Shown: one piece after another, positions 1 through 64,000 of the stretch
Layout of the letters: every line of letters starts with the position of its first letter
Numbering within the stretch: position 1 is the first letter of the stretch
NCBI GenBank assembly: GCA_964604555.1
Contig: CAZRZK010000001.1
Span: forward strand, 205,991-269,990
Direction: 5' to 3'
Source of the DNA: an uncultured Pseudobdellovibrionaceae bacterium
Lineage (GTDB): Bacteria > Bdellovibrionota > FAC87 > UBA2466
Length of the DNA stretch: 64,000 nt
Notes under the pieces: model-generated
Database searches by the model: none
What the model saw: only the letters and a program-made list of their open reading frames with translations
Told to the model about the DNA's origin: nothing
Made by a program: the position numbers and the translations under genes

Positions 1-1106
1 GGATCCACGGCTTTTCCGTTTTCGCGGATTTCGAAATAAAGACTGGGGTGTTCGTTGTTTCCGGTGTCTCCGACATAACCAATCGTCTCCCCTTGATCCA
101 CTTTGGTACCTTGTCCTTTAGTGCTTTTAAAAAGATGGGCGCTGAGCGAATAAAATCCGCCCCCATGGTGAACAATTACCACATTTCCTAATCCCTTCAC
201 CCAGCCATCATACTCGATAACTCCACCTAAGACGGCACTGACCGGAGTGTTGTGCTCGGCCTCGATCTCAATCCCCTTTTGGAAGGTAACGGTGTGGAAT
301 TTTTCGTGAATCGATTTACCAAAGCTTTTTACGATCGTCCCGGTTTCAATCGGGAGAGGCAAGGAGCCGGGGCGAGGAAAGGAAACAGGGGTATCCCGGG
401 TCGCTTCCAGGTTTTGGAAAAGAGCCGAAACTTGTGAAGAGATTTGCTTATATTCCCGGTTGAGTTGTTGAAACTGATTTTGTTTGTCATTTAGATTGAC
501 CATCAGAGAATGTTTTTTCTTAAGTAGGTCAGTTAAGATCTTTTCCTGTTCTTTTAATTCTTTCAAGAGGTCGGCTTCAGCGGCACTTGCGCGGCTTAAT
601 TTTTGTTCGCTTTCTCCCAATCGTTTGGCTCTTTCTTCCAGCTGATGGGTCAGTTGACCATGCGACTTTAAAGTCCGATAGAGAATCCGAATTCGGCTCG
701 TGATGGCATTGAGGTCCTCTCCGTGCATGAAAAACCGGAAAATACCGTCTTTTTTCACTTTGTAGACGACCTTAAACAAGAGCAGAAGCCGTTCTTTCTG
801 AACCTGCTCTTGTTCCTTTTGTCGTTTCACCTCGAGGGCCATGTTTTCCAAGGCCATACTCAACTCTTGTTGATTGGCCGAAATTTGCACTAATTTTTCG
901 CGCACGCGGTTTTGGCTCAGGTTGAGACGATCTAACTCTTCGAAGAGGCTTTTCCGCTGGGTTTCGCGAGCTTCAAATTTGGGTTTTTCTTGTTGAATGA
1001 GGAGCTTCAGTTTTTTCGCCCGTTCCACCTTTTCATTTGATGCTGGATCGGTGGCGCAATGAATGGAGGGAGAAAGAGATAAAATGAGAGTGAAGAGCAG
1101 TGACAT
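1..1106 (-). CDS. M23/LytM-domain peptidase with N-terminal signal peptide and long coiled coil (EnvC-like murein hydrolase activator); C-terminal few residues cut by window edge
   Basis: Manual translation of reverse strand from ATG at 1106..1104: MSLLFTLILSLS...coiled-coil...GIEIEAEHNTPVSAVLGGVIEYDGWVKGLGNVVIVHHGGGFYSLSAHL...GYVGDTGNNEHPSLYFEIRENGKAVD (LytM motif). Lies 3 nt downstream of ftsX, the classic ftsE-ftsX-envC order. Confidence 0.85.
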   Translation of the reverse strand, partial: MSLLFTLILSLSPSIHCATDPASNEKVERAKKLKLLIQQEKPKFEARETQRKSLFEELDRLNLSQNRVREKLVQISANQQELSMALENMALEVKRQKEQEQVQKERLLLLFKVVYKVKKDGIFRFFMHGEDLNAITSRIRILYRTLKSHGQLTHQLEERAKRLGESEQKLSRASAAEADLLKELKEQEKILTDLLKKKHSLMVNLNDKQNQFQQLNREYKQISSQVSALFQNLEATRDTPVSFPRPGSLPLPIETGTIVKSFGKSIHEKFHTVTFQKGIEIEAEHNTPVSAVLGGVIEYDGWVKGLGNVVIVHHGGGFYSLSAHLFKSTKGQGTKVDQGETIGYVGDTGNNEHPSLYFEIRENGKAVD

Positions 1107-1109
1107 GAA

Positions 1110-1994
1110 TTAATTTTCTTGAAACCGTAGGAAAACGGTGATGCTTCCTGCGAAAGCCATTCCCATCCCGACGAAAAGCAGCAGCACTATCTGAGCTGGG
1201 CTTAAAAAGAGCCATTCCCGAATTCCCATCAATGAAACCCAATGGGTGGAGATGAGGGTCGCCATGAGACCTTTGATAAAGACTAAAATGGTCAATGAGA
1301 TCAGAGTTCCTAATATCCCTTCAATTGCAGCCTCCCAGAGAAAGGGGGCGAGGATAAAATTGCGATGGGCACCGATCAACCAAACGGTGTCGATTTCATG
1401 TTTGCGGGATTGGTGCCGCATTCCCATGAAGTTTGCGATGATGAAGCTGCACCCCACCAGGATTCCCATCAACAGGAGCCACCCAAAAACCTTGATCGTT
1501 TGGCGGACCCTTTTATATTGAGCGAGCCAGTCCTCTGAAAAATCGACCTCTGCCACCTCTTGGAAACTGGAAATCTCCTGCTTGTGCTTCGCAATGATGG
1601 CTTCACTCGTATCGGCATTCATTTGCAGTTCGATCACGTCGGGAAAGAGTTCTGTTCCCGGGAGGACATTCATGCCAGCGCCGCCTAAAAACGCTTGGAG
1701 ATCTTGAACGACTACGTTCCTTGTTTTAAAGATGACCGATTGGATTCCCTCCAAAGTCTGGAGACGGGTTTCAAGGGTTTTGATCTCATTTTCAACCAAT
1801 CCCTCTTTGAGGTAAACCGTTCCGGTAACATGAGGGGAGGTTTTCTCAGCCATGCGATCAAAGTTTCGGGAACAGATGAAAAAGGATCCTAAGATGACTA
1901 GGGCGACGCAGATGGTGGAGATGCTGATGAAGTGGAGCCAGGGATGACGAGTAAAGTCGGTCAGACTCCGTCTTAAGCCCCTATTTTTGATCAT
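1110..1994 (-). CDS. ftsX: Cell-division ABC transporter permease FtsX
   Basis: 294 aa, 4 TM topology with large periplasmic loop; immediately downstream of ftsE with 2 nt gap. Confidence 0.85.
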   Translation of the reverse strand: MIKNRGLRRSLTDFTRHPWLHFISISTICVALVILGSFFICSRNFDRMAEKTSPHVTGTVYLKEGLVENEIKTLETRLQTLEGIQSVIFKTRNVVVQDLQAFLGGAGMNVLPGTELFPDVIELQMNADTSEAIIAKHKQEISSFQEVAEVDFSEDWLAQYKRVRQTIKVFGWLLLMGILVGCSFIIANFMGMRHQSRKHEIDTVWLIGAHRNFILAPFLWEAAIEGILGTLISLTILVFIKGLMATLISTHWVSLMGIREWLFLSPAQIVLLLFVGMGMAFAGSITVFLRFQEN

Positions 1995-1996
1995 AG

Positions 1997-2677
1997 CTAT
2001 TCATTCCCTTTATCGACGAGGACTTGGCCCCGTTTGAGTTCAATGACGCGAGCAGGGTATTCCTGCATTAAAATTTCATCATGGGTCGCAATCAGGACGG
2101 TGGTTCCCATTTCATGAATCTCTTGGAAGAGTTGCATGATATCCCGGGCTGTTTGGTTATCGAGGTTGCCGGTCGGCTCATCGGCTAATAAGAGCGAAGG
2201 TTTCCCAATAATGGCTCTGGCAATCGCAATCCGTTGTTGCTCACCACCCGAGAGTCCCATGGGAAAATCTTGACCGCGATCGGAGAGGCCTACTAAGGTC
2301 AAAACCCCTTTAACCTTAAAGTCTATTTCAGAGGGACTAATTTTGCGAATTTCAAGTGGAAGGGCAATGTTATCGTAAACCGTTAAATCGGGAAGAAGTT
2401 TAAAGTCTTGGAAGACAAAACCCACTTCACGACGGTATTCAAACACCTTCTTTTTTGGGAGCTGCGAGATTTCTCGGTTATTAACGAGAATGGATCCTTC
2501 GCTCGCCCGTTCCATTGCATACAGCAATTTCAGAAGAGTTGTTTTTCCGGCACCATTGGAGCCAGTGACATAGGCAAATTCGCCGCGGTCGAGATCGAAA
2601 GTAACATTACAAAGAGCATAACGCTCCGCCGCATAAAGCTTGCCGACACCATTGAGGGAGACCATTTTGCGTGACAT
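1997..2677 (-). CDS. ftsE: Cell-division ABC transporter ATP-binding protein FtsE
   Basis: Walker [13 protein letters not shown] signature [14 protein letters not shown], Walker [14 protein letters not shown]-loop; 226 aa. Confidence 0.9.
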
Positions 2678-2794
2678 GGATTTTTCCTAAAAGGGCCAGG
2701 GGACGTAGATAGACTCTCTAATTGTATCATAAGAAAGAAGGGGGTCCATATAATCGTTGGCAAGCGACCCTAAAATCCTTATAAAGAGAGATTC

Positions 2795-2869
<75 letters not shown>

Positions 2870-2956
2870 TAACACTCAATGATTAACCTCAAGATTAAGA
2901 TTAAACTTTAGCGCCGTAGGCGCTCTGGCAGTCTTCTTTTGTGATAAAATTGTGAA

Positions 2957-4006
2957 ATGCCTTTCATAGGTTTGCTCCTCACTACTTTAATGGCAGCCCC
3001 CCAAGCTTTTTACCTTCAGGAAATAGGCGAGACTTGCAATTGGATGTTACGCAACGCAGAAAAAAAGCAGGTAAAAACCTTCCATCAAACCAAGGCCTGT
3101 CCGAGTCAGATTTTGCTCGACTCAAAAGAAAAGCGAACCCTTTATATTCAAGAAAAAAAACTCTACTCCCATAGTTGGGATCACGCTCCGGCGACTGCCA
3201 AGCTAATCGCAGAACTTCCCTCGTTGCCTCACAATGAGTTTGATGGCGAGCTTATTTTGACCGAGCCCGAAAGGAAAATGCGGATTGTTTATCTTCAGGA
3301 ACTCAAGGAGGGAGAAGTCCAGATTAAAGAGGACAAAAGGTATTACCTCTATAAGGGAAAGTGGATTGAGGGAAGAGAGCCCGCAGTTGGCGTACCGGCA
3401 TTTGCAATTGTTCAGGACCTAGAAAAAGATGGAAAATGGGTCGAAAAACAGATGGTCCAGACCGACACTGGTGCTTGCGATACAGTCGGATTGGACATGT
3501 TGGACAGAAGCCAAAGAAAATTGGCGAGTGGAATAGAAGTCATGCCGAAGGCTGGGGGGACGATGCCTTTTGTTCAGATGGGATGGCAACCCATTTCCAA
3601 GTTCGGATTAGAGGCGCCCGATTTGGAAAAGATAAAAAAACAGTTTCCGAAGTTTGATACCGATGAGAGTGAGATTGTGGCTTTTTCATGGGGAGAGAAG
3701 AAGCTTCTTTTTTTCCTGAAAACTCATGTCGATACTTTTGCCTATCCAGAAGCGCCCATTTTCATTGGAAGTAAAAAGGGTGATGCCATCAATTTTTTTG
3801 CGGAGAAACCAGAGAAGCCGGGCCGAAAAACATTTTCCTTTCACCGTGCCTCGCCTTTTTTGGCTTTGGAAGAGACCGAGACTTTTCCCAGACACAATGT
3901 GACCATTTTAAAAGAAGGGGAAACCGAACCTTGGGACCGAGTTGAATGGGTTCGGCATAATTCTTTTTCGTGGGTTGATGAATCGTTTTTTAAGATTAAG
4001 GATTAA
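2957..4006 (+). CDS. Hypothetical secreted protein (N-terminal hydrophobic signal-like segment), no recognisable domain
   Basis: 349 aa ORF sandwiched between tRNA-Cys and tRNA-Arg; coding-like composition. Confidence 0.5.
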   Translation: MPFIGLLLTTLMAAPQAFYLQEIGETCNWMLRNAEKKQVKTFHQTKACPSQILLDSKEKRTLYIQEKKLYSHSWDHAPATAKLIAELPSLPHNEFDGELILTEPERKMRIVYLQELKEGEVQIKEDKRYYLYKGKWIEGREPAVGVPAFAIVQDLEKDGKWVEKQMVQTDTGACDTVGLDMLDRSQRKLASGIEVMPKAGGTMPFVQMGWQPISKFGLEAPDLEKIKKQFPKFDTDESEIVAFSWGEKKLLFFLKTHVDTFAYPEAPIFIGSKKGDAINFFAEKPEKPGRKTFSFHRASPFLALEETETFPRHNVTILKEGETEPWDRVEWVRHNSFSWVDESFFKIKD

Positions 4007-4007
4007 G

Positions 4008-4081
4008 TGGGCGGTGAGGGATTCGAACCCCCGGCCCCGTGGTTCGAAGCCACGTGCTCTATCCAACTGAGCTAACCGCCC
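4008..4081 (-). tRNA. tRNA-Arg (anticodon TCG), no encoded CCA
   Basis: Reverse complement GGGCGGTTAGCTCAGTTGGATAGAGCACGTGGCTTCGAACCACGGGGCCGGGGGTTCGAATCCCTCACCGCCCA; acceptor GGGCGGT/ACCGCCC, anticodon loop CTTCGAA. Confidence 0.85.
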
Positions 4082-4115
4082 CCATTCGACTGAATGGGGC
4101 GCAGATTACCATCAA

Positions 4116-4760
4116 ATGATACAGAGATCTACTTTCCCTATAGCCCTTTTCCTGTTCTTGAGCAGCCCTGTATTTGCCGAATCGCTCATTCCCCAGCATT
4201 CCATTTCGGGAGTTTTGGGAGTGCCCCACCCCATTACCCTTGCGTACGACTACCGAATCAACCGTACCTTTTCGACCGGCTTTTCAATGGGCTTCTTTAA
4301 TTACACCTATAAATATAAAACCGGTGATGATATCAGGCTTTCAAGTGAGAATTACGATATTCGAGGGCGAATCCATCCTTTTGGGGCCGCTTTTTTTATC
4401 GGGGTGATGTTAGGAACTCGCAAATACCAGGCTGAAGCAACCCGAGATATTCCCCTGGCGAGTGGCTTTAATCTACCCGTGACTGGAACGCTGACCATCT
4501 CTAGTTATTACGTCACTCCCCATTTGGGTTGGTTTTGGGTGAGTCAAAGAGGGTTTACGATCGGAGTGGAATTGGGGTGCCAAATTCCACTGGATCCCAG
4601 TACCAATATTTCGATTCCAGTGGCAGATACTTTCTTTCCTCAGGTGAGAGAAACGGCCGATTACCAAGCCCTTGTTTCCGATATTAATGGTCCTGCACTT
4701 CAAATAGGCAGGACGATATTGCCTTATCTTGCCCTCCTACGATTAGGTTGGACCTTTTAA
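4116..4760 (+). CDS. Putative small outer-membrane beta-barrel protein (signal peptide, C-terminal ...GWTF)
   Basis: N-terminal MIQRSTFPIALFLFLSSPVFA signal; alternating amphipathic strands; terminal aromatic Phe typical of OMP barrels. Confidence 0.5.
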   Translation: MIQRSTFPIALFLFLSSPVFAESLIPQHSISGVLGVPHPITLAYDYRINRTFSTGFSMGFFNYTYKYKTGDDIRLSSENYDIRGRIHPFGAAFFIGVMLGTRKYQAEATRDIPLASGFNLPVTGTLTISSYYVTPHLGWFWVSQRGFTIGVELGCQIPLDPSTNISIPVADTFFPQVRETADYQALVSDINGPALQIGRTILPYLALLRLGWTF

Positions 4761-4782
4761 AATGAGTCAGTAGAATAGCCCC

Positions 4783-5367
4783 ATGACAGTGGATGTTTTG
4801 TGGGTGGTTTTAGCCTATTTAGTGGGGAGCATTCCTACTGGGGTTCTACTCACACGTAATCGTTATGGACTCGATGTCCGCGAAATGGGAAGTGGCAACA
4901 TTGGCGCTACCAATGTCACTCGTGTTTTTGGGTGGAGTGCGGGGATCTTGGTTTTTCTCATCGATGTTCTGAAAGCGGCCATTCCAGTATGGGGATTTGT
5001 AAAACTGGGTTATGAGCCTCTTTTTGTTTCCATCATCGGAATCGCTATCGTCATCGGACATTGTTTTAGTGTTTTTCTTAAGTTTAAAGGTGGAAAAGGG
5101 GTGGCCTCTAGTTTTGGGGTCCTGCTCATTTTGGTTCCCTGGGGTGCGCTTGTGGGAGGCATCGTCTATGGAATTCTATTGGCGGTTACTCGAATCAGTG
5201 CGATCGGTTCTCTGGGGGGGATGCTCAGTGTATTTATCTACCTTTGGGTGATGTCAAAGGAGCAGGCCCATGTGATCTTGATTGCGTTCTTATCGGCGAT
5301 TGTTTTGATCCAGCACCGCAGTAATTTGGTTCGGTTGTGGCAAACGTTTCAGGAGAAAAGAAAATGA
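4783..5367 (+). CDS. plsY: Glycerol-3-phosphate acyltransferase PlsY
   Basis: 194 aa polytopic membrane protein with GSGNIGATN motif characteristic of PlsY. Confidence 0.9.
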   Translation: MTVDVLWVVLAYLVGSIPTGVLLTRNRYGLDVREMGSGNIGATNVTRVFGWSAGILVFLIDVLKAAIPVWGFVKLGYEPLFVSIIGIAIVIGHCFSVFLKFKGGKGVASSFGVLLILVPWGALVGGIVYGILLAVTRISAIGSLGGMLSVFIYLWVMSKEQAHVILIAFLSAIVLIQHRSNLVRLWQTFQEKRK

Positions 5368-6662
5368 AAATTCTTTTTTTGTTTTTAATCAGCGTCCCGC
5401 TCTTTGGAAAAGGATTGTTTCTCAAAGATCCAAAGGCGGCGTTTGAACAAGCCAAGAACCAGAAAAAAAATATCCTGATCGATTTCTATGGGATCTGGTG
5501 TCCGCCTTGTAATGAATTGGATGAGACGGTATTTGAAACCTCCCGCTTTATCCAGGCGGCAAAGAAAAATTTCATTTTGCTTAAAGTGGATGCAGACGCA
5601 AAAGATTCCTGGGAGTTAAAGAGCCTTTATAAAGTCGGTGGCTATCCCACCTTATTGTTTTTAAATTCATCTAGAGACGAGATTTATCGTGTCGCGGGTT
5701 ATCGTTCATTGGATGAGATGATCCGGATCCTGGGATTTGTGACCAACCTGAAAGGGAAGGGGTATCAGGACTCCTGTTTACAGAATGATATAGAATCATT
5801 GTGGCAATGTTTCCAGGTTTGTCGCGAACGCAAAAATGATTCCTGTGTGGCTCTCACCATTCCGAAGTTAGAAGGGCTGGTAAAAACCGGAACTTTTCGT
5901 TATGAGGAACTTCGAAGTTACACCGTACAAAATGAAAAAAATTCCGATCTTAAAAGAGACGGTTATGAGCGTTTGCTGAGTGAAATGCCCCAATCGGTTT
6001 TTGCCCCCCTGTGGTCTTTGGAATACTTAGGACTTTTTGATGCCAATCCTAAACCAGCACCCAAAAAAGAGAAGGTGGAAAAGGTTCTAGAAAAATATTC
6101 GGAGATACTGAAAAATCCAAATTTAGATTTGGCTGGATTCCCGAAATCGGATTTGTTGCAAATGAAAGCGGAACTATTGGCCAAATTGGGAAAAGAGGCT
6201 GAGTCGAAAAAGGCTTGGGCCGAGGCCGCCGAACTTTTGGGCAACTTGGCGAAAGGAAACAAGGCCTCGAAAGACAATCGCGGATTCAATTTGGAGCGGG
6301 CCTATTGTTTGGCTCAATCGGGGGAATCGGAGAAGGCTTTGAAATTGGCCAATGAATACCGGAAGCTTTATCCCGAAGAGTTCACCTTTCATTATCAAGT
6401 CGCTTCCATGCTGAATGGGGACAAAAAGTACACTGAAGCATTGCCCATCGCCAAACAGGCGTATCAATATTCCTACGGGGATAATAAGATTCGCGCTGCG
6501 ATGCTCCTCCTTAAACTCTATGCCACTATTCCCGATAGAGGATCGGCGCAGCAAATATTTGAAAGTGTGAGTAAGGAATTTGCTCCGGTGCCTGAGCTGG
6601 AGATCCGTACCCATCGTTATCTCAAGCAGATGAAAGATCTCTACACCCAAAATTTCAAATAG
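5364..6662 (+). CDS. Secreted thioredoxin-fold protein (WCPPC active site) with C-terminal TPR-like helical region
   Basis: Start ATG 5364 overlaps plsY stop (ATGA); signal peptide MKILFLFLISVPLFG; DFYGIWCPPCNELDE thioredoxin motif; the 5337 start in ORF track is an upstream extension. Confidence 0.75.
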   Translation: MKILFLFLISVPLFGKGLFLKDPKAAFEQAKNQKKNILIDFYGIWCPPCNELDETVFETSRFIQAAKKNFILLKVDADAKDSWELKSLYKVGGYPTLLFLNSSRDEIYRVAGYRSLDEMIRILGFVTNLKGKGYQDSCLQNDIESLWQCFQVCRERKNDSCVALTIPKLEGLVKTGTFRYEELRSYTVQNEKNSDLKRDGYERLLSEMPQSVFAPLWSLEYLGLFDANPKPAPKKEKVEKVLEKYSEILKNPNLDLAGFPKSDLLQMKAELLAKLGKEAESKKAWAEAAELLGNLAKGNKASKDNRGFNLERAYCLAQSGESEKALKLANEYRKLYPEEFTFHYQVASMLNGDKKYTEALPIAKQAYQYSYGDNKIRAAMLLLKLYATIPDRGSAQQIFESVSKEFAPVPELEIRTHRYLKQMKDLYTQNFK

Positions 6663-6676
6663 CCGATATAGGTAAG

Positions 6677-7846
6677 GTGAAGTCTGCCCCTATAACTAAC
6701 ATACCGAGTCAAGAAGAGCGCGTTAGAGAACTCGAACGGAAGCTCGAAACCCTCACCTTGGAGATTAAGCAACGAGAAGAATTCTTAAGCGTCTGCGCAC
6801 ATGATCTGCGTTCTCCCTTAGGTCTAATCCAGACCAGCCTTCAGATGGTGCTGAAAGCGGGGAAATTACAGCCGATGCAGGAGGAATTACTGACCCGAGC
6901 GAAACGGCAATCGGTCCAGGCAATACAATTGATTAAAGATCTCCTCGATGTGATGTCCCTGGAGCAAGGACTCAAACCTTCCTATGAGCTTTTGGGACTT
7001 GATACCCTTTTAAAGGAATTTTGGAACGATCACCAATTGGAAAGTGAAGCCAAGGGAATTCGGTTTGAATACCAAAATGAGATCCCTCAATGGCGTATTT
7101 TAGGGGATGCTGACAGGCTCCGTCAGCTACTCCAAAATCTTTTCACTAACGCCGTTAAATTCACCGATCCCAAAAAGAAGATTTTATTGACGGTAAAACC
7201 ATTTCAGGGCCGACGTCGAAATGATCCCACCCACCCGATGGTGATTGTCAGCATTCAGGATGAAGGAAAAGGGATTCCAGAAGGGGAAATCAAAAAGATT
7301 TTCGATCGCTTTTCACAGGTCAAAGGAGCAGGACGACAAGAGGGTAGAGGATTGGGATTAACTGTCGCGAAACAGATCTCCAATCTTCACGACGGGAACG
7401 TTTGGGTCGAAAGTCAGTCAGGAGTGGGGTCGACTTTTCATGTGTTGTTGCCTTATGCGATAGCTCAAGGAAATTTGGAAGAGTTTCACCCGAAGCGCAT
7501 TTTGATCTGTGAGCCTTCACTTGAGAAGCGCGATGCCTATTACGGCGATTTAGCCAAAAATGGCTACGAGCTTTTCTTCGCCAATGACGGTGTGGACACT
7601 TTGACCTACGCCTTTCATCTTAAACCCCACTTTGTGATCCTTTCGGAACTGAGCCAGAAGCTCCATTCGGCCGATGTCGCGGGCATGTTGAAGACCGAAA
7701 TCGCTTTTCGGAAGGTAAGGGTATTGCTTGCGCACGAAGTTACCGGTCCTAAATGCGAAAGTAGCGCTCTTTACGATGAAATATTGATGCTTCCATTCAC
7801 CAAGGAAGCATTTGATCGCTTCTTATTCAGTGCTCAAGACAAATAG
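6677..7846 (+). CDS. Cytoplasmic sensor histidine kinase with C-terminal degenerate (pseudo-)receiver domain
   Basis: GTG start; H-box CAHDLRSPL, N/G boxes (NLFTNAVKFT, GRGLGL); C-terminal 120 aa resembles receiver fold but acidic pocket replaced (ILICEPS, FVILSELS). Confidence 0.75.
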   Translation: MKSAPITNIPSQEERVRELERKLETLTLEIKQREEFLSVCAHDLRSPLGLIQTSLQMVLKAGKLQPMQEELLTRAKRQSVQAIQLIKDLLDVMSLEQGLKPSYELLGLDTLLKEFWNDHQLESEAKGIRFEYQNEIPQWRILGDADRLRQLLQNLFTNAVKFTDPKKKILLTVKPFQGRRRNDPTHPMVIVSIQDEGKGIPEGEIKKIFDRFSQVKGAGRQEGRGLGLTVAKQISNLHDGNVWVESQSGVGSTFHVLLPYAIAQGNLEEFHPKRILICEPSLEKRDAYYGDLAKNGYELFFANDGVDTLTYAFHLKPHFVILSELSQKLHSADVAGMLKTEIAFRKVRVLLAHEVTGPKCESSALYDEILMLPFTKEAFDRFLFSAQDK

Positions 7847-7855
7847 CAAAAGGGG

Positions 7856-7888
7856 TGTCATTGCGAGGCTGTCCGCCACGCAATGACA
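7856..7888. repeat. Short hairpin copy of the GTCATTGCG palindromic repeat family between convergent genes
   Basis: tgtcattgcg...cgcaatgaca perfect 10 bp stem; lies between stop of kinase gene (7846) and stop of convergent lipoprotein gene (7906). Confidence 0.5.
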
Positions 7889-7905
7889 GTTTTTGCGTAA
7901 ACCAA

Positions 7906-8688
7906 CTAAAAGCTAAGTTCTGGTTGCTCATTCAAATCTTGCCAGAGGTAGAGATCATTCTTTTTATCGACCGTCGTGCTCATCTGATTCACTAGGCCCC
8001 CATCCTGTTCACGGAGCTGCGCGAGGTGGTAACCGATGTATTTGGGTGATGTGATGACCAGTTTGTAGTCTTTTTCGATGTGCCATTCGATATCAACGCT
8101 GAAGTCGATCAGTTCATCAATCTTGTCGGTATCGATCTCTATCTTCCCGTTGTTTTCTGTGTAGAAAGTAAAGCTCATCTCCTTTACAAAGAGTCCATTC
8201 ACGATAAAGGGGTAGTTGATGAGATAATCCTGGCAAGCCACATCCATCTCCTTTTGGTAAAAGCGGTGCAATTGGATTTGATCGATCATCTCTACCGAGG
8301 CCCCTTTGGCTTCGAAATCGACTTTCTTGATGTGTTCCATGTTGAACTTGAAAGTGAAAGGCGAGGTTCCGACGGAGGTAATTAAGTTGAGGCTGGCGTC
8401 GAATTTAAGGTGGGCACTGTAATGGGTTTGAGGAAGATCGGTATCCGACTCCCATCGCAATTCGGTTGGTTCACCATTCCATACGTCCGGGAAACAGCGA
8501 GTTGGAAGGCCCATCGGAAGCAGCTGACTCGGCTTGCCACGGAGAATGGTGCCGGGTCCCACCTTTCCTAATGGAATCCTAAATGGAATGAAACCCAGCT
8601 TTTCAATCCGGGAAAAATATTCGGTTGCGGGATCCTGGCAGCCCACTAATAAAATTGAAATAAGGAGAAATCGACATCGTTTAATCAT
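7906..8688 (-). CDS. Hypothetical lipoprotein (lipobox LLVGC)
   Basis: MIKRCRFLLISILLVGCQ signal/lipobox; 260 aa, no known domain recognised. Confidence 0.55.
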   Translation of the reverse strand: MIKRCRFLLISILLVGCQDPATEYFSRIEKLGFIPFRIPLGKVGPGTILRGKPSQLLPMGLPTRCFPDVWNGEPTELRWESDTDLPQTHYSAHLKFDASLNLITSVGTSPFTFKFNMEHIKKVDFEAKGASVEMIDQIQLHRFYQKEMDVACQDYLINYPFIVNGLFVKEMSFTFYTENNGKIEIDTDKIDELIDFSVDIEWHIEKDYKLVITSPKYIGYHLAQLREQDGGLVNQMSTTVDKKNDLYLWQDLNEQPELSF

Positions 8689-8781
8689 GACTGTCTATCG
8701 GGTTCCGGAGAGGGTACTTAAGACAGCAATTATGAAATTACTGCCACAATTTTAACGTTACTGAACGGGCGTAACTCGATT

Positions 8782-9930
8782 TCACCAGCCACCACGAATG
8801 ATTTTACAGATTCTGCGGACATCGTCAGTTGATACTTTGTGATGGATGGGAAGAACCAGATATTTTTCCTCCAGAGTATCCATGTTCGGGAGATTTTTTT
8901 GGCGTCCCCCAAAAATTGTATAGCGATCATTTCGATAATGAACCTGATTAGATTCGATCCCATGTTGATAAAGTTTTTTCTGAAGGTCTAGTCTACGATC
9001 TTCAACTGCAATGGTCGCTAGCCAAGCAGCGTGTTCTCTATCGGTATAGCTCGCGCCTAAAAGTTGAATGCCAGGGATGCCCTGAAGATGTTCTTTATAA
9101 GTGTGGAGTAGTAACCGACGGTGGGATAATATTCTATCAAAATCATCCAGAGCAGCTATTCCTAATGCTGCGGCAATATCAGTCATCTGATATTTATAAC
9201 CGATTTCGTAGATATCGTTTTCCCACACTCCCGCCTGTTTTGCCATCCGATCAATTCCAAACCACCGAAGGCGTTTTAGTTTTTCGGTGTAACCTGGATT
9301 GTTGAGAGTGATCATTCCCCCATCACCGGTGGTAAAATGTTTAATTGCTTGGAAGGAGTATATCGCAAAATCGGAGAGCATTCCGATTGGTTTCTCCCAA
9401 TATGTAGCTCCAAGGCCATGTGCGGCATCCTGGATAAGAGGAATTCCATATTCCGAAGCAATCATTCGAAGCTCATTCATGTCACAGGGTAGCCCACCAT
9501 AATGGACACAAACAATGGCACGTGTCCGAGAATTAACCAACTGCCTCACATGATTAGGATCGATATTTAAACTATGGGGTTGAATATCGGCAAAAACTGG
9601 CTTTGCACCGATATAGAGCAGGGGGATATTGGTCGCGGTGCAGGTAAAAACGGGAACGACCACCTCATCACCAGCAGATACACCTGCGAGAAGGTAGGCT
9701 AAGTGTAGAGCATCAGTACCCGAACCCACGGAGATGGCGGGGTTTCCTTGAGCAAAACGGGAACTAAATCTTTGCTCGAAAAGTTCCACTTTAGGACCTT
9801 GGCCGATCCAACGAGAGTTGAGGGTATGCGCCACTTCCTGGATACCACCAGGGCTAATATATGGATAAAATAAAACAATGCGATCAGGTCCTGGTTCCAT
9901 TACAGGCATATCTTTCTGAACTGAGGCCAT
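8782..9930 (-). CDS. DegT/DnrJ/EryC1/StrS-family PLP-dependent sugar aminotransferase
   Basis: SFQAIKHFTTGDGG lysine motif, overall family-typical sequence; start chosen at MASVQ (AGGGGGA RBS 5 nt upstream) rather than the ORF-track 9966. Confidence 0.85.
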   Translation of the reverse strand: MASVQKDMPVMEPGPDRIVLFYPYISPGGIQEVAHTLNSRWIGQGPKVELFEQRFSSRFAQGNPAISVGSGTDALHLAYLLAGVSAGDEVVVPVFTCTATNIPLLYIGAKPVFADIQPHSLNIDPNHVRQLVNSRTRAIVCVHYGGLPCDMNELRMIASEYGIPLIQDAAHGLGATYWEKPIGMLSDFAIYSFQAIKHFTTGDGGMITLNNPGYTEKLKRLRWFGIDRMAKQAGVWENDIYEIGYKYQMTDIAAALGIAALDDFDRILSHRRLLLHTYKEHLQGIPGIQLLGASYTDREHAAWLATIAVEDRRLDLQKKLYQHGIESNQVHYRNDRYTIFGGRQKNLPNMDTLEEKYLVLPIHHKVSTDDVRRICKIIRGGW

Positions 9931-9979
9931 ACGTTTCCCCCTGATCTCCACAGAAACAAATAGCAATGTTATTTTAGTT

Positions 9980-10942
9980 TTACCGAACGAGCACGTCCAT
10001 CGGATTCTTCTGCTTTAAAAGTGCTGATTCTAATATCTTATAGGATTCTTCCTCATTATCGAGGTCAATTTCACCTACGTAATGAGTTTGTATATCGGAA
10101 CTAATTTTAAACCAGTTAAGTGATTGCCCTTTTATCGAGAAAGTAGGCATTCTTCCTAGAAATGAACCCCAAGCGCTATACGACGAACCACCAGACCCTA
10201 ACAGGATGTTAGCACGAGTCAGGTTTATTAAATCAGTAATTGCGGCAGGAGATTTTAAGTGATGGGTATTTGGCAAGCTTAAAACTGGCAACAAGTCATT
10301 AGCGGTTCCATCACTGATAATAAAGGCATCCTCAACTTTTCCCAGTACGTCTCGAACCATTTTGAGGGTTTTGGCAAACCAAGTCAGCGGAGTTCGAACT
10401 CCTCCCTTCGTGATGAAGTCGGATTTAGTACGTGCATCTATGAAATCCTTTCCTCTTCGAATATTCAAAACGATGGGCAGTAATTTGGGGGATGTCTCAT
10501 CTAGTTTTAGGTATTTCTGCTTTGTGATTTCGCGAAGCCATTGAATGAGGTGTTTTTGATAAGGGACTAGATCCCCAAAGAATCTCTCGTTACCAGAAAA
10601 TATGATTTGTCCCCTGGGTAGAACCTGCTTTTCAAAAAAAGGTGAAAGTAACTCAGATTCATTCCAACGGGGTTTAAAATATTTTATCCACTCACTCTTA
10701 ATTCCCACCAAGTCTTCTTTGCCAGGTTCGAAATTATCGTAAACAAGTACTTTACGAAATGCGGTCGCATATTCAAATCCTCCTCTAAAAAAAGGCCGAA
10801 TGCGAAAGAAAAACCAGTTTGGGGCCACCATCGGGCAGTTGTTGACATGGGAAAAAATTTTGCAGCGAGCCCATGGGAAAAGCCGATTCCCTAACCCTGA
10901 ACTTCTAACCATTTCAGCTCTGCAAATCGTTAAGGGAATCAT
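9980..10942 (-). CDS. Glycosyltransferase family 11 (alpha-1,2-fucosyltransferase-like)
   Basis: GT11 motifs: N-terminal SGLGNRLFPWA (cf. GGLGNQMFQYA), NIRRGKDF (cf. HIRRGDY), C-terminal GSGGSSYSAWGSFLG (cf. STFSWWAAWL). Confidence 0.6.
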   Translation of the reverse strand: MIPLTICRAEMVRSSGLGNRLFPWARCKIFSHVNNCPMVAPNWFFFRIRPFFRGGFEYATAFRKVLVYDNFEPGKEDLVGIKSEWIKYFKPRWNESELLSPFFEKQVLPRGQIIFSGNERFFGDLVPYQKHLIQWLREITKQKYLKLDETSPKLLPIVLNIRRGKDFIDARTKSDFITKGGVRTPLTWFAKTLKMVRDVLGKVEDAFIISDGTANDLLPVLSLPNTHHLKSPAAITDLINLTRANILLGSGGSSYSAWGSFLGRMPTFSIKGQSLNWFKISSDIQTHYVGEIDLDNEEESYKILESALLKQKNPMDVLVR

Positions 10943-10955
10943 AATTACGACAGAA

Positions 10956-11441
10956 TTAGTCTAACATTTTTTTCATTTTAATACTTTCTAAACAGAGACC
11001 ATCTCTTTGTAAGGGAAGGTGGCTTATTTCTACAAAACCAATTTTAGTATATAAGCTCCTTGCTACTTTGTTAAAAGACAAAACCTCTAAATACAACGTT
11101 TCAAGCTCCAGTAGAGAACAGAGAAAGGGGATAAATTGTATAAAAGCCGCTTTACTTAATCCCTTACCCCTATGTTCTTTGGCCAGGTCTAACCCAATGT
11201 AAATAGAGTGATCTGCTGGGGAGTAATTCGATAGGCGAAAATATCCAACAGGTTTATTTTCCAATTGGATGATATAAAAATTAGGATTGGTTGTTTTAAA
11301 CCAATGAATACATTGCTTTAAGGTAAACTTTCGGGAATCGTGTAAAAAATGACGACACTCATTTCGTACTGAAAGTAAAAATGGAAGCTCAGCCTCCGAA
11401 AGTAAGTGGAACTCAAGACTGGGAAAACGAGTTTTACCCAA
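10956..11441 (-). CDS. GNAT-family N-acetyltransferase (start uncertain; ORF-track start 11519 would overlap ndk by 86 nt)
   Basis: GNAT core ...[36 protein letters not shown]...SLYTKIGF; candidate TTG start at 11441 overlapping ndk stop. Confidence 0.65.
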
Positions 11442-11832
11442 AGAAATATTTGATTTCCCTATCTGCCGAGGTTGGGCTGTCGGAACCATGCACGCTATTG
11501 GCTTCCATGCTTTCGGCAAAAAGAGCGCGAATCGTCTGTGGGGCTGCTTTTGCGGGATCCGTTGCCCCCATTAATTTGCGGTATTTTTCCACTGCGCCTT
11601 GCCCTTCAAGCACCATTAGAAGAACGGGTCCGCTGGTCATGAAAGAGACGAGCGAATTGAAAAAGGGACGTGCCTTGTGTTCGGCGTAGAATCCTTCCGC
11701 CTCCGATTTTGAGAGGGATTTCATCTTGGCTTCGACGATGGAGAGACCTTCCTCTTCAATCATCGCCAGAATTTTTCCGATGTGTTTGGCCTTTACGGCA
11801 TTGGGTTTAATAATTGCAAATGTTTTTTCCAC
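11434..11832 (-). CDS. ndk: Nucleoside diphosphate kinase
   Basis: [13 protein letters not shown]...[19 protein letters not shown]; active-site His region NSVHGSDS. Confidence 0.9.
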
Positions 11833-11847
11833 AGACTACTCGCTTTC

Positions 11848-12720
11848 TTACTTCTTAAGAGCCTTTTCCATCGTATCACCGATAGTTGCAGGGCTCATTG
11901 AAACATGGACTCCTGCCTTCTCCAAGGCGGCAATCTTATCCGAAGCCTTGCCACTTCCGCCACTAATAATTGCACCGGCATGGCCCATCCGCTTTCCGGG
12001 GGGGGCGGTCTGGCCGCCGATGAAGCCAACGACCGGTTTTTTGACGTGGGCTTTAATGTATTCGGCGCCAATCTCTTCAGCATTCCCGCCGATTTCACCG
12101 ATCATGACGATCGCATCGGTGTCGGGGTCTTCATTAAAGAGTTTCAGGGTCTCTAAGAAGGAAAGGCCATGAATCGGGTCGCCGCCAATGCCGACACAGG
12201 TCGATTGGCCGATGCCCCGGACGGTCAGTTGGTGGACCGCTTCATAGGTGAGGGTTCCACTGCGGGAGACAAGTCCCACTTTTCCGGCTTTATGGATGTA
12301 TCCCGGCATGATCCCGATTTTGCATTCCCCTGGAGTGATGATTCCAGGGCAGTTGGGTCCGATGAGGACACATTCTTTCGATTTGAGGTAGCTCTTCACC
12401 GGCACCATATCCATCACAGGGATGCCTTCGGTGATGCAGACAATCACTTTAATCCCGGCATCGGCCGCTTCCAAGACGGCATCGGCCGCAAAGGGCGCGG
12501 GGACGTAGATCATGGTGGCATTGGCTTGAGTTTTTTGAACGGCATCGGCGACCGAATTAAAAATGGGAATCCCATCGATTTCGGTGCCCCCTTTTCCGGG
12601 GGTGACGCCACCGACCACCTTCGTGCCATATTCTTTGCACTGTTTGGTGTGGAAGGCACCCGCTTGGCCGGTAATTCCTTGGACAATCAGCTTGGTGTTT
12701 TTATTGACGAGAATGCTCAC
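11848..12720 (-). CDS. sucD: Succinyl-CoA synthetase alpha subunit
   Basis: [21 protein letters not shown]... CoA-binding and phosphohistidine region GxxGHAGA ([12 protein letters not shown]). Confidence 0.92.
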
Positions 12721-13889
12721 GCTTTGCCTCCTGCCGCCGCAACCGCTTTTTGGGCTGCCTCTGCCATTCCAGTGGCAGTAATGATCTTCAACCCTGAGTC
12801 ACCCAGGAGTTTCTTTCCAAGATCGACGTTGGTTCCTTCAAGCCGCACCACTAAAGGAACGGTCAGTTTCAATTCTTTGGCGGCGGCGATGATGCCGCTC
12901 GCAATGATGTCACATTTCATGATGCCGCCAAAGATATTCACCAGGATCGTTTTCACTTTGGGATCCTGGAGGATGATCTTAAAGGCTTCACGCACCTTTT
13001 CTTCCGTCGCGCCTCCACCGACATCTAAGAAATTCGCCGGGCTTCCACCCTCGAGCTTAATGATGTCCATCGTGGCCATCGCGAGCCCCGCTCCATTCAC
13101 CATGCAGCCGATGCTGCCATCGAGGCTGATGTAGCTTAAGTCAAATTTCTTGGCCTGGGCTTCCGCCGGATCCTCTTCATTGGGGTCATTCAGTTCGAGG
13201 AAGGAGGGGTGTTTGAAAAGGGCGTTATTATCAAAGTTAATTTTGCCATCAAGGGCGATTAATTTCCCCTCTTTGGTGGTGATTAACGGGTTGATTTCGG
13301 CCAATTCACAATCGTTCTCTTGATAGAATTTTACGAGTTGCTTTAAAACGACCGAAAATTGCTTTGCAACATCCCCTTGGAAGTTCATCTGGGTTGCAAG
13401 CCGTCGGCATTGGAAGTCCCGCAATCCTAAAGTGGGATCGACCCATACCTTAAAGAGCTTTTCTGGGGTTTTAGCCGCTACCTCTTCGATATCCATTCCA
13501 CCGGCCTGTGAGGCCATGATACAAAGCTTGGAAACGGCACGATCGAGAGTGACTGCGAGGTAGTTTTCCGTCGCAATATTAGCCCCTTCTTCGATCAGAA
13601 GCCTCTTGACCACTTTTCCTTCGGGCCCGGTTTGGTGAGTCACCAGGGTCATTCCCAGGATCTGCTTGGCATATGTTTCGACTTCGCTCTGGGTTTTAGC
13701 GACCTTAACGCCGCCCCCTTTGCCGCGTCCCCCGGCATGGATCTGAGCTTTTACGACCCAAGGCCCTTTCGGGTTCACTTGGGGAGCCACTTTGATGGCC
13801 TCTTCTAAAGTAAAAGCGATCTTACCTTGTGGGACTGGAATGGAGTATTTTCTAAAAAGCTCCTTTGCTTGGTATTCGTGGATCTTCAT
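12717..13889 (-). CDS. sucC: Succinyl-CoA synthetase beta subunit
   Basis: [20 protein letters not shown]... ATP-grasp; 4 nt overlap with sucD. Confidence 0.92.
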
Positions 13890-14821
13890 TTGAGCCCTTC
13901 AATGACATCAACCAACGTTTTTACCGCTTCGGTCGATTTTTTCAGGTTGGCACTTTCAGTTTCATTGAGATCGAGTTGGATCACCTTCTCAAGGCCGTTT
14001 GATCCAATTTTTGCGAGCACGCCCACGAAGAGTCCCTTCACTCCATACTCCCCTTCTAAGGAGATGGCGCAAGGAAGGACCCGTTTCTTATCCCGTACAA
14101 TTGCCTCTACCATCTGCACTACCGATGCCGAAGGGGCATAGAAGGCGGAACCGGTTTTGAGGTAATTGACGATTTCAATTCCGCCATTTTTAGTCCGCTC
14201 GACGATTTCATTGATTTTCTCAGTCGAAAGGAATTTCTCTAAAGGTACTCCCGCGATGGAGCAAAAGCGGGTCATGGGAACCATGGTGTCTCCATGGCCA
14301 CCATAAACAAATCCGTGTACATCTTGCACGCTCACATCGGCGGCCTCTGCGACAAAGGTGCGAAACCGAGCTGAATCGAGAACTCCTGCCATTCCTAATA
14401 CTCGCTCTCGGGGGAATCCACTCACCTTTTTAGCAACATAGGCCATTGCATCTAAAGGGTTGGAGACCACAACTAGGATTGACTTCGGAGAATACTTCAC
14501 GACCGATTGGGTGACTTCGGTCACAATCTTGGTATTGATTTTCAGAAGGTCGTCACGGGTCATGCCGGGTTTGCGAGGAAGTCCAGCAGTGATCACCACC
14601 ACATCGGAATTTTCCGTTGCGGCGTAATCGTTGCTACCGGTAATCCGGAGATCAAACCCTTCGACCGGTCCCGATTGCAAAAGATCCAGCGCTTTCCCTT
14701 GGGGGATCCCTTCGGCGATATCGACGAGAACCACATCTCCCAGTTCTTTGCTGGCAATCCAATGAGCGGCGGTGGCGCCGACGTTTCCGGCGCCGACAAT
14801 AGTAATTTTGGGGCGTTTCAT
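13886..14821 (-). CDS. mdh: Malate dehydrogenase (LDH-like family)
   Basis: [15 protein letters not shown] Rossmann motif, [19 protein letters not shown], catalytic His region; 311 aa. Confidence 0.9.
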
Positions 14822-14838
14822 TTGAAGTCTCCTGACTC

Positions 14839-16068
14839 TTAAAGGTTATCAATAATCTTGGAAGCAAACTCGGAACACTTTACCTCTTTGGCTCCGGCCA
14901 TTTGCCTTGCAAAATCGTAAGTCACCGTTTTTTGATCGATCGTTTTTTGGATCGAGGTGATGATCGAATCGGCCGCCTCTTGCCAGCCCATATGTTCAAA
15001 CATCATCACGCCGCTCAAAATAACGGAGCAGGGATTCACTTTATCCTGTCCCGCGTATTTCGGAGCAGTTCCATGGGTGGCTTCGAAGATGGCACTTCGA
15101 TCGCCGATGTTGGCGCCGGGGCTGATTCCCAATCCGCCCACTTGTGCCGTGATAGCGTCACTTAAGTAATCGCCATTCAGGTTTGGAGTTGCGATGACTG
15201 AGTATTCATCGGGGCGCAAGAGCACCTGCTGGAACATGCTATCGGCGATGCGATCCTTAATGAGGACCTTTCCCGCAGGAGTTTTGCCGGCATATTTTTC
15301 ATAGACTTCATCTTCGGAGATGGTCTGGGCGTTAAACTCTTCCTTACCAAGTTGATAGCCCCATTCGCGGAAGGCCCCTTCGGTAAACTTCATGATGTTC
15401 CCTTTGTGGACGAGCGTCACACTGGGAGCCCCCTTTTTAAGGGCGTATTCGATGGCCATCTTAATGAGCCGCTTACTGCCGAATGGGCTCATCGGTTTAA
15501 TCCCGATGCCTGAATCATCCCGAATCTTGGTCTTCATCTGGGTGTTTAGATACTCGATAACTTGCTTTGCTTCAGTGGACCCGCTCTTCCACTCATAGCC
15601 GGCGTAAACGTCTTCGGTGTTTTCCCGGAAGATCACCATATTGACCTTCTCCGGGTTTTTCATGGGGCTCGGAACCCCATTAAAGTAGCGAACCGGGCGG
15701 ATGCAGCAATAGAGATCCAAAAGTCGTCGCAGCGCTACGTTGAGCGATCGTAACCCGCCGCCAACTGGGGTGCTCAATGGCCCCTTAATCGCAATGCTGT
15801 GCTCCTTAATGATCTGGAGCGTCTCTTCTGGGAGCCAGTCATTTTTAAGTTTGCTGGCCTTTTCACCCGCCAAAACCTCTTTCCACACGATTCCGCGCTT
15901 GCCGCCATAGCTCTTTTTTACCGCTGCATCAAATACCCGCACGCTCGCGGCCCAAATATCTGGTCCGGTTCCATCTCCTTCGATGAAGGGGATGATGGGG
16001 TATGATGGAACTTGAATTTTATTAGAAGGGGAGTAGGTGATTTTTTCACCCTTGTGCTGGTCGCTCAT
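14839..16068 (-). CDS. icd: NADP-dependent isocitrate dehydrogenase
   Basis: 409 aa; [23 protein letters not shown] metal-binding motif typical of prokaryotic Icd. Confidence 0.9.
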
Positions 16069-16169
16069 AATCGCTTTTCCTTTTGTGATAAAAATCTGCC
16101 CAAAGATTAATCGAGGTAGGCTGCGAAAGTCATCTCATAAAGTTAAAGGGTTTTACCGATAAGGAGGAG

Positions 16170-17579
16170 GTGAAGATCCTTGCTCCTAAATCGACCGGAC
16201 AATCGCTTCTTTCTATCATGGGCCTATTCGCCCTGCTGGGTGGCCTGATGGTGGGGATTCTCAATTTTACAAAGATATTGACCAAACAAAGGTTACAAAG
16301 CACCGGAACATTCCAGGCGGATGTGACGCGTCGCAACCTACTGAGTGTTCTTAATAATTCTAAGGCATGGAACCAGACCATCGCATTGGCATCGAATAAT
16401 CGTACCAGCGGATCTGCTCTGGACTGCTTAAAAGACAAAACCCCTTGCACCACAAATGGGACCGATTTGAGTGGAGGGGGAGTGGCCATCTCCGACTACC
16501 CCATTCACGTGGTTTCGGATGCCGCTGGCCAAACCTATTATGACACCACCTCGAGTAGCAGGGGCTTTACAATGGAAGGGGCACCTTGCACGAGCTTTGT
16601 CGCCCCTCCTGCTGCCGGCAATGATTCATGCCCGTTACGTTTTAATGTGAAATGGTCGGCGGTCTGTGCGGGTTCTTGTGTGAATCCCCAAGTGAAACTC
16701 TCGATTGAACCCATCTACAACCCAGGGACCAATTCGTCACGCAAGATCGCTTTTAATGCCTCCAATTACGGAGCGAATGTCATGCGGGAATCGGCAAATA
16801 GTGCACTGACGAATCATCTCATTGGAGGAAGGCTTACTTTAGTATCGGGAAATCCGGTGGCAGACGCCACACTTGCGACCACTCTCTATTACACTGCTTA
16901 TCTTCACAATCAGATCAGTCTTTATTCAAATTCGGAGTGGTCCACCTTTTCATTTACTGAGCCTTCGCTTTCTTTAGCGGGATTAGCGAGTGGCACCAAT
17001 TACGATATCTTTGCCTATGATTCGAGTGGAACGGTTACTTTAGAAGCATTGGCATGGGCGGGCAATAATGCTCGGACTACCAATTTGGTTCGTCAAGATG
17101 GAGTCTGGGTGAGTGGAGCGGATGCTTCAAGACGGTATTTAGGAACGCTGAGAACTTCAGCAGCGGGCAAGGTGACTGATGATACTGCCCATCGATTCCT
17201 TTGGAATTTTTACAATCGTCGACACCGTTCGCTTTATTATACGAATGGGGGACAAATAGGGGCCTCGGCAGCGAGTGCTTGGCATGTCCCCGATGGGAAT
17301 GCCTACGTCGATTGTGTCGTCGGGATTGTGGACACGACGATGACCACCTACACCACTGCAAGGATCATTGGATGTGGAGGAGTAGCAGTGGCGCCTAATA
17401 TATATTTACAGGGAGGTAGTTTCACCTGCGGTCCACCTGGGGTTTGGCACAGCACCTATTGGCATGTTCCCGCTGCTCCGGTCAACTTAGGACTTACCCA
17501 GCTATTCTTCTCAGTCTGGGCCGCCAATGCCGTAATGCCGATTTCTTATTATTCTCTCACCCTTGATTATGAAGGCTGA
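16170..17579 (+). CDS. Secreted Ser/Thr/Gly/Asn-rich protein with prepilin-like N-terminus (possible pilus-associated adhesin/minor pilin-like); function unknown
   Basis: GTG start after AAGGAGGAGG RBS; N-term MKILAPKSTG|QSLLSIMGLFALLGGLMVGIL resembles type IV prepilin leader + hydrophobic helix but lacks Glu+5; remainder low-complexity beta-rich with Cys pairs. Confidence 0.45.
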   Translation: MKILAPKSTGQSLLSIMGLFALLGGLMVGILNFTKILTKQRLQSTGTFQADVTRRNLLSVLNNSKAWNQTIALASNNRTSGSALDCLKDKTPCTTNGTDLSGGGVAISDYPIHVVSDAAGQTYYDTTSSSRGFTMEGAPCTSFVAPPAAGNDSCPLRFNVKWSAVCAGSCVNPQVKLSIEPIYNPGTNSSRKIAFNASNYGANVMRESANSALTNHLIGGRLTLVSGNPVADATLATTLYYTAYLHNQISLYSNSEWSTFSFTEPSLSLAGLASGTNYDIFAYDSSGTVTLEALAWAGNNARTTNLVRQDGVWVSGADASRRYLGTLRTSAAGKVTDDTAHRFLWNFYNRRHRSLYYTNGGQIGASAASAWHVPDGNAYVDCVVGIVDTTMTTYTTARIIGCGGVAVAPNIYLQGGSFTCGPPGVWHSTYWHVPAAPVNLGLTQLFFSVWAANAVMPISYYSLTLDYEG

Positions 17580-17690
17580 GTCATCTCGGTAGACCCAGCG
17601 CCATATTAGAACCCAGTTTCATAAAGGAACCACCTGTTATGCACGCCAGTGCTGGCATCTCCCTTGCACATACAGAGAGCAACTTTAACT

Positions 17691-17719
17691 AGATTTTGTC
17701 GCGATTCGCGACAAAATCT
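17691..17719. promoter_or_regulatory. 29 bp near-perfect palindrome AGATTTTGTCGCGATTCGCGACAAAATCT, plus related half-site CGCGACAGAATTT at 17821..17833, upstream of gene 17848
   Basis: Seen directly in the sequence; 13 bp arms, 3 nt spacer; typical operator architecture for a dimeric repressor. Confidence 0.45.
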
Positions 17720-17847
17720 ATCCTGAGGCGCAAGCCGAAGGATCTTAACGCAAGGTTTTATGCCTGCGAGACGAGATCCTTCACTTCGTTCAGGATAAAT
17801 TCCGTCGCATTTCTTCGAAACGCGACAGAATTTAACTAGGAGACTTT

Positions 17848-18255
17848 ATGAAATACGTATTACTTTCCACTCTATTCCTGATGAGCTCACTCTCTTTCGC
17901 CGATGATCCTAAACTCGAGCGCCATGCCCAACTGGTTCGGGTTGGTTCTGTGATCAAGGAGGTGGTTGGCCAAGGCCATCCTTCCACAAAATTGAAGGTC
18001 ACCGCTACTTTCAGCAATTCTTGCGTGGTGCCCAATTCCGATGAATTGGTTGCCATCACTCAATACTCGAAAGACTTTCGGAATCTAGACATTGCTTTAG
18101 GTTATGAATCACATCGTGTTTGCCCGGCGGTTTATAAACCGGTCACAGTCACGATCGATCTTGGCACCTATACCAAGCCAAATGATGGTCTCTTTGAGCG
18201 GATCACGGTGAATGGCAAAGGCGCCCAGTATGAATTAGTAAAATTCAATCATTAA
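17848..18255 (+). CDS. Hypothetical secreted protein
   Basis: Signal peptide MKYVLLSTLFLMSSLSFA; RBS TAGGAG; 135 aa. Confidence 0.55.
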   Translation: MKYVLLSTLFLMSSLSFADDPKLERHAQLVRVGSVIKEVVGQGHPSTKLKVTATFSNSCVVPNSDELVAITQYSKDFRNLDIALGYESHRVCPAVYKPVTVTIDLGTYTKPNDGLFERITVNGKGAQYELVKFNH

Positions 18256-18278
18256 TCGGTCAATGACCAGTCATGATC

Positions 18279-18314
18279 AGGGCGGTGCCGTTAAAAAATG
18301 GCCCGCCTTTTTTG
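18279..18314 (+). terminator. Rho-independent terminator candidate (GGGCGG...CCGCC stem followed by TTTTTT)
   Basis: cagggcggtgccgttaaaaaatggcccgccttttttgc immediately after stop of 17848..18255. Confidence 0.5.
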
Positions 18315-18388
18315 CTTTTCAAATCCCAACACTCTTCTGGCTTGACACAAAAACAACGCAGCGAGACAAGGGCCTAATAGGAGGCCAT

Positions 18389-19144
18389 GTGTTAAAAAAT
18401 TATTCCATTCTTTCTGCGCTTTTTTTATTCTCGATTCCATCTTTCGGGGCGGGGGCCAAAATCCTTGCGACTGACGGGGAACATAAAACGGTGAAATTTG
18501 CACTCGATTCCAAAGGAACACCGCGAATCGATAACAATCCCAAGACCTACCCCACCATTAAAGATTTTAGAGAGGATGGCGACTACGAAGATGCTTGCTA
18601 TATTGGCGAGACCAAGGAGGTAAAGGCCCTCCTTGAAGCACTCGTAGACGCTGCCAATGGAGATGGCGATAGCTTTGCTGAATTGAAATCGATTAAACAA
18701 AGTGCTCAGGCGAAGTTTACGGTTCGAGCCCTCATCACCAATGAAGGAGGGAAGAAGGAAGAGGTTTATGTCTTTCTCCCGTGCAAAACCCAGGACAGAG
18801 GAAACGTGACGGTGGAGTGCAAGACGACAGAGGGAAAAGTGCACAAGCTGAAAGCGAAATTAACCTCTAAAGGGAAGTTGGTCCGCTGGGATAATAAGCG
18901 TTTTGTTGAGGCCGATTCCAAATCGATCTTCCACCTCTTTGCGACCGATCAGGAGGAAACGGGAGTGGAGTATAGCAAGGAGTTCCAGGCCAAGAATGGT
19001 TATTCGATCGTGGTGCTAGGAACAACTGCCGATGAACACACGCTCGGAATCAGTTTGGAAAAATTGGACGGATTTTTTCAATACAAAGATCTGGGATCGG
19101 GCAGCGGCAACTCAAAAGAAAAGCTGTCCTGCAAGAAACTATAG
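18389..19144 (+). CDS. Hypothetical secreted protein (GTG start; ORF-track 18263 start is an upstream extension through the terminator)
   Basis: TAGGAGG RBS then GTG; signal peptide VLKNYSILSALFLFSIPSFGAGA. Confidence 0.5.
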   Translation: MLKNYSILSALFLFSIPSFGAGAKILATDGEHKTVKFALDSKGTPRIDNNPKTYPTIKDFREDGDYEDACYIGETKEVKALLEALVDAANGDGDSFAELKSIKQSAQAKFTVRALITNEGGKKEEVYVFLPCKTQDRGNVTVECKTTEGKVHKLKAKLTSKGKLVRWDNKRFVEADSKSIFHLFATDQEETGVEYSKEFQAKNGYSIVVLGTTADEHTLGISLEKLDGFFQYKDLGSGSGNSKEKLSCKKL

Positions 19145-19149
19145 GCACG

Positions 19150-19240
19150 AACGAGATTGCTTCGTCGCTTTGCTCCTCGCAATGACCAACCGTTTGTCAT
19201 TGCGAGGAACGAGCGCAGCGAGTGACGCGGCAATCTCGCA
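19150..19240. repeat. Copy of palindromic REP-like element (GATTGCTTCGTCGC / TCCTCGCAATGAC / GTCATTGCGAGGA / GCGGCAATCTC)
   Basis: gagattgcttcgtcgctttgctcctcgcaatgaccaaccgtttgtcattgcgaggaacgagcgcagcgagtgacgcggcaatctcgc; intergenic before the DegP/HtrA-family protease gene. Confidence 0.7.
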
Positions 19241-19259
19241 GCTGTGATATATATAAATA

Positions 19260-20345
19260 ATGTTCCTAATTATTAAGTGTCTCATCCTAAATAGCGTCGC
19301 GGCTCCGCTCCTTCAAGATGAACAGAACAACGTCGATGTTTATCAACGAGTCAACGGGGCCGTCGTCAATATCACGACCACCACCCTCCGCCGGGACTTT
19401 TTCTTAGATGTGGTTCCTCAAAAAGGGCAAGGTTCGGGAGTTGTTCTGAAGCCAGAGGGCTATGTCATCACCAATTTCCATGTGGTTGGAAATGCAGTGA
19501 ATGTGGAGGTTACTCTCCATGATAAAACCCAGTTCAAAGCCAAGGTGATTGGACTCGATCCCGATTCCGATCTCGCTCTTCTCAAGATCGACCCTAAAGG
19601 AAAAAAGCTGACTTCGGTTGAGTATGGAAATGGCGAGAAATTAATGGTGGGGCAGAAGACCATGGCCATTGGAAATCCTTTTGGGTTTGGCGGATCTTTG
19701 AGTGTCGGCGTGATCAGCGCGCTCGGAAGAGATATTCGGGCTACGACCGATCGGTTGATCCGCGATATTATCCAGACCGATGCCGCAATTAACCCGGGTA
19801 ATTCTGGCGGCCCGCTATTGGATAGCTCGGGAAATCTCATCGGCATCAATACCCAGATCTTTTCACCCAGTGGCGGCAGCCATGGGATCGGCTTTGCTAT
19901 TTCAGTGAAGACGGTGAAAAGAGTGGTTGAACAGCTGATCCAGTTCGGGCAAGTGTTGCGCCCCGATCTTGGAATTGAAGCGGTTGGATTAGGCGGTGAC
20001 CTTCTTCAATTTTTTGGCATGCCGATTTCTCAAGGGGTGATGATTCTGGCCTTTGATCGCGGGTCGCCTGTCTATCGCGCAGGGTTAAAGCCTGCAACCG
20101 GTGAGCGAATCCTGGGATTCCGTCGTATTCCAGTCGGAGGAGATGTGATTTTCCAAGTCGATAATCAAGAGGTGGGTACGTTGCGCGATATCCTCGACTA
20201 CATTTCCGAAAAAAAAATCGGCGATACGGTCACCCTCCACTATGTTCGTGGCAAAGCGAAACGGCAGGCTAAAGTGAAGTTGAGTATTCCGAATGGGGGA
20301 AGGGCGGCGGATGCGGAAACGGGGCAGGTTTACGAGAGCCTTTAA
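19260..20345 (+). CDS. DegP/HtrA-family periplasmic serine protease with one PDZ domain
   Basis: Catalytic triad context ITNFHVV (His), DLALLKI (Asp), GNSGGPLLD (Ser); C-terminal PDZ-like region. Confidence 0.85.
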   Translation: MFLIIKCLILNSVAAPLLQDEQNNVDVYQRVNGAVVNITTTTLRRDFFLDVVPQKGQGSGVVLKPEGYVITNFHVVGNAVNVEVTLHDKTQFKAKVIGLDPDSDLALLKIDPKGKKLTSVEYGNGEKLMVGQKTMAIGNPFGFGGSLSVGVISALGRDIRATTDRLIRDIIQTDAAINPGNSGGPLLDSSGNLIGINTQIFSPSGGSHGIGFAISVKTVKRVVEQLIQFGQVLRPDLGIEAVGLGGDLLQFFGMPISQGVMILAFDRGSPVYRAGLKPATGERILGFRRIPVGGDVIFQVDNQEVGTLRDILDYISEKKIGDTVTLHYVRGKAKRQAKVKLSIPNGGRAADAETGQVYESL

Positions 20346-20599
20346 CGATAGACTTCTTTCCGGTGTGCCACTTTTACTACCCAAACGATCAATTCTTTGT
20401 CTTGGATTGAGTAAACAATTCGATAGGGCCCTTTTCGGATTCGGTATTTCTCCTCTCCCGAAAGTTTCTCAGAGCCCATAGGTCTGGGATCGGTAGTTAA
20501 TCCTTTAATTGTTTTTAAAATGGGTTGTAAATAGTTTTTTGGAAGGTTTTCTATTTCTTTTTGGGCCGATTTTTTAACAATGAGGCTATATTTTACCAT
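20342..20599 (-). CDS. RelE/ParE-family type II toxin
   Basis: 85 aa; ...YRIRKGPYRIVYSIQDKELIVWVVKVAHRKEVYR typical RelE/ParE C-terminus; overlaps upstream antitoxin gene by 14 nt. Confidence 0.8.
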   Translation of the reverse strand: MVKYSLIVKKSAQKEIENLPKNYLQPILKTIKGLTTDPRPMGSEKLSGEEKYRIRKGPYRIVYSIQDKELIVWVVKVAHRKEVYR

Positions 20600-20819
20600 C
20601 TCGTTTTAATTTCTTAACAAGTTGTTCAAACGTGATTCCACTTTCATTTGCCCGTTCTTCAAATGCTTCTAAGTCCTCCGCATCTTCGCTCAAGTAGCGT
20701 TGAATCGCCTCAGCCACGATAGCCGAAACGGAACGTTCGGTATCTACTGCTTTCAGTTGGATGGCCTTGAATAACTTTGGCTCAAAATAGACGGTGGCTC
20801 TTTTTGATAAACCCTTCAT
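20586..20819 (-). CDS. Ribbon-helix-helix type II antitoxin (partner of RelE/ParE toxin)
   Basis: 77 aa; N-terminal RHH-like KRATVYFEPKLFKAIQLKAV; located immediately upstream of the toxin in the same orientation. Confidence 0.7.
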   Translation of the reverse strand: MKGLSKRATVYFEPKLFKAIQLKAVDTERSVSAIVAEAIQRYLSEDAEDLEAFEERANESGITFEQLVKKLKRDGKI

Positions 20820-21027
20820 ATAAGGTATTGTAGCGATTTAGCGTTAAAACGTCAAGGTGCTATGAATGAGGCTAGCCCCTAGAAGCGCTGCTCCGATTTG
20901 GATGCGCGACTAGTTAGAGGTCACACTCTCCATTGGTGCCGCTCCGAACATGATTGAACAGTGTAAAAGAATTAGGACTGGTGGCAAAACGGCCCTGCTT
21001 CGTTTCATGATTTAAGCCCTATTTCAC

Positions 21028-21043
21028 TGGCACCTGAGTTGCA
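21028..21043 (+). promoter_or_regulatory. Sigma-54 (RpoN) -24/-12 promoter TGGCAC-N5-TTGCA
   Basis: ctGGCACctgagTTGCAaat exact match to consensus spacing, about 48 nt upstream of ATG 21091. Confidence 0.6.
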
Positions 21044-21090
21044 AATATAGGGAAATTAGAGTGTCCATATGAGAACACCATGGAGGGAAG

Positions 21091-22665
21091 ATGATAAACT
21101 GGCTCTGTTTAATAGTGTTCAGTGTTTTCGCCTTAGCCGATGAAGCGCCGAATCCCAAAGAAGTTTACATCGAATCTTTCAGTCACAATGGTTCAGGTTG
21201 TCCGATTGGTTCGACCGCTTCCGTTCTTTCTGGGGATGCAAAAGCCCTTACCGTTTTATTTGATCGTTTTAGTGCGAGCACCGAATCGGGAAGTCGACGG
21301 GATTTTAAAGCCTGTTCCCTCGATGTGAAGTTGCATGTGCCTTCCGGTTGGTCCTTCGCCCTTTTTCAAACGCAAGTGCGGGGTTTTGCCAATATTGCGT
21401 CGACCAGCATCGGAACTCAGCGTTCTCGTTACACCTTTGGTGGTCAACGGCTTGCGGTTTTGGCAAAGCAGATCCCGGGCCCTTTTGCGGATGACTATAT
21501 CCATGAAGAGACGGCTCCCATCTCTTCACTTGTTTATTCTCCTTGTGGAGGAGAGCGGAGCTTGGGTGTGCTCACCAGTTTAGAATTAGACGGGCCGAAT
21601 TCTTTGATGACCGTTGATTCAACCAATGGCGAACTGGTTCAGAAATACCAGATGAACTGGAAACGTTGTACAGGAGCAGAGTCGATTGGTCCGGTGAATT
21701 TTACGCCGAACTTTTCCCAGGTGCGGGTGTTAGATGGAGATACGGGAAAAGATGTGGCCCGCATCCAAGCCTATGCGCCTGAGGTGAGGGGCGGAATGCA
21801 TGTGGCCGCTTGTGATCTGAATGGAGATGGCGTTTCCGATGTGGTGACCGGAACGGGAAAGGGAGCGCCTCCGCACGTCAGGGCCTTTGATGGGAATAAT
21901 GGTCAGGCATTAAATCATCCTTTGAGTAGTTTTTTTGCCTATGCCACCTCATTTATAGGTGGGGTGAATGTGGGGTGTGGAGATATCGACGGCGATGGAC
22001 GGCAAGATCTCATCACGGGAGCGGGTCCCGGAGCGGGATCGCATGTGATTGTCTGGAGTGGCAGAACCGGCGCTGCGATTCGAAGTTTCTTTGCCTATCC
22101 TAATTTTACTGGAGGAGTCACCGTCGCCTCTACCGATCTCAATCGAGATGGAGCGGCTGACATCATTACGGGAACGGGAGCAGGAGGCGGCCCCCACGTG
22201 AAAGTATTTGATGGTCGAACCGGTAATGAGATTCGGAGCTTCTTTGCTTTCGAGCCCAGTTTCAGTGGTGGGGTAAAAGTCGCGGGGGGAGACCTGAATC
22301 AGGATGGTTTCGGCGATATCATTGTGGGTGCAGGCCCTGGTGGTGGACCTCACGTAACCGCCTTTAGTGGAGCCACTCAACAAATATTACAAAGTTTCTT
22401 TGCTTACGACGTGAAGTTTACTGGGGGAGTCACTGTTGCGGTGGCTGATATGGACGGAGATGGAGTGAATGACATTGTGACGGCCGCCGGAAAAGGGGGC
22501 GGCCCTCATATTAAAGTGATCAATGGCATGACGGGACTCTCGCTCGAAGGGTGGAATGGATCCTTCTGGGCCTTCACTCCCACCTTTAGGTATGGAGTCG
22601 AGGTGGCGGCAGGTTCTCCTCGTCGGTTTTTCCTGGTGCCAGCGAGTGGAAGTGCTTATCGGTAG
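21091..22665 (+). CDS. Secreted protein with unknown N-terminal domain followed by seven FG-GAP-like repeats (beta-propeller)
   Basis: Signal peptide MINWLCLIVFSVFALA; seven roughly 47 aa repeats DxNxDGxxDxxxGxGxGGxPHVxxFxGxTG...SFFAY.. also visible as ~141 bp tandem repeats in DNA. Confidence 0.75.
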   Translation: MINWLCLIVFSVFALADEAPNPKEVYIESFSHNGSGCPIGSTASVLSGDAKALTVLFDRFSASTESGSRRDFKACSLDVKLHVPSGWSFALFQTQVRGFANIASTSIGTQRSRYTFGGQRLAVLAKQIPGPFADDYIHEETAPISSLVYSPCGGERSLGVLTSLELDGPNSLMTVDSTNGELVQKYQMNWKRCTGAESIGPVNFTPNFSQVRVLDGDTGKDVARIQAYAPEVRGGMHVAACDLNGDGVSDVVTGTGKGAPPHVRAFDGNNGQALNHPLSSFFAYATSFIGGVNVGCGDIDGDGRQDLITGAGPGAGSHVIVWSGRTGAAIRSFFAYPNFTGGVTVASTDLNRDGAADIITGTGAGGGPHVKVFDGRTGNEIRSFFAFEPSFSGGVKVAGGDLNQDGFGDIIVGAGPGGGPHVTAFSGATQQILQSFFAYDVKFTGGVTVAVADMDGDGVNDIVTAAGKGGGPHIKVINGMTGLSLEGWNGSFWAFTPTFRYGVEVAAGSPRRFFLVPASGSAYR

Positions 22666-22683
22666 AATCAGGCCCGCCACAAA

Positions 22684-22772
22684 ATTGTCATTGCGAGGAG
22701 CCGAAGGCGACGAAGCAATCGCGTTATTGAAGTTGAATTTACGCGATTGCTTCGTCGCCTTCGGCTCCTCGC
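22684..22772. repeat. Near-perfect palindromic REP-like element (38 bp arms, about 20 bp loop)
   Basis: attgtcattgcgaggagccgaaggcgacgaagcaatcgcg...cgcgattgcttcgtcgccttcggctcctcgcaattgtaa directly after the FG-GAP gene stop. Confidence 0.75.
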
Positions 22773-22780
22773 AATTGTAA

Positions 22781-23020
22781 ATGTTACGTAATTCGGTGAT
22801 GGAATTAGAAATTTAATGGGTTTAGCCCCGCCTAGAATATTCAGTAGAATTCAGGATGTTTGGCGGGGTTAGTCATTTTAAAATCTTCGAGAAACCTTTG
22901 TATCTTACTTATCAGAAGGCTATACACTTTTGTTCTATTGCGGGTAATGTAAATAACGGTGTTCGTTGCATAGAACAACACCCATTAAATTTCTAATTCC
23001 ATCACCGAATTAGGTAACAC
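22781..23020. mobile_element. MITE-like non-autonomous element: 30 bp perfect (about 40 bp imperfect) terminal inverted repeats enclosing about 160 bp with internal hairpins; no ORF
   Basis: attcggtgatggaattagaaatttaatggg at 22791..22820 and exact reverse complement cccattaaatttctaattccatcaccgaat at 22981..23010; flanks extend IR with 2 mismatches; abuts repeat at 22684..22772 and a repeat half-site at 23024..23040. Confidence 0.5.
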
Positions 23021-23063
23021 TTACAGCAATGACAATTTTGTGGCAGAGCAGATAAAAAAATCG

Positions 23064-23285
23064 TTAAGTTTTTTTCGATTTTTTATTTCTAAGAGAGTTC
23101 AGGAGTATAGTGGGCTCATCTTTCCGTTGATGATATGCTTCGAGATCGATGGCATCTTCTAAATGCTCAACCAGAGCTTTTTCAATCAAATATTGCAACT
23201 TGATGCCATGACGTTTGCAGTAGGCGGAAGCGGCTTGTTTGACATCGGCATCTATGATAGTCGAAAGGCTAACCGATCTTTTCAT
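23064..23285 (-). CDS. Orphan ribbon-helix-helix antitoxin-like protein (paralog of 20586..20819 family; cognate toxin missing)
   Basis: 73 aa; shares C-terminal E-D-x-x-DLEA-x-x-x-R motif with the antitoxin at 20586..20819; downstream position where a toxin is expected is occupied by the MITE-like element. Confidence 0.55.
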   Translation of the reverse strand: MKRSVSLSTIIDADVKQAASAYCKRHGIKLQYLIEKALVEHLEDAIDLEAYHQRKDEPTILLNSLRNKKSKKT

Positions 23286-23330
23286 TGGATATGCCCATTT
23301 TTACAGAAAAACCATGAAAAATAAATATTT

Positions 23331-24959
23331 TTGCAGAGGGAGCGGGTGGGTATGCCTATTCTAGGTTTATTCACGATATTAGTGCTGCTTTCATTCTGGA
23401 TCGCCCCCTGGGGAAACTTCCCCTTAAATGATGATTGGCAATACAGTCTGATTGCCCATCTCCTAGCGGTCGATGGGAAAGTGCGCTTGATCCTGCCGGT
23501 CGCTCCGTCGTTAGTGCTGCAATCCTATCTTGGGAGTTGGGTGATTCAGGGGTTTGGTTTCAATCACCTCTATTTGCGATTGCTCACCTTATTGATCTCG
23601 GCCATTTGGCTTGTCGCCATCGATTGGATTCTACGGGAGTTGCAAGTCGCTCCCCTTTTCAGATTTTTGGCAGGACTGTTGGTCATTCTTAACCCACTCT
23701 TTGTCCATGTTGCTTTAAGTTTTATGACGGAACCGTATGGTTTTGCTTTTGCGACCTTAGGGGTGGCCTTTTGGTTTTATGGACGTCGTTCTTCCCATTC
23801 CTGGATCTTCTACAATATAGGGGCGATTTTATTGGGCTTGTCCTTTTGGGTTCGGCAATTGTGCGCGCTCTATTTTCCAGCGCTGATTTTTGCGGAGGCG
23901 GTTTTGGCTTGGCAAGAAAAGCAGTTTTGGAAAAGAGCGGTCCAGTGGGTCCTTCCGAGTCTCTTGTTTACTCTCCTTGTGGTTGGGTTTGCGGTTTGGG
24001 TCCGTCAGACCAAGAATTTAACGGTCGCCTTTGAAGGGAATCTGGTGGCCCTGTTGATTCCCAATGTTGGGAATTTTATTTTACAGGGTTTTGTATTCCT
24101 GGTTTATGGAGCCTTCTTTTTCTCTCCTTGGCTGGTGCAATGGAAAGTTCCCTTCCAAGAAAAAAAATACCGATGGGTGTTGGGTCTGCTTTTCGCCATT
24201 GCGATTGGGGTCTATATCGGCTCCACAAAAAGGTATCCGATGAAGGCCAATCTCCATGCGGTCTTTCCTTTTTTGGGAAATGTGATGAACCCTTCCGGAT
24301 TGGGGCCGATTACCCTGACCGATCGATATACTAATGATTATCCTACCCAGCTTCCCCATTTTACGCCCATATGGATATTGATTGAATGTCTTCTGATAAT
24401 CGTTGCCCTCAATTGGAAAAGGGTTCTGCCCGCAAAAAAACACTTTGATTTTGTTTCTCTTTTTGCTCTGGGTGCCATCGGCATTCAGTTCCTGATTATC
24501 ACTCAAGCCTTTCAGCAGGGGATTATCGATCGTTATTTGATGGGGTTTATATTACCCGCGCTTTTGCTCCTGGCCCGAATATCCCATTCCCTTCATTTTT
24601 CCTGGAAAAAGGCTGCCTTTCCGGTAATTTTTTTGGCGCTCTATTCCTGGGGTGGAGAATATGACTATTTCCGGTGGAATGAAGTCCGCTGGCAGCTGGT
24701 TTCACTGGCACAATCCCAATCGATTCCCATGGATCAGCTGGATGGGGGATTTGAGGTGAATGGCTCCCTCCATTTTCAAGACATCCACGCCGATCCCTAT
24801 TCTGATCCCCTTTGCGGCCCGCAGAAAAGTTGGTTCTGCGGAGATCTGAAATATGGCATTGGCTGGGAACCCCTTTCCAGTCGGGTAATTCTAGAATCCC
24901 GCAAGGTGAACTCTCTCTGGGTCAACTACCCCGAGATTTTTCTCTATTCACAAAGGTAA
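23331..24959 (+). CDS. Polytopic inner-membrane protein, GT-C-like (ArnT/PMT-like) glycosyltransferase fold candidate
   Basis: 542 aa, at least 11 predicted TM helices, extracytoplasmic loop motif near N-terminus (NDDWQY); weak resemblance only. Confidence 0.4.
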   Translation: MQRERVGMPILGLFTILVLLSFWIAPWGNFPLNDDWQYSLIAHLLAVDGKVRLILPVAPSLVLQSYLGSWVIQGFGFNHLYLRLLTLLISAIWLVAIDWILRELQVAPLFRFLAGLLVILNPLFVHVALSFMTEPYGFAFATLGVAFWFYGRRSSHSWIFYNIGAILLGLSFWVRQLCALYFPALIFAEAVLAWQEKQFWKRAVQWVLPSLLFTLLVVGFAVWVRQTKNLTVAFEGNLVALLIPNVGNFILQGFVFLVYGAFFFSPWLVQWKVPFQEKKYRWVLGLLFAIAIGVYIGSTKRYPMKANLHAVFPFLGNVMNPSGLGPITLTDRYTNDYPTQLPHFTPIWILIECLLIIVALNWKRVLPAKKHFDFVSLFALGAIGIQFLIITQAFQQGIIDRYLMGFILPALLLLARISHSLHFSWKKAAFPVIFLALYSWGGEYDYFRWNEVRWQLVSLAQSQSIPMDQLDGGFEVNGSLHFQDIHADPYSDPLCGPQKSWFCGDLKYGIGWEPLSSRVILESRKVNSLWVNYPEIFLYSQR

Positions 24960-26636
24960 ATTGCCCCTCTTTGCGATCGCTTCAAGAAGTCCGGGCAGAG
25001 TGAATGTTTTGCGAGGGGTGGAGAGCTGTTTCTTGAGCTCGGTGATCACCTTCTCGTCAGTATTGATCTTTCTTGCCCAGGACAAAAAATCGATGTAGCC
25101 AGGCAGTTCGCCGAATTCATTTTTGAATGATTGGGTGAGTTGTTGCGGAGTAAAGTAACTGCGATCATGGTGGCACATCAGGCACATGTCGGCATGGGCG
25201 TGAGTGGTGATTCCTTTACCGGGCTGTTTTTCTTCGATCGTAAAATAGATCCCTGGAAAGAGGGTCTTTACTTTTCCTGTATCCATATGAATTTCATAGG
25301 AGAGGCCGATAAAACCACGTCCCATATGATCCAACTCTTTTACTTCCACTCGCACTCGCATGGCATCTTGCTGCGAGATTGGCTGGAATCGAATCATTCC
25401 ATTTTTTAAAGAGGCAAGATCCAACTCGAAGAAAAAGATAATGGAGATCAATCGAGATTGGACTTTTGAAAGCCAAACCACCCGCAATCCGGCGGCATCA
25501 TCTTGACTCGTCTCATATTTTCCTTGATGCCGTTCCTTGGGATCGGTAAAGGTCTGGTAACTGACGACGGCTAGGGGATCTTTGAGAGCATAGAAAAGGG
25601 CCGGGAGGATTTCCTTTTCCAATCCCTCTTGGAATTTTTGGAAAGATTGCACCGCTTGGGGCCATTCCCGTTCCCTGAATTTTTTAAACTCATTCCAGGA
25701 ATCGGCCTCACGTTCTTTATATTGCTTCCAGGAGATCTCTTTTCCGGGAGTGTATTGGAATGAAGAGGTAGGCAAAGTGGGGTCCTGCTTTTTCCAGGCT
25801 ATTTCACCTCCGAAGGTCAGATCCAGGGGAATGGCCATTTCTTCGTCCGATTCTTTGAATTGCACCCAGACTCGATAGTTCCCCTCCTTACTTACCTCAA
25901 GTGGGGCCTGAAGGAGCTGGATTCCCTTCTCTTTCCAGAGTTTTTCGGCCTCTTCGCGCGTCTTTTTTGAAAGGGTGTGGGCATGTCCACCGGGATGGAG
26001 GATATCCATCGCATGGGCATGTTCAAAAATTCGGCCATCTTGAGAGATCAAAATAATGTGGGCCGGTTCTCCGAGAAGGGGCTGGAGTTGAAATGCTTTT
26101 TTATCTAGGCGTTGTAATTCGATGGTAGTGGGGTTGGCCCAACCTGCTATGAGTGAGGCATCGATTCTAATTTTAGCCTCTCTTTGAAGGACGCTTCCTC
26201 TTTTCGACTCCTGAAAGGGTTTTATTTTTACCCCCGGTTTTCCCTCTTCAACAGTGATGAGTGCATTCGCCGCAAAAGTAGTTTGGGTCTCTTTGAGAGT
26301 GCCTTGAACCCAAAGATAATAGTTTCCTTTCGATTCGAGGGTGATGGGCAGAGTCCAATTTCCCTTTTCATCGCATGTAGGATGGAGATGTTGAAAAATC
26401 TCTAACGAAGTGTCGAATAAAAAAGCGTGGAGTTTGTACTGGTGAACTTTTTCAAGTTTTTCCAGGGGGACGATCTCTTCGTCTATTTTGTTTATCAGTT
26501 TAAAGGAGAGTTGCGCGGGGGCCGATTTGATCTTCCGTCCTTTTGGGAAGAAAAACTCAACCGGGGATTCCCCCTCCACGTGGGCAAAGAGAACGATTGG
26601 AAAGAGAATGAGATTAAGGATCCACAGCTTCAGCAC
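24948..26636 (-). CDS. Secreted protein with two tandem His-rich modules and a C-terminal CxxCH motif (last gene of six-gene operon)
   Basis: Signal peptide; repeated HxH...HP...GNY(Y/R)(L/V)WVQ pattern twice; HAHADMCLMCHHDRSYF contains CLMCH heme-c-type motif. Confidence 0.5.
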   Translation of the reverse strand: MLKLWILNLILFPIVLFAHVEGESPVEFFFPKGRKIKSAPAQLSFKLINKIDEEIVPLEKLEKVHQYKLHAFLFDTSLEIFQHLHPTCDEKGNWTLPITLESKGNYYLWVQGTLKETQTTFAANALITVEEGKPGVKIKPFQESKRGSVLQREAKIRIDASLIAGWANPTTIELQRLDKKAFQLQPLLGEPAHIILISQDGRIFEHAHAMDILHPGGHAHTLSKKTREEAEKLWKEKGIQLLQAPLEVSKEGNYRVWVQFKESDEEMAIPLDLTFGGEIAWKKQDPTLPTSSFQYTPGKEISWKQYKEREADSWNEFKKFREREWPQAVQSFQKFQEGLEKEILPALFYALKDPLAVVSYQTFTDPKERHQGKYETSQDDAAGLRVVWLSKVQSRLISIIFFFELDLASLKNGMIRFQPISQQDAMRVRVEVKELDHMGRGFIGLSYEIHMDTGKVKTLFPGIYFTIEEKQPGKGITTHAHADMCLMCHHDRSYFTPQQLTQSFKNEFGELPGYIDFLSWARKINTDEKVITELKKQLSTPRKTFTLPGLLEAIAKRGNLPL

Positions 26637-27258
26637 TTAACACCTTCCCCGATGTCGCCTCTAGTTTGATGCGAATCAATTTGGTTTCTTTGTTGGATCG
26701 AATATCTACTACTGCCGTTGTTGTCTTATCTTGGCTCTCTTTTTTCAGGGTGGCACTGTGAAAATCATTTTTATATGGAAGAAAACTCTCTTTTTTATCC
26801 CGATTATCGATAATCACGTGCAGCGCCTGTCGGGTAAGCGCAGAGGCATGCCAGCGTTTATTGGGCCAAGTCGGGGCTTCTCTCTTTTCATTTTTAATGT
26901 CAGAAACCACTCCTTTGTCATCTTTATCATCGTAAACCGGTTCCCCGGTATTTTTTAAAAGGACGGTCAATGTATTGGGTTGTTCCTTATCAGCCACAAA
27001 GGTGGAAAGGACATATTTGTATCCCACCCCAGCCTTTTTCTCCTCTTCGGCTGGATTGAGCCGCACCAACTTTTGGAACCCGGTCTTATAAAAAGCTTTA
27101 ATCTCTCCCACAATCGAAAGCTTTTCCATCAGGTGTAGCGCAAAGTCGGCTGCCTGATCGGAAGTGGCCGGAGACCCATCAGGCGCACGGGTATCGGGAT
27201 TCTCTTCGGAATAGAGGAGCCCTGAAAAAAGAAACAGGGCCAAAAGAAGTGGCTTCAT
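26614..27258 (-). CDS. Hypothetical secreted protein (operon member)
   Basis: Signal peptide MKPLLLALFLFSGLLYS; start overlaps upstream gene stop (ATGA). Confidence 0.45.
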   Translation of the reverse strand: MKPLLLALFLFSGLLYSEENPDTRAPDGSPATSDQAADFALHLMEKLSIVGEIKAFYKTGFQKLVRLNPAEEEKKAGVGYKYVLSTFVADKEQPNTLTVLLKNTGEPVYDDKDDKGVVSDIKNEKREAPTWPNKRWHASALTRQALHVIIDNRDKKESFLPYKNDFHSATLKKESQDKTTTAVVDIRSNKETKLIRIKLEATSGKVLSAEAVDP

Positions 27259-27647
27259 TCGGTTGCTCCTACCGGGAAGATGGGAATATCCTTGAGATCC
27301 ACTTTTCCGGAATCGATTTTCTGTTGGATGATATCCCGCAATGCCTCAGTGCCTTTCACCCTTGCTTTGCTAGTTTTTGCATAGGCGGCAGCTACCACCT
27401 CTTCACGTTGTGCTAATTGCAAGGCTTCCAGCGATCCCGATCCCCTTTGGTAAAGGTCCTCAGCTCTTTTTCGAATTTTAACTAAAATTTCATGGCTTTT
27501 TTCCCATCGCTCTTGGTTGGCTATAGCCACCTCTACTTGCGCTTTGTAGAGTTTAATGAAGGGATTATCTTCATCGGCACGCATTTTTTGGTGGGGAATG
27601 AGAATTCCTGCAGCTAAGAATAAAGCAATGATGGCCGCCTTTTTCAC
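27255..27647 (-). CDS. Hypothetical secreted helical protein (operon member)
   Basis: Signal peptide MKKAAIIALFLAAGILIP; coiled-coil-like; ATGA overlap both sides. Confidence 0.45.
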   Translation of the reverse strand: MKKAAIIALFLAAGILIPHQKMRADEDNPFIKLYKAQVEVAIANQERWEKSHEILVKIRKRAEDLYQRGSGSLEALQLAQREEVVAAAYAKTSKARVKGTEALRDIIQQKIDSGKVDLKDIPIFPVGATE

Positions 27648-28702
27648 TTTTTCTCCTTTAGCCTAGGTTTCAATTCTTCCAATGGGCAATTACTAGAGAA
27701 ATAATGCTGCATTGGATTTAAAATCAGGTTATGCGTAAAAAACCTTCCTTGATGAATGAGCTCGTCTCCGTCTGGGACCTCTTCGGCCGATAAAAGATCG
27801 GAAAGAATGTCATGCAGCAGATGGAGATTATCGAACACCACCGCAATCCGAGCGAAAAGCAGGGGATCCTTTTCGCTTCCCTTATAATAAGTAAATTTTC
27901 TGGCCGAGCTTTTCATTACCGGCATGCCGATTGCAAAATTAAGGCGACGAGGCAAGTTTTGAACTTTCTTTTCAAATTCCTTCACCACCGATTTTACTTG
28001 AGTAACTTTCATTTCCTTGCTTTCGGCAATCAGGGCGTCATAAAGCGCCATCTGGAACCAATGGTAGGTCCAGATGAGATCATTCATGAATGGAAATGTC
28101 TCGCTGAAAGTTTTAGAGAAGGTCACTCCTTCCGTTTTTAAATATTTATCTGAAGTGTCGATCTGAGGAATGAATTTGAGATCATCCATCATTGTCATGG
28201 AAAGGCATTTATCGGTAATCACGTAGAGGGGGTATTGCTTCTTATATTCTGTGAAAATGGCTTCGGCGCGCTCAATCATCTGTTTCGGTTCGGTGTGGGT
28301 CGCCATCACGTCATATAAGAATTGGTGGAGGTAGTGGGACCAATCGAAAACATTCACCGTCTTGCTAAAAAGACGGGAATAGTGGGGAGCGATGTCCTCC
28401 TCGAAGGATTTCGTGGCAAAATGGCGATTCAGTAATTTTTGGATATCGATCACTAATTCTTTATCAAGGGCTAAAAGCTGTTCCTTAGAGTATTTCTTCT
28501 TACTCTCTTTAATCTGAAGGAGTCGGGAGTAAAGCAGAGCATGGCCATGATCAAAGGCGAAAAGGTAGCTTTGCGCTTTTTGAAACTCCTCATCATTTGA
28601 GAGTTTGGAGAAGGAGTAGCGTTCAGGAGGCATCCCTTCCCAGATCACCCCCGCCTGTGCAAGCGAAGTCCAAATGACCAGGGATGAGATGAGCAATCTC
28701 AT
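27644..28702 (-). CDS. Hypothetical secreted protein (operon member)
   Basis: Signal peptide MRLLISSLVIWTSLAQA; 352 aa; ATGA overlaps. Confidence 0.45.
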   Translation of the reverse strand: MRLLISSLVIWTSLAQAGVIWEGMPPERYSFSKLSNDEEFQKAQSYLFAFDHGHALLYSRLLQIKESKKKYSKEQLLALDKELVIDIQKLLNRHFATKSFEEDIAPHYSRLFSKTVNVFDWSHYLHQFLYDVMATHTEPKQMIERAEAIFTEYKKQYPLYVITDKCLSMTMMDDLKFIPQIDTSDKYLKTEGVTFSKTFSETFPFMNDLIWTYHWFQMALYDALIAESKEMKVTQVKSVVKEFEKKVQNLPRRLNFAIGMPVMKSSARKFTYYKGSEKDPLLFARIAVVFDNLHLLHDILSDLLSAEEVPDGDELIHQGRFFTHNLILNPMQHYFSSNCPLEELKPRLKEKK

Positions 28703-29349
28703 TTCAAATCTCCATGCGGATGGTAAGAGAGTGCATAGGTATTGTGGATCCAGCGAAATTGGGGAAGGATCGGAGTTTTTGAAGCTAGATCCCGGATCTG
28801 GAATTCAAGAAAGGTCTCCCAGAGGTCATCTGAAACCGTGTAGTTCAGTGGATTAGTGTTAAATGGCCCCTTACATTCCGGATCATTAGCTCCCAGTTTT
28901 ACCATCAATCGGAAACGAGGGTAGAGAGCCGGTTTGGTCTTGTGAACATCCAAATTATCCTGTCCATCCACAAAGACGCAATCGAGGGGAACTTTCGACG
29001 AAGTTTCTCCTTTGACTTGAATATAGGAACCACTCTCATGAAGCAAAACCTTATCGGTCCATATGCGAACATTCGCCGTCAGAGGGGTGGCCATCTTAAA
29101 GAACTTTAGATTCTTTAAGGCCTCTTCGGTCCATTTGATCTCATATTCTACCTCAACCGGTTTCATTCCCGGCGGAATCCAGCGAAATTTTTTATGGGTC
29201 GGAAGGTTGGCAGTGATTCGACGATAAAATTCCTCTTTAGGCCGTTCCTTTGGGTTGGAAACGATCTCCTCATTGGGAAGCTCTATTGGGATGTAACGGT
29301 CTTCAGTGAAACCCTGAACTGAGAAAAATAGGAGGAAAAAGAGGCTCAT
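28699..29349 (-). CDS. Hypothetical secreted protein (operon member)
   Basis: Signal-like N-terminus MSLFFLLFFSVQGF; ATGA overlaps. Confidence 0.45.
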   Translation of the reverse strand: MSLFFLLFFSVQGFTEDRYIPIELPNEEIVSNPKERPKEEFYRRITANLPTHKKFRWIPPGMKPVEVEYEIKWTEEALKNLKFFKMATPLTANVRIWTDKVLLHESGSYIQVKGETSSKVPLDCVFVDGQDNLDVHKTKPALYPRFRLMVKLGANDPECKGPFNTNPLNYTVSDDLWETFLEFQIRDLASKTPILPQFRWIHNTYALSYHPHGDLK

Positions 29350-29684
29350 TCTTTGTTTGCTCCTTCTTTAATCCAATCGTAAATGGTCTGTTTGTCCCGA
29401 TCGGAAATCGGATCATAGCGCTTGTCCCTAGGGGGCATGGGATCATCCTCATCGATCAGTTTTAAATAGAGGGTGCTGTCTTTGGGTTTACCCGGTTTTA
29501 CCATCCCCAGTTTTTTGCTGAGGAGGGTTTCGTAATCCTTTAAAGGGCGTAATTTGGCCTCCCCTTTTTCGGAATGGCAGTCAAAGCACTGGTATTTGAT
29601 AAAAAGTTTCTGGATATCAGAAAAATTGGGTGCTGCCACAACTAATGGGCAAGCAAGCCCAAACCAAACCATCAAGCCCCGCAT
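29346..29684 (-). CDS. Small secreted c-type cytochrome domain protein (PSCyt1-like: CxxCH ... MPP ... WI..GA)
   Basis: Signal peptide; CFDCH heme-binding motif, followed by LRPLKDYETLL...KPGKPKDSTLYLKLIDEDDPMPP...IYDWIKEGA matching the planctomycete-type cytochrome c module; first gene of operon. Confidence 0.6.
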   Translation of the reverse strand: MRGLMVWFGLACPLVVAAPNFSDIQKLFIKYQCFDCHSEKGEAKLRPLKDYETLLSKKLGMVKPGKPKDSTLYLKLIDEDDPMPPRDKRYDPISDRDKQTIYDWIKEGANKE

Positions 29685-29720
29685 TAATGCACCGTATCAT
29701 TGTGAATAAAAAACGCAATA

Positions 29721-29790
29721 CCTAAGAAGGTTCATTGTGGTTAAGCCAGAATAGATCTTTTACATGACTGGTCAGCAGTAAAGTACGGGG
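29721..29790. repeat. Left 70 bp imperfect direct repeat bounding the TA islet; decayed duplicate of the SDR gene 3' end
   Basis: cctaagaaggttc...agatcttttacatgactggtcagcag... about 78% identical to 32561..32630; reverse-complement translation DLFWLNHNEPS* mimics SDR C-terminus DLFLFRLREPS*. Confidence 0.6.
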
Positions 29791-30218
29791 ACTGAATTTC
29801 GTACCTGTGGCAAACGAAAATCAGACTGGTTATAAGGCCATCACACTTGAATTGTTGGCATCAGCGTTGCTCTTCTAATCGCAGTGCCGAGATGGATTAG
29901 AATAGAAACGAAGGGTATGAAGCCTCGTTCAAAAAAAGGAAGATTTACCGAGCGATAAATGATGAAACAACCACCGAATTAAAGCTTGTTCGAATAATTG
30001 ATGAATCAGGATACTCTTACCTTTTTTAGAAGAAAAGTTTCCAGGGGCGAGCTCTGGCTGGCTTCTTCTCGGTGTAGTCATAAACCTTGCAATGGCAGTA
30101 ACCATTCTTTTGGGACTATGGCGGGTATTCGTCCCAAAGATTCTCTAAATTCTAAAGACATTCTTGCAAAGAATCCACGCTTGACCGATTCCTGATCTTT
30201 TAGGTGGGTTGGCCATTA

Positions 30219-30482
30219 TCATCCTATTTTGAGATTAAGCCCTTCGATACGAAGCTGATCCTGCAAGGCTAACTTTACAAGCCATTCGGGTGGCAGTTTA
30301 AGCGTTTTGGCTACCGACTTAGCCAGCCTAATACTGATATTGAATCGGTTTTTCTCGATATCGCACAACCTTTGCTTAGAAATGCCGAGTAGTTTGGCCA
30401 TCTCCGTTTGATTGAGCCCTTCCCCCTGACGGTGCACATTAATAAATTCTCCGAATGAAAGATCCTTTGTCCTAATAGTCAT
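30219..30482 (-). CDS. HigA-like antitoxin, XRE-family HTH
   Basis: 87 aa; HTH LNQTEMAKLLGISKQRLCDIEKN; overlaps upstream toxin gene by 11 nt; toxin-first arrangement typical of HigBA. Confidence 0.8.
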   Translation of the reverse strand: MTIRTKDLSFGEFINVHRQGEGLNQTEMAKLLGISKQRLCDIEKNRFNISIRLAKSVAKTLKLPPEWLVKLALQDQLRIEGLNLKIG

Positions 30483-30828
30483 GTTTAGTTACCTCAAGAA
30501 CCTCAATTTGATCAAAACCTGACTGACGATAAATGATTCGATAAGACCTGGAAAGTCGGACTGACCTCTGACCAAACCGCTTTCCCATCAAGGGCTCATC
30601 ATGAAACCCTTTGTACTTTCGAGCCTCTAGTAATCCTAAATATTGAATCATATCTACCCAATACCCGAACTTTTTGGCGATGTGCTGAGGCACACGTCTT
30701 AAAGATTTCTGTGCTCCTCCGGAGACTCTTATCTCCACGCAAACAACTCCTTTATAGTACGTATTTTTTACGTACATGTCAATATCTGAAAGTGATTTTG
30801 CAGGTTTTGCGCCTAGACTTAAGGGCAT
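30472..30828 (-). CDS. HigB-like toxin (RelE/ParE superfamily, plasmid-maintenance-system killer type)
   Basis: 118 aa; ...KRFGQRSVRLSRSYRIIYRQSGFDQIEVLEVTKHDY typical HigB C-terminus. Confidence 0.8.
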   Translation of the reverse strand: MPLSLGAKPAKSLSDIDMYVKNTYYKGVVCVEIRVSGGAQKSLRRVPQHIAKKFGYWVDMIQYLGLLEARKYKGFHDEPLMGKRFGQRSVRLSRSYRIIYRQSGFDQIEVLEVTKHDY

Positions 30829-31065
30829 GAACTAGCCGAAGGAGTTCAAATATTGGACTGCCCTGGCTAGTTTTCAGTCTCGAAAACCTTCTTTGTTTTA
30901 TATGAAGAAACTAGTTTGGTGCCAACGGCACGCCTATGGCAAGGAATGGCCATTAATTCGAAATGCTCACATGACTGATTCTCGGTACCTAGAGACCAGT
31001 AAATGGTCTCTTTCAGTTATCCCCATGCTTCAAAATTTGGCATCGACATTGCTCTGCTGGACATT

Positions 31066-31332
31066 GTGCCAAAGATATCCGAATTCTACGGGATCACTAT
31101 TTGAATGTACTGGTTCGACACCCAGAAACATAAGAAACCTCATTTTCATGCACGCTATCAAGGCCTGGAAGCTGTCTTTGACCTGGATGGAAATCCAATA
31201 AAAGGGGTGCTTAGCCCTACTGCAGCTCGTCTTATCAAGCAATGGTGCCAGAAGAATTCTCATGATATCTATGAGGCATGGGAAAAAGCAAAACAAGGCA
31301 AGGAACTCCCGTGGATAAGTCCCCTGAAGTAA
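31066..31332 (+). pseudogene. DUF4160-family gene interrupted by in-frame TGA at codon 13 (31102..31104); ORF-track CDS 31105..31332 is the downstream part
   Basis: Same frame: GTG-PKISEFYGITI-TGA-MYWFDTQKHKKPHFHARYQGLEA... matches DUF4160 N-terminal consensus MPxIsxFYGIxIxMY..D..PPHFHARY across the stop. Confidence 0.5.
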
Positions 31333-31346
31333 TAGTCAGTTTCGAG

Positions 31347-31589
31347 ATGCCGAGCTATGGTCTGGTTATTATCGATACCTCGAACAGGTTGCGATATCAC
31401 GCAGATTTAAGCAGCTTGTCCCAAACCTACTGTTATCCGAAGAATCTGGAACAGTGGAAAAAAGCCTCTATTGACTCTTATGGCTTAGCCCTTGTCTGGC
31501 AAAGTCGGTTTGAAGTTCACATCGATCAAATTATTGGCCTTGCGTCCAATACTGAGTCGCTCGGTAGCGCAAAGAAACATACCGGATAG
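31347..31589 (+). CDS. DUF2442-family protein (usual partner of DUF4160; putative TA-like pair)
   Basis: Start at internal Met MPSYGLVIIDTSNRL...; ORF-track 31278 start would overlap DUF4160 gene. Confidence 0.55.
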   Translation: MPSYGLVIIDTSNRLRYHADLSSLSQTYCYPKNLEQWKKASIDSYGLALVWQSRFEVHIDQIIGLASNTESLGSAKKHTG

Positions 31590-31845
31590 AATCTGTCTCA
31601 GGTTCGATCTTCTTTCTTTAGTCATATTGGCCATTTAATCCCGAGGTCCAGACTTCGGCTTTTGGAGACCAGGAATTGGTCTCCATTGGTTTGCGGTCGC
31701 GCTTGAATTAATGGTCCCGATATTGCTTCAAATGTAGGCAAGTGCGGACAATCTGAGGAATTCCCAGCAGGATTGCCAGGTTATCCGACAAGAGTTCCAG
31801 TTGCTAATACCAACTATAATTGGTATCATGTAGGGGAGAGAGTCG

Positions 31846-32022
31846 ATGCCGAAGTCGGGCAAGGAGATCTTGCGTTTGTATGAGAAAGAGGGCTGGAGAG
31901 TACTCCGGCAGAGGGGCAGCCACGTTATTGTTGGGAAGGGTGGCGAACGCGAAACCATCCCGATGCATAAGGAGCTAAAGAAAGGACTTGAGAGGTCGCT
32001 GCTCAAGAGGATTGGAAAATGA
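31846..32022 (+). CDS. hicA: HicA toxin (mRNA interferase, YcfA-like)
   Basis: 58 aa not in ORF track: MPKSGKEILRLYEKEGWRVLRQRGSHVIVGKGGERETIPMHKELKKGLERSLLKRIGK; stop overlaps hicB start (ATGA). Confidence 0.8.
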   Translation: MPKSGKEILRLYEKEGWRVLRQRGSHVIVGKGGERETIPMHKELKKGLERSLLKRIGK

Positions 32023-32450
32023 AATACCACTTCAAAATACATAAAGAAAGGCGTGGCTTTTGGGCAGAGTGCATTGAGCTTAAAGGATGCCAAACCCAGG
32101 CCGAATCTAAGGCGTCCTTATTGGAAAATATGAGAGAGGCTCTTAATCTTTACCTAGATGAGCCAGCTGACTCTAAGGCCATCTTTTCTCTTCCAAAAAA
32201 AAGCTGTCTTGGAAGAAATGTAGTGGCAGTTCCGGTTGACCCTAAAGTTGCTCTGGCATTTCTTCTGCGAAGACATCGACTCGAGAGGGGACTCACTCAG
32301 ACGCAGGCAGCAGAACAACTTGGGCTGCGAGGGTTGTATTCCTATCAGCGCCTCGAAAATTCTAAGACCGCGAATCCGGAATTCGAAACGATCATACGGA
32401 TCAAACGCGTGTTTCCTGAACTAGACATCGATGAGCTCTTGGCAGCATGA
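32019..32450 (+). CDS. hicB: HicB antitoxin with C-terminal XRE-type HTH
   Basis: N-terminal HicB/UPF0150 fold MKYHFKIHKERRGFWAECIELKGCQTQAESKASLLENMREALNLYLDE; C-terminal HTH GLTQTQAAEQLGL. Confidence 0.8.
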   Translation: MKYHFKIHKERRGFWAECIELKGCQTQAESKASLLENMREALNLYLDEPADSKAIFSLPKKSCLGRNVVAVPVDPKVALAFLLRRHRLERGLTQTQAAEQLGLRGLYSYQRLENSKTANPEFETIIRIKRVFPELDIDELLAA

Positions 32451-32560
32451 AACTTCCGCCGCTGTATATGTAAAAACGTGATCCTCCGGAAATTGACTTG
32501 TGTTGCAAAGATTGGCCAATGTTTAATACGACTGTTTACACATTCTAAAATTTGCCTAAG

Positions 32561-32630
32561 CCTAAGAAGGTTCTCTGAGTCTAAACAAAAAGAGATCTTT
32601 TACATTACTGGTCAGTAGCAGGCGTCGGGG
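32561..32630. repeat. Right 70 bp direct repeat (overlaps 3' end of SDR gene)
   Basis: Partner of 29721..29790; contains intact SDR C-terminal codons and stop. Confidence 0.6.
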
Positions 32631-33374
32631 AATAAAGCGGTGAAATCGGAGCATTAGTTTTCCATTTAAGGTGGGGAAGATCTCCAGCTGTTTTCGATTG
32701 AGACCTGCCAAAATCTCTTTGGCCACCTTTTCAGGGGTAGAGATAAAAGGGGCCATCCAATTGGGAAGGCCTCCCTTTTGCCCGCGTTCAATCATGGAGG
32801 TGTCGACAAAGCCGGGAGAGGCGAGCACCAGTTTTACGGGTGAATCTTTTAATTGGAGCTCTTGTCGTAGGGCCCGCGTGAAGCCGACGACGGCATGCTT
32901 GCTGGCTGAATAGGAGGTGAGGTAGGGACAGCTGATATGGCCTGCCACCGAGGCAATATTCACGATGATCCCTTTCCCTTGTTGTTCCATCTTCTCAATA
33001 GCAAGACGAGTTCCTAGGACCACTCCCCCTAAGTTGATCCGAAGGGTGGTTTCATATTCTTCGAAACTCTGCCGCATGAAATCGCCTTTGCCACTGATAC
33101 CGGCATTGTTGATCCATAGAAAGATAGGTTTGGCTTGTCCCGATATTTTTGTGATCGCCTCTTTCATCTGGGTGGGATTAGCAATATCAACGGCAAGCGC
33201 GCTGAAGGAATGGCCTTCTTTAGAGGCGGCGTCTTCTAAAGCAGCCAAATCTTTTTGATTCCTATCGAGTCCCCAAACATGGGCGCCCAGATTGAGGCAC
33301 TGGAGGGTGAGGCATTTTCCAATTCCACCAGCCGCTCCGGTGATCACCACTGTTTTTCCCATAAGTGATTTCAT
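32562..33374 (-). CDS. Short-chain dehydrogenase/reductase (SDR) family oxidoreductase
   Basis: TGAAGGIGKCL cofactor motif, NNAG, catalytic YxxxK (YSASK); 270 aa. Confidence 0.85.
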   Translation of the reverse strand: MKSLMGKTVVITGAAGGIGKCLTLQCLNLGAHVWGLDRNQKDLAALEDAASKEGHSFSALAVDIANPTQMKEAITKISGQAKPIFLWINNAGISGKGDFMRQSFEEYETTLRINLGGVVLGTRLAIEKMEQQGKGIIVNIASVAGHISCPYLTSYSASKHAVVGFTRALRQELQLKDSPVKLVLASPGFVDTSMIERGQKGGLPNWMAPFISTPEKVAKEILAGLNRKQLEIFPTLNGKLMLRFHRFIPRRLLLTSNVKDLFLFRLREPS

Positions 33375-34222
33375 AAAAATTCTCCCTGATATTGGGGCGA
33401 GCGCTCCAACCAGCGGGCCCCGTCCTGAGTCACCACTAAAATTTCCTCAAACTTCGCCCCGAAATGGGCGGTGCCTAGGTGAGGTTCAATCGCCCAAAGT
33501 CCTCTCATATCCCCTTCAAAATGAGGGGTCATGAGTTGTCCGAGCAATCCTCGGGAAAGGAGGGTCCAATAGGATTGCCAGCCAAAGTGGAACAATTTTC
33601 CCATCGGTAGTTTTTCATTCGTTTCATGCACCCGGTGGCCGAGCACCGAAAAGGGGTAGAGTTGGTGGACATTGGAGTAGTTTTTGGCCTTTAGCTTTTG
33701 ATCAATCGTCTTCCAGACATCTGATCCTTTGAGAGCCGATGAAAAAAGGTAGGGAATTTCATCCCGCAGCGATTTTAAAAAGTTTTTGGCGGAGAGGAGC
33801 TCCTGATTTTCACCCAGAGATCCGGTGTAACCAATATCTGCGATAAAACCCTGATAGATAGGGGCGACATCTAAAATGAAAACTTCGCCAGGGCGCAAGA
33901 CCCGTTTACTGGGAGCATATTCCCCATAATGGCGAACCCCTTCAAAGCGGGTACGATCCCCATACCAAACGAATGGATGGTGGAAGAAGGCCTTTACTCC
34001 AGAGTCTCGCAGGTAGGTTTCGATCAGATCGGCCGCCGCTTTTTCGGTCCAGCCTTCCTGCAACATTTTCGCAATTTCATTCACCGCCTGCTGAGCAAGG
34101 CGTTGCGCAGCCAGGTGTCCTGCCATTTTCGATTCATCCACCTCTCGATTGGCCGCCGGGGAGACAAGGTTTAGGACGGGTAATGAACCGATTTTAGAGG
34201 CTTGTTGAAAGAAAAGTTTCAT
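33371..34222 (-). CDS. M24-family (pita-bread fold) metallopeptidase-like protein
   Basis: Metal-ligand context conserved: ILDVAP..ADIGYT (D,D), GHRVHE (H,E), AIEPH, FEEILVVTQDG (E,E); 283 aa. Confidence 0.6.
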   Translation of the reverse strand: MKLFFQQASKIGSLPVLNLVSPAANREVDESKMAGHLAAQRLAQQAVNEIAKMLQEGWTEKAAADLIETYLRDSGVKAFFHHPFVWYGDRTRFEGVRHYGEYAPSKRVLRPGEVFILDVAPIYQGFIADIGYTGSLGENQELLSAKNFLKSLRDEIPYLFSSALKGSDVWKTIDQKLKAKNYSNVHQLYPFSVLGHRVHETNEKLPMGKLFHFGWQSYWTLLSRGLLGQLMTPHFEGDMRGLWAIEPHLGTAHFGAKFEEILVVTQDGARWLERSPQYQGEFL

Positions 34223-34224
34223 AG

Positions 34225-35079
34225 TTACGTCTCAAAAAATTTTTCTAGGAGCCGATTCATCTGCTCAGGGTTTTCGCGAAAAATCCAATGGCCTCCCGAT
34301 AGAGTTCGCACCGTTAAATGGCGGGCCTCTTTTTCCAATTCGTCGATGGAAGGGGGAAGTACGAAAGGATCCCGTTGTCCCCAAACGACCATTACCGGCG
34401 ATTGAATGGGTGGAGAGGAGAAGTCCCTCAACAGAAGCTGCTTCGCAAAGGAACGGTATTGGATCATGGGGTTTGAGATAAAGGGGCCTTTTTTGAGAAG
34501 CGGAGGCCGCTTTGAGGGATGGAGCCCCCCCATAAAATAGGCAAACTTTAAAAGAGGTGAGGCAAATCCCATCGAGATCTTTTGTGGAAGATAGGGAATG
34601 AGCATGGGATAGATATACCAAGAGTGGAGCCATTGAGAGGGTCGGCTTTTAGCACGTGAGCGCAGTTGCCCCAGGGAAAGGGAGTTGATGATCACCATCT
34701 TGGCGAGCCGCTTTTTTAAATAACCGGCCAATGCCCAGGCAACGGGACCTGCGAGATCATGGGCGACGATATAAACTCTTTTTCGATGATCGGGATCGAC
34801 CCTCTCCAAGAGTTGGAGGTAGTCGAGACATAAGGAGTTGAGGTGGTGGCGGGAAAAATTGGGGGTCTTTTCGGTCGAGGGGTGGGTACCAATCGCATAG
34901 GGACAGAGGACATGGAATCTCTTTGCAAAATATTCGGTCTGGAAATCCCAAACCTCAGGGCCATCGGGGTAGCCATGCAAAAAGAAAAGGATTGGCCCTT
35001 CGGTATTGCCCCCTTCATACCAATGGACGGGGAGCTTCCTAAAGGTGGCCTGTTGTTCTATGAAGGAATCCAACCGCAT
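34225..35079 (-). CDS. Alpha/beta-hydrolase fold protein (epoxide-hydrolase/haloalkane-dehalogenase-like)
   Basis: ILFFLHGYPDG oxyanion region, nucleophile elbow VAHDLAG, 284 aa. Confidence 0.8.
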   Translation of the reverse strand: MRLDSFIEQQATFRKLPVHWYEGGNTEGPILFFLHGYPDGPEVWDFQTEYFAKRFHVLCPYAIGTHPSTEKTPNFSRHHLNSLCLDYLQLLERVDPDHRKRVYIVAHDLAGPVAWALAGYLKKRLAKMVIINSLSLGQLRSRAKSRPSQWLHSWYIYPMLIPYLPQKISMGFASPLLKFAYFMGGLHPSKRPPLLKKGPFISNPMIQYRSFAKQLLLRDFSSPPIQSPVMVVWGQRDPFVLPPSIDELEKEARHLTVRTLSGGHWIFRENPEQMNRLLEKFFET

Positions 35080-35272
35080 AACAGGATGAGATTACCCAGA
35101 TTTGGCTGGAAAAGTCATGAATCTAGAAAATGGGGAGCCGCTCCCAGCAAAAATGGGAACACATTCTATCGATTCTATTTAAGCAGTAATTGTGCCTGAG
35201 AGTAATATTTGCAGCCATGCATCCGTCTTTTAAAACAATCCACTCTCTGCTATTAGCCGGCACGGAGTAACA

Positions 35273-36598
35273 ATGAGAAAATGGATATTGGGCTTGGTTT
35301 TCTTAAACCCCTTTTTGATGGCGCCGTTATCGATAGCTGAAGATCGTCAGGTGGTTCGAGTAGCAGCGCTGAATAATGAAGATGCGCCTATCTTAATTGC
35401 AGAGCATGCGGTTAAAAAAAGAGTCGTTGACCATACAAATTTGTATTTGCGGTTTTCCAATGGAGAGGCATTTGCCACTCTTTCCGGATTGGATCTCAGT
35501 CGGCGAATGTACGGGATGCACATTCCAGATACATCCGATATTTACCTCCATGACATGATCGCCCGGCTGGAGGGCGGGTATTTTCTATTGTTGGATTTGA
35601 AGCAACGGGACATCAGAAAACCAAAGTGGTGGACATTACTGATCGCTTTTGATCCCCATGGCAAAATGGATGGGGGATTCGGTTCAGGAGGAATCCAGCT
35701 CCTCAAAGGCTTTGATCCGGAAGACCACTCCATGAAAATGGCAATGACATTGGATGAAAACCGTTTAGTGGTGGCGGAAACGAATCATTATAATCAGCAA
35801 CACTATATTTTTTCCTATAGGCGGGAGAGCACGCGTTTATATCATCTTAATCCCATCGATAATAGTTTAACGGAAAAATTCCTCCCGCAGCTCGATTTCG
35901 GTCTTCCAGATCATTTCAAAGCGCGGTGTGCTTCGGTGAAAACCTTTAATTACATGGATTCGGAAGTTGTTTTAGAAGAGGTTCAAGGAATCGTATTGCT
36001 GCACAGTGGAGAGATCGGATTGGTGACCCGTTTAACGTACCCCTTTGACAAGCACGAGATAAATGAGCTCATGCCCATCCGGGTTCGGTTATTCAATCGG
36101 CAGGGGACTGCTTTGGTTGAGGAATTTGGCAAAAATGGGATTTTAACGGAGTATGGAAATAGGGATTCGAAATTGCCTTCGGGCGGACAGCGAAGTTTTA
36201 CGGTGCAATTTGAGCAAGGGGGATCGGGAATTGTATTTGAAGTTTACACTTATTTCACTCCCCGTTCCCGCTATGAAGCCTTTGCAAAGGGGGAAAGAAT
36301 TCCGGCCGACTGGCTCAATATCATTAGGGTGGACAAAGATGCCGGTCGAAAGGATGTCTATTCAGGGCCAAACAAAGAGGTTTTGGATTCGGTGCTTGCG
36401 AATGTTGTGTCTTTGTATCCCAAGATCGAGGAGGGGAAAAACATTAATCCCGTTCCATTCCGAGCGGTGATGACGTTAGGAAGATCCTATTTCGATGAAC
36501 CGGCAATCATAGGAACTGTAAATCCCTCACCCTATGCAGCAGTAGATGCGCATTCGGGCTGTCGAGAGATCCTCAATCATGCCCTTCAGAATCCCTAA
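35273..36598 (+). CDS. Hypothetical secreted protein
   Basis: Signal peptide MRKWILGLVFLNPFLMAPLSIA; 441 aa; no domain recognised. Confidence 0.5.
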   Translation: MRKWILGLVFLNPFLMAPLSIAEDRQVVRVAALNNEDAPILIAEHAVKKRVVDHTNLYLRFSNGEAFATLSGLDLSRRMYGMHIPDTSDIYLHDMIARLEGGYFLLLDLKQRDIRKPKWWTLLIAFDPHGKMDGGFGSGGIQLLKGFDPEDHSMKMAMTLDENRLVVAETNHYNQQHYIFSYRRESTRLYHLNPIDNSLTEKFLPQLDFGLPDHFKARCASVKTFNYMDSEVVLEEVQGIVLLHSGEIGLVTRLTYPFDKHEINELMPIRVRLFNRQGTALVEEFGKNGILTEYGNRDSKLPSGGQRSFTVQFEQGGSGIVFEVYTYFTPRSRYEAFAKGERIPADWLNIIRVDKDAGRKDVYSGPNKEVLDSVLANVVSLYPKIEEGKNINPVPFRAVMTLGRSYFDEPAIIGTVNPSPYAAVDAHSGCREILNHALQNP

Positions 36599-36607
36599 AA
36601 ATAGCTT

Positions 36608-38479
36608 TTATCTCCGGACCTTTGGCTCCAGCCACCAGTGGATCATCTTGTCCAAGTTTTCAATTTCACTATGTGGAATATCTTCGTTCAGCGCTTTGAG
36701 GACCATCGTCTCGAATTCCTCCCGTTCCTTTGGATTCCGCATCCAATAGTTACTGAATTCGGTCTGGATCGTCTTTCGGTATTCAATGAAATGGAGATCC
36801 ACTTCGGGGGTAAAAGCGGTCGTTTCCACGATGAATCGGGCCATTGTTTCCGCAGCGATCACTTTTGCAAAGGGATCCGAATTAGAAAGCTCCATATAGG
36901 AACGCAGTTGGATGAGAGCGGGTCTCAGACTGGTGCGGACTTGGTTGGAGTTCCATTCCCCCGTCTCGGCATTGGCAGAAATAACCTGTCTCAGTCGGTT
37001 GAAAGTGGCTTCAAAGTGCTCTTCAAAGACATTCCTTCTATTTCCATTATTATAGGCATTTTTTGAAGTTCCACTTTTAACAAAGGCATCTACCGGCATT
37101 GCGTAGCCGACCAAGAAGGGGGCGGTAAGAAAAGAGATGATAGAGACGGCAATCGTTGCCCCGGCACCTATTGCACTATCAGTTGTGCTTAGAACCACGA
37201 CTCCATTAGTGGCAGAGACGGTGAAAGCTGAAAGTCCAAAGTAAGAGACCGCCTTTCGGGTTGGGATAATGGATCGGAGCTGTTCGGCAATCGGCTTAGT
37301 GATACGAACCAGGACTTCATGCAATTCCTTCTGATTGCAGTGGGTTCCGCATTCTTTCAGCGATTTATCGGCGATTTCTAAAGAATGTTTTGAGATCGCA
37401 CCACGAAAATACCGGCGAACGAACCATCGATCTTCTTGCTTAGCGAGATCTTCGAGCATCTTGGTGATGGAAATGACTGTTTGAAAGGATTCGGTCAGGT
37501 GGGCACTGAACTTCTCAGAGGCGCAGCCCTCTCCACAACGTTTTTTTGCCCTCTCGACTGCGACATCGGTCAACTTGTCGATTGAATTACGCAACCATCT
37601 TTTTAAGAAATATCCTTCCTCTTTTGAAACCAACTGCTGGATCTGCTTTTTTGCTTCTAAGATGACAGCTAAATGGTTGAGAAGTTCTTTAGAAAGCTCC
37701 TCGGGACCACAAGAAGCTCCACATTTTTGCAAAGAACGTTGGAGGGCTATCTTTGCCCCTCTTTCTAATGGCCTCCAAGTCCACCATCTCCACCAGCTGA
37801 TATGAATCGAGTTTTTTTCGAGTTCCTTTTTAATAGAATTGCCGAGGTCCCGAAGCGTTTTGAAGGATTCGGCCAAATAGGAACCAAGTTGCTCTGGCGG
37901 GCAGGTGGGGCCACACTTCTCAAGGGCCCGGTCTAAAGCAGTGTCAGCGACACTTTCTAAGGTATTACGGAACCATTGAGAGGAGAGGGAACGGCTGCCA
38001 CGGGCCTCTTGAACCACCTTTTCCAACTCTGTTTTCACCGCAATTGCCTGAAGAACAGCCGCGCGGAGGTGATTTTGGAACTCTGCTGCCGAACAGTTAG
38101 GGCCACAATACCTTATTGCCCTCTGTATCAGCTGATCGGTAATGGAATCGAGAGAATTACGGAGCCAACGTCGGTAATCCAGATCCTCCGTAGCGGTACG
38201 GATTTCACGATCCAGCAACGCAAGGGTTTTGAAGGAGTCCTTGAGCTGATCTTCAAATTCCTTAGGGGTAGGGTCCTCTCCACAGATTTTACGGGTGGCC
38301 TCGATGACCTCATTAGCTCGTTGATAAAGGCGATTTCTTTCGGATCGGCTTTCGGCAATTTCATAAATGGTGCGATCGGCCAGCATTTTGGCGGTTCTGG
38401 CGCAGACATATTCGATTGCATGGAGAGAGTTCTGGAGTAGGAGGGAAAAACCAAGGACTAAAAATAATTTTTTGCTCAC
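36608..38479 (-). CDS. Secreted repeat protein: six ~55 aa helical repeats each with CGxxC (one degenerate) followed by TM segment and about 170 aa C-terminal domain; unknown function
   Basis: Signal peptide MSKKLFLVLGFSLLLQNSLHA; repeats ...RWLRNS(L/I)DxxTDxxxxRAxxxCG(PN/PT/AS/EG/TH)Cxx(E/K)(F/L)xxxLxxSFxTL...; hydrophobic stretch VVVLSTTDSAIGAGATIAVSIISFLTAPFLVGYA. Confidence 0.55.
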   Translation of the reverse strand: MSKKLFLVLGFSLLLQNSLHAIEYVCARTAKMLADRTIYEIAESRSERNRLYQRANEVIEATRKICGEDPTPKEFEDQLKDSFKTLALLDREIRTATEDLDYRRWLRNSLDSITDQLIQRAIRYCGPNCSAAEFQNHLRAAVLQAIAVKTELEKVVQEARGSRSLSSQWFRNTLESVADTALDRALEKCGPTCPPEQLGSYLAESFKTLRDLGNSIKKELEKNSIHISWWRWWTWRPLERGAKIALQRSLQKCGASCGPEELSKELLNHLAVILEAKKQIQQLVSKEEGYFLKRWLRNSIDKLTDVAVERAKKRCGEGCASEKFSAHLTESFQTVISITKMLEDLAKQEDRWFVRRYFRGAISKHSLEIADKSLKECGTHCNQKELHEVLVRITKPIAEQLRSIIPTRKAVSYFGLSAFTVSATNGVVVLSTTDSAIGAGATIAVSIISFLTAPFLVGYAMPVDAFVKSGTSKNAYNNGNRRNVFEEHFEATFNRLRQVISANAETGEWNSNQVRTSLRPALIQLRSYMELSNSDPFAKVIAAETMARFIVETTAFTPEVDLHFIEYRKTIQTEFSNYWMRNPKEREEFETMVLKALNEDIPHSEIENLDKMIHWWLEPKVRR

Positions 38480-38690
38480 TTCTTCTCAACACCTCACTGG
38501 TTGGAACCCAGAGCCTCGGATTGGATTCGGTGAGTCTGGGCCGTTTTGGCGCGTATTCTCTCGAATCCACTCCGCGATTCTGGGTAAAAAATGCATAAAA
38601 CATAATTTGTGACTCGGTGCAATAGTAAAAAATAGTTTTTTTAGATTTTGGTTAGGGAAAAAAATCTCTCGCTTTTTATCGACGTATTTT

Positions 38691-39686
38691 TTAAGCGATC
38701 GAGAGACGGGGGCGGGGCATAGGGATCGAAAAAACCCCCTGCTTTTTGGCGGAGAGCTGGGTTTTTTTGTGGAAATGGGGATTTAAAACCAAACTGACGT
38801 GAGGAGCGGTCACAAAAAGTCGACGAGCGAGCTCCCATTTGGGGAGTTTTTTGAAAAGAGGTTCGCAACTGGCGATCACTTCGAAAAAAGGGTGGGCCTT
38901 TTTGAATTTTTTCGCCTCAAAAATCTTGGCCATCTCCGCCAACATCCAACTCGTGGAAAAGATTTGCCCAAAAATGAGGTCGGTTTTGGAGTGAAAATAG
39001 GTGCTGAGTCCTCGATTTTGGTGTCCAATCCATTCCAACATCATGAATGCATAGTTATGGTGACGAGATTCCTCTTCCATGTGCTTAAGATGGACTTGAT
39101 AATAGAGGGGATCGATTTCAGTCTTTGCGGGTTGGAGGTTTTTAAAGAATAAAATCGACACCTCCTCAACGGCAGCCACCACCCACCAAAAAGCATGTCC
39201 TCCCCACTGTGAATTGGCCCGGATGGAACTTAAAAAGAGGGATCCAAACACCTTAGGAAGGATAGGATCGAGTTGTTCCCGGTCCATCCCATTGGCAGAA
39301 CAAAAAAGTTCGATGTATTTCGAAAAGGCCCGGGAGTGTTTCTGTTCTTCCTCGAAGAAAAGCTCACCCAGTTGTGTAAACTCGGGGCCCACGGGTCGTT
39401 GGCGCAGGAGCGTTTCCCAGGCGGCATCCTTCAATTTATGGATCACATCCTCCATCTCTCCAATAGAGGAGTTGATGAGCAGTCCCAAGAGTTGGGAAAT
39501 GGCCAGTCGCTGTTCGGCACTTGCTCCGGGGAAGACAATCGCTTCATCATCTAAAGGAAGGAAGGGTTTATTGGGATCGACCCCTAAATGCCAGGGAACC
39601 CCTGTTTCCAGATCCCAGGCATACCTCTCTTGTCGTTTGACCTGTAACTCTAGCGCCTCGGGATCGAAAAGAGTTTTCGCGTACAT
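38691..39686 (-). CDS. Ferritin-like di-iron carboxylate oxygenase (AurF-like family)
   Basis: Two ExxH motifs (EEQKH, EEESRHH) with preceding carboxylates in predicted helices; 331 aa. Confidence 0.5.
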   Translation of the reverse strand: MYAKTLFDPEALELQVKRQERYAWDLETGVPWHLGVDPNKPFLPLDDEAIVFPGASAEQRLAISQLLGLLINSSIGEMEDVIHKLKDAAWETLLRQRPVGPEFTQLGELFFEEEQKHSRAFSKYIELFCSANGMDREQLDPILPKVFGSLFLSSIRANSQWGGHAFWWVVAAVEEVSILFFKNLQPAKTEIDPLYYQVHLKHMEEESRHHNYAFMMLEWIGHQNRGLSTYFHSKTDLIFGQIFSTSWMLAEMAKIFEAKKFKKAHPFFEVIASCEPLFKKLPKWELARRLFVTAPHVSLVLNPHFHKKTQLSAKKQGVFSIPMPRPRLSIA

Positions 39687-39727
39687 GGTGGACTATTTAA
39701 TTTATTATAACTATTATCGGCCCACTT

Positions 39728-40648
39728 ATGGAAAATCTCATTATTATCGGTTCTGGCCCGGCGGGTTATACAGCGGCAATTTATGCCGCCCGCGCAAACT
39801 TAAACCCTCTTCAGATTGAAGGCTACCAATCAGGGGGCCTTTTAATGTTAACAAGTGACGTGGAGAATTTCCCCGGTTTTCCGGAAGGGATCATGGGGCC
39901 CGAGCTCATGCAAAAATTCCGCAAACAGGCGGAACGTTTCGGGACCCGCCTTATTCAGAAGGATTGCACCGCCGTCGATTTTAAAGGAAAGACCTTTAAA
40001 GTAATGGTCGGGAAGGAAACCTACGAATCGAAAACGGTGATTATCTCTACCGGTGCTTCCACGAAATGGTTGGGACTGGAGTCGGAAAAGCGGCTTCTCG
40101 GAAAAGGGGTTTCCAGCTGTGCCACCTGTGACGGCGCCTTCTTCAAAGGCATGCCTTTAGTGGTAGCAGGTGGAGGAGATTCGGCCATGGAAGAGGCCAA
40201 TTTCTTGACCCGATTTGCTTCTAAAGTGACCCTTGTCCATCGAAGAGAGGTCTTTCGCGCCTCCAAGATCATGCTCGATCGGGCGAAAAATAACCCCAAG
40301 ATCGAGTTTGTGCTGAATAGCGAAATCGAGGAGATTTTGGGTGCCGACGGCGTCAAAGGGGTGCGGATCAAAAACACCCAAAATGGTGAAAAGCGAGAAA
40401 TTGCCTGCGATGGCGTCTTTGTGGCGATTGGACATGAGCCGAACACCGCCATCTTTAAGGGGCAAGTGGATCTCGACGAGAAGGGGTATATTCTCATGAA
40501 GAACCGCCCCACCACGGCGACCAGCGTGAAAGGGGTGTTTGCAGCCGGAGATGTTCAGGATATCATCTATAGACAGGCCATTACGGCTGCGGCCTCCGGT
40601 TGCCAATCGGCCATCGATGCCGAACGGTATTTAGAGACGTTACACTAA
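39728..40648 (+). CDS. trxB: Thioredoxin reductase
   Basis: [13 protein letters not shown] motif, redox-active [21 protein letters not shown] motif; 306 aa. Confidence 0.9.
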
Positions 40649-40665
40649 AATCAAAAGGAGCTCAT

Positions 40666-42576
40666 ATGCCCTCCCTCATCTGGACGCTCTGCTTTTTGGC
40701 GGGTATTGGATTTTTCTCTTGGCAACTCTGGCAGCGGTTTGGGGTGCTTCTAAAGTTACGTCGAGATGACGGGCGTGACTACAGTCAAAAAACCTTTGGG
40801 AAGCGGATCAGCAACACAATTATATACGCCTTCGGGCAGTGGAAGTTCTTCCGCGACGATCAACCAGCTGGCGTAATGCATATCGTGATCTTCTGGGGAT
40901 TCATGACCCTCTCCCTCCAAGTCATCACCATGTTTGCTCGGGGGTGGTTTCCCGAATTCCACATTCCTATCCCAGGATACCATTACATGCGCGATGCTTT
41001 TGAAGTTGGCGTTTTGGTCGCTGTTTCGGTAGCGCTGTTCCGATGGCTTGTGTTGAAGCCGACCCGCCTTTTTGGATTTCTTCCGGCGGAGAAAAGATTG
41101 CGCTCTCAATCACACGGTGAAGCGATCCTCATCCTTTGCTTTATCGCCACCATTATGATCTCAGGACTTTTATATGATTATGCCTCCCCCGAGATCGCAA
41201 GTGCGGCTTGGTGGGTACATAACTTGGTTATTTTAGTTTTCTTGAACCTTTTACCGCGTTCGAAGCACTTTCACATCATTACCGCCGTTGCAAATGTCTT
41301 CTTAGGGAAGGTGGAGCCCAAAGGGCAGCTCGCCAAGAAAGACTTTACGAGCGACAATCCTCTTTTTGGACGTTCCACCGTCAATCAATTTACCTGGAAG
41401 CAAGCGCTCGACATGTACAGCTGCACCGAATGCGGCCGTTGTTCGAGCATGTGCCCTGCGACAGCTACCGGGAAGCCACTCGCTCCCCGCCAATTTTTAT
41501 TGGATCTCCGGGATGCAGTATATGGTGCACAACCCCAACTTTTAAAAGCAGCCGCGGGTGCTGAAGGGTTTGAAACGATAGTAGGGGAAGGAAAAGCGGT
41601 CATCGATGAGGTGATTTGGTCCTGTGTGCAATGCCGTGCCTGTGAAGAGGCCTGTCCGGTCAATATTGAATACGTCGATAAAATTGTCGATATTCGGCAG
41701 CACTTGGTGCAAGAGGCCTCCCGCTTCCCCGCTGAGTTGAATCGCGCCTTTAAAGGAATGGAGACCCAATCGAACCCTTGGGGCATCAGCAGCGCCGAGA
41801 GAGAGGCCTGGTCGGAAGGATTAAGTGTCCCGAGACTTTCGGAGAAACCCAATCCTGAATACCTTTATTATGTCGGGTGTGGAGGCTCCTTCGATGCCAA
41901 CAGCAAAAAATCTTCTCAATCCTTTATTAAGATCTTAAACGCTGCCAAAGTCGATTTTGCCATCTTGGGAAATTCGGAACTTTGCAACGGCGATTCTGCC
42001 CGGCGATTGGGGAATGAATACCTTTATCAGTCGATGGCAGAGGCTTTAGTGAATACCCTCAACAGCAACGGGATCAAAAAAATATTGGTCAATTGCCCCC
42101 ATTGTTTCAACACCATCAGCAAGGAATATCCGCAATTTGGTGGCCATTATCAAGTCATAGCGGCAGCAGAGTTCGTGAATCAACTGGTCAAAGAGGGGAA
42201 AATCAAGCCGACCAAGAACCTGGATAAAAACATCGTCTATCACGACTCTTGTTACTACGGGCGCTTCAGCGATCTCTATAGCGAGCCACGTGATGTGTTG
42301 AAATCGATTCCAGGCGTGCAGCTTTCCGAGATGGAACGTTCGAAAGACAAGAGCATGTGCTGCGGAGCCGGTGGCGGAAGAGTCTGGATGGAAGAACCGG
42401 CCGACCAACGGGTGAATGTGCTCCGAACCGAACAGGCTCTGGAGAAAAAACCGGATGTCATCGCAACTTCATGCCCCTTCTGCAAAATCATGATCGGCAG
42501 CGGAGTGAATGAAAAAGGCCTAGCCGAAAAAGTGGGCGTGATGGACGTCATGGAAATCGTCGCCAATCAACTTTAA
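40666..42576 (+). CDS. Membrane-anchored iron-sulfur oxidoreductase with two 4Fe-4S ferredoxin motifs and two CCG domains (HdrD/GlpC/LutA-like)
   Basis: Start ATG 40666 with AAAAGGAG RBS (ORF-track start 40600 overlaps trxB); N-terminal 5-6 TM helices; CTECGRCSSMCP and CVQCRACEEACP clusters; CCG-type Cys motifs (CGGSF..., CCGAGGG). Confidence 0.75.
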   Translation: MPSLIWTLCFLAGIGFFSWQLWQRFGVLLKLRRDDGRDYSQKTFGKRISNTIIYAFGQWKFFRDDQPAGVMHIVIFWGFMTLSLQVITMFARGWFPEFHIPIPGYHYMRDAFEVGVLVAVSVALFRWLVLKPTRLFGFLPAEKRLRSQSHGEAILILCFIATIMISGLLYDYASPEIASAAWWVHNLVILVFLNLLPRSKHFHIITAVANVFLGKVEPKGQLAKKDFTSDNPLFGRSTVNQFTWKQALDMYSCTECGRCSSMCPATATGKPLAPRQFLLDLRDAVYGAQPQLLKAAAGAEGFETIVGEGKAVIDEVIWSCVQCRACEEACPVNIEYVDKIVDIRQHLVQEASRFPAELNRAFKGMETQSNPWGISSAEREAWSEGLSVPRLSEKPNPEYLYYVGCGGSFDANSKKSSQSFIKILNAAKVDFAILGNSELCNGDSARRLGNEYLYQSMAEALVNTLNSNGIKKILVNCPHCFNTISKEYPQFGGHYQVIAAAEFVNQLVKEGKIKPTKNLDKNIVYHDSCYYGRFSDLYSEPRDVLKSIPGVQLSEMERSKDKSMCCGAGGGRVWMEEPADQRVNVLRTEQALEKKPDVIATSCPFCKIMIGSGVNEKGLAEKVGVMDVMEIVANQL

Positions 42577-43020
42577 GGAGATTGCTTCGTCGCCGGAGCC
42601 TGCCGTGAGCGCAGCGTGGCGGTCTCCTCGCAATGACAAATGAGCTGTCATTGCGAGGCCCACCCCTCTTTCGTTGCCATTGTTGTTGACATGTTTTCGG
42701 AAATGAATTTGAGCCTCCCTGTACGATCGAATCCCCAACAGATAAGATTCGAGTAACCCCCTTTTTTTTAAAAAGGGAATATCTGGTCCTCGAAATCCTT
42801 CTTTATCCAACATTTCATTGTATAGAAACCGCGAATGGGGTTTCGGTTCATAGCCAAATTCAGGTGAGTAATTGGCTTCGATTCGAGTATTGAAAGCCGG
42901 CCTATCTTCGGGAAGCTGTGACAATGCAGTAATGAAGCGAAAAGGAATGTGTAAAATCGCTTCAGCAAATAATATTCCTGAAAACAGTCCCAGGACAATT
43001 AGTAAAAGTTTTCTTTTCAT
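42520..43020 (-). CDS. Small secreted hypothetical protein; 3' end of the ORF reads through the REP-like element and into the convergent gene, so true C-terminus is uncertain
   Basis: Signal peptide MKRKLLLIVLGLFSGILFAEA; last about 45 codons are encoded by the repeat (…HLSLRGDRHAALTAGSGDEAISL…). Confidence 0.4.
   Translation of the reverse strand: MKRKLLLIVLGLFSGILFAEAILHIPFRFITALSQLPEDRPAFNTRIEANYSPEFGYEPKPHSRFLYNEMLDKEGFRGPDIPFLKKRGLLESYLLGIRSYREAQIHFRKHVNNNGNERGVGLAMTAHLSLRGDRHAALTAGSGDEAISLKLIGDDFHDVHHAHFFG
42577..42662. repeat. REP-like palindromic element copy
   Basis: ggagattgcttcgtcgcc...tctcctcgcaatgaca...gtcattgcgaggcc immediately after the membrane-anchored Fe-S oxidoreductase gene stop. 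Confidence 0.7.
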
Positions 43021-43050
43021 TGTCCTGGGAAAGTGGTCAGGATTCTTGAA

Positions 43051-43317
43051 TTAGTCTAAATAACAAGTCGTGACCTGACAACTGCTGGAACAGTAGCTAT
43101 GGGCTAAACATTTATTCTTAGCACGATCGATGGCCCACGATTTGCTGGTCGATGAGCCCACAAAACGATAGCCATGTTTATCTTTCGCGATACAGACCCA
43201 TTCTGAGCAATGCGTGTAAGAGCATTTGCTGTAGGGCTCTTTCAGATTTACTGTCAGATTCTCTGCCATCGAACAGGTGACTGCCAATAATAAGAATAGA
43301 TAGATTTTAGTTTTCAT
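43051..43317 (-). CDS. Small secreted cysteine-rich protein (8 Cys in 66 aa mature part)
   Basis: Signal peptide MKTKIYLFLLLAVTCSMA; Cys spacing suggests 4 disulfides; no homolog recognised. Confidence 0.5.
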   Translation of the reverse strand: MKTKIYLFLLLAVTCSMAENLTVNLKEPYSKCSYTHCSEWVCIAKDKHGYRFVGSSTSKSWAIDRAKNKCLAHSYCSSSCQVTTCYLD

Positions 43318-43443
43318 TTTTTCCTCCGTTAGGAGGCCTGATTACAGAAAATTAATTTTAAGATCAAAAGGTATTTTTGTTTTTTGAAAAATATTGTTTC
43401 TAAAAATCTGAAACATTCCGTAGAAGAGGACGGTCATATTTCT

Positions 43444-43751
43444 GTCATTGCGAGGAGCTTGAAGGGCGACGTGGCAATCGTGCTCTGTTGAAATCATCGT
43501 CTTTTATCCAATTTTGTCGGGTTTGGACTCGCCTACCGGCTGACGTAGAAACTCAGATAATCTGCGAGGCTAATGGTTCTGAAGCTTCGAGAGGTCTTTG
43601 TTCCTTGCGCTTTGGAGCTCTTTAACTTTCGTGCTGGAGAAGTTTAGTAAAGTGGCGAAGAAGTCAAGCCAGCCCGATACCCGACAAAATTGGATAAAAG
43701 ACGATGATTTCAACAGAGCATGGCAATCGCGTCGCCCAACGTCATTGCGAG
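43444..43751. repeat. Composite inverted-repeat structure: two about 75 bp arms (41 bp exact core), each carrying a GTCATTGCGAG repeat core, flanking about 155 bp
   Basis: gtcattgcgaggagcttgaagggcgacgtggcaatcgtgctctgttgaaatcatcgtcttttatccaattttgtcggg at 43444..43521 versus cccgacaaaattggataaaagacgatgatttcaacagagca...gtcattgcgag at 43679..43751. Confidence 0.6.
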
Positions 43752-43789
43752 ACCCCATAGGGGTCGAAGCAATCTCCTGGTTTGTATAT

Positions 43790-44491
43790 TTATTTCCTTT
43801 TAATACAAAGAACGCCTGAAAGAACTTCCGGCTCCTGCTTTATTTCTTTATCCGAAAGGAGGTCAAAGACAGCCTTGTCTTCACGCAACCAAACTTGAAA
43901 ATGACGAGGGGTGAGCCCCCCGGCTTCTTTAAAAGACAACTTTAATTTTTCCAACGAAGGACGAATATCCTCTTTCTGAGGGATCACCCACTTCACATCG
44001 TTACAGGCAGCCTCACCTGCTTTTTGCGATTTAAGTTCGGGAAGTAATAGCCAACTGACGACGCCATCTCGAGTTATTGTCGGATTTTTCTTTTCAGTTC
44101 TTTTCAAAGGGAGGCTGTTTTTTTTCATCAAGCTTAAATAGGGGGCCATGATCTCTTCTTGCACCTCTAATTCCATATCAAAGAAGGTTCCCCACTTGGT
44201 TTTTTCCAATTGGATGGCCGCCTCATTCTTTTCGGCCTTTGAAGAAACCGACGTTTGGGTGATGAGTTTCTCTAATGCAACCACCTCATCCAAGGTCCAA
44301 GTACTTTTCTTCTGTTCTACCTCTCTGCAGATCTGAGAAAGGGTTTCATAGGCCTTCCCGAGATATCGATTGGCAATCCAATCTCCACCCGATTCATTTC
44401 CGGCCATCAAAGTTGAATGGACTAAGCAGAGGCTAAATATCAACTGGGAATAACTGCATCGAAAGTGCATAAACTCTCCTCTTTTTTCCAC
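43790..44491 (-). CDS. Hypothetical protein (possible signal peptide); start uncertain because of overlap with upstream gene
   Basis: 233 aa ORF; N-terminus hydrophobic LIFSLCLVHSTLMAG. Confidence 0.4.
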   Translation of the reverse strand: MEKRGEFMHFRCSYSQLIFSLCLVHSTLMAGNESGGDWIANRYLGKAYETLSQICREVEQKKSTWTLDEVVALEKLITQTSVSSKAEKNEAAIQLEKTKWGTFFDMELEVQEEIMAPYLSLMKKNSLPLKRTEKKNPTITRDGVVSWLLLPELKSQKAGEAACNDVKWVIPQKEDIRPSLEKLKLSFKEAGGLTPRHFQVWLREDKAVFDLLSDKEIKQEPEVLSGVLCIKRK

Positions 44492-45197
44492 GTTCCAACT
44501 GTTCGCAAACGGTTCGGCGAAATGATTTCATGCTTTGGCGGGCATCCTCCAGTTTTGTCGGGTCGGCCGCCATCACCACGGTGTAATATGCCAAATCTTC
44601 CGGCAGGTTCTTATCCAAAGCCTCTTCTGCCTTTTTCAAATATTCCTGGGTATGGTTTCGGATCGCCGGATCGGCCAAGGTATCTTGAGTGGCCAGGGGC
44701 GGTGCGATCTGCCGATATTTTCCGTCATTTTCTTCGATCAATTTCAGACGCTTCATGCGTTCTAATGCTTCTTCCGCTTCCCGTTTTAAAATGCCTAGCT
44801 TTTTTGCAATCCATTCCGGATCGGAGTTGGAGTTCGGCAGCTCTGAGAGGCTCAGCATAGCGTAGTGATACCACTGCGAGATCAGTTGGAAGGTGTCGAG
44901 TTCCAACACCTGATAAATATCTTCCGCCGTTGCCGCCTTCTTTGCATTGACCGCTTTTAAAAGTTCAGCGCGATCTTTAGGGGAGAGATTCAGCCTCAAG
45001 GCGATCTGTTTGGCCATTTTTCGGGTCAGACGTCGTTTTCCAGAGAGCACTCCTGATAAGGTCGCTGGACTTATCCCTAATTTTCCGGCAAAGGCCCGCA
45101 TCGAAAGGGCAGGGTTTTTCTTTTGACGACTTTGGAACTCCCCCTGAAGCCATCGCCGATGGTTTCGAAAGGATTGTTCCGTGATGAGAGTTTCCAT
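44433..45197 (-). CDS. HTH-containing putative transcriptional regulator of unknown family
   Basis: N-terminal HTH-like LSMRAFAGKLGISPATLSGVLSGKRRLT; 254 aa; divergent from gene 45385. Confidence 0.5.
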   Translation of the reverse strand: METLITEQSFRNHRRWLQGEFQSRQKKNPALSMRAFAGKLGISPATLSGVLSGKRRLTRKMAKQIALRLNLSPKDRAELLKAVNAKKAATAEDIYQVLELDTFQLISQWYHYAMLSLSELPNSNSDPEWIAKKLGILKREAEEALERMKRLKLIEENDGKYRQIAPPLATQDTLADPAIRNHTQEYLKKAEEALDKNLPEDLAYYTVVMAADPTKLEDARQSMKSFRRTVCEQLERGKKRRVYALSMQLFPVDI

Positions 45198-45384
45198 TTC
45201 CTAGCTTTTAAACAAAAATTACGCGCATGTCCAAGTAAATGAAATAAACCGTTTCAAAAAAAATGAAACAACTTTCACTATTAATTTTGAGTAGTTAACT
45301 AAATTACTCTAGCCAACAACCAGGTAAATGAAATTTGACTCAAGGCGATAATACTGCGATACACCGCTCAACATTGGAGAACGC

Positions 45385-47901
45385 ATGTTTCAGATTCTTT
45401 TTTTGATGGCTTTGTCTCTCGGAGCAGAGGAAAACCAACTCAATCAAAAGGTGACCACGCTTTTTAATAGTAAATGCCAAAAGTGCCATAACGCGGAATT
45501 GGCTGAAGGGGATCTCGATCTGACTCAGCTGAAAATGACCGCTGCCCAGAAATTGGAACTCCCCAAGCGCATCGCCCCCGGTGGCGGAATGCCTAAAGGT
45601 GGCGCTCCACTCTCCAAGGAGGAGATTGCACTGGTGGCTGAATGGTTACGGACCACCGATGTGAAACCACCGGTCGTGAAAAGAAAACTAGAACTGAAAG
45701 ATGATATTGATCCTGAGGATCATAAACAGGTATTGGAGCTCCAGATTTTAAGAGTGATCCTGAATGACTTGACCCGTCTCTCTGAAGCGGAAGCGTTGAA
45801 TGCCCGCTATCTCACACTGACCCATTTATGGGTAGCAGGAGAGTCTGAACAGAAAATGGAAGTGTATCGACAAGGCTTAACTAAACTTTTAAACAGCCTT
45901 TCGTGGAAGTCGGGGTTGCATCACCCCGTAGCAATAGATAAGCACAAAACGATTTTGCGCTTTAGCCAGGCTGCTTTGGGCTGGAAGGATTTGCACTGGA
46001 ATCTATTAGCAGCTACCGATCCTTATTTTCGTAAATTGAATGAACCAATCTACAACCTGCTCAGCAAATTTAATCCGGAGGTTCCCGTTCCCTATGTTCG
46101 CGGTGATTCATTTGCCCAAAGGGTAAGCCGTTCTCCTTTTTATGAAGATATTTTGGAGCTTCCCAAAACGGCGAAACAATTGGCCGGTTTTTTTGAGAGT
46201 CCTTTCGAAAAAAATATCCAAGAAGGAAAAGTGGCCCGAGCCGGGTTTCGGAAATCGAATGTTTCAGGTTTCAACCGTCTTATCGAACGCCATGAATTAG
46301 ATACAAAGTTATATAGAACTGTTGGGGGAGGGTATTACTGGAGAAGTTACGATTTCGACGGCAATTCCGGGGATAAGGATCTCTTTAAAAACCCTTTTAC
46401 CGCAGTCGATAAATCCACCAAGAAATTTAATCATGGCGGTGGGGAAGTGATTTTCAGTCTACCCAATGGTATGCAAGCCTATTGGTTGGAAAAGGCCGAT
46501 GGCACTCGTCTTGATATTGCCCCTACCGAAATTGTTTCTGATACCAGTCGTCGTGATACCCGCATCTTCAATGGGATTAGCTGCATGGGCTGCCATGTCG
46601 GAGGACTTCACATTAAATTCGATTCGATCCGTGAACATGCAGAACGGACCCCTGCCGCCTTTAAAGCGGACGATCTCGCACTCATAAAAAAGACCTATAA
46701 GGACCAGACTGAAATGGCCGCCATTTTTAAGAAGGATATCGAACGGTATCAAGCGGCGCTCGGAAAGATCGGGGTCAAAGAGGAGGGGAAACTCGATCCC
46801 ATTCGAACTCTGGTCGATCGATTTGAAGCTCCGGTCGATTTAGAAAATGCCGCGGCAGAACTTGGGATATCGATCGAGCAATTGAAGGCCGAGGCGAAAC
46901 GCAATGTGGAGGTCAGTGAAGCGTTGAGTGAACTTGAGAATGGCGGTTTGCCTCGGGATACATTTATCAAATTCTTTGTTAGCTTCATCCTTTCCGGTGA
47001 TGGAAAAGATAAATTCGGCGCCTTAAAGATCCACAAGCATCCAGAATTTGATCCCCATTTTGAATTTGTAGAAATTCCAGCTGGAAAGTTTCTGATGGGA
47101 AGTCCTAAGACGGAAAAGGGGAGAGATTCTGATCCTGTGGAAAAGCAAAGAGAGGTCACCATTTCCGAGCCATTTGAAATGCAAACGACGCACGTTACTC
47201 AGTCGTTATATGAAAAGGTAAATGGCAGGAATCCTTCTCTTCGCGTAGCAAGAATTAAGCCAGTTGAAAACGTGTCATGGCTTCAAGCCAATCAATTCGC
47301 CCTCGATCTTACTCTACTTCGAAACGACGGCTACACCTATCGCCTACCGACCGATGCAGAATGGGAATATGCTGCGCGTGCCGGAACTCAAACCGCCTAT
47401 TATTTTGGAGACGATCCGGGCAAAGATAATGAGATATTAAAACAGCATGCTTGGTTTGATAAGAAGGAAACGACTTCTGTGGCTTCTCTTAAACCGAATC
47501 CTTGGGGACTCTACGATATGTATGGAAATGCGTTTCAATGGGTAGAAGATATGTTTTCAGAAGATTATCTCAATAATCGAATTCTTCGAGGGGGAGGATT
47601 CCATCATTCACTTTCCGACAGATTACGTTCGGCATCAAAAACTCACTTTAATCGGGATTATGGAGACACTACTACCGGTTTTAGATTAGTGCGAGTAAAG
47701 AAAAAGAAAGCCGAGACTCCTGCCACAAAACCGGCAGTCGTCACCCCGAAGCTCATCGATCCGATGCCATATATTCCACCCCAGCCTTCGCAACCAGTGC
47801 GCACCTCAAACCCTGTAACGCCACTTCCGGCTAACGCAACCATTCAAGAGCGAATCAAATGGTGGGAACAGAACTACCCGCACCTCGTTCCTAAGAAGTA
47901 A
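45385..47901 (+). CDS. Secreted multidomain protein: PSCyt1-like c-type cytochrome domain (CQKCH) + central domain with second CxxCH (CMGCH) + C-terminal formylglycine-generating-enzyme (FGE-sulfatase/SUMF1-like) domain + Pro-rich tail
   Basis: Signal peptide; N-term ...CQKCHNAELAEGDLDL...GGGMPKGG...LVAEWL; C-term ...FVEIPAGKFLMGSP...NVSWLQANQFALDL...YRLPTDAEWEYAARAG...NPWGLYDMYGNAFQWVED...ILRGGGF...GFRLVR. Confidence 0.7.
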   Translation: MFQILFLMALSLGAEENQLNQKVTTLFNSKCQKCHNAELAEGDLDLTQLKMTAAQKLELPKRIAPGGGMPKGGAPLSKEEIALVAEWLRTTDVKPPVVKRKLELKDDIDPEDHKQVLELQILRVILNDLTRLSEAEALNARYLTLTHLWVAGESEQKMEVYRQGLTKLLNSLSWKSGLHHPVAIDKHKTILRFSQAALGWKDLHWNLLAATDPYFRKLNEPIYNLLSKFNPEVPVPYVRGDSFAQRVSRSPFYEDILELPKTAKQLAGFFESPFEKNIQEGKVARAGFRKSNVSGFNRLIERHELDTKLYRTVGGGYYWRSYDFDGNSGDKDLFKNPFTAVDKSTKKFNHGGGEVIFSLPNGMQAYWLEKADGTRLDIAPTEIVSDTSRRDTRIFNGISCMGCHVGGLHIKFDSIREHAERTPAAFKADDLALIKKTYKDQTEMAAIFKKDIERYQAALGKIGVKEEGKLDPIRTLVDRFEAPVDLENAAAELGISIEQLKAEAKRNVEVSEALSELENGGLPRDTFIKFFVSFILSGDGKDKFGALKIHKHPEFDPHFEFVEIPAGKFLMGSPKTEKGRDSDPVEKQREVTISEPFEMQTTHVTQSLYEKVNGRNPSLRVARIKPVENVSWLQANQFALDLTLLRNDGYTYRLPTDAEWEYAARAGTQTAYYFGDDPGKDNEILKQHAWFDKKETTSVASLKPNPWGLYDMYGNAFQWVEDMFSEDYLNNRILRGGGFHHSLSDRLRSASKTHFNRDYGDTTTGFRLVRVKKKKAETPATKPAVVTPKLIDPMPYIPPQPSQPVRTSNPVTPLPANATIQERIKWWEQNYPHLVPKK

Positions 47902-48126
47902 CCTCGCTGTTATTGCTCGCTAACCCCTCCGGGTAAAAAGGCAGGGGTGTGCCTTGAGGAGTTTTTAGTCCTTAAGATATGAGGATGAATTTTTGGGGAA
48001 ATGAAGTCTCATAAGTACAGCCTAATAATCGAGCCAAGCGGCTATCTGACTACTAGAAGCTTGGACTCTTTCCGCGCGGCTCCGGAGTGGGGGTTAGTCC
48101 CCTTGTGGGTCGCCCGAAGACCCGGT

Positions 48127-48169
48127 GGAATTGCGAGGAACGAGCGTAGCGAGTGACGCGGCAATCGCG
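48127..48169. repeat. Half-copy of REP-like element (GAATTGCGAGGAACGAGCGTAGCGAGTGACGCGGCAATCGCG)
   Basis: Near-identical to second half of copy at 19195..19240; sits between convergent genes. Confidence 0.6.
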
Positions 48170-48185
48170 TAGCAATAGCAGGGAA

Positions 48186-48692
48186 TTAATTCCTTTGAAC
48201 AGCAGGGGCTTTTTTGCAACGAATGGAATGGCCATCTAAGCGCTCGGTATTTTCGCTGATCGTCTTGTCCAGTGATTTTAACAATGCTTCGAGATCTTCG
48301 ATCAGTGTTCTAAGTTGGCTAAAAAACAGATCTCGGGTGCTTTCATCCCATGTCGTGGGAGTCTCCATGGGGCTCAGCTCTTTGAGCGCTGCTGCATACC
48401 CGAAAAGCAGCTCCTTGCATTTGGCGTCAGGTATCAGATCTTTGTAATAAAGATTGGCCACCTCGATTACTCTTTGAACTGAATAGAGCGAGGTGCTTTT
48501 TTCGTCCCGATTGGCTGAAAAATTATTCCAGATATTGAGGTAGAGCTCTATCGCCGCTCTGAGTTTTTTTAGGCATTCCAAGGTATCGCAAAGCTTTGTC
48601 TGTTCGGTGCCGGGGCCGGCAGGAACTTCGGCTTGAGCAATGCCCGTGAAGAATAAAAACATAAAATTAAGCGCCAGAATCTTGAATCTCAT
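48186..48692 (-). CDS. Hypothetical secreted protein
   Basis: Signal peptide MRFKILALNFMFLFFTGIAQA; 168 aa. Confidence 0.45.
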   Translation of the reverse strand: MRFKILALNFMFLFFTGIAQAEVPAGPGTEQTKLCDTLECLKKLRAAIELYLNIWNNFSANRDEKSTSLYSVQRVIEVANLYYKDLIPDAKCKELLFGYAAALKELSPMETPTTWDESTRDLFFSQLRTLIEDLEALLKSLDKTISENTERLDGHSIRCKKAPAVQRN

Positions 48693-48793
48693 TTTAGTAC
48701 CCCTTTTGTCTTATCTATCGGCCAAACCAAGCCAATAAATGAGAAGGAAATCGTGAGGTTGAAGCAGAGCGTAGCTTGGGCTATTTTGAAGGG

Positions 48794-51433
48794 ATGAGAT
48801 CTGCCGATATCCGTAGCCGTTTTATCCGTTATTTTGAGTCCCAGGGTCATACCCGGGTTAAAAGTTCGAGCCTCATTCCGGCCGCCGATCCCACGTTGCT
48901 TTTTACCAATGCCGGGATGGTGCAGTTTAAAGATAATTTCTTAGGAAAGGTCGATTCTGGCTATAAAAGGGCAACTACCAGTCAAAAATGTATCCGGGCC
49001 GGGGGAAAGCATAACGATCTCGAAAATGTAGGGTTTACGGCCCGTCACCATACCTTTTTTGAGATGTTGGGGAACTTCTCCTTCGGGGATTATTTCAAAA
49101 AGGAGGCGATCGCTTATGCTTGGGACTTGCTGATAAAGGAATTTAAGTTTCCCAAGGACCGCTTACGGGTCACCGTTTTTCGGGACGATGACGAGGCCTT
49201 TAATCTTTGGAAGGGGCAGGGGATTCCAGCCGATTGGATCACCCGTCTCGGAGAAAAGGATAATTTTTGGGCGATGGGCGATACCGGCCCTTGCGGCCCC
49301 TGCACCGAGATCTACTTCGATCTGGGGAAAGAGTTTGGTCCCGATATTCCCGATTGTAATCCTGGGAATGATGGGGGAACCCGGTTTTTGGAGATCTGGA
49401 ACTTGGTTTTCATGCAGTTCGATAGGAGCTCAGATGGGAAACTGACGCCGCTTCCAAAACCGAGTGTCGATACCGGCGGTGGATTAGAGCGATGGGCAGC
49501 AGTGTTGCAAGGGAAGTTCAGCAACTACGAATCCGATCTCTTTCAACCGATATTGCAAACGATTGCTAAGAGGGTAGGGAAGACTTATGGGACCAGGTCG
49601 GAGGATGATGTTTCGATGCGGGTGATTGCCGACCATTTGAGGTCCGGCGCTTTTTTGATGTCCGATGGAGTCAGTCCCAGTAATGAAGGGCGAGGTTACG
49701 TATTACGTCGTATTTTGCGACGTGCGATTCGGCACGGAAAGAAATTGGGACAGGAAACCCCCTTCCTCTTTGAATTATTACCTTCGGTCGTGGAGAGTTT
49801 GGGGAGTGAATACCCGGAATTGGTCCAACAAAAACAACTCACGACGACCCTTCTGAAAGAGGAAGAGACCAAATTCCATGAAACCCTCCACCGTGGCATG
49901 CATGTCATGGAAGAGGCAATTCAGGCGGCTAAGAAAAAGGGATCGAAGATCTTCTCCGGTGAGGCGGCCTTCAAGCTTTATGATTCCTATGGCTTCCCGA
50001 TGGATCTGATCGAAGTGATCGCCAAGGAAAACCAACTGGATCTGGATCAAAAAGATTTTGACGAACGGATGGATCACCAACGTTCCCAGAGCACCTTTTT
50101 AAAAGGACAGGGGCCGGAACCGGTAGCAAAAATCGAGGCAGGTATCGGTGGGCAGGCGAACACTCGATTTTTAGGTTATGACTGCACCGAAGCCGAAGGC
50201 ACGATTACCCACTTATTTAATGAAGAGGGATCTGCCGTTGATAAATTAAAAGGAAATGGTTTTGTCATCGCCGATCAAACCCCTTTTTATGCGGAAAGTG
50301 GCGGACAGATAGGAGATAAAGGGGAGATTGTGGGCGCAGCGGTGGTTCACAACACCTTTAAGGTTGGTGCAAATTCTGCTCACCGTGTGGAAACCAGTAA
50401 GGAACTCAAAAAAGGGGAAAAGGTAAAGTTCCGGGTGAATCCGGAGCGGCGCCAAGCGACCGCGATCAATCACACCTCGACTCATCTGCTACATGCCGCT
50501 TTACGGAAAGTATTGGGAGATCGAGTGCGACAAGCGGGATCGTTAGTCGATTCGGAACGGCTCCGTTTCGATTTCACCTATCCGCGTGGACTTTCCCCAG
50601 AAGAATTGGCGGAAGTGGAAAGCATGGTAAATGCCGCGGCCGATCGCCAGGAGACGGTAAAGGTCCAGGAGATGGGCTATGATCAGGCGATTCAATCGGG
50701 GGCATTGGCCTTTTTCGACGAGAAATATGGGAGCAATGTTCGGGTGGTGCGGGTTGGTGGAGAGGAGCCCTTTAGTGTCGAGCTCTGCGGAGGGACCCAC
50801 TTAACCAACACCGGCCAAGTGCAGCTTTTTAAGATTACCCAGGAATCTTCGGTTGCGAGTGGAGTGCGTCGTATTGAGGCGGTAACAGCGAAGCGAGCGC
50901 GCGAATTTCTGCTAGATCGTCACCACCTTCTCCAAGGATTGGAACAAAAGCTGGGAACTAAAGGCGAACAGGCGGGCGATAAGATCGAGCAGATTCAGAA
51001 TGAACTAAAATCGAACAAACGGGAAATCGAACAGTTGCAGATGAAGCTCGCTCGTGGAGGGGGCAGTGGAGGCGGTTCGCTCTGGGATAAAAAGATTGAT
51101 ATCAAAGGGATTCAATTTGTCCGCGAAGCTGTCAACGACGTGAAAGCCAACGTGTTGCGCGAATTGGTCGACCAAGTGCGGGACAAATTGAAACAAAAGG
51201 TGGTCGTTTGTCTCGCAAGCCACAGCGAAGGAAAAGTTTTCTTGTGTGTGGGGTTGAGTTCTGATCTGGTCTCCAAATGGAGTGCCTCTGAAATGGTCAA
51301 GGAGATCGCTTCGGAAGTGGGCGGTAGTGGTGGCGGTCGCAACGATTTTGCGCAGGCTGGAGGGACGATTATCGACGGGATTCCAAAAGCGTTTGAAAAA
51401 CTAGAACGGTGGATTATTGGACACGCTGGATAG
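48794..51433 (+). CDS. alaS: Alanine--tRNA ligase
   Basis: Start MRSADIRSRFIRYFESQGH (ORF-track 48776 is extension); class II motifs, editing-domain HxxxH/CxxxH region, C-terminal DHHA1 GGGSGGG. Confidence 0.92.
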   Translation: MRSADIRSRFIRYFESQGHTRVKSSSLIPAADPTLLFTNAGMVQFKDNFLGKVDSGYKRATTSQKCIRAGGKHNDLENVGFTARHHTFFEMLGNFSFGDYFKKEAIAYAWDLLIKEFKFPKDRLRVTVFRDDDEAFNLWKGQGIPADWITRLGEKDNFWAMGDTGPCGPCTEIYFDLGKEFGPDIPDCNPGNDGGTRFLEIWNLVFMQFDRSSDGKLTPLPKPSVDTGGGLERWAAVLQGKFSNYESDLFQPILQTIAKRVGKTYGTRSEDDVSMRVIADHLRSGAFLMSDGVSPSNEGRGYVLRRILRRAIRHGKKLGQETPFLFELLPSVVESLGSEYPELVQQKQLTTTLLKEEETKFHETLHRGMHVMEEAIQAAKKKGSKIFSGEAAFKLYDSYGFPMDLIEVIAKENQLDLDQKDFDERMDHQRSQSTFLKGQGPEPVAKIEAGIGGQANTRFLGYDCTEAEGTITHLFNEEGSAVDKLKGNGFVIADQTPFYAESGGQIGDKGEIVGAAVVHNTFKVGANSAHRVETSKELKKGEKVKFRVNPERRQATAINHTSTHLLHAALRKVLGDRVRQAGSLVDSERLRFDFTYPRGLSPEELAEVESMVNAAADRQETVKVQEMGYDQAIQSGALAFFDEKYGSNVRVVRVGGEEPFSVELCGGTHLTNTGQVQLFKITQESSVASGVRRIEAVTAKRAREFLLDRHHLLQGLEQKLGTKGEQAGDKIEQIQNELKSNKREIEQLQMKLARGGGSGGGSLWDKKIDIKGIQFVREAVNDVKANVLRELVDQVRDKLKQKVVVCLASHSEGKVFLCVGLSSDLVSKWSASEMVKEIASEVGGSGGGRNDFAQAGGTIIDGIPKAFEKLERWIIGHAG

Positions 51434-52490
51434 ATTGCTGATCAAGGAGTTTCTTTCCTTTTTCATTTTAGTGCTCTTGGCGCTCGCTATTCTTTTTATC
51501 GGAATCGATTTTTTTTCCAACTTCTGGAATTTTCAGTGGCCGCTTGCAAAGACCCTGACCTATTACCTCTATAAATTACCGGCTGCACTTCAATTGTTTG
51601 TGCCGGTCGCGAGTTTAATGGCGGTGCTGTTGGTGTTGAGTTCGATGTCGAAACAGAATGAGGTCTTGGCCCTATTTGCTTCGGGGATCAGCACCGCTCG
51701 GGTCGCCTCTACCTTTGTCGCCGCGGTGGCGGCGATCAGTGCCCTTTCTTTTTTAGTTTTTGATCACCTTGTTCCCCCTTTAAATAAGAAACAAAAAATG
51801 TTGGCCCAAGGGCTCGAGGCCAACCAGGACTATAATCTATTTTCCACTCAAGGGAGTTTTTGGTACCGAAGCGGCGATATTATTTATCACGTTGGAAGGT
51901 TTACTCCAGAAACGGCGACCATGGAACAGGTCGATATTTACCAGATTCTGCCCAATCAACAGCTGGCCAAGCAGAGCCATGCTCGCACTGCAAAATACAA
52001 TCCCGATCGAAAGCATTGGATCTTAGAAAATGGGGTGGATATCGATTTCAATGATTCTTTTCCTAATACAACCCCATTCAAGGAATCGGTGGGGGCGATT
52101 CCGGAAAAGCCAACCGATTTTCGGACGCTTCGAATCCAAGAGGACATGATGAAGTTGCGGGATCTGCGCCTCTATATCAATCGTAATCAGGCCTATGGCA
52201 TGGACATGACCCAACAACGGGTCAATTATCATGAGCGGCTCGCGATGGTTTTTACCCCGCTCATCTTTGTGCTCTTGGGAATTCCCTTTGCGCTGCACCC
52301 TCTGAAGAACCGGTCGATGCCCAAGAGTATCGCCTTCTGTTTTTTAATGGTTTTCATCTATCTTTTGATGCTGCGCATGACTTCCTCCATTGGAAAAGGG
52401 GGTAATATTCCGCCTTGGGTAGCCGGATGGGCGCCGAATCTGATTTTTATGGTAGCCTGGTTCTTTTGGCTCTTAAGAGGCAAACGATAA
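51417..52490 (+). CDS. LptF/LptG-family (YjgP/YjgQ) LPS export permease
   Basis: 357 aa, 6 TM with large periplasmic loop, family-typical N-terminal LDRLLIKEFL. Confidence 0.8.
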   Translation: MDTLDRLLIKEFLSFFILVLLALAILFIGIDFFSNFWNFQWPLAKTLTYYLYKLPAALQLFVPVASLMAVLLVLSSMSKQNEVLALFASGISTARVASTFVAAVAAISALSFLVFDHLVPPLNKKQKMLAQGLEANQDYNLFSTQGSFWYRSGDIIYHVGRFTPETATMEQVDIYQILPNQQLAKQSHARTAKYNPDRKHWILENGVDIDFNDSFPNTTPFKESVGAIPEKPTDFRTLRIQEDMMKLRDLRLYINRNQAYGMDMTQQRVNYHERLAMVFTPLIFVLLGIPFALHPLKNRSMPKSIAFCFLMVFIYLLMLRMTSSIGKGGNIPPWVAGWAPNLIFMVAWFFWLLRGKR

Positions 52491-52503
52491 TTTGGGACTC
52501 TAG

Positions 52504-53010
52504 ATGGCACGACTCGAAATTTTAAAATACCCTGATCCCAGGCTTAAAATGATTTCCAAAGAGGTGACGGAGTTCAACCCTGAACTCCGTGCGTTGCTCG
52601 ATTCGATGATCGAGACGATGTATTCGGCCAATGGAGTGGGGCTTGCGGCTCCACAGGTCAATCGGCAATTGCGCGCCTTTGTTATTGATCTTGGTTCGGA
52701 AGAGGATCAAGAGCGAAAGCTTTACGAATTTATCAATCCCCGTCTTTCGAACGGCAAAGGAAAGATCAGCTTTCAAGAAGGCTGTTTAAGTGTGCCCGGC
52801 GTCAGCGAATCGGTTTCCCGTAAAGAAACCATTGAGGTGGAATATCAGGATAGAAGTGGGAAGAAGCAGAGAATGTTGGCAGAAGGACTTCTAAGTGTTG
52901 CGATCCAGCACGAGAATGATCATTTAGATGGGGTGCTTTTTGTGGAACGACTCTCTCTATTGAAACGAAAGATGATTCAAAGGAAGCTAGCGAAGGCCAT
53001 CGAACTATGA
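52504..53010 (+). CDS. def: Peptide deformylase
   Basis: GVGLAAPQV, EGCLSVPG, HENDHLDG motifs. Confidence 0.9.
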   Translation: MARLEILKYPDPRLKMISKEVTEFNPELRALLDSMIETMYSANGVGLAAPQVNRQLRAFVIDLGSEEDQERKLYEFINPRLSNGKGKISFQEGCLSVPGVSESVSRKETIEVEYQDRSGKKQRMLAEGLLSVAIQHENDHLDGVLFVERLSLLKRKMIQRKLAKAIEL

Positions 53011-53933
53011 AGATGGTCTTTATGGGGAGTCCCGGCATTGCGGCCCAAGTTTTTAGAGGTGTTGCCTCAAAATACAGACCCCAGCTCGTGATCACCCAAA
53101 CAGCAAAAGCGGCGGGTCGCGGACAGAAGATGACCCCCACTGCCGTGGCGGAATGGGCAAAGGAATCCAATCTTGCTTATCTCGAAACCGAGAATGTAAA
53201 CAGCGAAGAGATGCTCGCGGAGATTGCTAAAGTGGCTCCCGATGTGATCTGGGTTGTCGCCTTCGGACAAATCTTAAAGGAAAAATTGCTCAACCTTCCG
53301 AAAATCGCCTGCCTCAATGTCCATGCCTCTCTTCTTCCCAAATACCGAGGTGCTGCCCCAGTGCAATGGGCGATTTGGAATGGCGAGAAACAGACCGGGA
53401 TTACCATCCAGAAGATGGTGAAGAAACTGGACGCCGGCGACATTCTCCTTCAAAAAAGGACAGAGATCTGGCCGAAAGAGACCTCGATGGAACTGCTGAA
53501 TCGACTTGGGGATCTCGCCATCACCGGTTTTTTAGAATCGATGCAGCTCTTTGAGTCAGGGAAATATTCTTTTCAAGCACAAGACGACTTGCTTGCTACC
53601 CATGCCCGTAAAATTGAGAAGGACGATGCCGTTATCGATTGGGAACAGTCGGCAGATCAGATCCTCTGCCAAATCCGGGCTCTGCAACCGTGGCCGGTCG
53701 CGGAAACTTGGCTTGAGGGAACTCGCCTGCGGATTTTTAAGGCCGAAAAGATATCGGGAGTGCAACCTCCCGGCATTTTGAAAACTGACGGCCAAACCTA
53801 TTTACAGGTGGGGTGTGGCGATGGCATCCTATCGCTACTTGAATTACAGCTGGAGAGCCGCAAACGCTTGGGAGTAGGCCCATTCTTACAAGGGTTTAAC
53901 GGCGATTTTAAATACCAACGTCTTGGCCGCTAG
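53007..53933 (+). CDS. fmt: Methionyl-tRNA formyltransferase
   Basis: ATGA overlap with def; formyltransferase N-domain (NVHASLLPKYRGAAP) and C-terminal domain. Confidence 0.9.
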   Translation: MKMVFMGSPGIAAQVFRGVASKYRPQLVITQTAKAAGRGQKMTPTAVAEWAKESNLAYLETENVNSEEMLAEIAKVAPDVIWVVAFGQILKEKLLNLPKIACLNVHASLLPKYRGAAPVQWAIWNGEKQTGITIQKMVKKLDAGDILLQKRTEIWPKETSMELLNRLGDLAITGFLESMQLFESGKYSFQAQDDLLATHARKIEKDDAVIDWEQSADQILCQIRALQPWPVAETWLEGTRLRIFKAEKISGVQPPGILKTDGQTYLQVGCGDGILSLLELQLESRKRLGVGPFLQGFNGDFKYQRLGR

Positions 53934-53941
53934 AGGGAACC

Positions 53942-54394
53942 ATGTCTGAACACAAAGCAAAAGTTACCTGGAAACGGGAGACCCCCGATTATGTCTATGA
54001 AACCTATGACCGCACCCATCAGGTCACCTTCCCGGGAGGCATTCAAGTAAAAAGTTCGGCCGCCCCGGAATATATGGGGAAAGCGAGCCTAACTAACCCC
54101 GAAGAATTATTGGGAGCCGCCTTGGGCAGTTGTCATATGCTCACTTTTTTGGCGGTGGCGGCAAAGAGCCGGCTTACGGTCGATAAATATGAGGATAATG
54201 TCGTCGCGATTTTAGATAAAAATGCCAATGGAAAATTGGCGGTGACCAAAGTGATCTTGAGACCGGTAGTTGAATTTGCGCCAGGAGCGAATGTTACCTT
54301 GGAGAAGCTAACCGAACTCCACGACAAGGCCCACCGCAATTGTTTCATTGCAAACTCGGTGGCGTGCGAAGTGGTCATCGAACCCGGACATTGA
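53942..54394 (+). CDS. OsmC/Ohr-family peroxiredoxin-like protein
   Basis: 150 aa; two conserved Cys (LGSCHMLTF..., ...NSVACEV) in OsmC fold context. Confidence 0.8.
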   Translation: MSEHKAKVTWKRETPDYVYETYDRTHQVTFPGGIQVKSSAAPEYMGKASLTNPEELLGAALGSCHMLTFLAVAAKSRLTVDKYEDNVVAILDKNANGKLAVTKVILRPVVEFAPGANVTLEKLTELHDKAHRNCFIANSVACEVVIEPGH

Positions 54395-54409
54395 CTTTAT
54401 CATGCGGGG

Positions 54410-54494
54410 AGATTGCTTCGTTGCTCCGCTCCTCGCAATGACAGAAGTGCGCCGTCAGTGTCATTGCGAGGAGCGGAGCGACGAAGCAATCTCG
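54410..54494. repeat. Best-preserved REP-like palindromic element (35 bp arms, 1 mismatch, 15 nt loop)
   Basis: gagattgcttcgttgctccgctcctcgcaatgaca gaagtgcgccgtcag tgtcattgcgaggagcggagcgacgaagcaatctc between the OsmC/Ohr-like gene and fumC. Confidence 0.8.
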
Positions 54495-54514
54495 TCAATT
54501 TAAAGGAGAATAAA

Positions 54515-55927
54515 ATGGCAGAAGAATTTCGGATTGAAAAAGATTCCATGGGGGAGATGAAGATCCCCTCGAAATACCTCTATGGGGCTTCCACGCAAAG
54601 AGCAGTGGAGAACTTCCCCATTAGCGGATGGCGTTTTAGCCGCGAATTTATCCGTGTCCTTGCTGTGATCAAAGGGGCCTGTGCCGAGGTGAATCGTTCC
54701 CTCGGAAAATTAGATCCGAAAATTGCCGATGCCATTATTAAAACGGCCGAACAGATCGAATCAGGAAAATATGATGAGCATTTTGTTGTCGATATTTTCC
54801 AAACGGGATCGGGCACCAGCACCAATATGAACTACAATGAAGTTGCTGCCAACATCGCCAATCTCGCGGTGGGGAGTGCCGTGGGAAGCAAGAAACCGGT
54901 CCATCCCAATGATCATGTGAACATGGGACAATCGAGCAACGATATTATTCCCACTGCCATTCACGTTGCCGCAGCGGTTGCGGTGAAGGAAAAGTTACTT
55001 CCAGCTCTCACCGGATTGGAAACCACCCTTAATCAAAAAGCAAAACAGTTTGATGGCATCGTAAAAACCGGGCGGACTCACCTTCAAGATGCAACTCCCA
55101 TCACGTTAGGGCAGGAGTTTTCGGGATACGCCTATCAAGTTAAAAAAAGTAAAGAACGGATCGAGGGGGCACTTCAAGGAGTTTATGAATTGGCCGTCGG
55201 TGGAACTGCCGTCGGGACCGGGATCAATACCGATGCTAAGTTTGGTCACTTGGTCAGCGAACAGCTCAAGAAAAAGTTGGGACTTCCTTTTAAGGAATCA
55301 GGAAACCATTTTGAAGCTCAGGCTTCTAAAGATGGTTGTGTCGAGTTGAGCGGGGCTCTCAAGACGGTTGCCGTGAGTTTGACCAAAGTGGCAAATGATA
55401 TTCGCTGGCTCTCGAGCGGACCACGCTGTGGCTTTGCCGAGATTAATCTTCCTGCCGTGCAACCCGGCAGTAGCATCATGCCGGGAAAGGTAAACCCGGT
55501 GATCCCCGAAGCGTTGCTTCAGGTATGTGCCCAGGTGATCGGAAATGATCTTGCTGTATCGTTAGGGGGACAATCGGGCAGTTTCGAACTTAACGTCATG
55601 ATGCCCCTCATTGCCCATAATCTTTTAGGATCGATCCAGATCCTTTCGACGTCCGTGAATGTCTTCAACGAAAAATGTATTAAAGGACTCGAAGCCAATC
55701 TGGAGCGGATCCACGAAACGGTGGAACGTAGTCTGATGTTGGCTACTCCATTGGCTCCGGTTGTGGGTTACGACAAAGCGGCCGAGATCTCGAAGAAGGC
55801 CTTCAAAGAAAATAAGACGGTCCGTGAAATCGCTGAGGCTACGTTGGATCTGTCGAGAGAGCAACTGAATGAGATCCTCGATCCTTCTAAGATGGTTATC
55901 CCTGGTGCGGGTGGGGGCGGAGAGTAA
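54515..55927 (+). CDS. fumC: Fumarate hydratase class II
   Basis: Start MAEEFRIEKDSMGE after AAAGGAGA RBS; signature GSSIMPGKVNP; ORF-track 54413 start is a spurious extension through the repeat. Confidence 0.92.
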   Translation: MAEEFRIEKDSMGEMKIPSKYLYGASTQRAVENFPISGWRFSREFIRVLAVIKGACAEVNRSLGKLDPKIADAIIKTAEQIESGKYDEHFVVDIFQTGSGTSTNMNYNEVAANIANLAVGSAVGSKKPVHPNDHVNMGQSSNDIIPTAIHVAAAVAVKEKLLPALTGLETTLNQKAKQFDGIVKTGRTHLQDATPITLGQEFSGYAYQVKKSKERIEGALQGVYELAVGGTAVGTGINTDAKFGHLVSEQLKKKLGLPFKESGNHFEAQASKDGCVELSGALKTVAVSLTKVANDIRWLSSGPRCGFAEINLPAVQPGSSIMPGKVNPVIPEALLQVCAQVIGNDLAVSLGGQSGSFELNVMMPLIAHNLLGSIQILSTSVNVFNEKCIKGLEANLERIHETVERSLMLATPLAPVVGYDKAAEISKKAFKENKTVREIAEATLDLSREQLNEILDPSKMVIPGAGGGGE

Positions 55928-55980
55928 TAGACGACGATAAGGCAGCATAAAGGCAAGTCTTATGTGTCGTCCCGGTTTTC

Positions 55981-56574
55981 CTATTCAATATTTAAAGTAA
56001 AGATATCAGAGAGAGAATCCAGTATTGTTACATAGGGGATTCTCAAACCAGAGATGTTTTTTTCTGCCGCGCATGTCATGCTGATAACTTCCCCATCCTT
56101 GGTGGTAAGCCCATAGCGACCAACTGCGTAGGAGTCTAAAACCCTTCGCGATATATCCGTAACTGCAAACAACATATCAAACCTGCGTTTCACTTTTTCG
56201 TAGTATGGACTTGGGGGTGGATTTAGAATGCCGACTATCGAGCGGTACTCTAACTCCATACGCACATTCTCTCCATTTTCGTACCAAGACTTAATCATCT
56301 CCAGCAGAGATCCTGTGACTGTAAGCACACTCCCTGCACGCAGCAAAAGATCGTATTCGTAATTGGAATTCACCAAATCACATCGAGCGTGTTCGATGTT
56401 GTTGGAATATAGGGTAACGGGATTGCCGCCCGCAAAGAACGTCACATCCTGTGCAACTGTAATTTTACTATTGCGGGGCAATGGAGCCGCTGGCCTTGCC
56501 ACGGCTTCCGATACCGAAAGCAAAATCGTCATCGATAAGATAATCGTGATTACATTCGAATACATTGCTAGCAT
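55981..56574 (-). CDS. Hypothetical secreted protein
   Basis: Signal peptide MLAMYSNVITIILSMTILLSVSEA; 197 aa. Confidence 0.4.
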   Translation of the reverse strand: MLAMYSNVITIILSMTILLSVSEAVARPAAPLPRNSKITVAQDVTFFAGGNPVTLYSNNIEHARCDLVNSNYEYDLLLRAGSVLTVTGSLLEMIKSWYENGENVRMELEYRSIVGILNPPPSPYYEKVKRRFDMLFAVTDISRRVLDSYAVGRYGLTTKDGEVISMTCAAEKNISGLRIPYVTILDSLSDIFTLNIE

Positions 56575-56717
56575 GCACCCCCCCTGAACCTAAGTAAGAA
56601 GAAACTATAACCAATGCAAGTTATCTGAACCGAGAGTCGATGGCAAAAATAAAAACAAGGGAAAAAGTATCACACCATGATAAGGCAGTAATCACATCAT
56701 ATGATGGCATATTGAAT

Positions 56718-57128
56718 TTAAATCGACTTTAATATTGAACCTTTTGCTAAAGGATCGCATAAATATTTGCGGCTCAAGGGAGAAGCAAGGTCTCCTTCCG
56801 GAAGCTTTTGAATAAATTCGCACTGCGATCGCAGCACATCCTGACATTGGGCGAGGCCCACTCCAATACATTTACCTCCACCGGACCGCCATCGGCAGAT
56901 GCCTTTCTCTTTACAAAGCTGTTCGTATTTAATTCCAGAACAGGATGCATGCTCCGATTCTGAAGAAGGAAGCAATTTTAGGTAACAAGTATCTTTCTGT
57001 TTCCGCTCCTCACTTGAAAAACCACCTCTTCCACTTTCGCGAGGTTCTGCATAGGGATTGATGGCACCACCGCTATCTGCCAGAAGATAGCAGCCAATGT
57101 GTATCAAGATTAAAAAACAATATTTCAC
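56718..57128 (-). CDS. Small secreted cysteine-rich protein (10 Cys)
   Basis: N-terminal hydrophobic signal-like segment; multiple CxxxC/CxC spacings. Confidence 0.4.
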   Translation of the reverse strand: MKYCFLILIHIGCYLLADSGGAINPYAEPRESGRGGFSSEERKQKDTCYLKLLPSSESEHASCSGIKYEQLCKEKGICRWRSGGGKCIGVGLAQCQDVLRSQCEFIQKLPEGDLASPLSRKYLCDPLAKGSILKSI

Positions 57129-57207
57129 TCAACCTATTCTAATGTAATGACGCAGGAGGGTTCAAGTTTGGCCTTAGCATTCCCGATATAGCTCCCACGG
57201 AGGAAAC

Positions 57208-58302
57208 ATGAAGGTACTTGCGCTCATCTTCACCTTTTCACTCACTCTTTATGCCCAAGAATGCACCCACCAGTGGGATATTTACTTTGATACCAACCCC
57301 TTACACTCCAAGTACCTTTCCGGTGATACAGCAACCGGTTACGGTGTTTTTAATTACTGGGGCGATCCCAACTTGGTTTTAAAAATCGAAGGACAGTTTC
57401 CTAAATCCCGTTTCTTGAGTTTTGAAAGTGAAGCAACCGAACTTGCCATCAATGAAGATCACCTTTTCGATTATGAAATGGTGGCGAATGAGGGATCGCG
57501 GAATCCCTTTTTGCCTGGAGAGGACATTGCGACTACCAATCGCTCTTACACCGCATGGGCGATGCAAAATCCACCCGCAGGTAGAGTAAATACTTTCCGC
57601 CTTCCATCGGGACGGCTCACTCAAGCGATCATGTATCGGGTCTATTCTCCGAATGAAGGAGTCAAGCTGACCCGTAAAGATTTGCCTCGGGTGTTTGCCT
57701 ATAATCGTTACACCGGACAATCCACGAGTTGCCCTCGTTTTATCTTTAATGATCCCAAGTTCTATTTCCCCCAATTCTTAGCCGGCATTTATACTCTCTT
57801 CACTCCCTTTGAATTCAAGCAACCCGAAAACATGACAATCGCGGGGCTAAACAAAGCAGCGGGATATGCATTTGCCTTAACTCCCTTGTCTACCAATGAA
57901 GTTGTGGTTGTTAAATTCAAAGCTCCCACCTTCTTCAATTCCCATTCAGGGAAGGGAATCTTTTCCTTAGATAGCCAGGTTCGGTATTGGTCCTTCTGCA
58001 CCAGCAATCTTCCCAAAAATCAGACCTTGAATTGCCTCCCCGATTTTAAATCGAAACCGGATAGCAAAGGTTATGTCACAGTAGTGGTGGGAACAGGGGA
58101 TTCGGTTAAGAAAAAAGCTGAACAACAGGGCTATTCTTTTCTGCCCGATGCTCGTCAATGGACCCAAAAAGTAATGGGCTTTGTTTATCGAAATTTAGTA
58201 GTGCGGGAAGACTTTAAGGAAAAGGATATGTATCAAGGTGAATACCTTCCCCATGGAAAGGTCTGCTCACGCAATTCTTTTTTAGCAGGCAGTTGTCGTT
58301 AA
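57208..58302 (+). CDS. Hypothetical secreted protein
   Basis: Signal peptide MKVLALIFTFSLTLYA; 364 aa. Confidence 0.45.
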   Translation: MKVLALIFTFSLTLYAQECTHQWDIYFDTNPLHSKYLSGDTATGYGVFNYWGDPNLVLKIEGQFPKSRFLSFESEATELAINEDHLFDYEMVANEGSRNPFLPGEDIATTNRSYTAWAMQNPPAGRVNTFRLPSGRLTQAIMYRVYSPNEGVKLTRKDLPRVFAYNRYTGQSTSCPRFIFNDPKFYFPQFLAGIYTLFTPFEFKQPENMTIAGLNKAAGYAFALTPLSTNEVVVVKFKAPTFFNSHSGKGIFSLDSQVRYWSFCTSNLPKNQTLNCLPDFKSKPDSKGYVTVVVGTGDSVKKKAEQQGYSFLPDARQWTQKVMGFVYRNLVVREDFKEKDMYQGEYLPHGKVCSRNSFLAGSCR

Positions 58303-58784
58303 TAAACTGCGAATCGATGACATTGCCACCCGCTTCTTAAAAAAGACGCAGGTAGTATTCGGCGGAAGCGTTTGATCAGAATAATTCCGCGAGTGATCAA
58401 TACATAAAATGAACCGATCCAGTTTTGCCATTCGAATCGCATCGAATTTCCTTTTCAGGTAATCGGGCATCCAAATGCCAATGATTTCGAGAAACCACGT
58501 CTGATTAGGATCATTTCTGTTTCGAAGCAGAAAATCGGGAAAGATATGAGAAGGGTCTGCGTGGACCGGTTCGGGTTCCGAGATCAAATCCCAATCTTTA
58601 AATTCCTTCATGAAGTCTCACGCAAATTGAGCCTTTATCTAATACTCACTGGCAATGATCACCTCAATGAAATCTTGGATTTTATGGCGAGATACTTGCT
58701 ACATTCAGAAGGTCCTATTTCCTGCCACAAAAATCAGGGATGATATATTTTCTTCCAACTAAAATCGTATATAAGTCATCCTCG

Positions 58785-59504
58785 ATGAATCAAAAGATTT
58801 TTACCGTTTTATGTCTTTTAGCCCCCATCGCAAGTGCCAATCAGGAAGGGGCGAATCCACCTTTTAAAGGAACCTGCGCTGCGATCACCTATGAATTGTC
58901 GCTCGGGATTGAAAGCCGGATTACCCATTCCGGCCTGGTTGAGTACCAAAATCCGATCTTGCATGAAAAGGGGGGCTCTATCCAGCTTTTAGAAATGGTT
59001 CCCGAAGTATTGAAGGATTACAACCCACTTCCTGACCCTATCTGGCGGGTTGTAACAAAGAGGTTAAGAGGAGAACAAAAAATTCTCCTTGAATTTACGA
59101 GTCCTCAAAACAAGAATGAAAGACTCTCTCTAGACATTACATTATCCGCAACTTACGAGCTATCCTGGGACCTCACCCAGCGTGTCTTTCAGGAAAATTA
59201 TGGAGTTACATTAAGCCATGGCTCCACAATCGTAGGTAAGCTTTATTTTACTAATCCCGCGGTCGATACTCACTTTTATTTACACATCCCGGTAACGGGT
59301 ATCCTGGGATATCCAAGATTTAATCCTAAGGAGCATCACACGAACGTTATGTTAAAACTTTGGAAATCGGGATTGGAAGACGACCTCCTTGAGTTTTATT
59401 TGCCTCCTGATTCCGGTCCCAACGAGCCGTCTTCCAGCCACGATTTCGATCCTAACGAGCCCCAGACACCACCGGGATTCAACAGGATTTCATCTTCCGA
59501 ATAA
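58785..59504 (+). CDS. Hypothetical secreted protein (start at internal Met MNQKIF... with signal peptide)
   Basis: Signal peptide MNQKIFTVLCLLAPIASA; ORF-track start 58740 is an extension. Confidence 0.45.
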   Translation: MNQKIFTVLCLLAPIASANQEGANPPFKGTCAAITYELSLGIESRITHSGLVEYQNPILHEKGGSIQLLEMVPEVLKDYNPLPDPIWRVVTKRLRGEQKILLEFTSPQNKNERLSLDITLSATYELSWDLTQRVFQENYGVTLSHGSTIVGKLYFTNPAVDTHFYLHIPVTGILGYPRFNPKEHHTNVMLKLWKSGLEDDLLEFYLPPDSGPNEPSSSHDFDPNEPQTPPGFNRISSSE

Positions 59505-59516
59505 AAGCAGGGTCAG

Positions 59517-59639
59517 AGGGCCACCGCAAAGTCCTTGGCCAAGTTGTCATGGTGAGGTGCAGCCGAATTCATCTCGTCGTCATTGCTTCTACAATGGGAT
59601 TGCTTCGACCTCTCGCTATAACGACTTTGCGGTGGCCCT
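59517..59639. repeat. 16 bp inverted repeat (GGGCCACCGCAAAGTC / GACTTTGCGGTGGCCC) flanking a degenerate GTCATTGC...GATTGCTTCG copy
   Basis: Seen directly; lies just after stop of 58785..59504. Confidence 0.5.
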
Positions 59640-59766
59640 GGAACCAGAATGAATGGTTGTAAATCTGTGGCAGATAAATAACTTCGCTTTATACTTGTGA
59701 TGAGTTGTTTGACCTTAATCTTCCCCATATCCTATTTACTGGTACTTATCAATCGAGGGGGAACTG

Positions 59767-60327
59767 ATGAAAAATCAATGGATGCTCTGGGGACTCTTTG
59801 GAGTCCTCTCTGTTTTATCCTCTGCAGATCCAATTATGCATTGTGAAGGAGGTCTTTATAACTCAGCAGCTAGCCTCCTTTTTGAAGGGGATCAAATTGT
59901 ATTCGATTACAAGGGCCCCTATTCTATCATTCTCAATCCCTTTGCCGTTTCAATTGGGCTCGCGGTCTCTTCTGAAAATCCTGTGGTGCGAATGGTTTTT
60001 CGGCGTCTCGTCTCTCCGCTAAACGAGAAATGTTTGATTGATTACAAGGAACCTTTTAATCTTCTACGCTGCCCGCTGAACGAGAACGAAATCAGCTCAG
60101 AAATTGAATTCCATTTCAAAGATCAGAGCATAAAGAAGGTCTCTTCCAAATACAGCGCAATTCATTTAGAACGGCACATCACCGAATTTGCAGGTGGGGG
60201 AAAAGCTGACTTTGGATATGTCAAACTCCATTTTATGGCGCTACCGCCTTCTTCCGTTATCCAAGAATTAAAGCTCCCGTTCACTACCATCACTGGTCCG
60301 AATGGATTTCATTATTGCGTCCGATAA
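59767..60327 (+). CDS. Hypothetical secreted protein
   Basis: Signal peptide MKNQWMLWGLFGVLSVLSSA; 186 aa. Confidence 0.45.
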   Translation: MKNQWMLWGLFGVLSVLSSADPIMHCEGGLYNSAASLLFEGDQIVFDYKGPYSIILNPFAVSIGLAVSSENPVVRMVFRRLVSPLNEKCLIDYKEPFNLLRCPLNENEISSEIEFHFKDQSIKKVSSKYSAIHLERHITEFAGGGKADFGYVKLHFMALPPSSVIQELKLPFTTITGPNGFHYCVR

Positions 60328-60498
60328 ATTCCGACTTTATAGGTGAAGCTTGTTTTCGCCGCAATCATTGAACTCAACAGTTTAATCGATCCAAATAGGG
60401 GAAAGCAGGGTTGATCCTGGCTAATTTTTGAAGCGAAAAAAGTTGTGTTATATAACGCAACTTATTTTGATGCTCTATCTAGTCGCTGTCGGGAAATG

Positions 60499-60525
60499 CA
60501 AAAAAACAGCCCCGAAGGGGCTCAC
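60499..60525 (-). terminator. Rho-independent terminator on minus strand (GAGCCCCTTCGGGGCTG + TTTTTTT)
   Basis: Plus strand caaaaaaacagccccgaaggggctc; about 220 nt downstream of ompA-family gene stop. Confidence 0.55.
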
Positions 60526-60744
60526 TTTAATGTATTCCCGAAAGCGGCGTATCCCGAGCGCATGCGAGGGATCTCGTCGTAAATGCTTGAGATGACGAGA
60601 TCCTTCGGACTCCGTCCTCAGGATACGTTCCCGTCGGGAACATATTAATGAGGGCCCTCCGGGCCCACCTTTTTGGATTTCCCGACAGGAACTATCTAAT
60701 AGAATAGAAATGGAAAGAAAGTTTCGGGAGGGCCCTTATTCCCC

Positions 60745-62124
60745 CTAATCCACAATAATAAACTCAACCCGTCGGTTGAGGGCGCGGCCCTCGTCGGTGA
60801 GGTTAGAGGCGCGGGGGCGTTGTTTGCCGTAGCCTTGGACCATGAAGATCTCCTCTGCAAGGCCACGCGAAACGAGGTAGCGTTTCACGCTGGTGGCGCG
60901 GTCCACCGAGAGTTTCATGTTGTAGTTTTCGGTGTGGGAAGAGTCGGTATGGCCAACGATGAGAAGCTTGTTGATTTTGTTTTGCTGGATCACTTGGGCG
61001 ATTTGATCGAGTACGCCTAGGCTGTCTTGGGTGAGTTCGGCGCTGCCGACGAGGAAGTTGATGTTCCGGCCAATGACGAATTTGCGATCCACCACCGCGA
61101 CATCGGCGGTTTTGATGTAATGTTTTCTTTCGGTGGAGTTGAGGCCGAAGGTGTAGCTCACCTGTCCGATGATCTGGTAGTCAGGGCTAAAGGGCACGCC
61201 CGCTCGGAGTCCTTTTCCTAATCCAATATCGCCACCTAATAGAATGGAGAGTCCTTTATTCTCGAATGGAAGGATGCGAGTGCCCAGGGTTAGCTTTGAT
61301 GGCATTTCGGAGTAGGTGAGTCCGCTGTTGGCGTGGATGGTCTGGCTTAATTCGGTGAAAGGGATAAAGTTTCCGGTTTTGATCTCTCCGGCCATGGCGA
61401 GCGTGACGGTGTTGAAGCGACTGAAGTTAAAGTAGGTTTCCGGTTCGATTGTTGGCCCTTTATTGGTGCGCACCTGGGGGGCGTGGTAGCCGATGTTGAA
61501 ATGGAAATAGATCGGGTTCTCACCAGCGCGGTTCACGCCGAGTGTGGCGGCGAGTCCACCGCCGGCACTGAGGGTGGATCCGGCGGGGGCTAGGTTATTA
61601 AAATTGGAGGCGACCAAGATATTGAAGTAAGGGGCGAGCGCGAGAGCTTCATTGGCCCAAAAGCTATACTGAGTGGAGAAGGTAAAATCACCGAGTGATG
61701 AGATCAGCTGTTGTGGATTGCCGAAGGTGGTGGAGGAGTTTCGTCGCATGAGGGAGAGGGTGATGTTTTCCCAGGGGGCATAACCGACAAATAGACTTTC
61801 CGCGATGGTGGTGGCATGGCGATCACCAACTCCTAATTCCGGTCCATTTTGAATGTTGTAATATTCACCGCCAATTCCGAAGGTGAGGGCTCCTTGCGGA
61901 AGGCTTTCAGCGGAACGCACACGGAAGGTTCCGGCCTGCCCTAAATTATTGGGATAAATGTAATCACTGCGGTTGTAGGTAATCTCTGCAGTGACCTCCT
62001 CCTTCCCTTCGACTGTTTCAGTCTTGGTTACAGGGAATTGAGAAGGTTGTTGCACCTGCGGAGGGGCAGCAATTGCGAGTTGCCAAAGAAGCTGAAGAGT
62101 AAGCTGAAAAATGATGAAGTTCAT
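60745..62124 (-). CDS. OmpA-family outer-membrane protein (N-terminal beta-barrel, C-terminal peptidoglycan-binding OmpA domain)
   Basis: Signal peptide; C-terminal NINFLVGSAELT...LLIVGHTDSSHTENYNMKLSVDRATSVKRYLVSRG...ALNRRVEFIIV. Confidence 0.8.
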   Translation of the reverse strand: MNFIIFQLTLQLLWQLAIAAPPQVQQPSQFPVTKTETVEGKEEVTAEITYNRSDYIYPNNLGQAGTFRVRSAESLPQGALTFGIGGEYYNIQNGPELGVGDRHATTIAESLFVGYAPWENITLSLMRRNSSTTFGNPQQLISSLGDFTFSTQYSFWANEALALAPYFNILVASNFNNLAPAGSTLSAGGGLAATLGVNRAGENPIYFHFNIGYHAPQVRTNKGPTIEPETYFNFSRFNTVTLAMAGEIKTGNFIPFTELSQTIHANSGLTYSEMPSKLTLGTRILPFENKGLSILLGGDIGLGKGLRAGVPFSPDYQIIGQVSYTFGLNSTERKHYIKTADVAVVDRKFVIGRNINFLVGSAELTQDSLGVLDQIAQVIQQNKINKLLIVGHTDSSHTENYNMKLSVDRATSVKRYLVSRGLAEEIFMVQGYGKQRPRASNLTDEGRALNRRVEFIIVD

Positions 62125-62246
62125 GAAGGATTTGTGAAGCTATTTTCAATTTTATCACTCCTAGCCCTAAGAATGTGATTTTTCTGCCAAGGTGTAATGC
62201 AGTGCGAAAAAGTATCGTATAATGGGTTTATTGGGAGGGGTTATTT

Positions 62247-62825
62247 GTGAAGAACACCCTTAAAATTGGAATCGTCGCACTCTTTGTTGCATCTACAGGT
62301 CTGACCGCATTTTACCTCATGCAGATTTCGCAAATGTCCCAGGCCATTATGGTCGCTGCAGCTGCCCCGGCTCATGGAGCAAGTGGCGGCCACGGCGCTC
62401 CGGCTGCTGGCGGCGGGCATGGGGCACCTGCTCCGGAAGGAGGAGGGCACGGCGCTCCACCGGCGGAAGGTGGGGGGCATGGAGGTGGGGGAGGCGGCGG
62501 TGGTGGTGGACAGGTCACCATCATGGGGTTGGATGAAGTCTTTGCCAATGTGAATGCAGGACAAGGAGAGAATCGCCGGATGCATATTCTGGGGGTGAAG
62601 CTGGAGCTGGAGCTCTTCGAACCGGAAGGGAAGGAACTTTTGGAAACAAAAATGGCAGGTGTCAAAGATGCCGTGATCACCACTGCCATAGAACAGGATT
62701 ATGACTGGCTTAATACGGTCGCCGGCAAGTTATTTTTTAAAGAGGCTTTGGTCGCCAGAGTAAACCATTACTTTAAGCGGCCGCTGGTTCGTGATATTCA
62801 CTTTACCTCCTATTATGTGCAGTAA
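62247..62825 (+). CDS. FliL-like flagellar basal-body-associated protein with Gly/His/Ala/Pro-rich repeat linker
   Basis: N-terminal TM helix; low-complexity (GGHGAP)n segment; C-terminal ...[82 protein letters not shown] matching FliL family end. Confidence 0.55.
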
Positions 62826-62832
62826 GGAATGT

Positions 62833-64000
62833 CATGTTTGAAACTACGACCCCGCCCAAGCGAAAAACTCGCATCGTTTGTACCCTAGGCCCAGCCGTCG
62901 AAAGCGAAGAAAAAATCCGAGCCCTCGTGAAAAATGGGATGAATCTAGCCCGTCTTAATTTTTCCCATGGTTCCCATGAAAAGTTTGCCGTTCAGATTGC
63001 CAATCTCAGGAAAGTTGAAAAAGAGGAAGGGAAGCCGGTTGGAATATTAGCCGATATTCAGGGGCCAAAACTTCGGGTGGCAAAGTTAAAAGGTGGAAGC
63101 GTTGAACTCACCGCCGGTCAGAAGGCTTTTATTACGGTAGAGAATATCGAGGGGGGATTGCTACCAAGTGGCGAAGCCTTGATTCCCACCATCTATAAAG
63201 ATTTTGTGAAGGATGTCGATCCCGGTTTTACCGTCCTGCTCGATGATGGTCTTTTGGAGTTAAAAGTATTGGCCCGTAAGAGTGATACCCGTTTGGAATG
63301 CCAGGTGGTTTCCGGTGGATTATTAAAGGACAACAAAGGGATTAACGTTCCCCAAGCCAGTTTCTCTTCGCCTAGTATTACCGAAAAAGATTATGACGAT
63401 ATTCTCTTCTGCACCGAACAAGGGGTCGATTTCATTGCCATGTCCTTCGTTCGAACCGCTCAAGAGGTGAGACATCTCAAGCAGTTTTTAAAATCGCGGG
63501 GAAAACGCACCCAGGTCGTCGCCAAGATTGAAAAGCCCGATGCGATCTCCAACTTAGAGGCGATTATCGACGCGTCCGATGGGATCTTGATTGCCCGTGG
63601 AGATTTAGCGGTCGAAGTGGGGAATGAACGGGTGCCGGTACTGCAAAAGAAGATTATCCGCAAATGTAACTTGCGTGGGAAGACAGTTATCCTGGCGACG
63701 CAAATGTTGATGTCGATGGTCGATAACCCTCGGCCCACTCGCGCCGAAGCTTCGGATGTCGCGAATGCGGTTGTCGATGGCGCCGATGCTTTAATGCTTT
63801 CAAATGAAACGGCTATCGGGGAGTATCCCATTGAATCGCTCCAGATGATGGAGAAGATCGCCCTGGAAATGGAACATGAAGATCGACCCATTGCGATCCA
63901 TTGGAACGAATGGGAACTATCAGAAGAAGGGCAGCACCAAGTCGCTCTTCTTCAAAGCACCGTGCGACTCGCTTCGATCGTGAAGGCCAAGCGAATGGTG
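62833..64000 (+). CDS. pyk: Pyruvate kinase (3' truncated by window edge)
   Basis: [21 protein letters not shown]...ARLNFSHG...[10 protein letters not shown]...; open to window end. Confidence 0.9.

Follow-up and report, generated by a model that had tools for sequence, protein, structure and literature searches.

The window, the whole 64-kb stretch of DNA that was analysed, carries a gene for an 838-aa protein composed of an N-terminal class I cytochrome c domain, a large central haem domain and a C-terminal domain with the FGE-sulfatase fold, and a regulator gene is transcribed divergently from it. The positions of all features are listed in Table 1. The open reading frame begins with the first start codon that follows an in-frame stop, and both the frame and its three parts, as proposed in the original prediction from the letters of the DNA alone, proved to be real. 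No paralogue of the dihaem gene, of the regulator gene or of the gene for the small secreted protein was found within the 64-kb window. The AlaRS used to place the source organism was at most 62% identical to any other sequence, and its best named matches came from Deltaproteobacteria and Bdellovibrionales MAGs.

Table 1. Genes, protein domains and sequence signals at the dihaem locus (positions are those of the window; a dot marks features without strand).
Feature	Position	Strand	Basis or remark
Small secreted protein, no known family	43790..44491	-	Downstream of the regulator; co-conserved in L081 (28% identity, E=1e-34)
HTH_3 + DUF4423 regulator, TIGR02147 family	44433..45197	-	Divergent; 61% identical to the regulator at the same position in L081
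Repeat box 1, CCAAGTAAATGAAAT	45231..45245	.	Contains GTAAATGAAAT at 45235
Weaker third copy, …AAAATGAAACAA	45254..45271	.	Similarity to the boxes
Repeat box 2, CCAGGTAAATGAAAT	45320..45334	.	Contains GTAAATGAAAT at 45324
Shine-Dalgarno-like GGAG	45376..45379	+	5 nt before ATG; read from the sequence
CDS, 838-aa dihaem/FGE-fold protein	45385..47901	+	Identical to P0001
Probable Sec signal peptide, MFQILFLMALSLGA followed by EE	45385..45426	+	Suggested by the hydrophobic N-terminus and the export need of c-type cytochromes
Class I cytochrome c domain, aa 22-88	45448..45648	+	Pfam match
CQKCH haem motif, C31-Q-K-C-H35	45475-45489	+	aa 31-35
Likely axial Met69-Pro70	45589-45594	+	Conservation
Conserved central alpha/beta haem domain, aa ~112-545	45718..47019	+	Undescribed family
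Five-stranded beta-sheet and haem-motif helix, aa ~284-410	46234..46614	+	Weak cytochrome P460/c'-beta resemblance
Second haem-binding motif, C400-M-G-C-H404	46582..46596	+	aa 400-404
FGE-sulfatase-fold domain, aa 560-770	47062..47694	+	Pfam PF03781; cysteine-free
Lys/Pro/Thr-rich tail, aa 771-838, ending in IQERIKWWEQNYPHLVPKK	47695..47898	+	pI ~10
Terminator-like hairpin and T-run	47942..47966	+	41 nt past the stop codon; consensus match only

The divergent arrangement of the dihaem gene and the HTH regulator (HTH_3 + DUF4423) was as originally described, and so were the two direct repeats in the shared promoter region. The sequence GTAAATGAAAT is found exactly at 45235 and 45324, with no other exact copy in the 64-kb window, and the repeat extends to CCArGTAAATGAAAT. 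When the 187-bp spacer was shuffled by dinucleotides, about 1% of the shuffles contained an exact 11-mer repeat. The cassette of the secreted protein gene, the DUF4423 HTH gene transcribed in the same direction and the divergent dihaem-FGE gene is all that the window shares with the 16-kb L081 locus. When homologues of the 232-aa secreted neighbour were sought, only the query itself came back, and its orthologue in L081 was found solely by synteny; the related P0006 locus is without the regulator. On the basis of one related contig and the short repeat, it is probable that the divergent TIGR02147/DUF4423 regulator controls the dihaem gene by way of the CCArGTAAATGAAAT boxes.

The 838-aa protein is predicted to be exported through the Sec pathway and to reside in the periplasm, and the relatives carry N-termini equivalent to its predicted signal peptide. 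The segment following this peptide (aa 22-88) scored 29.2 bits with Cytochrome_CBB3 (PF13442), for which the gathering score is 27, whereas the PSCyt1 profile, to which the same segment had been assigned, gave 12.8 bits against a cut-off of 22. The class I cytochrome c domain with CQKCH was upheld, but its designation as PSCyt1 falls below threshold in the 838-aa protein itself. The PSCyt1 profile passes in the closest relatives (22.0 for P0002 and 25.4 for P0003), and was matched by 30 of the 55 family members sampled. M69 is kept in at least 90% of the sequences and P70 is invariant; this conservation is consistent with M69 being the distal Met ligand of a haem, the attachment of which is predicted.

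The main interest of the protein is its middle part, a large, widespread and hitherto undescribed haem domain. The second haem motif CMGCH is present and conserved as claimed, but is located at aa 400-404 and not around residue 410. The description of the region around this motif as being of unknown type agreed with all the searches: Pfam and NCBIfam gave no match to the central domain, nor did the PDB by sequence; PDB sequence and profile searches with the module and its subdomains yielded matches limited to cytochrome c and FGE-domain entries; Pfam yielded no match for 22 excised subdomain sequences at E<=10; and no Foldseek match in the PDB had an E value below 2. The AF2 model, which is without haem, is confident (pLDDT 89.6, pTM 0.87). 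Sequence identity of the central domain is 55-71% to the nearest relatives and about 40% across phyla, and 31 positions are invariant across 76 sequences. Those within aa ~284-410 include S291, S294, R298, E301, H303, D323, F324, F348, G352, G353, E354, F357 and Y366.

Among the closest known systems are cytochromes P460/c'-beta (8brk, 7s5o, 6hiu, 2je3), to which aa ~284-410 show a weak resemblance in the beta-sheet core; sequence similarity to these proteins was found neither by Pfam (22 subdomains, E<=10) nor by PDB profile search. The haem pockets of P460/c'-beta bind or convert small molecules. The bacterial dihaem cytochrome c peroxidases and MauG (for instance YhjA, 9qdt) are likewise among the closest systems, but the combination of a PF03150 profile match with two cytochrome c-fold domains was not found. 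The fatty-acid cis/trans isomerase (CTI, PF06934) is a periplasmic enzyme with a similar N-terminal cytochrome c domain, and weak CTI matches recur in the family (E values of 0.15, 0.0022 and 0.0035; profile positions ~14-124 of 692). In the 838-aa protein the CTI score was 11 bits against 25, over profile positions 61-119 of 692, and CTI identity was rejected, as the match covers the cytochrome part only and leaves the central domain unmatched.

The cytochrome c domain and the haem domain of about 430 aa together form a conserved module that occurs in Planctomycetota, Poribacteria, Hyphomicrobiales and Bdellovibrionota-like bacteria and comprises at least 3,095 clusters at 50% identity; its cultured carriers include Labrys, Bradyrhizobium, Lichenifustis and Zavarzinella. 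The family was defined in the present analysis by the paired CxxCH and by five motifs, RYLTLTHL, SGVSxNNRLIERH, YWxSYDF, GGExIF[SN]LPNG and NGISCMxCH, and the 838-aa protein belongs to it by these features. Conservation of the CxxCH motifs among orthologs, on which the original prediction had staked its case, was confirmed: both motifs are retained in 228 of 248 representatives, and their spacing of ~360-375 aa in 114 of 120 homologues. The fusion to an FGE-like domain, considered unusual at the outset, is not so within this family, as at least 31 of the 248 representatives share such a tail, some of them already deposited as 'formylglycine-generating enzyme family protein'. The C-terminal partner varies among FGE-like, DUF4384, WD40, TPR and propeller domains, and also Sel1 and HEAT. 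The conserved unit, as judged by these comparisons, is the cytochrome c plus the central haem domain, to which exchangeable C-terminal domains are attached; this exchangeability speaks for a binding or targeting role of the FGE fold and against a catalytic partnership with the haems. Such a pairing of a conserved core with a variable binding domain is characteristic of an effector that has a specificity domain.

The FGE fold at the C-terminus was recovered by HMM search as predicted (PF03781, aa 560-770; E=1.4e-35; score 123.6 bits, cut-off 23.3), and within it RGGGF is followed by HHSLSDRLRS. The copper chemistry proposed for this domain did not hold. In human FGE, the Cu(I)-binding cysteines are C336 and C341. 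Catalysis by FGE requires two active-site cysteines that bind Cu (10.1101/2021.05.21.445229). The whole 838-aa protein contains four cysteines only (31, 34, 400 and 403), all in the CxxCH motifs, and the FGE-bearing relatives are likewise without a CxxxxC pair. Because no cysteine is present in aa 405-838, the Cu site of FGE is impossible; the copper-binding pair is absent from the C-terminal domain and the concept of a Cu-dependent FGE-type oxidase was abandoned. Of the original description as an extracytoplasmic electron-transfer oxidase of undescribed function, the oxidase of FGE type is lost, but the label of an extracytoplasmic electron-transfer protein of undescribed function still suits the N-terminal 545 aa. 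Since the FGE-fold domain is devoid of cysteine, it is taken to be non-catalytic and lectin-like. Enzymes or putative enzymes do occur among FGE folds that lack the Cys pair (PvdO, EgtB), and for this reason a binding-only role is put forward conditionally.

The best PDB sequence matches of aa 560-770 were PvdO (5hha), Treponema denticola TvpA (2y3c; the second best) and PorK/GldK, with E values from 1e-17 to 1e-11. All are extracytoplasmic, are not known as formylglycine-generating enzymes and, unlike the 838-aa protein, have no cytochrome fusion; the catalytic cysteines of FGE are known to be missing from PvdO, as they are from the domain described here. The curated cut-offs were not reached for PvdO (NF051459; 80.6 bits against 500), PorK-GldK (TIGR03525; 64.3 against 350) or EgtB (TIGR03440; 26.6 against 360), and no DinB_2 domain was detected in the 838-aa protein. 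The sulfatase signature CxPxR was found nowhere in the 64-kb window by a C/S-x-P-x-R regex in six frames, and a sulfatase linkage was rejected on this ground; FGE genes need not adjoin the genes of their substrates. The FGE domain is followed by a Lys/Pro-rich tail of 68 aa, which the original prediction did not describe and which was not seen in the relatives whose full sequences were inspected.

The best reading, to which we give slightly less than even confidence, sees the protein as a dihaem redox module of the periplasm, acting as an enzyme or a sensor, to which a lectin-like binding domain is attached. The small His/Met class I cytochrome c domain would serve as an electron relay, and the alpha/beta domain of about 430 aa would hold the second c-type haem (C400xxCH) on a P460/c'-beta-like beta-sheet core. 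This dihaem module would be the conserved 'business end', at which a small redox-active ligand (peroxide, NO, O2 or hydroxylamine-type) or a bound substrate may react, with electrons exchanged through the relay haem. The FGE-fold (C-type-lectin-like) domain, its Cu-binding cysteines being lost, would bind a ligand or partner and target the protein, as one of many interchangeable binding domains in the family. At least about 3,000 sequence clusters carry the strongly conserved and confidently modelled haem domain, which has been missed by curation, the members being misnamed after the accessory domain, for instance as 'formylglycine-generating enzyme family protein' or as 'DUF4384 domain-containing protein'. 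Once it is defined what chemistry takes place at the second haem, thousands of proteins would be given a function, the links of the module to kinases, FHA domains and caspase neighbours would be accounted for, and an annotation wrongly suggesting sulfatase maturation would be corrected.

The original idea that the FGE-fold domain is itself a catalytic oxidase (FGE-, PvdO- or EgtB-like), with the haems feeding or draining its electrons, appears improbable. The significance of the FGE-fold match, the covalent linkage to two haems and the best family match to PvdO, a putative periplasmic oxidoreductase also without the FGE cysteines, fit this idea, but the C-terminal part has no cysteine, the PvdO and EgtB scores are far from their cut-offs with DinB_2 undetected, a sulfatase signature is missing nearby, and the same dihaem module is fused to the non-enzymes WD40, TPR, DUF4384 and propellers. 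Moreover, in comparison with P0004 the FGE domain is less conserved (35% identity) than the N-terminal module and central domain (48-55%). Hardly credible is a role as the variable protein of a diversity-generating retroelement (DGR) or another hypervariable ligand-binding protein, in which the FGE/C-type-lectin domain would be a mutagenised receptor as in Treponema TvpA. TvpA is indeed close by PDB sequence match, and passages of one paper (PMC5758913) name FGE-sulfatase among the frequent target domains of DGRs; however, when 47001-47901 was compared by blastn with the remainder of the window, the matches were of at most 22 nt and no template repeat was found, and the reverse-transcriptase YxDD motif occurs in no long ORF of the window. 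With neither element present, a DGR target is effectively refuted for the 64-kb window. It is also very unlikely that the protein is a structural or scaffolding component of the periplasm (a PorK/GldK-like ring or an adhesin) with the haems only stabilising it: the best matches of the FGE-like domain do include PorK/GldK, and the partner domains WD40, TPR, Sel1 and HEAT are scaffolds, but the GldK score of 64 bits compares with a cut-off of 350, no T9SS genes are adjacent, and the strictly conserved pair of haem motifs and the polar invariant pocket point to chemistry.

Possible, though doubtful, is a role of the dihaem module as an extracytoplasmic haem-based sensor instead of an enzyme, in which a gas or an oxidant bound at haem 2, or a shift there in the redox state of the periplasm, would change the conformation, and the signal would be handed on to a partner. 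The partner would be in cis in some lineages, where a single TM helix separates the module from a Ser/Thr kinase or FHA domain in the cytoplasm, and in trans for the 838-aa protein, the FGE-like domain docking onto it. Such architectures do occur, as Pkinase-TM-cyt c-central-FGE in P0190, kinase-TM-module in P0123 and P0133, and FHA-TM-module in P0129; in addition, an ECF sigma and a globin-domain protein are encoded directly upstream at P0190, ECF sigmas lie near P0015, and FGE-sulfatase and DUF4384 are known as the ectodomains of one bacterial STK family, 'Proteo1' (10.1101/2025.01.12.632604). The kinase is, however, present in just 6 of the 248 representatives, and most members, including the 838-aa protein, have neither an output domain nor a TM helix. 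A soluble periplasmic protein alone cannot signal to the cytoplasmic HTH regulator; the conservation of the module is far above that of usual sensor domains, with many invariant Arg, Asp, Glu, Ser and Tyr residues; and a dedicated His/Met relay cytochrome is typical of oxidoreductases. A targeted redox enzyme is favoured over a pure sensor for the stand-alone soluble form. The kinase and FHA fusions, which favour a sensor role of the module, count against this preference.

The partner-domain repertoire of the family (FGE-sulfatase, DUF4384, WD40 and TPR) is common to Hanks-type Ser/Thr kinases and orthocaspases, and FGE-sulfatase and DUF4384 are listed in sections of two orthocaspase reviews (PMC7475262, PMC6426788). 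The module differs from these systems in that its N-terminal unit is a periplasmic dihaem unit and that the 838-aa protein is without kinase or protease; some members of the family are themselves kinase fusions or lie beside caspase genes. It is conceivable, but on balance doubtful, that the module represents a new class of extracytoplasmic haem-based sensor/effector, in which a reactive haem of P460-like type, together with its own built-in relay cytochrome, is plugged into networks of Ser/Thr kinases, FHA domains, ECF sigmas and periplasmic caspases via interchangeable recognition domains (FGE-like, DUF4384, WD40 and TPR). Through such a class, redox or small-molecule chemistry in the periplasm would be linked to signalling or to responses of the defence or cell-death type. 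Across the 80 loci compared, no neighbour gene was universally conserved, and no redox-partner or substrate gene was conserved beside the gene. Conserved neighbours were lineage-specific, Hyphomicrobiales having caspases and Poribacteria FGE/TPR proteins, and the members adjoined by caspase genes are of the DUF4384 type.

The window gene is a genuine ORF as originally predicted; no start is possible further upstream, and a Shine-Dalgarno-like motif precedes the ATG. Three units are well supported in its 838-aa product, which is presumably exported and carries two haems: a cytochrome c serving as relay, a conserved haem domain of a new kind and an FGE-fold domain devoid of cysteines. A probable short Sec signal peptide (MFQILFLMALSLGA/EE) opens the protein, in keeping with the export that c-type cytochromes require and with equivalent N-termini in relatives. 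The N-terminal domain, predicted to be PSCyt1, was confirmed as cytochrome c, but the PSCyt1 model itself stays below threshold (12.8 bits versus 22), being above threshold in both closest relatives (P0002 and P0003) and in 30 of 55 relatives sampled. The second haem motif was placed slightly off, at about residue 410, and the predicted C-terminal FGE-sulfatase domain was detected by HMM.

Features of the window gene, its surroundings and related loci
Feature	Position	Strand	Evidence or remark
Window gene	45385-47901	+	838 aa
Shine-Dalgarno-like GGAG	5 nt 5' of ATG of 45385-47901	+	read from sequence
Class I cytochrome c domain	aa 22-88 of window protein		Pfam Cytochrome_CBB3, 29.2 bits (gathering score 27)
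Haem motifs (CxxCH)	aa 31-35 and aa 400-404 of window protein
KLYRTVGG insertion	aa ~306-314 (window ~46300-46326)
FGE-sulfatase domain	aa 560-770 of window protein		Pfam, E=1.4e-35
Basic tail	aa 771-838 (window 47695-47898)		pI ~10
Divergent upstream regulator	44433-45197	-	HTH_3 + DUF4423, TIGR02147 family
232-aa probable secreted protein, after regulator	43790-44491	-	without Pfam or NCBIfam match
623-aa secreted/membrane protein	36608-38479	-	CGxxC repeats
562-aa probable secreted protein	24948-26636	-	one C-terminal CxxCH (CLMCHH)
L081, second DUF4423 regulator and He_PIG-domain protein	10076-12183 of locus		apparent operon
P0190 (kinase fusion)	Pkinase 117-374, TM, cytochrome c 468, central domain 558-968, FGE 1011-1217
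L064 (Lichenifustis)	5482-11854 of locus		member, followed by caspase-PAN (4-bp overlap of start with preceding stop), then caspase-LprI
L033 (Labrys)	5149-9967 of locus		neighbour TPR-caspase

Both CxxCH motifs, spaced by 340-480 aa (mostly ~360-375), are present in 114 of the 120 best homologues and kept in 228 of 248 representatives, and thus are conserved in orthologues as the original prediction supposed. In an alignment of 76 sequences, C31, C34, H35, P70, C400, C403 and H404 are invariant, together with 24 more positions of the central region (Y142, W205, R239, D241, Y253, S291, S294, R298, E301, D323, F324, P337, F348, G352, G353, E354, F357, Y366, V384, G397, S399, G407, E492 and R524); H303 is invariant in the alignment of the subdomain. 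M69, conserved in at least 90% of these sequences, is likely the sixth ligand of haem 1. The central domain gave no match to Pfam and NCBIfam models, in PDB sequence and profile searches, or by Foldseek against PDB. Its AlphaFold2 model was confident (76-sequence alignment; pLDDT 89.6, pTM 0.87). Kinship with CTI was rejected, the weak recurrent matches being confined to the cytochrome part. In the window protein, the loop that follows the invariant LIERH strand is longer by eight residues (KLYRTVGG), which are missing from all 21 other aligned sequences.

Homologues are alignable across the first ~545 aa only (the module), and their C-termini differ, carrying FGE-like, DUF4384, WD40, TPR, Sel1 or HEAT domains, PQQ-/PD40-like propellers or a prenyltransferase-like toroid; some members have PAP2 or FHA at the N-terminus. 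P0002 (71% identity) and P0003 (60% identity) end in a different, propeller-like C-terminus, and members with DUF4384 form a large clade that is chiefly alphaproteobacterial. With only the central domain (aa 110-545) as query, 3,095 clusters built at 50% identity passed E<=1e-3, and 1,170 passed E<=1e-30. At least 594 loci emerged when a single genome of each species was scanned, and they belong to Planctomycetota, Poribacteria, Hyphomicrobiales (Labrys, Bradyrhizobium, Methylocella, Lichenifustis) and Kuenenia, one Alcaligenaceae MAG and one Bacteriovoracaceae MAG. It is well supported that this large family is modular and that the window protein represents one of its architectures. In Poribacteria a genome holds several paralogues (CBDBFT010000001.1 occurs twice, as L014 and L031), and neighbours of their loci (e.g. 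L030, L035, L066, L079) encode double FGE-sulfatase, FRG-TPR-TaqI_C and ECF-sigma-LRR-GHL15 proteins.

The FGE-like tail recurs in 17 of the 120 best matches, 5 of 55 in an even sample and, judged by its motif, at least 31 of 248 representatives, dispersed among several clades of a neighbour-joining tree of the module, indicating that the cytochrome/FGE fusion, originally called unusual, is genuine but not rare. The module is conserved much more strongly than its partner: against the homologue P0004, identity is 55% in the central domain, 48% over the entire module and 35% in the FGE fold. A Lys/Pro/Thr-rich stretch of 68 aa follows the FGE fold in the window protein and terminates in IQERIKWWEQNYPHLVPKK; no such tail was seen in the relatives compared at full length, and a linker joined to a helix for anchoring or sorting is one possible role.

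An FGE-type oxidase coupled to the haems, the original reading, is improbable. Catalysis by FGE requires two active-site cysteines holding Cu(I) (10.1101/2021.05.21.445229), whereas the only four cysteines of the window protein all lie within the haem motifs. In an alignment with SUMF1, RGGGF-HHSLSD stands at the place of human FGE C336-x4-C341, the cysteine absence holding independently of this alignment. The pair was not found in FGE-bearing relatives either, nor was any sulfatase signature found across the window. Among structures and families, the best matches are to PvdO, Treponema TvpA and PorK/GldK, which are members of the fold other than FGE, and all fall far short of their curated cut-offs. 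That the protein is not a formylglycine-generating enzyme is thus well supported, and the name 'formylglycine-generating enzyme family protein', under which some FGE-tailed members are deposited, is misleading. As TvpA is a DGR variable protein, a DGR was also considered and rejected, with no template repeat or reverse transcriptase found in the window.

Together with the anatomy described, the soluble window form is tentatively favoured as a putative targeted redox enzyme, since its module is extremely conserved and includes a relay haem of its own, and since most members have no output domain. Haem 2 would occupy a pocket of P460/c' type, with invariant Arg, Glu, His, Asp, Tyr and Phe as its lining, and may react with a small redox-active molecule; the FGE fold may target or dock the module. 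The main rival, a haem-based sensor, is somewhat less probable and draws on kinase and FHA fusions. A Hanks-type kinase, TM segment and module are joined in six of 248 representatives, at least three with a C-terminal FGE-like domain, so that the exact window architecture occurs also as a kinase ectodomain; other relatives are FHA-TM-module or 7TM-module proteins. In Hyphomicrobiales, caspase-domain (Peptidase_C14) genes, carrying PAN, LprI or TPR domains, often lie same-strand downstream of DUF4384-type members, with eight further loci by motif scan. One or two such genes flank, on the same strand, the members at L064 and L033 and those at L003, L010, L017, L020, L028, L050 and L072. FGE-sulfatase, DUF4384, WD40 and TPR occur likewise as accessory domains on bacterial Ser/Thr kinases (10.1101/2025.01.12.632604) and orthocaspases (terms matched in PMC7475262 and PMC6426788). 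At the P0190 locus (JGI 3300047160), the kinase-TM-dihaem-FGE gene follows, at 40 bp, a gene for a 472-aa globin-domain protein, upstream of which lies an ECF sigma gene; a dual-specificity phosphatase gene is convergent. The gene of the homologue P0015 lies downstream of a small PSCyt1 cytochrome gene.

The window gene appears monocistronic, as a terminator-like hairpin lies 41 nt past its stop and the next gene is convergent. Its divergent HTH regulator, as predicted, and the small secreted protein recur in identical arrangement in L081, a 16-kb locus on a metagenomic contig that carries P0004 (regulator 61%, small protein 28% with E=1e-34, module 48% identical); no other match was found between that locus and the 64-kb window, and the regulator is absent at the locus of the related P0006. 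The L081 protein is the sole relative detected of the 232-aa protein, with three cysteines aligned; 'AACNDV..KWVIPQKEDI' in the latter gives the impression of a C-type-lectin/FGE-like 'C…W/Y-RLPT-x-x-E' motif. The predicted direct repeats, CCAAGTAAATGAAAT and CCAGGTAAATGAAAT, lie 89 bp apart in the 187-bp spacer, with a weaker copy, AAAATGAAAC; the 11-mer has no further exact copy within the window, and a repeat of this length arose in ~1% of spacer shuffles. The L081 spacer contains TGAAAC/GTTTCA palindromes. A half-site may be shared, if faintly, between the two spacers, and control of the window gene by the TIGR02147 protein is plausible. L081 carries a second DUF4423 regulator, which suggests that repeated pairing of genes for secreted proteins with TIGR02147 paralogues is a habit of its lineage.

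GC content of the window is 47%, and no protein in the collection searched shares more than 62% identity with its AlaRS (best named matches, Deltaproteobacteria and Bdellovibrionales MAGs), indicating an uncultured, deeply branching, Bdellovibrionota-like lineage. The 562-aa protein is unrelated to the dihaem protein. The 623-aa protein has ~5 helical repeats of ~55-60 aa, each with a CGxxC motif (YCGPNC, KCGPTC, KCGASC, RCGEGC, ECGTHC), and matches only NACHT N-terminal helical (NNH1), faintly.

Follow-up and report, generated by a model that had tools for sequence, protein, structure and literature searches.

The repeats found in the window, the whole 64-kb stretch of DNA analysed here, are very probably gene-less copies of an Ssn-related motif (SRM) belonging to the superfamily of CGTC-tagged REP sequences, and as such hairpins of a kind that is recognised by a nuclease of the Ssn type. 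The evidence comes from the shape and sequence of the repeats, from their distribution among bacteria and phages, and from loci elsewhere in which the same unit borders a small nuclease gene of the GIY-YIG type.

One oriented unit recurs about 13 times in the window, at eight loci, either as singles or as inverted doublets. Read one by one, these loci give the consensus YGTC-ATTGC-GA-(variable hairpin)-GAA-GCAAT-C, and the units of the window itself read TGTC-ATTGC...GCAAT-C, with a GC-rich and variable distal hairpin and with the C after GCAAT extended as C(TC/CAG/GCG). The box TGTCATTGCGAGGA has 11 matches in the window against 0.53 expected, and the box GCGACGAAGCAATC has eight against 0.43 expected. 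A covariance model that was trained solely on copies from outside the window, and then run on it, detects eight strong and five weak or degenerate units, all of them at the eight loci that had been listed in the original prediction. Since a scan of the whole window with this model finds no unit beyond these loci, that list is complete. The earlier description of the family as dense, REP/BIME-like nested palindromes that sit at gene ends and make false ORF extensions is supported. At the Rfam gathering score, the sole matches in the window are two tRNAs, and the repeats match no family; by E-value, the locus at 54408-54494 has only sub-threshold matches to generic hairpins (miRNA precursors).

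The arrangement of the units differs from locus to locus (Table 1). The tags face the spacer in the doublets at 19152-19238, 42577-42659, and 54408-54494, and the 3' boxes face it in the doublet at 22685-22775. The units at 43442-43482 and 43739-43777 form a direct pair, and the unit at 48126-48170 is single. In the doublet at 54408-54494, the YGTC tags of both units point to a 15-nt spacer, and as ssDNA the whole folds with -45.3 kcal/mol (z -11.8). This doublet had been described as having 35-nt arms with one mismatch, which is correct for 54409-54493, and as the best preserved of all copies, which is not, as the arms within 22690-22775 have zero mismatches. The latter doublet, at 22685-22775, has 35-nt arms (22690-22724 and 22741-22775) that are 100% complementary and are separated by a 16-nt spacer, and it folds with -50.7 kcal/mol (z -14.4). 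Its arrangement is that of the ends of the GIY-YIG module described below, without a gene between them.

Table 1. Copies of the repeat unit in the 64-kb window, with the support for each and its immediate setting.
Feature	Position	Strand	Support	Setting
Short hairpin of two left boxes, TGTCATTGCGAGGC / GCCACGCAATGACA	7856..7888	.	inverted-repeat pair; weak covariance match 7855-7885+	between convergent genes; TTTTT directly after
Full unit	19152..19188	-	covariance 55.8 bits	begins 8 nt past the stop codon of 18263-19144
Variant unit with longer distal region, 3' box GACGCGGCAATC	19194..19238	+	covariance 29.1 bits, E 3.8e-5	stops 22 nt short of an htrA-like gene
Full unit, left arm of opposite-type doublet	22685..22723	+	covariance 43.9 bits	
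Full unit, right arm	22741..22775	-	covariance 30.1 bits (match 22745-22775); inverted-repeat pair	
Unit with 36-nt GC-rich distal insert	42577..42638	-	box matches; weak covariance match 42584-42631	starts 1 nt past the stop codon of 40600-42576
Left box only, TGTCATTGCGAGGC	42646..42659	+	pairs with the left box of unit 42577..42638	
Unit with 3' box GACGTGGCAATC	43442..43482	+	covariance 22.5 bits, E 0.0017	3' end broken by a 236-bp inverted-repeat element
Unit with perfect distal helix GACCCC-ATA-GGGGTC	43739..43777	+	covariance 41.5 bits; folds alone as predicted, z -3.3	
Single variant unit AATTGCGAGG...GACGCGGCAATCGCG	48126..48170	+	weak covariance match 48130-48166, 10.9 bits	between convergent genes
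Full unit, left arm of doublet	54408..54444	-	covariance 53.3 bits, E 3.8e-11; inverted-repeat pair	
Full unit TGTCATTGCGAGGAGCGGAGCGACGAAGCAATCTC, right arm	54458..54494	+	covariance 58.4 bits, E 2.1e-12	20 nt ahead of the fumC ATG
Degenerate remains	59544..59624	.	weak covariance matches 59595-59624- and 59544-59576+	keeps an exact 3' box at 59598-59607(-)

The element that separates the two direct units occupies 43483-43718, within the 3' end of the first of them. It has perfect 40-bp terminal inverted repeats (CTCTGTTGAAATCATCG...), and the TGGCAATCG found on both sides of it looks like a 9-bp target duplication. It looks like a miniature transposon that was inserted recently; the window contains no second copy of it.

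The window holds other features as well. A 260-aa ORF at 7906-8688 (-) has a weak, sub-threshold match to the NCBIfam family of prokaryotic gasdermins (E 4.5e-5, 23 bits vs a cut-off of 100) and no Pfam match. Six co-directional ORFs occupy 24948-29684 (-), five of them without a Pfam match and the last with a Planctomycete cytochrome c domain, and an ORF for a ParE toxin lies at 20342-20599. At 58282-58611 (-), a 109-aa ORF is probably a gene fragment, as its match to DUF790 is confined to the C-terminal quarter of the profile (positions 289-386 of 387). The region around this ORF, from fumC to the OmpA/FliL genes that are syntenic in relatives, is variable.

The position of the units relative to genes was taken from the Pfam annotation of the flanking ORFs, and in the window, they lie 1-21 nt past stop codons or between genes. 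The exception is the copy at 42577-42659, which is inside the 3' end of ORF 42520-43020(-) and encodes its last ~50 codons. The units also account for misread gene boundaries. The true start of fumC is the ATG at 54515, which is preceded by AAAGGAGA; because the Lyase_1 domain of FumC begins at residue 13 counted from this ATG, the TTG-started extension from 54413 is repeat-encoded. The peptide SLRGAERRSNL falls within this extension, LAMT..SLRG..DEAIS occurs in the tail of 42520-43020, and DCFVALLLAMT..SLRG occurs in ORF 19032-19247. Reading the translations of these ORFs thus confirms the pseudo-peptides and false extensions that had been proposed for all of them.

A role of the repeats in termination or in the protection of mRNA 3' ends is weakly suggested, and one could go further and consider the units to be RNA-level signals (terminators or 3'-end stabilisers) that are selected by the host, with any link to a nuclease being secondary. 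The short distance from stop codons speaks for this, as do the very stable hairpins made by the doublets, the T-run after 7856-7888, and the argument of Di Nocera et al. (PMC3733652) that many REPs are transcribed. However, this T-run is the only one seen; the other copies are without one, in both orientations, and a terminator scan of 42000-60000 scores no copy as terminator-like. (A separate terminator-like site, at 48192-48208, adjoins the copy at 48126-48170.) Relative to genes, the units are found in either orientation, and some are directly ahead of start codons, such as the one at 54458-54494 and copies in phages. In addition, one sequence with an oriented YGTC...C flank is shared by many phyla, as would be expected of a DNA site recognised by a protein; the repeats match no Rfam family, and SsnA, the Neisseria nuclease discussed below, does not bind RNA (PMC11893778). 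RNA-level signalling as the primary function is therefore improbable, although the units may have side effects on mRNA.

The reading of the units as DNA hairpins recognised by a nuclease can be examined in the anatomy of the unit, for which a set of 626 copies was used, whose distal regions take 371 distinct forms. In the distal regions, 69% of the positions, taken from the outside in, are Watson-Crick paired compared to 28% in shuffles, and the loops are mostly GNA triloops. Among 73 units of equal length, each of the five distal pairs has changes on both sides, and there are 57 compensatory cells compared to 14.7 in shuffles, a count reached by none of 500 shuffles. As a control, the partner was slid by one to three columns, and the covariation signal was gone. 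The distal part is as short as 5 nt and can exceed 40 nt. In the commonest class (GGAGC-NNN-GCGAC), a tandem G·A/A·G replaces two pairs, and in the minimal class, the distal hairpin is GCGAAGC, a well-known very stable DNA mini-hairpin. With nearest-neighbour DNA parameters, doublets fold extremely stably; single units of the commonest class fold no better than shuffles, which means that the structure of the single unit rests on covariation.

The conservation of the basal stem is uninformative alone because the search pattern fixed this stem. Among subfamilies, however, the stem varies in a complementary fashion (ATTGC/GCAAT, ATTCT/AGAAT, ATTCCC/GGGAAT, ATCCCC/GGGGAT, and ATCCCAGGG/CCCTGGGAT). 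In three independent sets of loci, conservation reaches 97-100% for the GTC ahead of the palindrome and 99% for the C right after it, and both positions lie outside the search pattern. The tail after the stem is C-CAG or C-TC, and the information drops to zero farther out. On sequence grounds, then, the constrained parts of the unit are the tag, the 5-bp basal stem, the GA/GAA loop, and the trailing C, and the free part is the distal helix.

The original prediction named a lack of copies outside the window as a ground for refuting it, and this refutation fails, since many further copies were found elsewhere. The pattern CATTGCGAGG-N6-36-CGAAGCAATC, when used to search IMG/VR and a one-genome-per-species collection, returned at least 120 stretches in IMG/VR and at least 120 in the collection. 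The unit family is not lineage-specific; it occurs in many phyla, including candidate-phyla bacteria, and in phages. The hosts among the matches listed include Anaerolineales, Dehalococcoidia, Bradyrhizobium, Sphingomonadales, Gammaproteobacteria, Desulfobacteraceae, Pedobacter, Hymenobacter, Chryseobacterium, Tannerella, Helicobacter rodentium, several Patescibacteria, Planctomycetota, Omnitrophota, Zixibacteria, Ignavibacteriota, Armatimonadota, and Gemmatimonadota. Some of the viral contigs that bear units are true phages; in one of them (L001), the unit lies among genes that include those for a portal and a major head protein.

The organisation of the units can also be compared between viral and bacterial loci. 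In the viral contigs among the matches listed (e.g., L052, L110, and L005), units are mostly single and co-oriented, with 78 of 96 in the majority orientation, and in 11 of the 26 listed viral loci with at least three units, all of them are on one strand. In bacterial loci, inverted doublets are common, and 19 of 33 units are in the majority orientation. Closer to the window, the nearest relatives of its fumC are 80-83% identical, and synteny upstream of fumC differs in the relatives. The nearest fumC hits with a label are a "[bacterium]" at 79% and, at about 70%, Deltaproteobacteria and Bdellovibrionales, and clustering at 90% identity leaves the proteins of the organism as singletons. The loci of two fumC relatives (21 kb and 15 kb) contain no units, and these unit-free relatives hint, weakly, at an expansion specific to the lineage.

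Whether sequences of this kind border small GIY-YIG genes was tested first in the unit-seeded loci. Among the matches listed, a GIY-YIG gene is nearby in 3 of 240 such loci, and in two of these three, the gene lies exactly between a unit and an inverted unit. Clustering of the neighbouring ORFs in the unit-seeded loci yielded phage structural genes only. Statistics from gene calls on orientation and on the inside/intergenic split were left out, the caller having over-extended ORFs through the units.

The association became clear in a search seeded with the protein instead (95-aa GIY-YIG, Pfam PF01541), which found 587 metagenomic relatives, the best 80 of which were examined. In these 80, the upstream unit ends 9-26 nt (mode 17) ahead of the start codon in 50 of 75 cases, and in 55 of 77, the inverted unit starts 4-6 nt past the last codon. 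Of 72 loci, 40 have units on both sides of the gene and 61 on at least one side. The stop codon of the GIY-YIG gene often overlaps GAGATTGC, and the protein-seeded loci carry ~150 further units in 185 kb. Pairs of these loci are 80-92% similar up to the outer ends of the units, at 49-51 nt upstream of the gene and 31-39 nt downstream, and no farther. The module is conserved from (A)TGTCATTGCGAGG to CTCGCAATGAC(A), and the flanks are unrelated. Since the similarity stops at the outer unit ends and the flanks are unrelated, the unit, the gene, and the inverted unit form a discrete piece that is found in different contexts. The alignments of the module boundaries reveal no obvious target duplication. 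The loci were also searched for cargo between inverted units, and neither a recurrent gene besides the GIY-YIG gene nor a Y1 transposase was present there.

The flanked GIY-YIG protein shares 44% identity with the gonococcal homologue whose gene has NTS flanks, and it keeps the residues that align with Y6, Y17, and E64 of SsnA. In more distant homologues, from Planktothrix, Spirosoma, Azospirillum, Rhizobium, and Neisseria, the flanking units share the tag and the tail, and their stems are different and complementary. Genes annotated as "GIY-YIG nuclease family protein" (L321-L325) lie between unrelated genes, each with its own variant of the tagged hairpin. For example, the Azospirillum gene sits between sufB and sufC, and the Planktothrix gene sits between an MmeI-type enzyme and DISARM drmA.

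A characterised system of this type is found in Neisseria. According to Chenal et al. 2025 (Nat Commun, PMC11893778), SsnA, which binds the Neisseria NTS (CGTCATTCCCGCGMAVGCGGGAATCYRG), has 94 aa and a GIY-YIG domain (cd10448) as its single domain. It recognises the NTS on one strand and solely in the form of ssDNA, and its cut falls a few nucleotides upstream; it has no activity on dsDNA and no RNA binding (PMC11893778). Binding depends most on the C after the palindrome and cleavage most on the three bases ahead of it, and the loop tolerates deletion or extension (PMC11893778). Such binding and cutting of ssDNA only is known for just four enzymes, from Neisseria and Wolbachia (PMC11893778).

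The window unit is an oriented DNA hairpin composed of the YGTC tag, ATTGC/GCAAT, the GA/GAA loop, the variable distal helix, and the C with its short tail. By analogy with the NTS–SsnA pair, an Ssn-family GIY-YIG nuclease of ~95 aa would bind the unit when its strand is single-stranded and would nick it on the 5' side of the tag, at a distance of a few nucleotides. The gene of this nuclease would travel as a discrete module, ordered as unit, ssn, and inverted unit, and the solo units and inverted doublets, which number in the hundreds, would be the non-autonomous relatives of this module. There is no Ssn or other GIY-YIG gene in the 64-kb window, which is part of a contig of 308,097 bp; a cognate Ssn that cuts these units would be encoded elsewhere in the genome. 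Effects on recombination or transformation are possible, and transcripts nearby may show side effects.

The ATTGC-class module could also be more than a nuclease with its sites. It might be an autonomous mobile element with the 95-aa GIY-YIG enzyme as its sole protein, one that crosses phyla, candidate-phyla bacteria and phages among them, and seeded the copies in the window. This idea was raised earlier as a hypothesis by Chenal et al. (PMC11893778), and the support for it here is limited to the sharp boundaries of the module in unrelated contexts. We hold it tentatively and consider it somewhat doubtful.

The reverse order of events can be proposed as well, in which the units already existed and spread by other means, and the GIY-YIG gene is a homing-type passenger that landed between an inverted pair, with the units as its landing pads. 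In favour of this, a gene-less doublet of the same end arrangement is present at 22685-22775, the units bound the modules exactly, and they far outnumber the genes. Homing needs a double-strand cut, however, and SsnA is inactive on dsDNA (PMC11893778). Also, the flanking stems change with the lineage of the protein, which fits specific recognition better than chance lodging, so a passenger of this type is quite improbable. As for classical REP/REPIN elements mobilised by a RAYT, which the original prediction had put forward, inverted doublets do resemble REPINs and the copies are dense, intergenic, and at gene ends, but the suggestion is unsupported and very improbable because the tag is YGTC and not GTAG, the Y1 transposase domain (PF01797) is absent from 62 ORFs of the window and from the cargo between inverted units in the loci searched, the gene enclosed by inverted units in related loci is that of a GIY-YIG nuclease, and CGTC repeats are listed as having no association with a transposase (Di Nocera et al. 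2013, PMC3733652).

If the repeats are copies of an SRM, as we consider very probable, one of the most widely spread repeat sequences of bacteria would be tied to the Ssn nuclease family. The ATTGC class would be an addition to that family's motifs that the published SRM search pattern missed, as well as a data point on how CGTC-type repeats spread. In practice, the units account for recurrent spurious peptides (SLRGAKRRSNL, DCFASLAMT, VIARS...) in many genomes and for false start and stop extensions in many genome annotations. The division of the hairpin into constrained and free parts is a ready design for testing a new Ssn specificity. Should the autonomous-element reading be true, the module would represent a class of prokaryotic transposon built on a GIY-YIG enzyme.

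The closest known system is that of NTS or SRM and Ssn. According to Chenal et al. (PMC11893778), 42% of SsnA homologues bear SRM on both sides, and the layout NTS–ssnA–NTS has been likened to an insertion sequence. As in that system, the window-type unit is a multi-copy hairpin repeat in the range of 20-50 nt, with YGTC directly 5' of the palindrome, C directly 3' of it, and a CYRG-like tail. There are likewise hundreds of mostly intergenic copies of the ATTGC-class unit, and a gene for a nuclease of ~95 aa lies between inverted copies, in related loci and not in the window. The unit differs in that its basal stem is just 5 bp (ATTGC/GCAAT), with the conserved GA/GAA internal loop next to it and, beyond this loop, a distal helix that is hypervariable. 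Because of this build, the published SRM pattern, HGTCWYN(0-2)YYVSBRHN(0-5)WNVSBRGN(0-2)RNCYNB, matches none of the 626 units and neither strand of the window; the positive controls (the Neisseria NTS and the Azospirillum and Rhizobium units) do match it. The ATTGC class also reaches well beyond the symbiont-rich Proteobacteria stressed by Chenal et al., to Patescibacteria, Chloroflexota, Planctomycetota, and phage genomes, and it is present in phyla and phages that their paper leaves undiscussed. The main text of Chenal et al. 2025 (PMC11893778) makes no mention of the ATTGC-class sequence, and a literature search for the box sequences and for GIY-YIG genes with REP-type repeats did not find the box sequences.

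The superfamily of CGTC-tagged REPs was described by Di Nocera et al. 2013 (PMC3733652). Its members, which include dRS3 of Neisseria and RPE-4 and RPE-6 of Rickettsia, have a CGTC or TGTC tag, a stem that opens with two A-T pairs, and a short tail after the stem; dimers predominate, and the repeats "apparently lack a dedicated transposase" (PMC3733652). The window-type unit shares the unpaired CGTC/TGTC tag, the A-T pairs at the first two stem positions, the short tail, the frequent inverted dimers, and the occasional read-through into gene ends. The stem of the CGTC-tagged REPs is an uninterrupted 8-9 bp with a loop of 4-5 nt, whereas the window-type stem is interrupted after 5 bp and its loops are mostly 3-nt GNA.

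A more distant likeness is to the REP/REPIN–RAYT and IS200/IS605 systems. In these as well, short hairpin repeats are acted on as ssDNA, as is predicted for the window units, and a single small nuclease gene lies between repeats that also occur in many non-autonomous copies and doublets. The fold of the enzyme is unrelated, being GIY-YIG here and HUH/Y1 there, and the tag is YGTC here compared to GTAG in REP/REPIN–RAYT. Unlike in IS200/IS605, where both cuts are made on one strand, the two cuts of the Ssn module, given its inverted units and a cut 5' of each of them, are predicted to fall on opposite strands outside the module.
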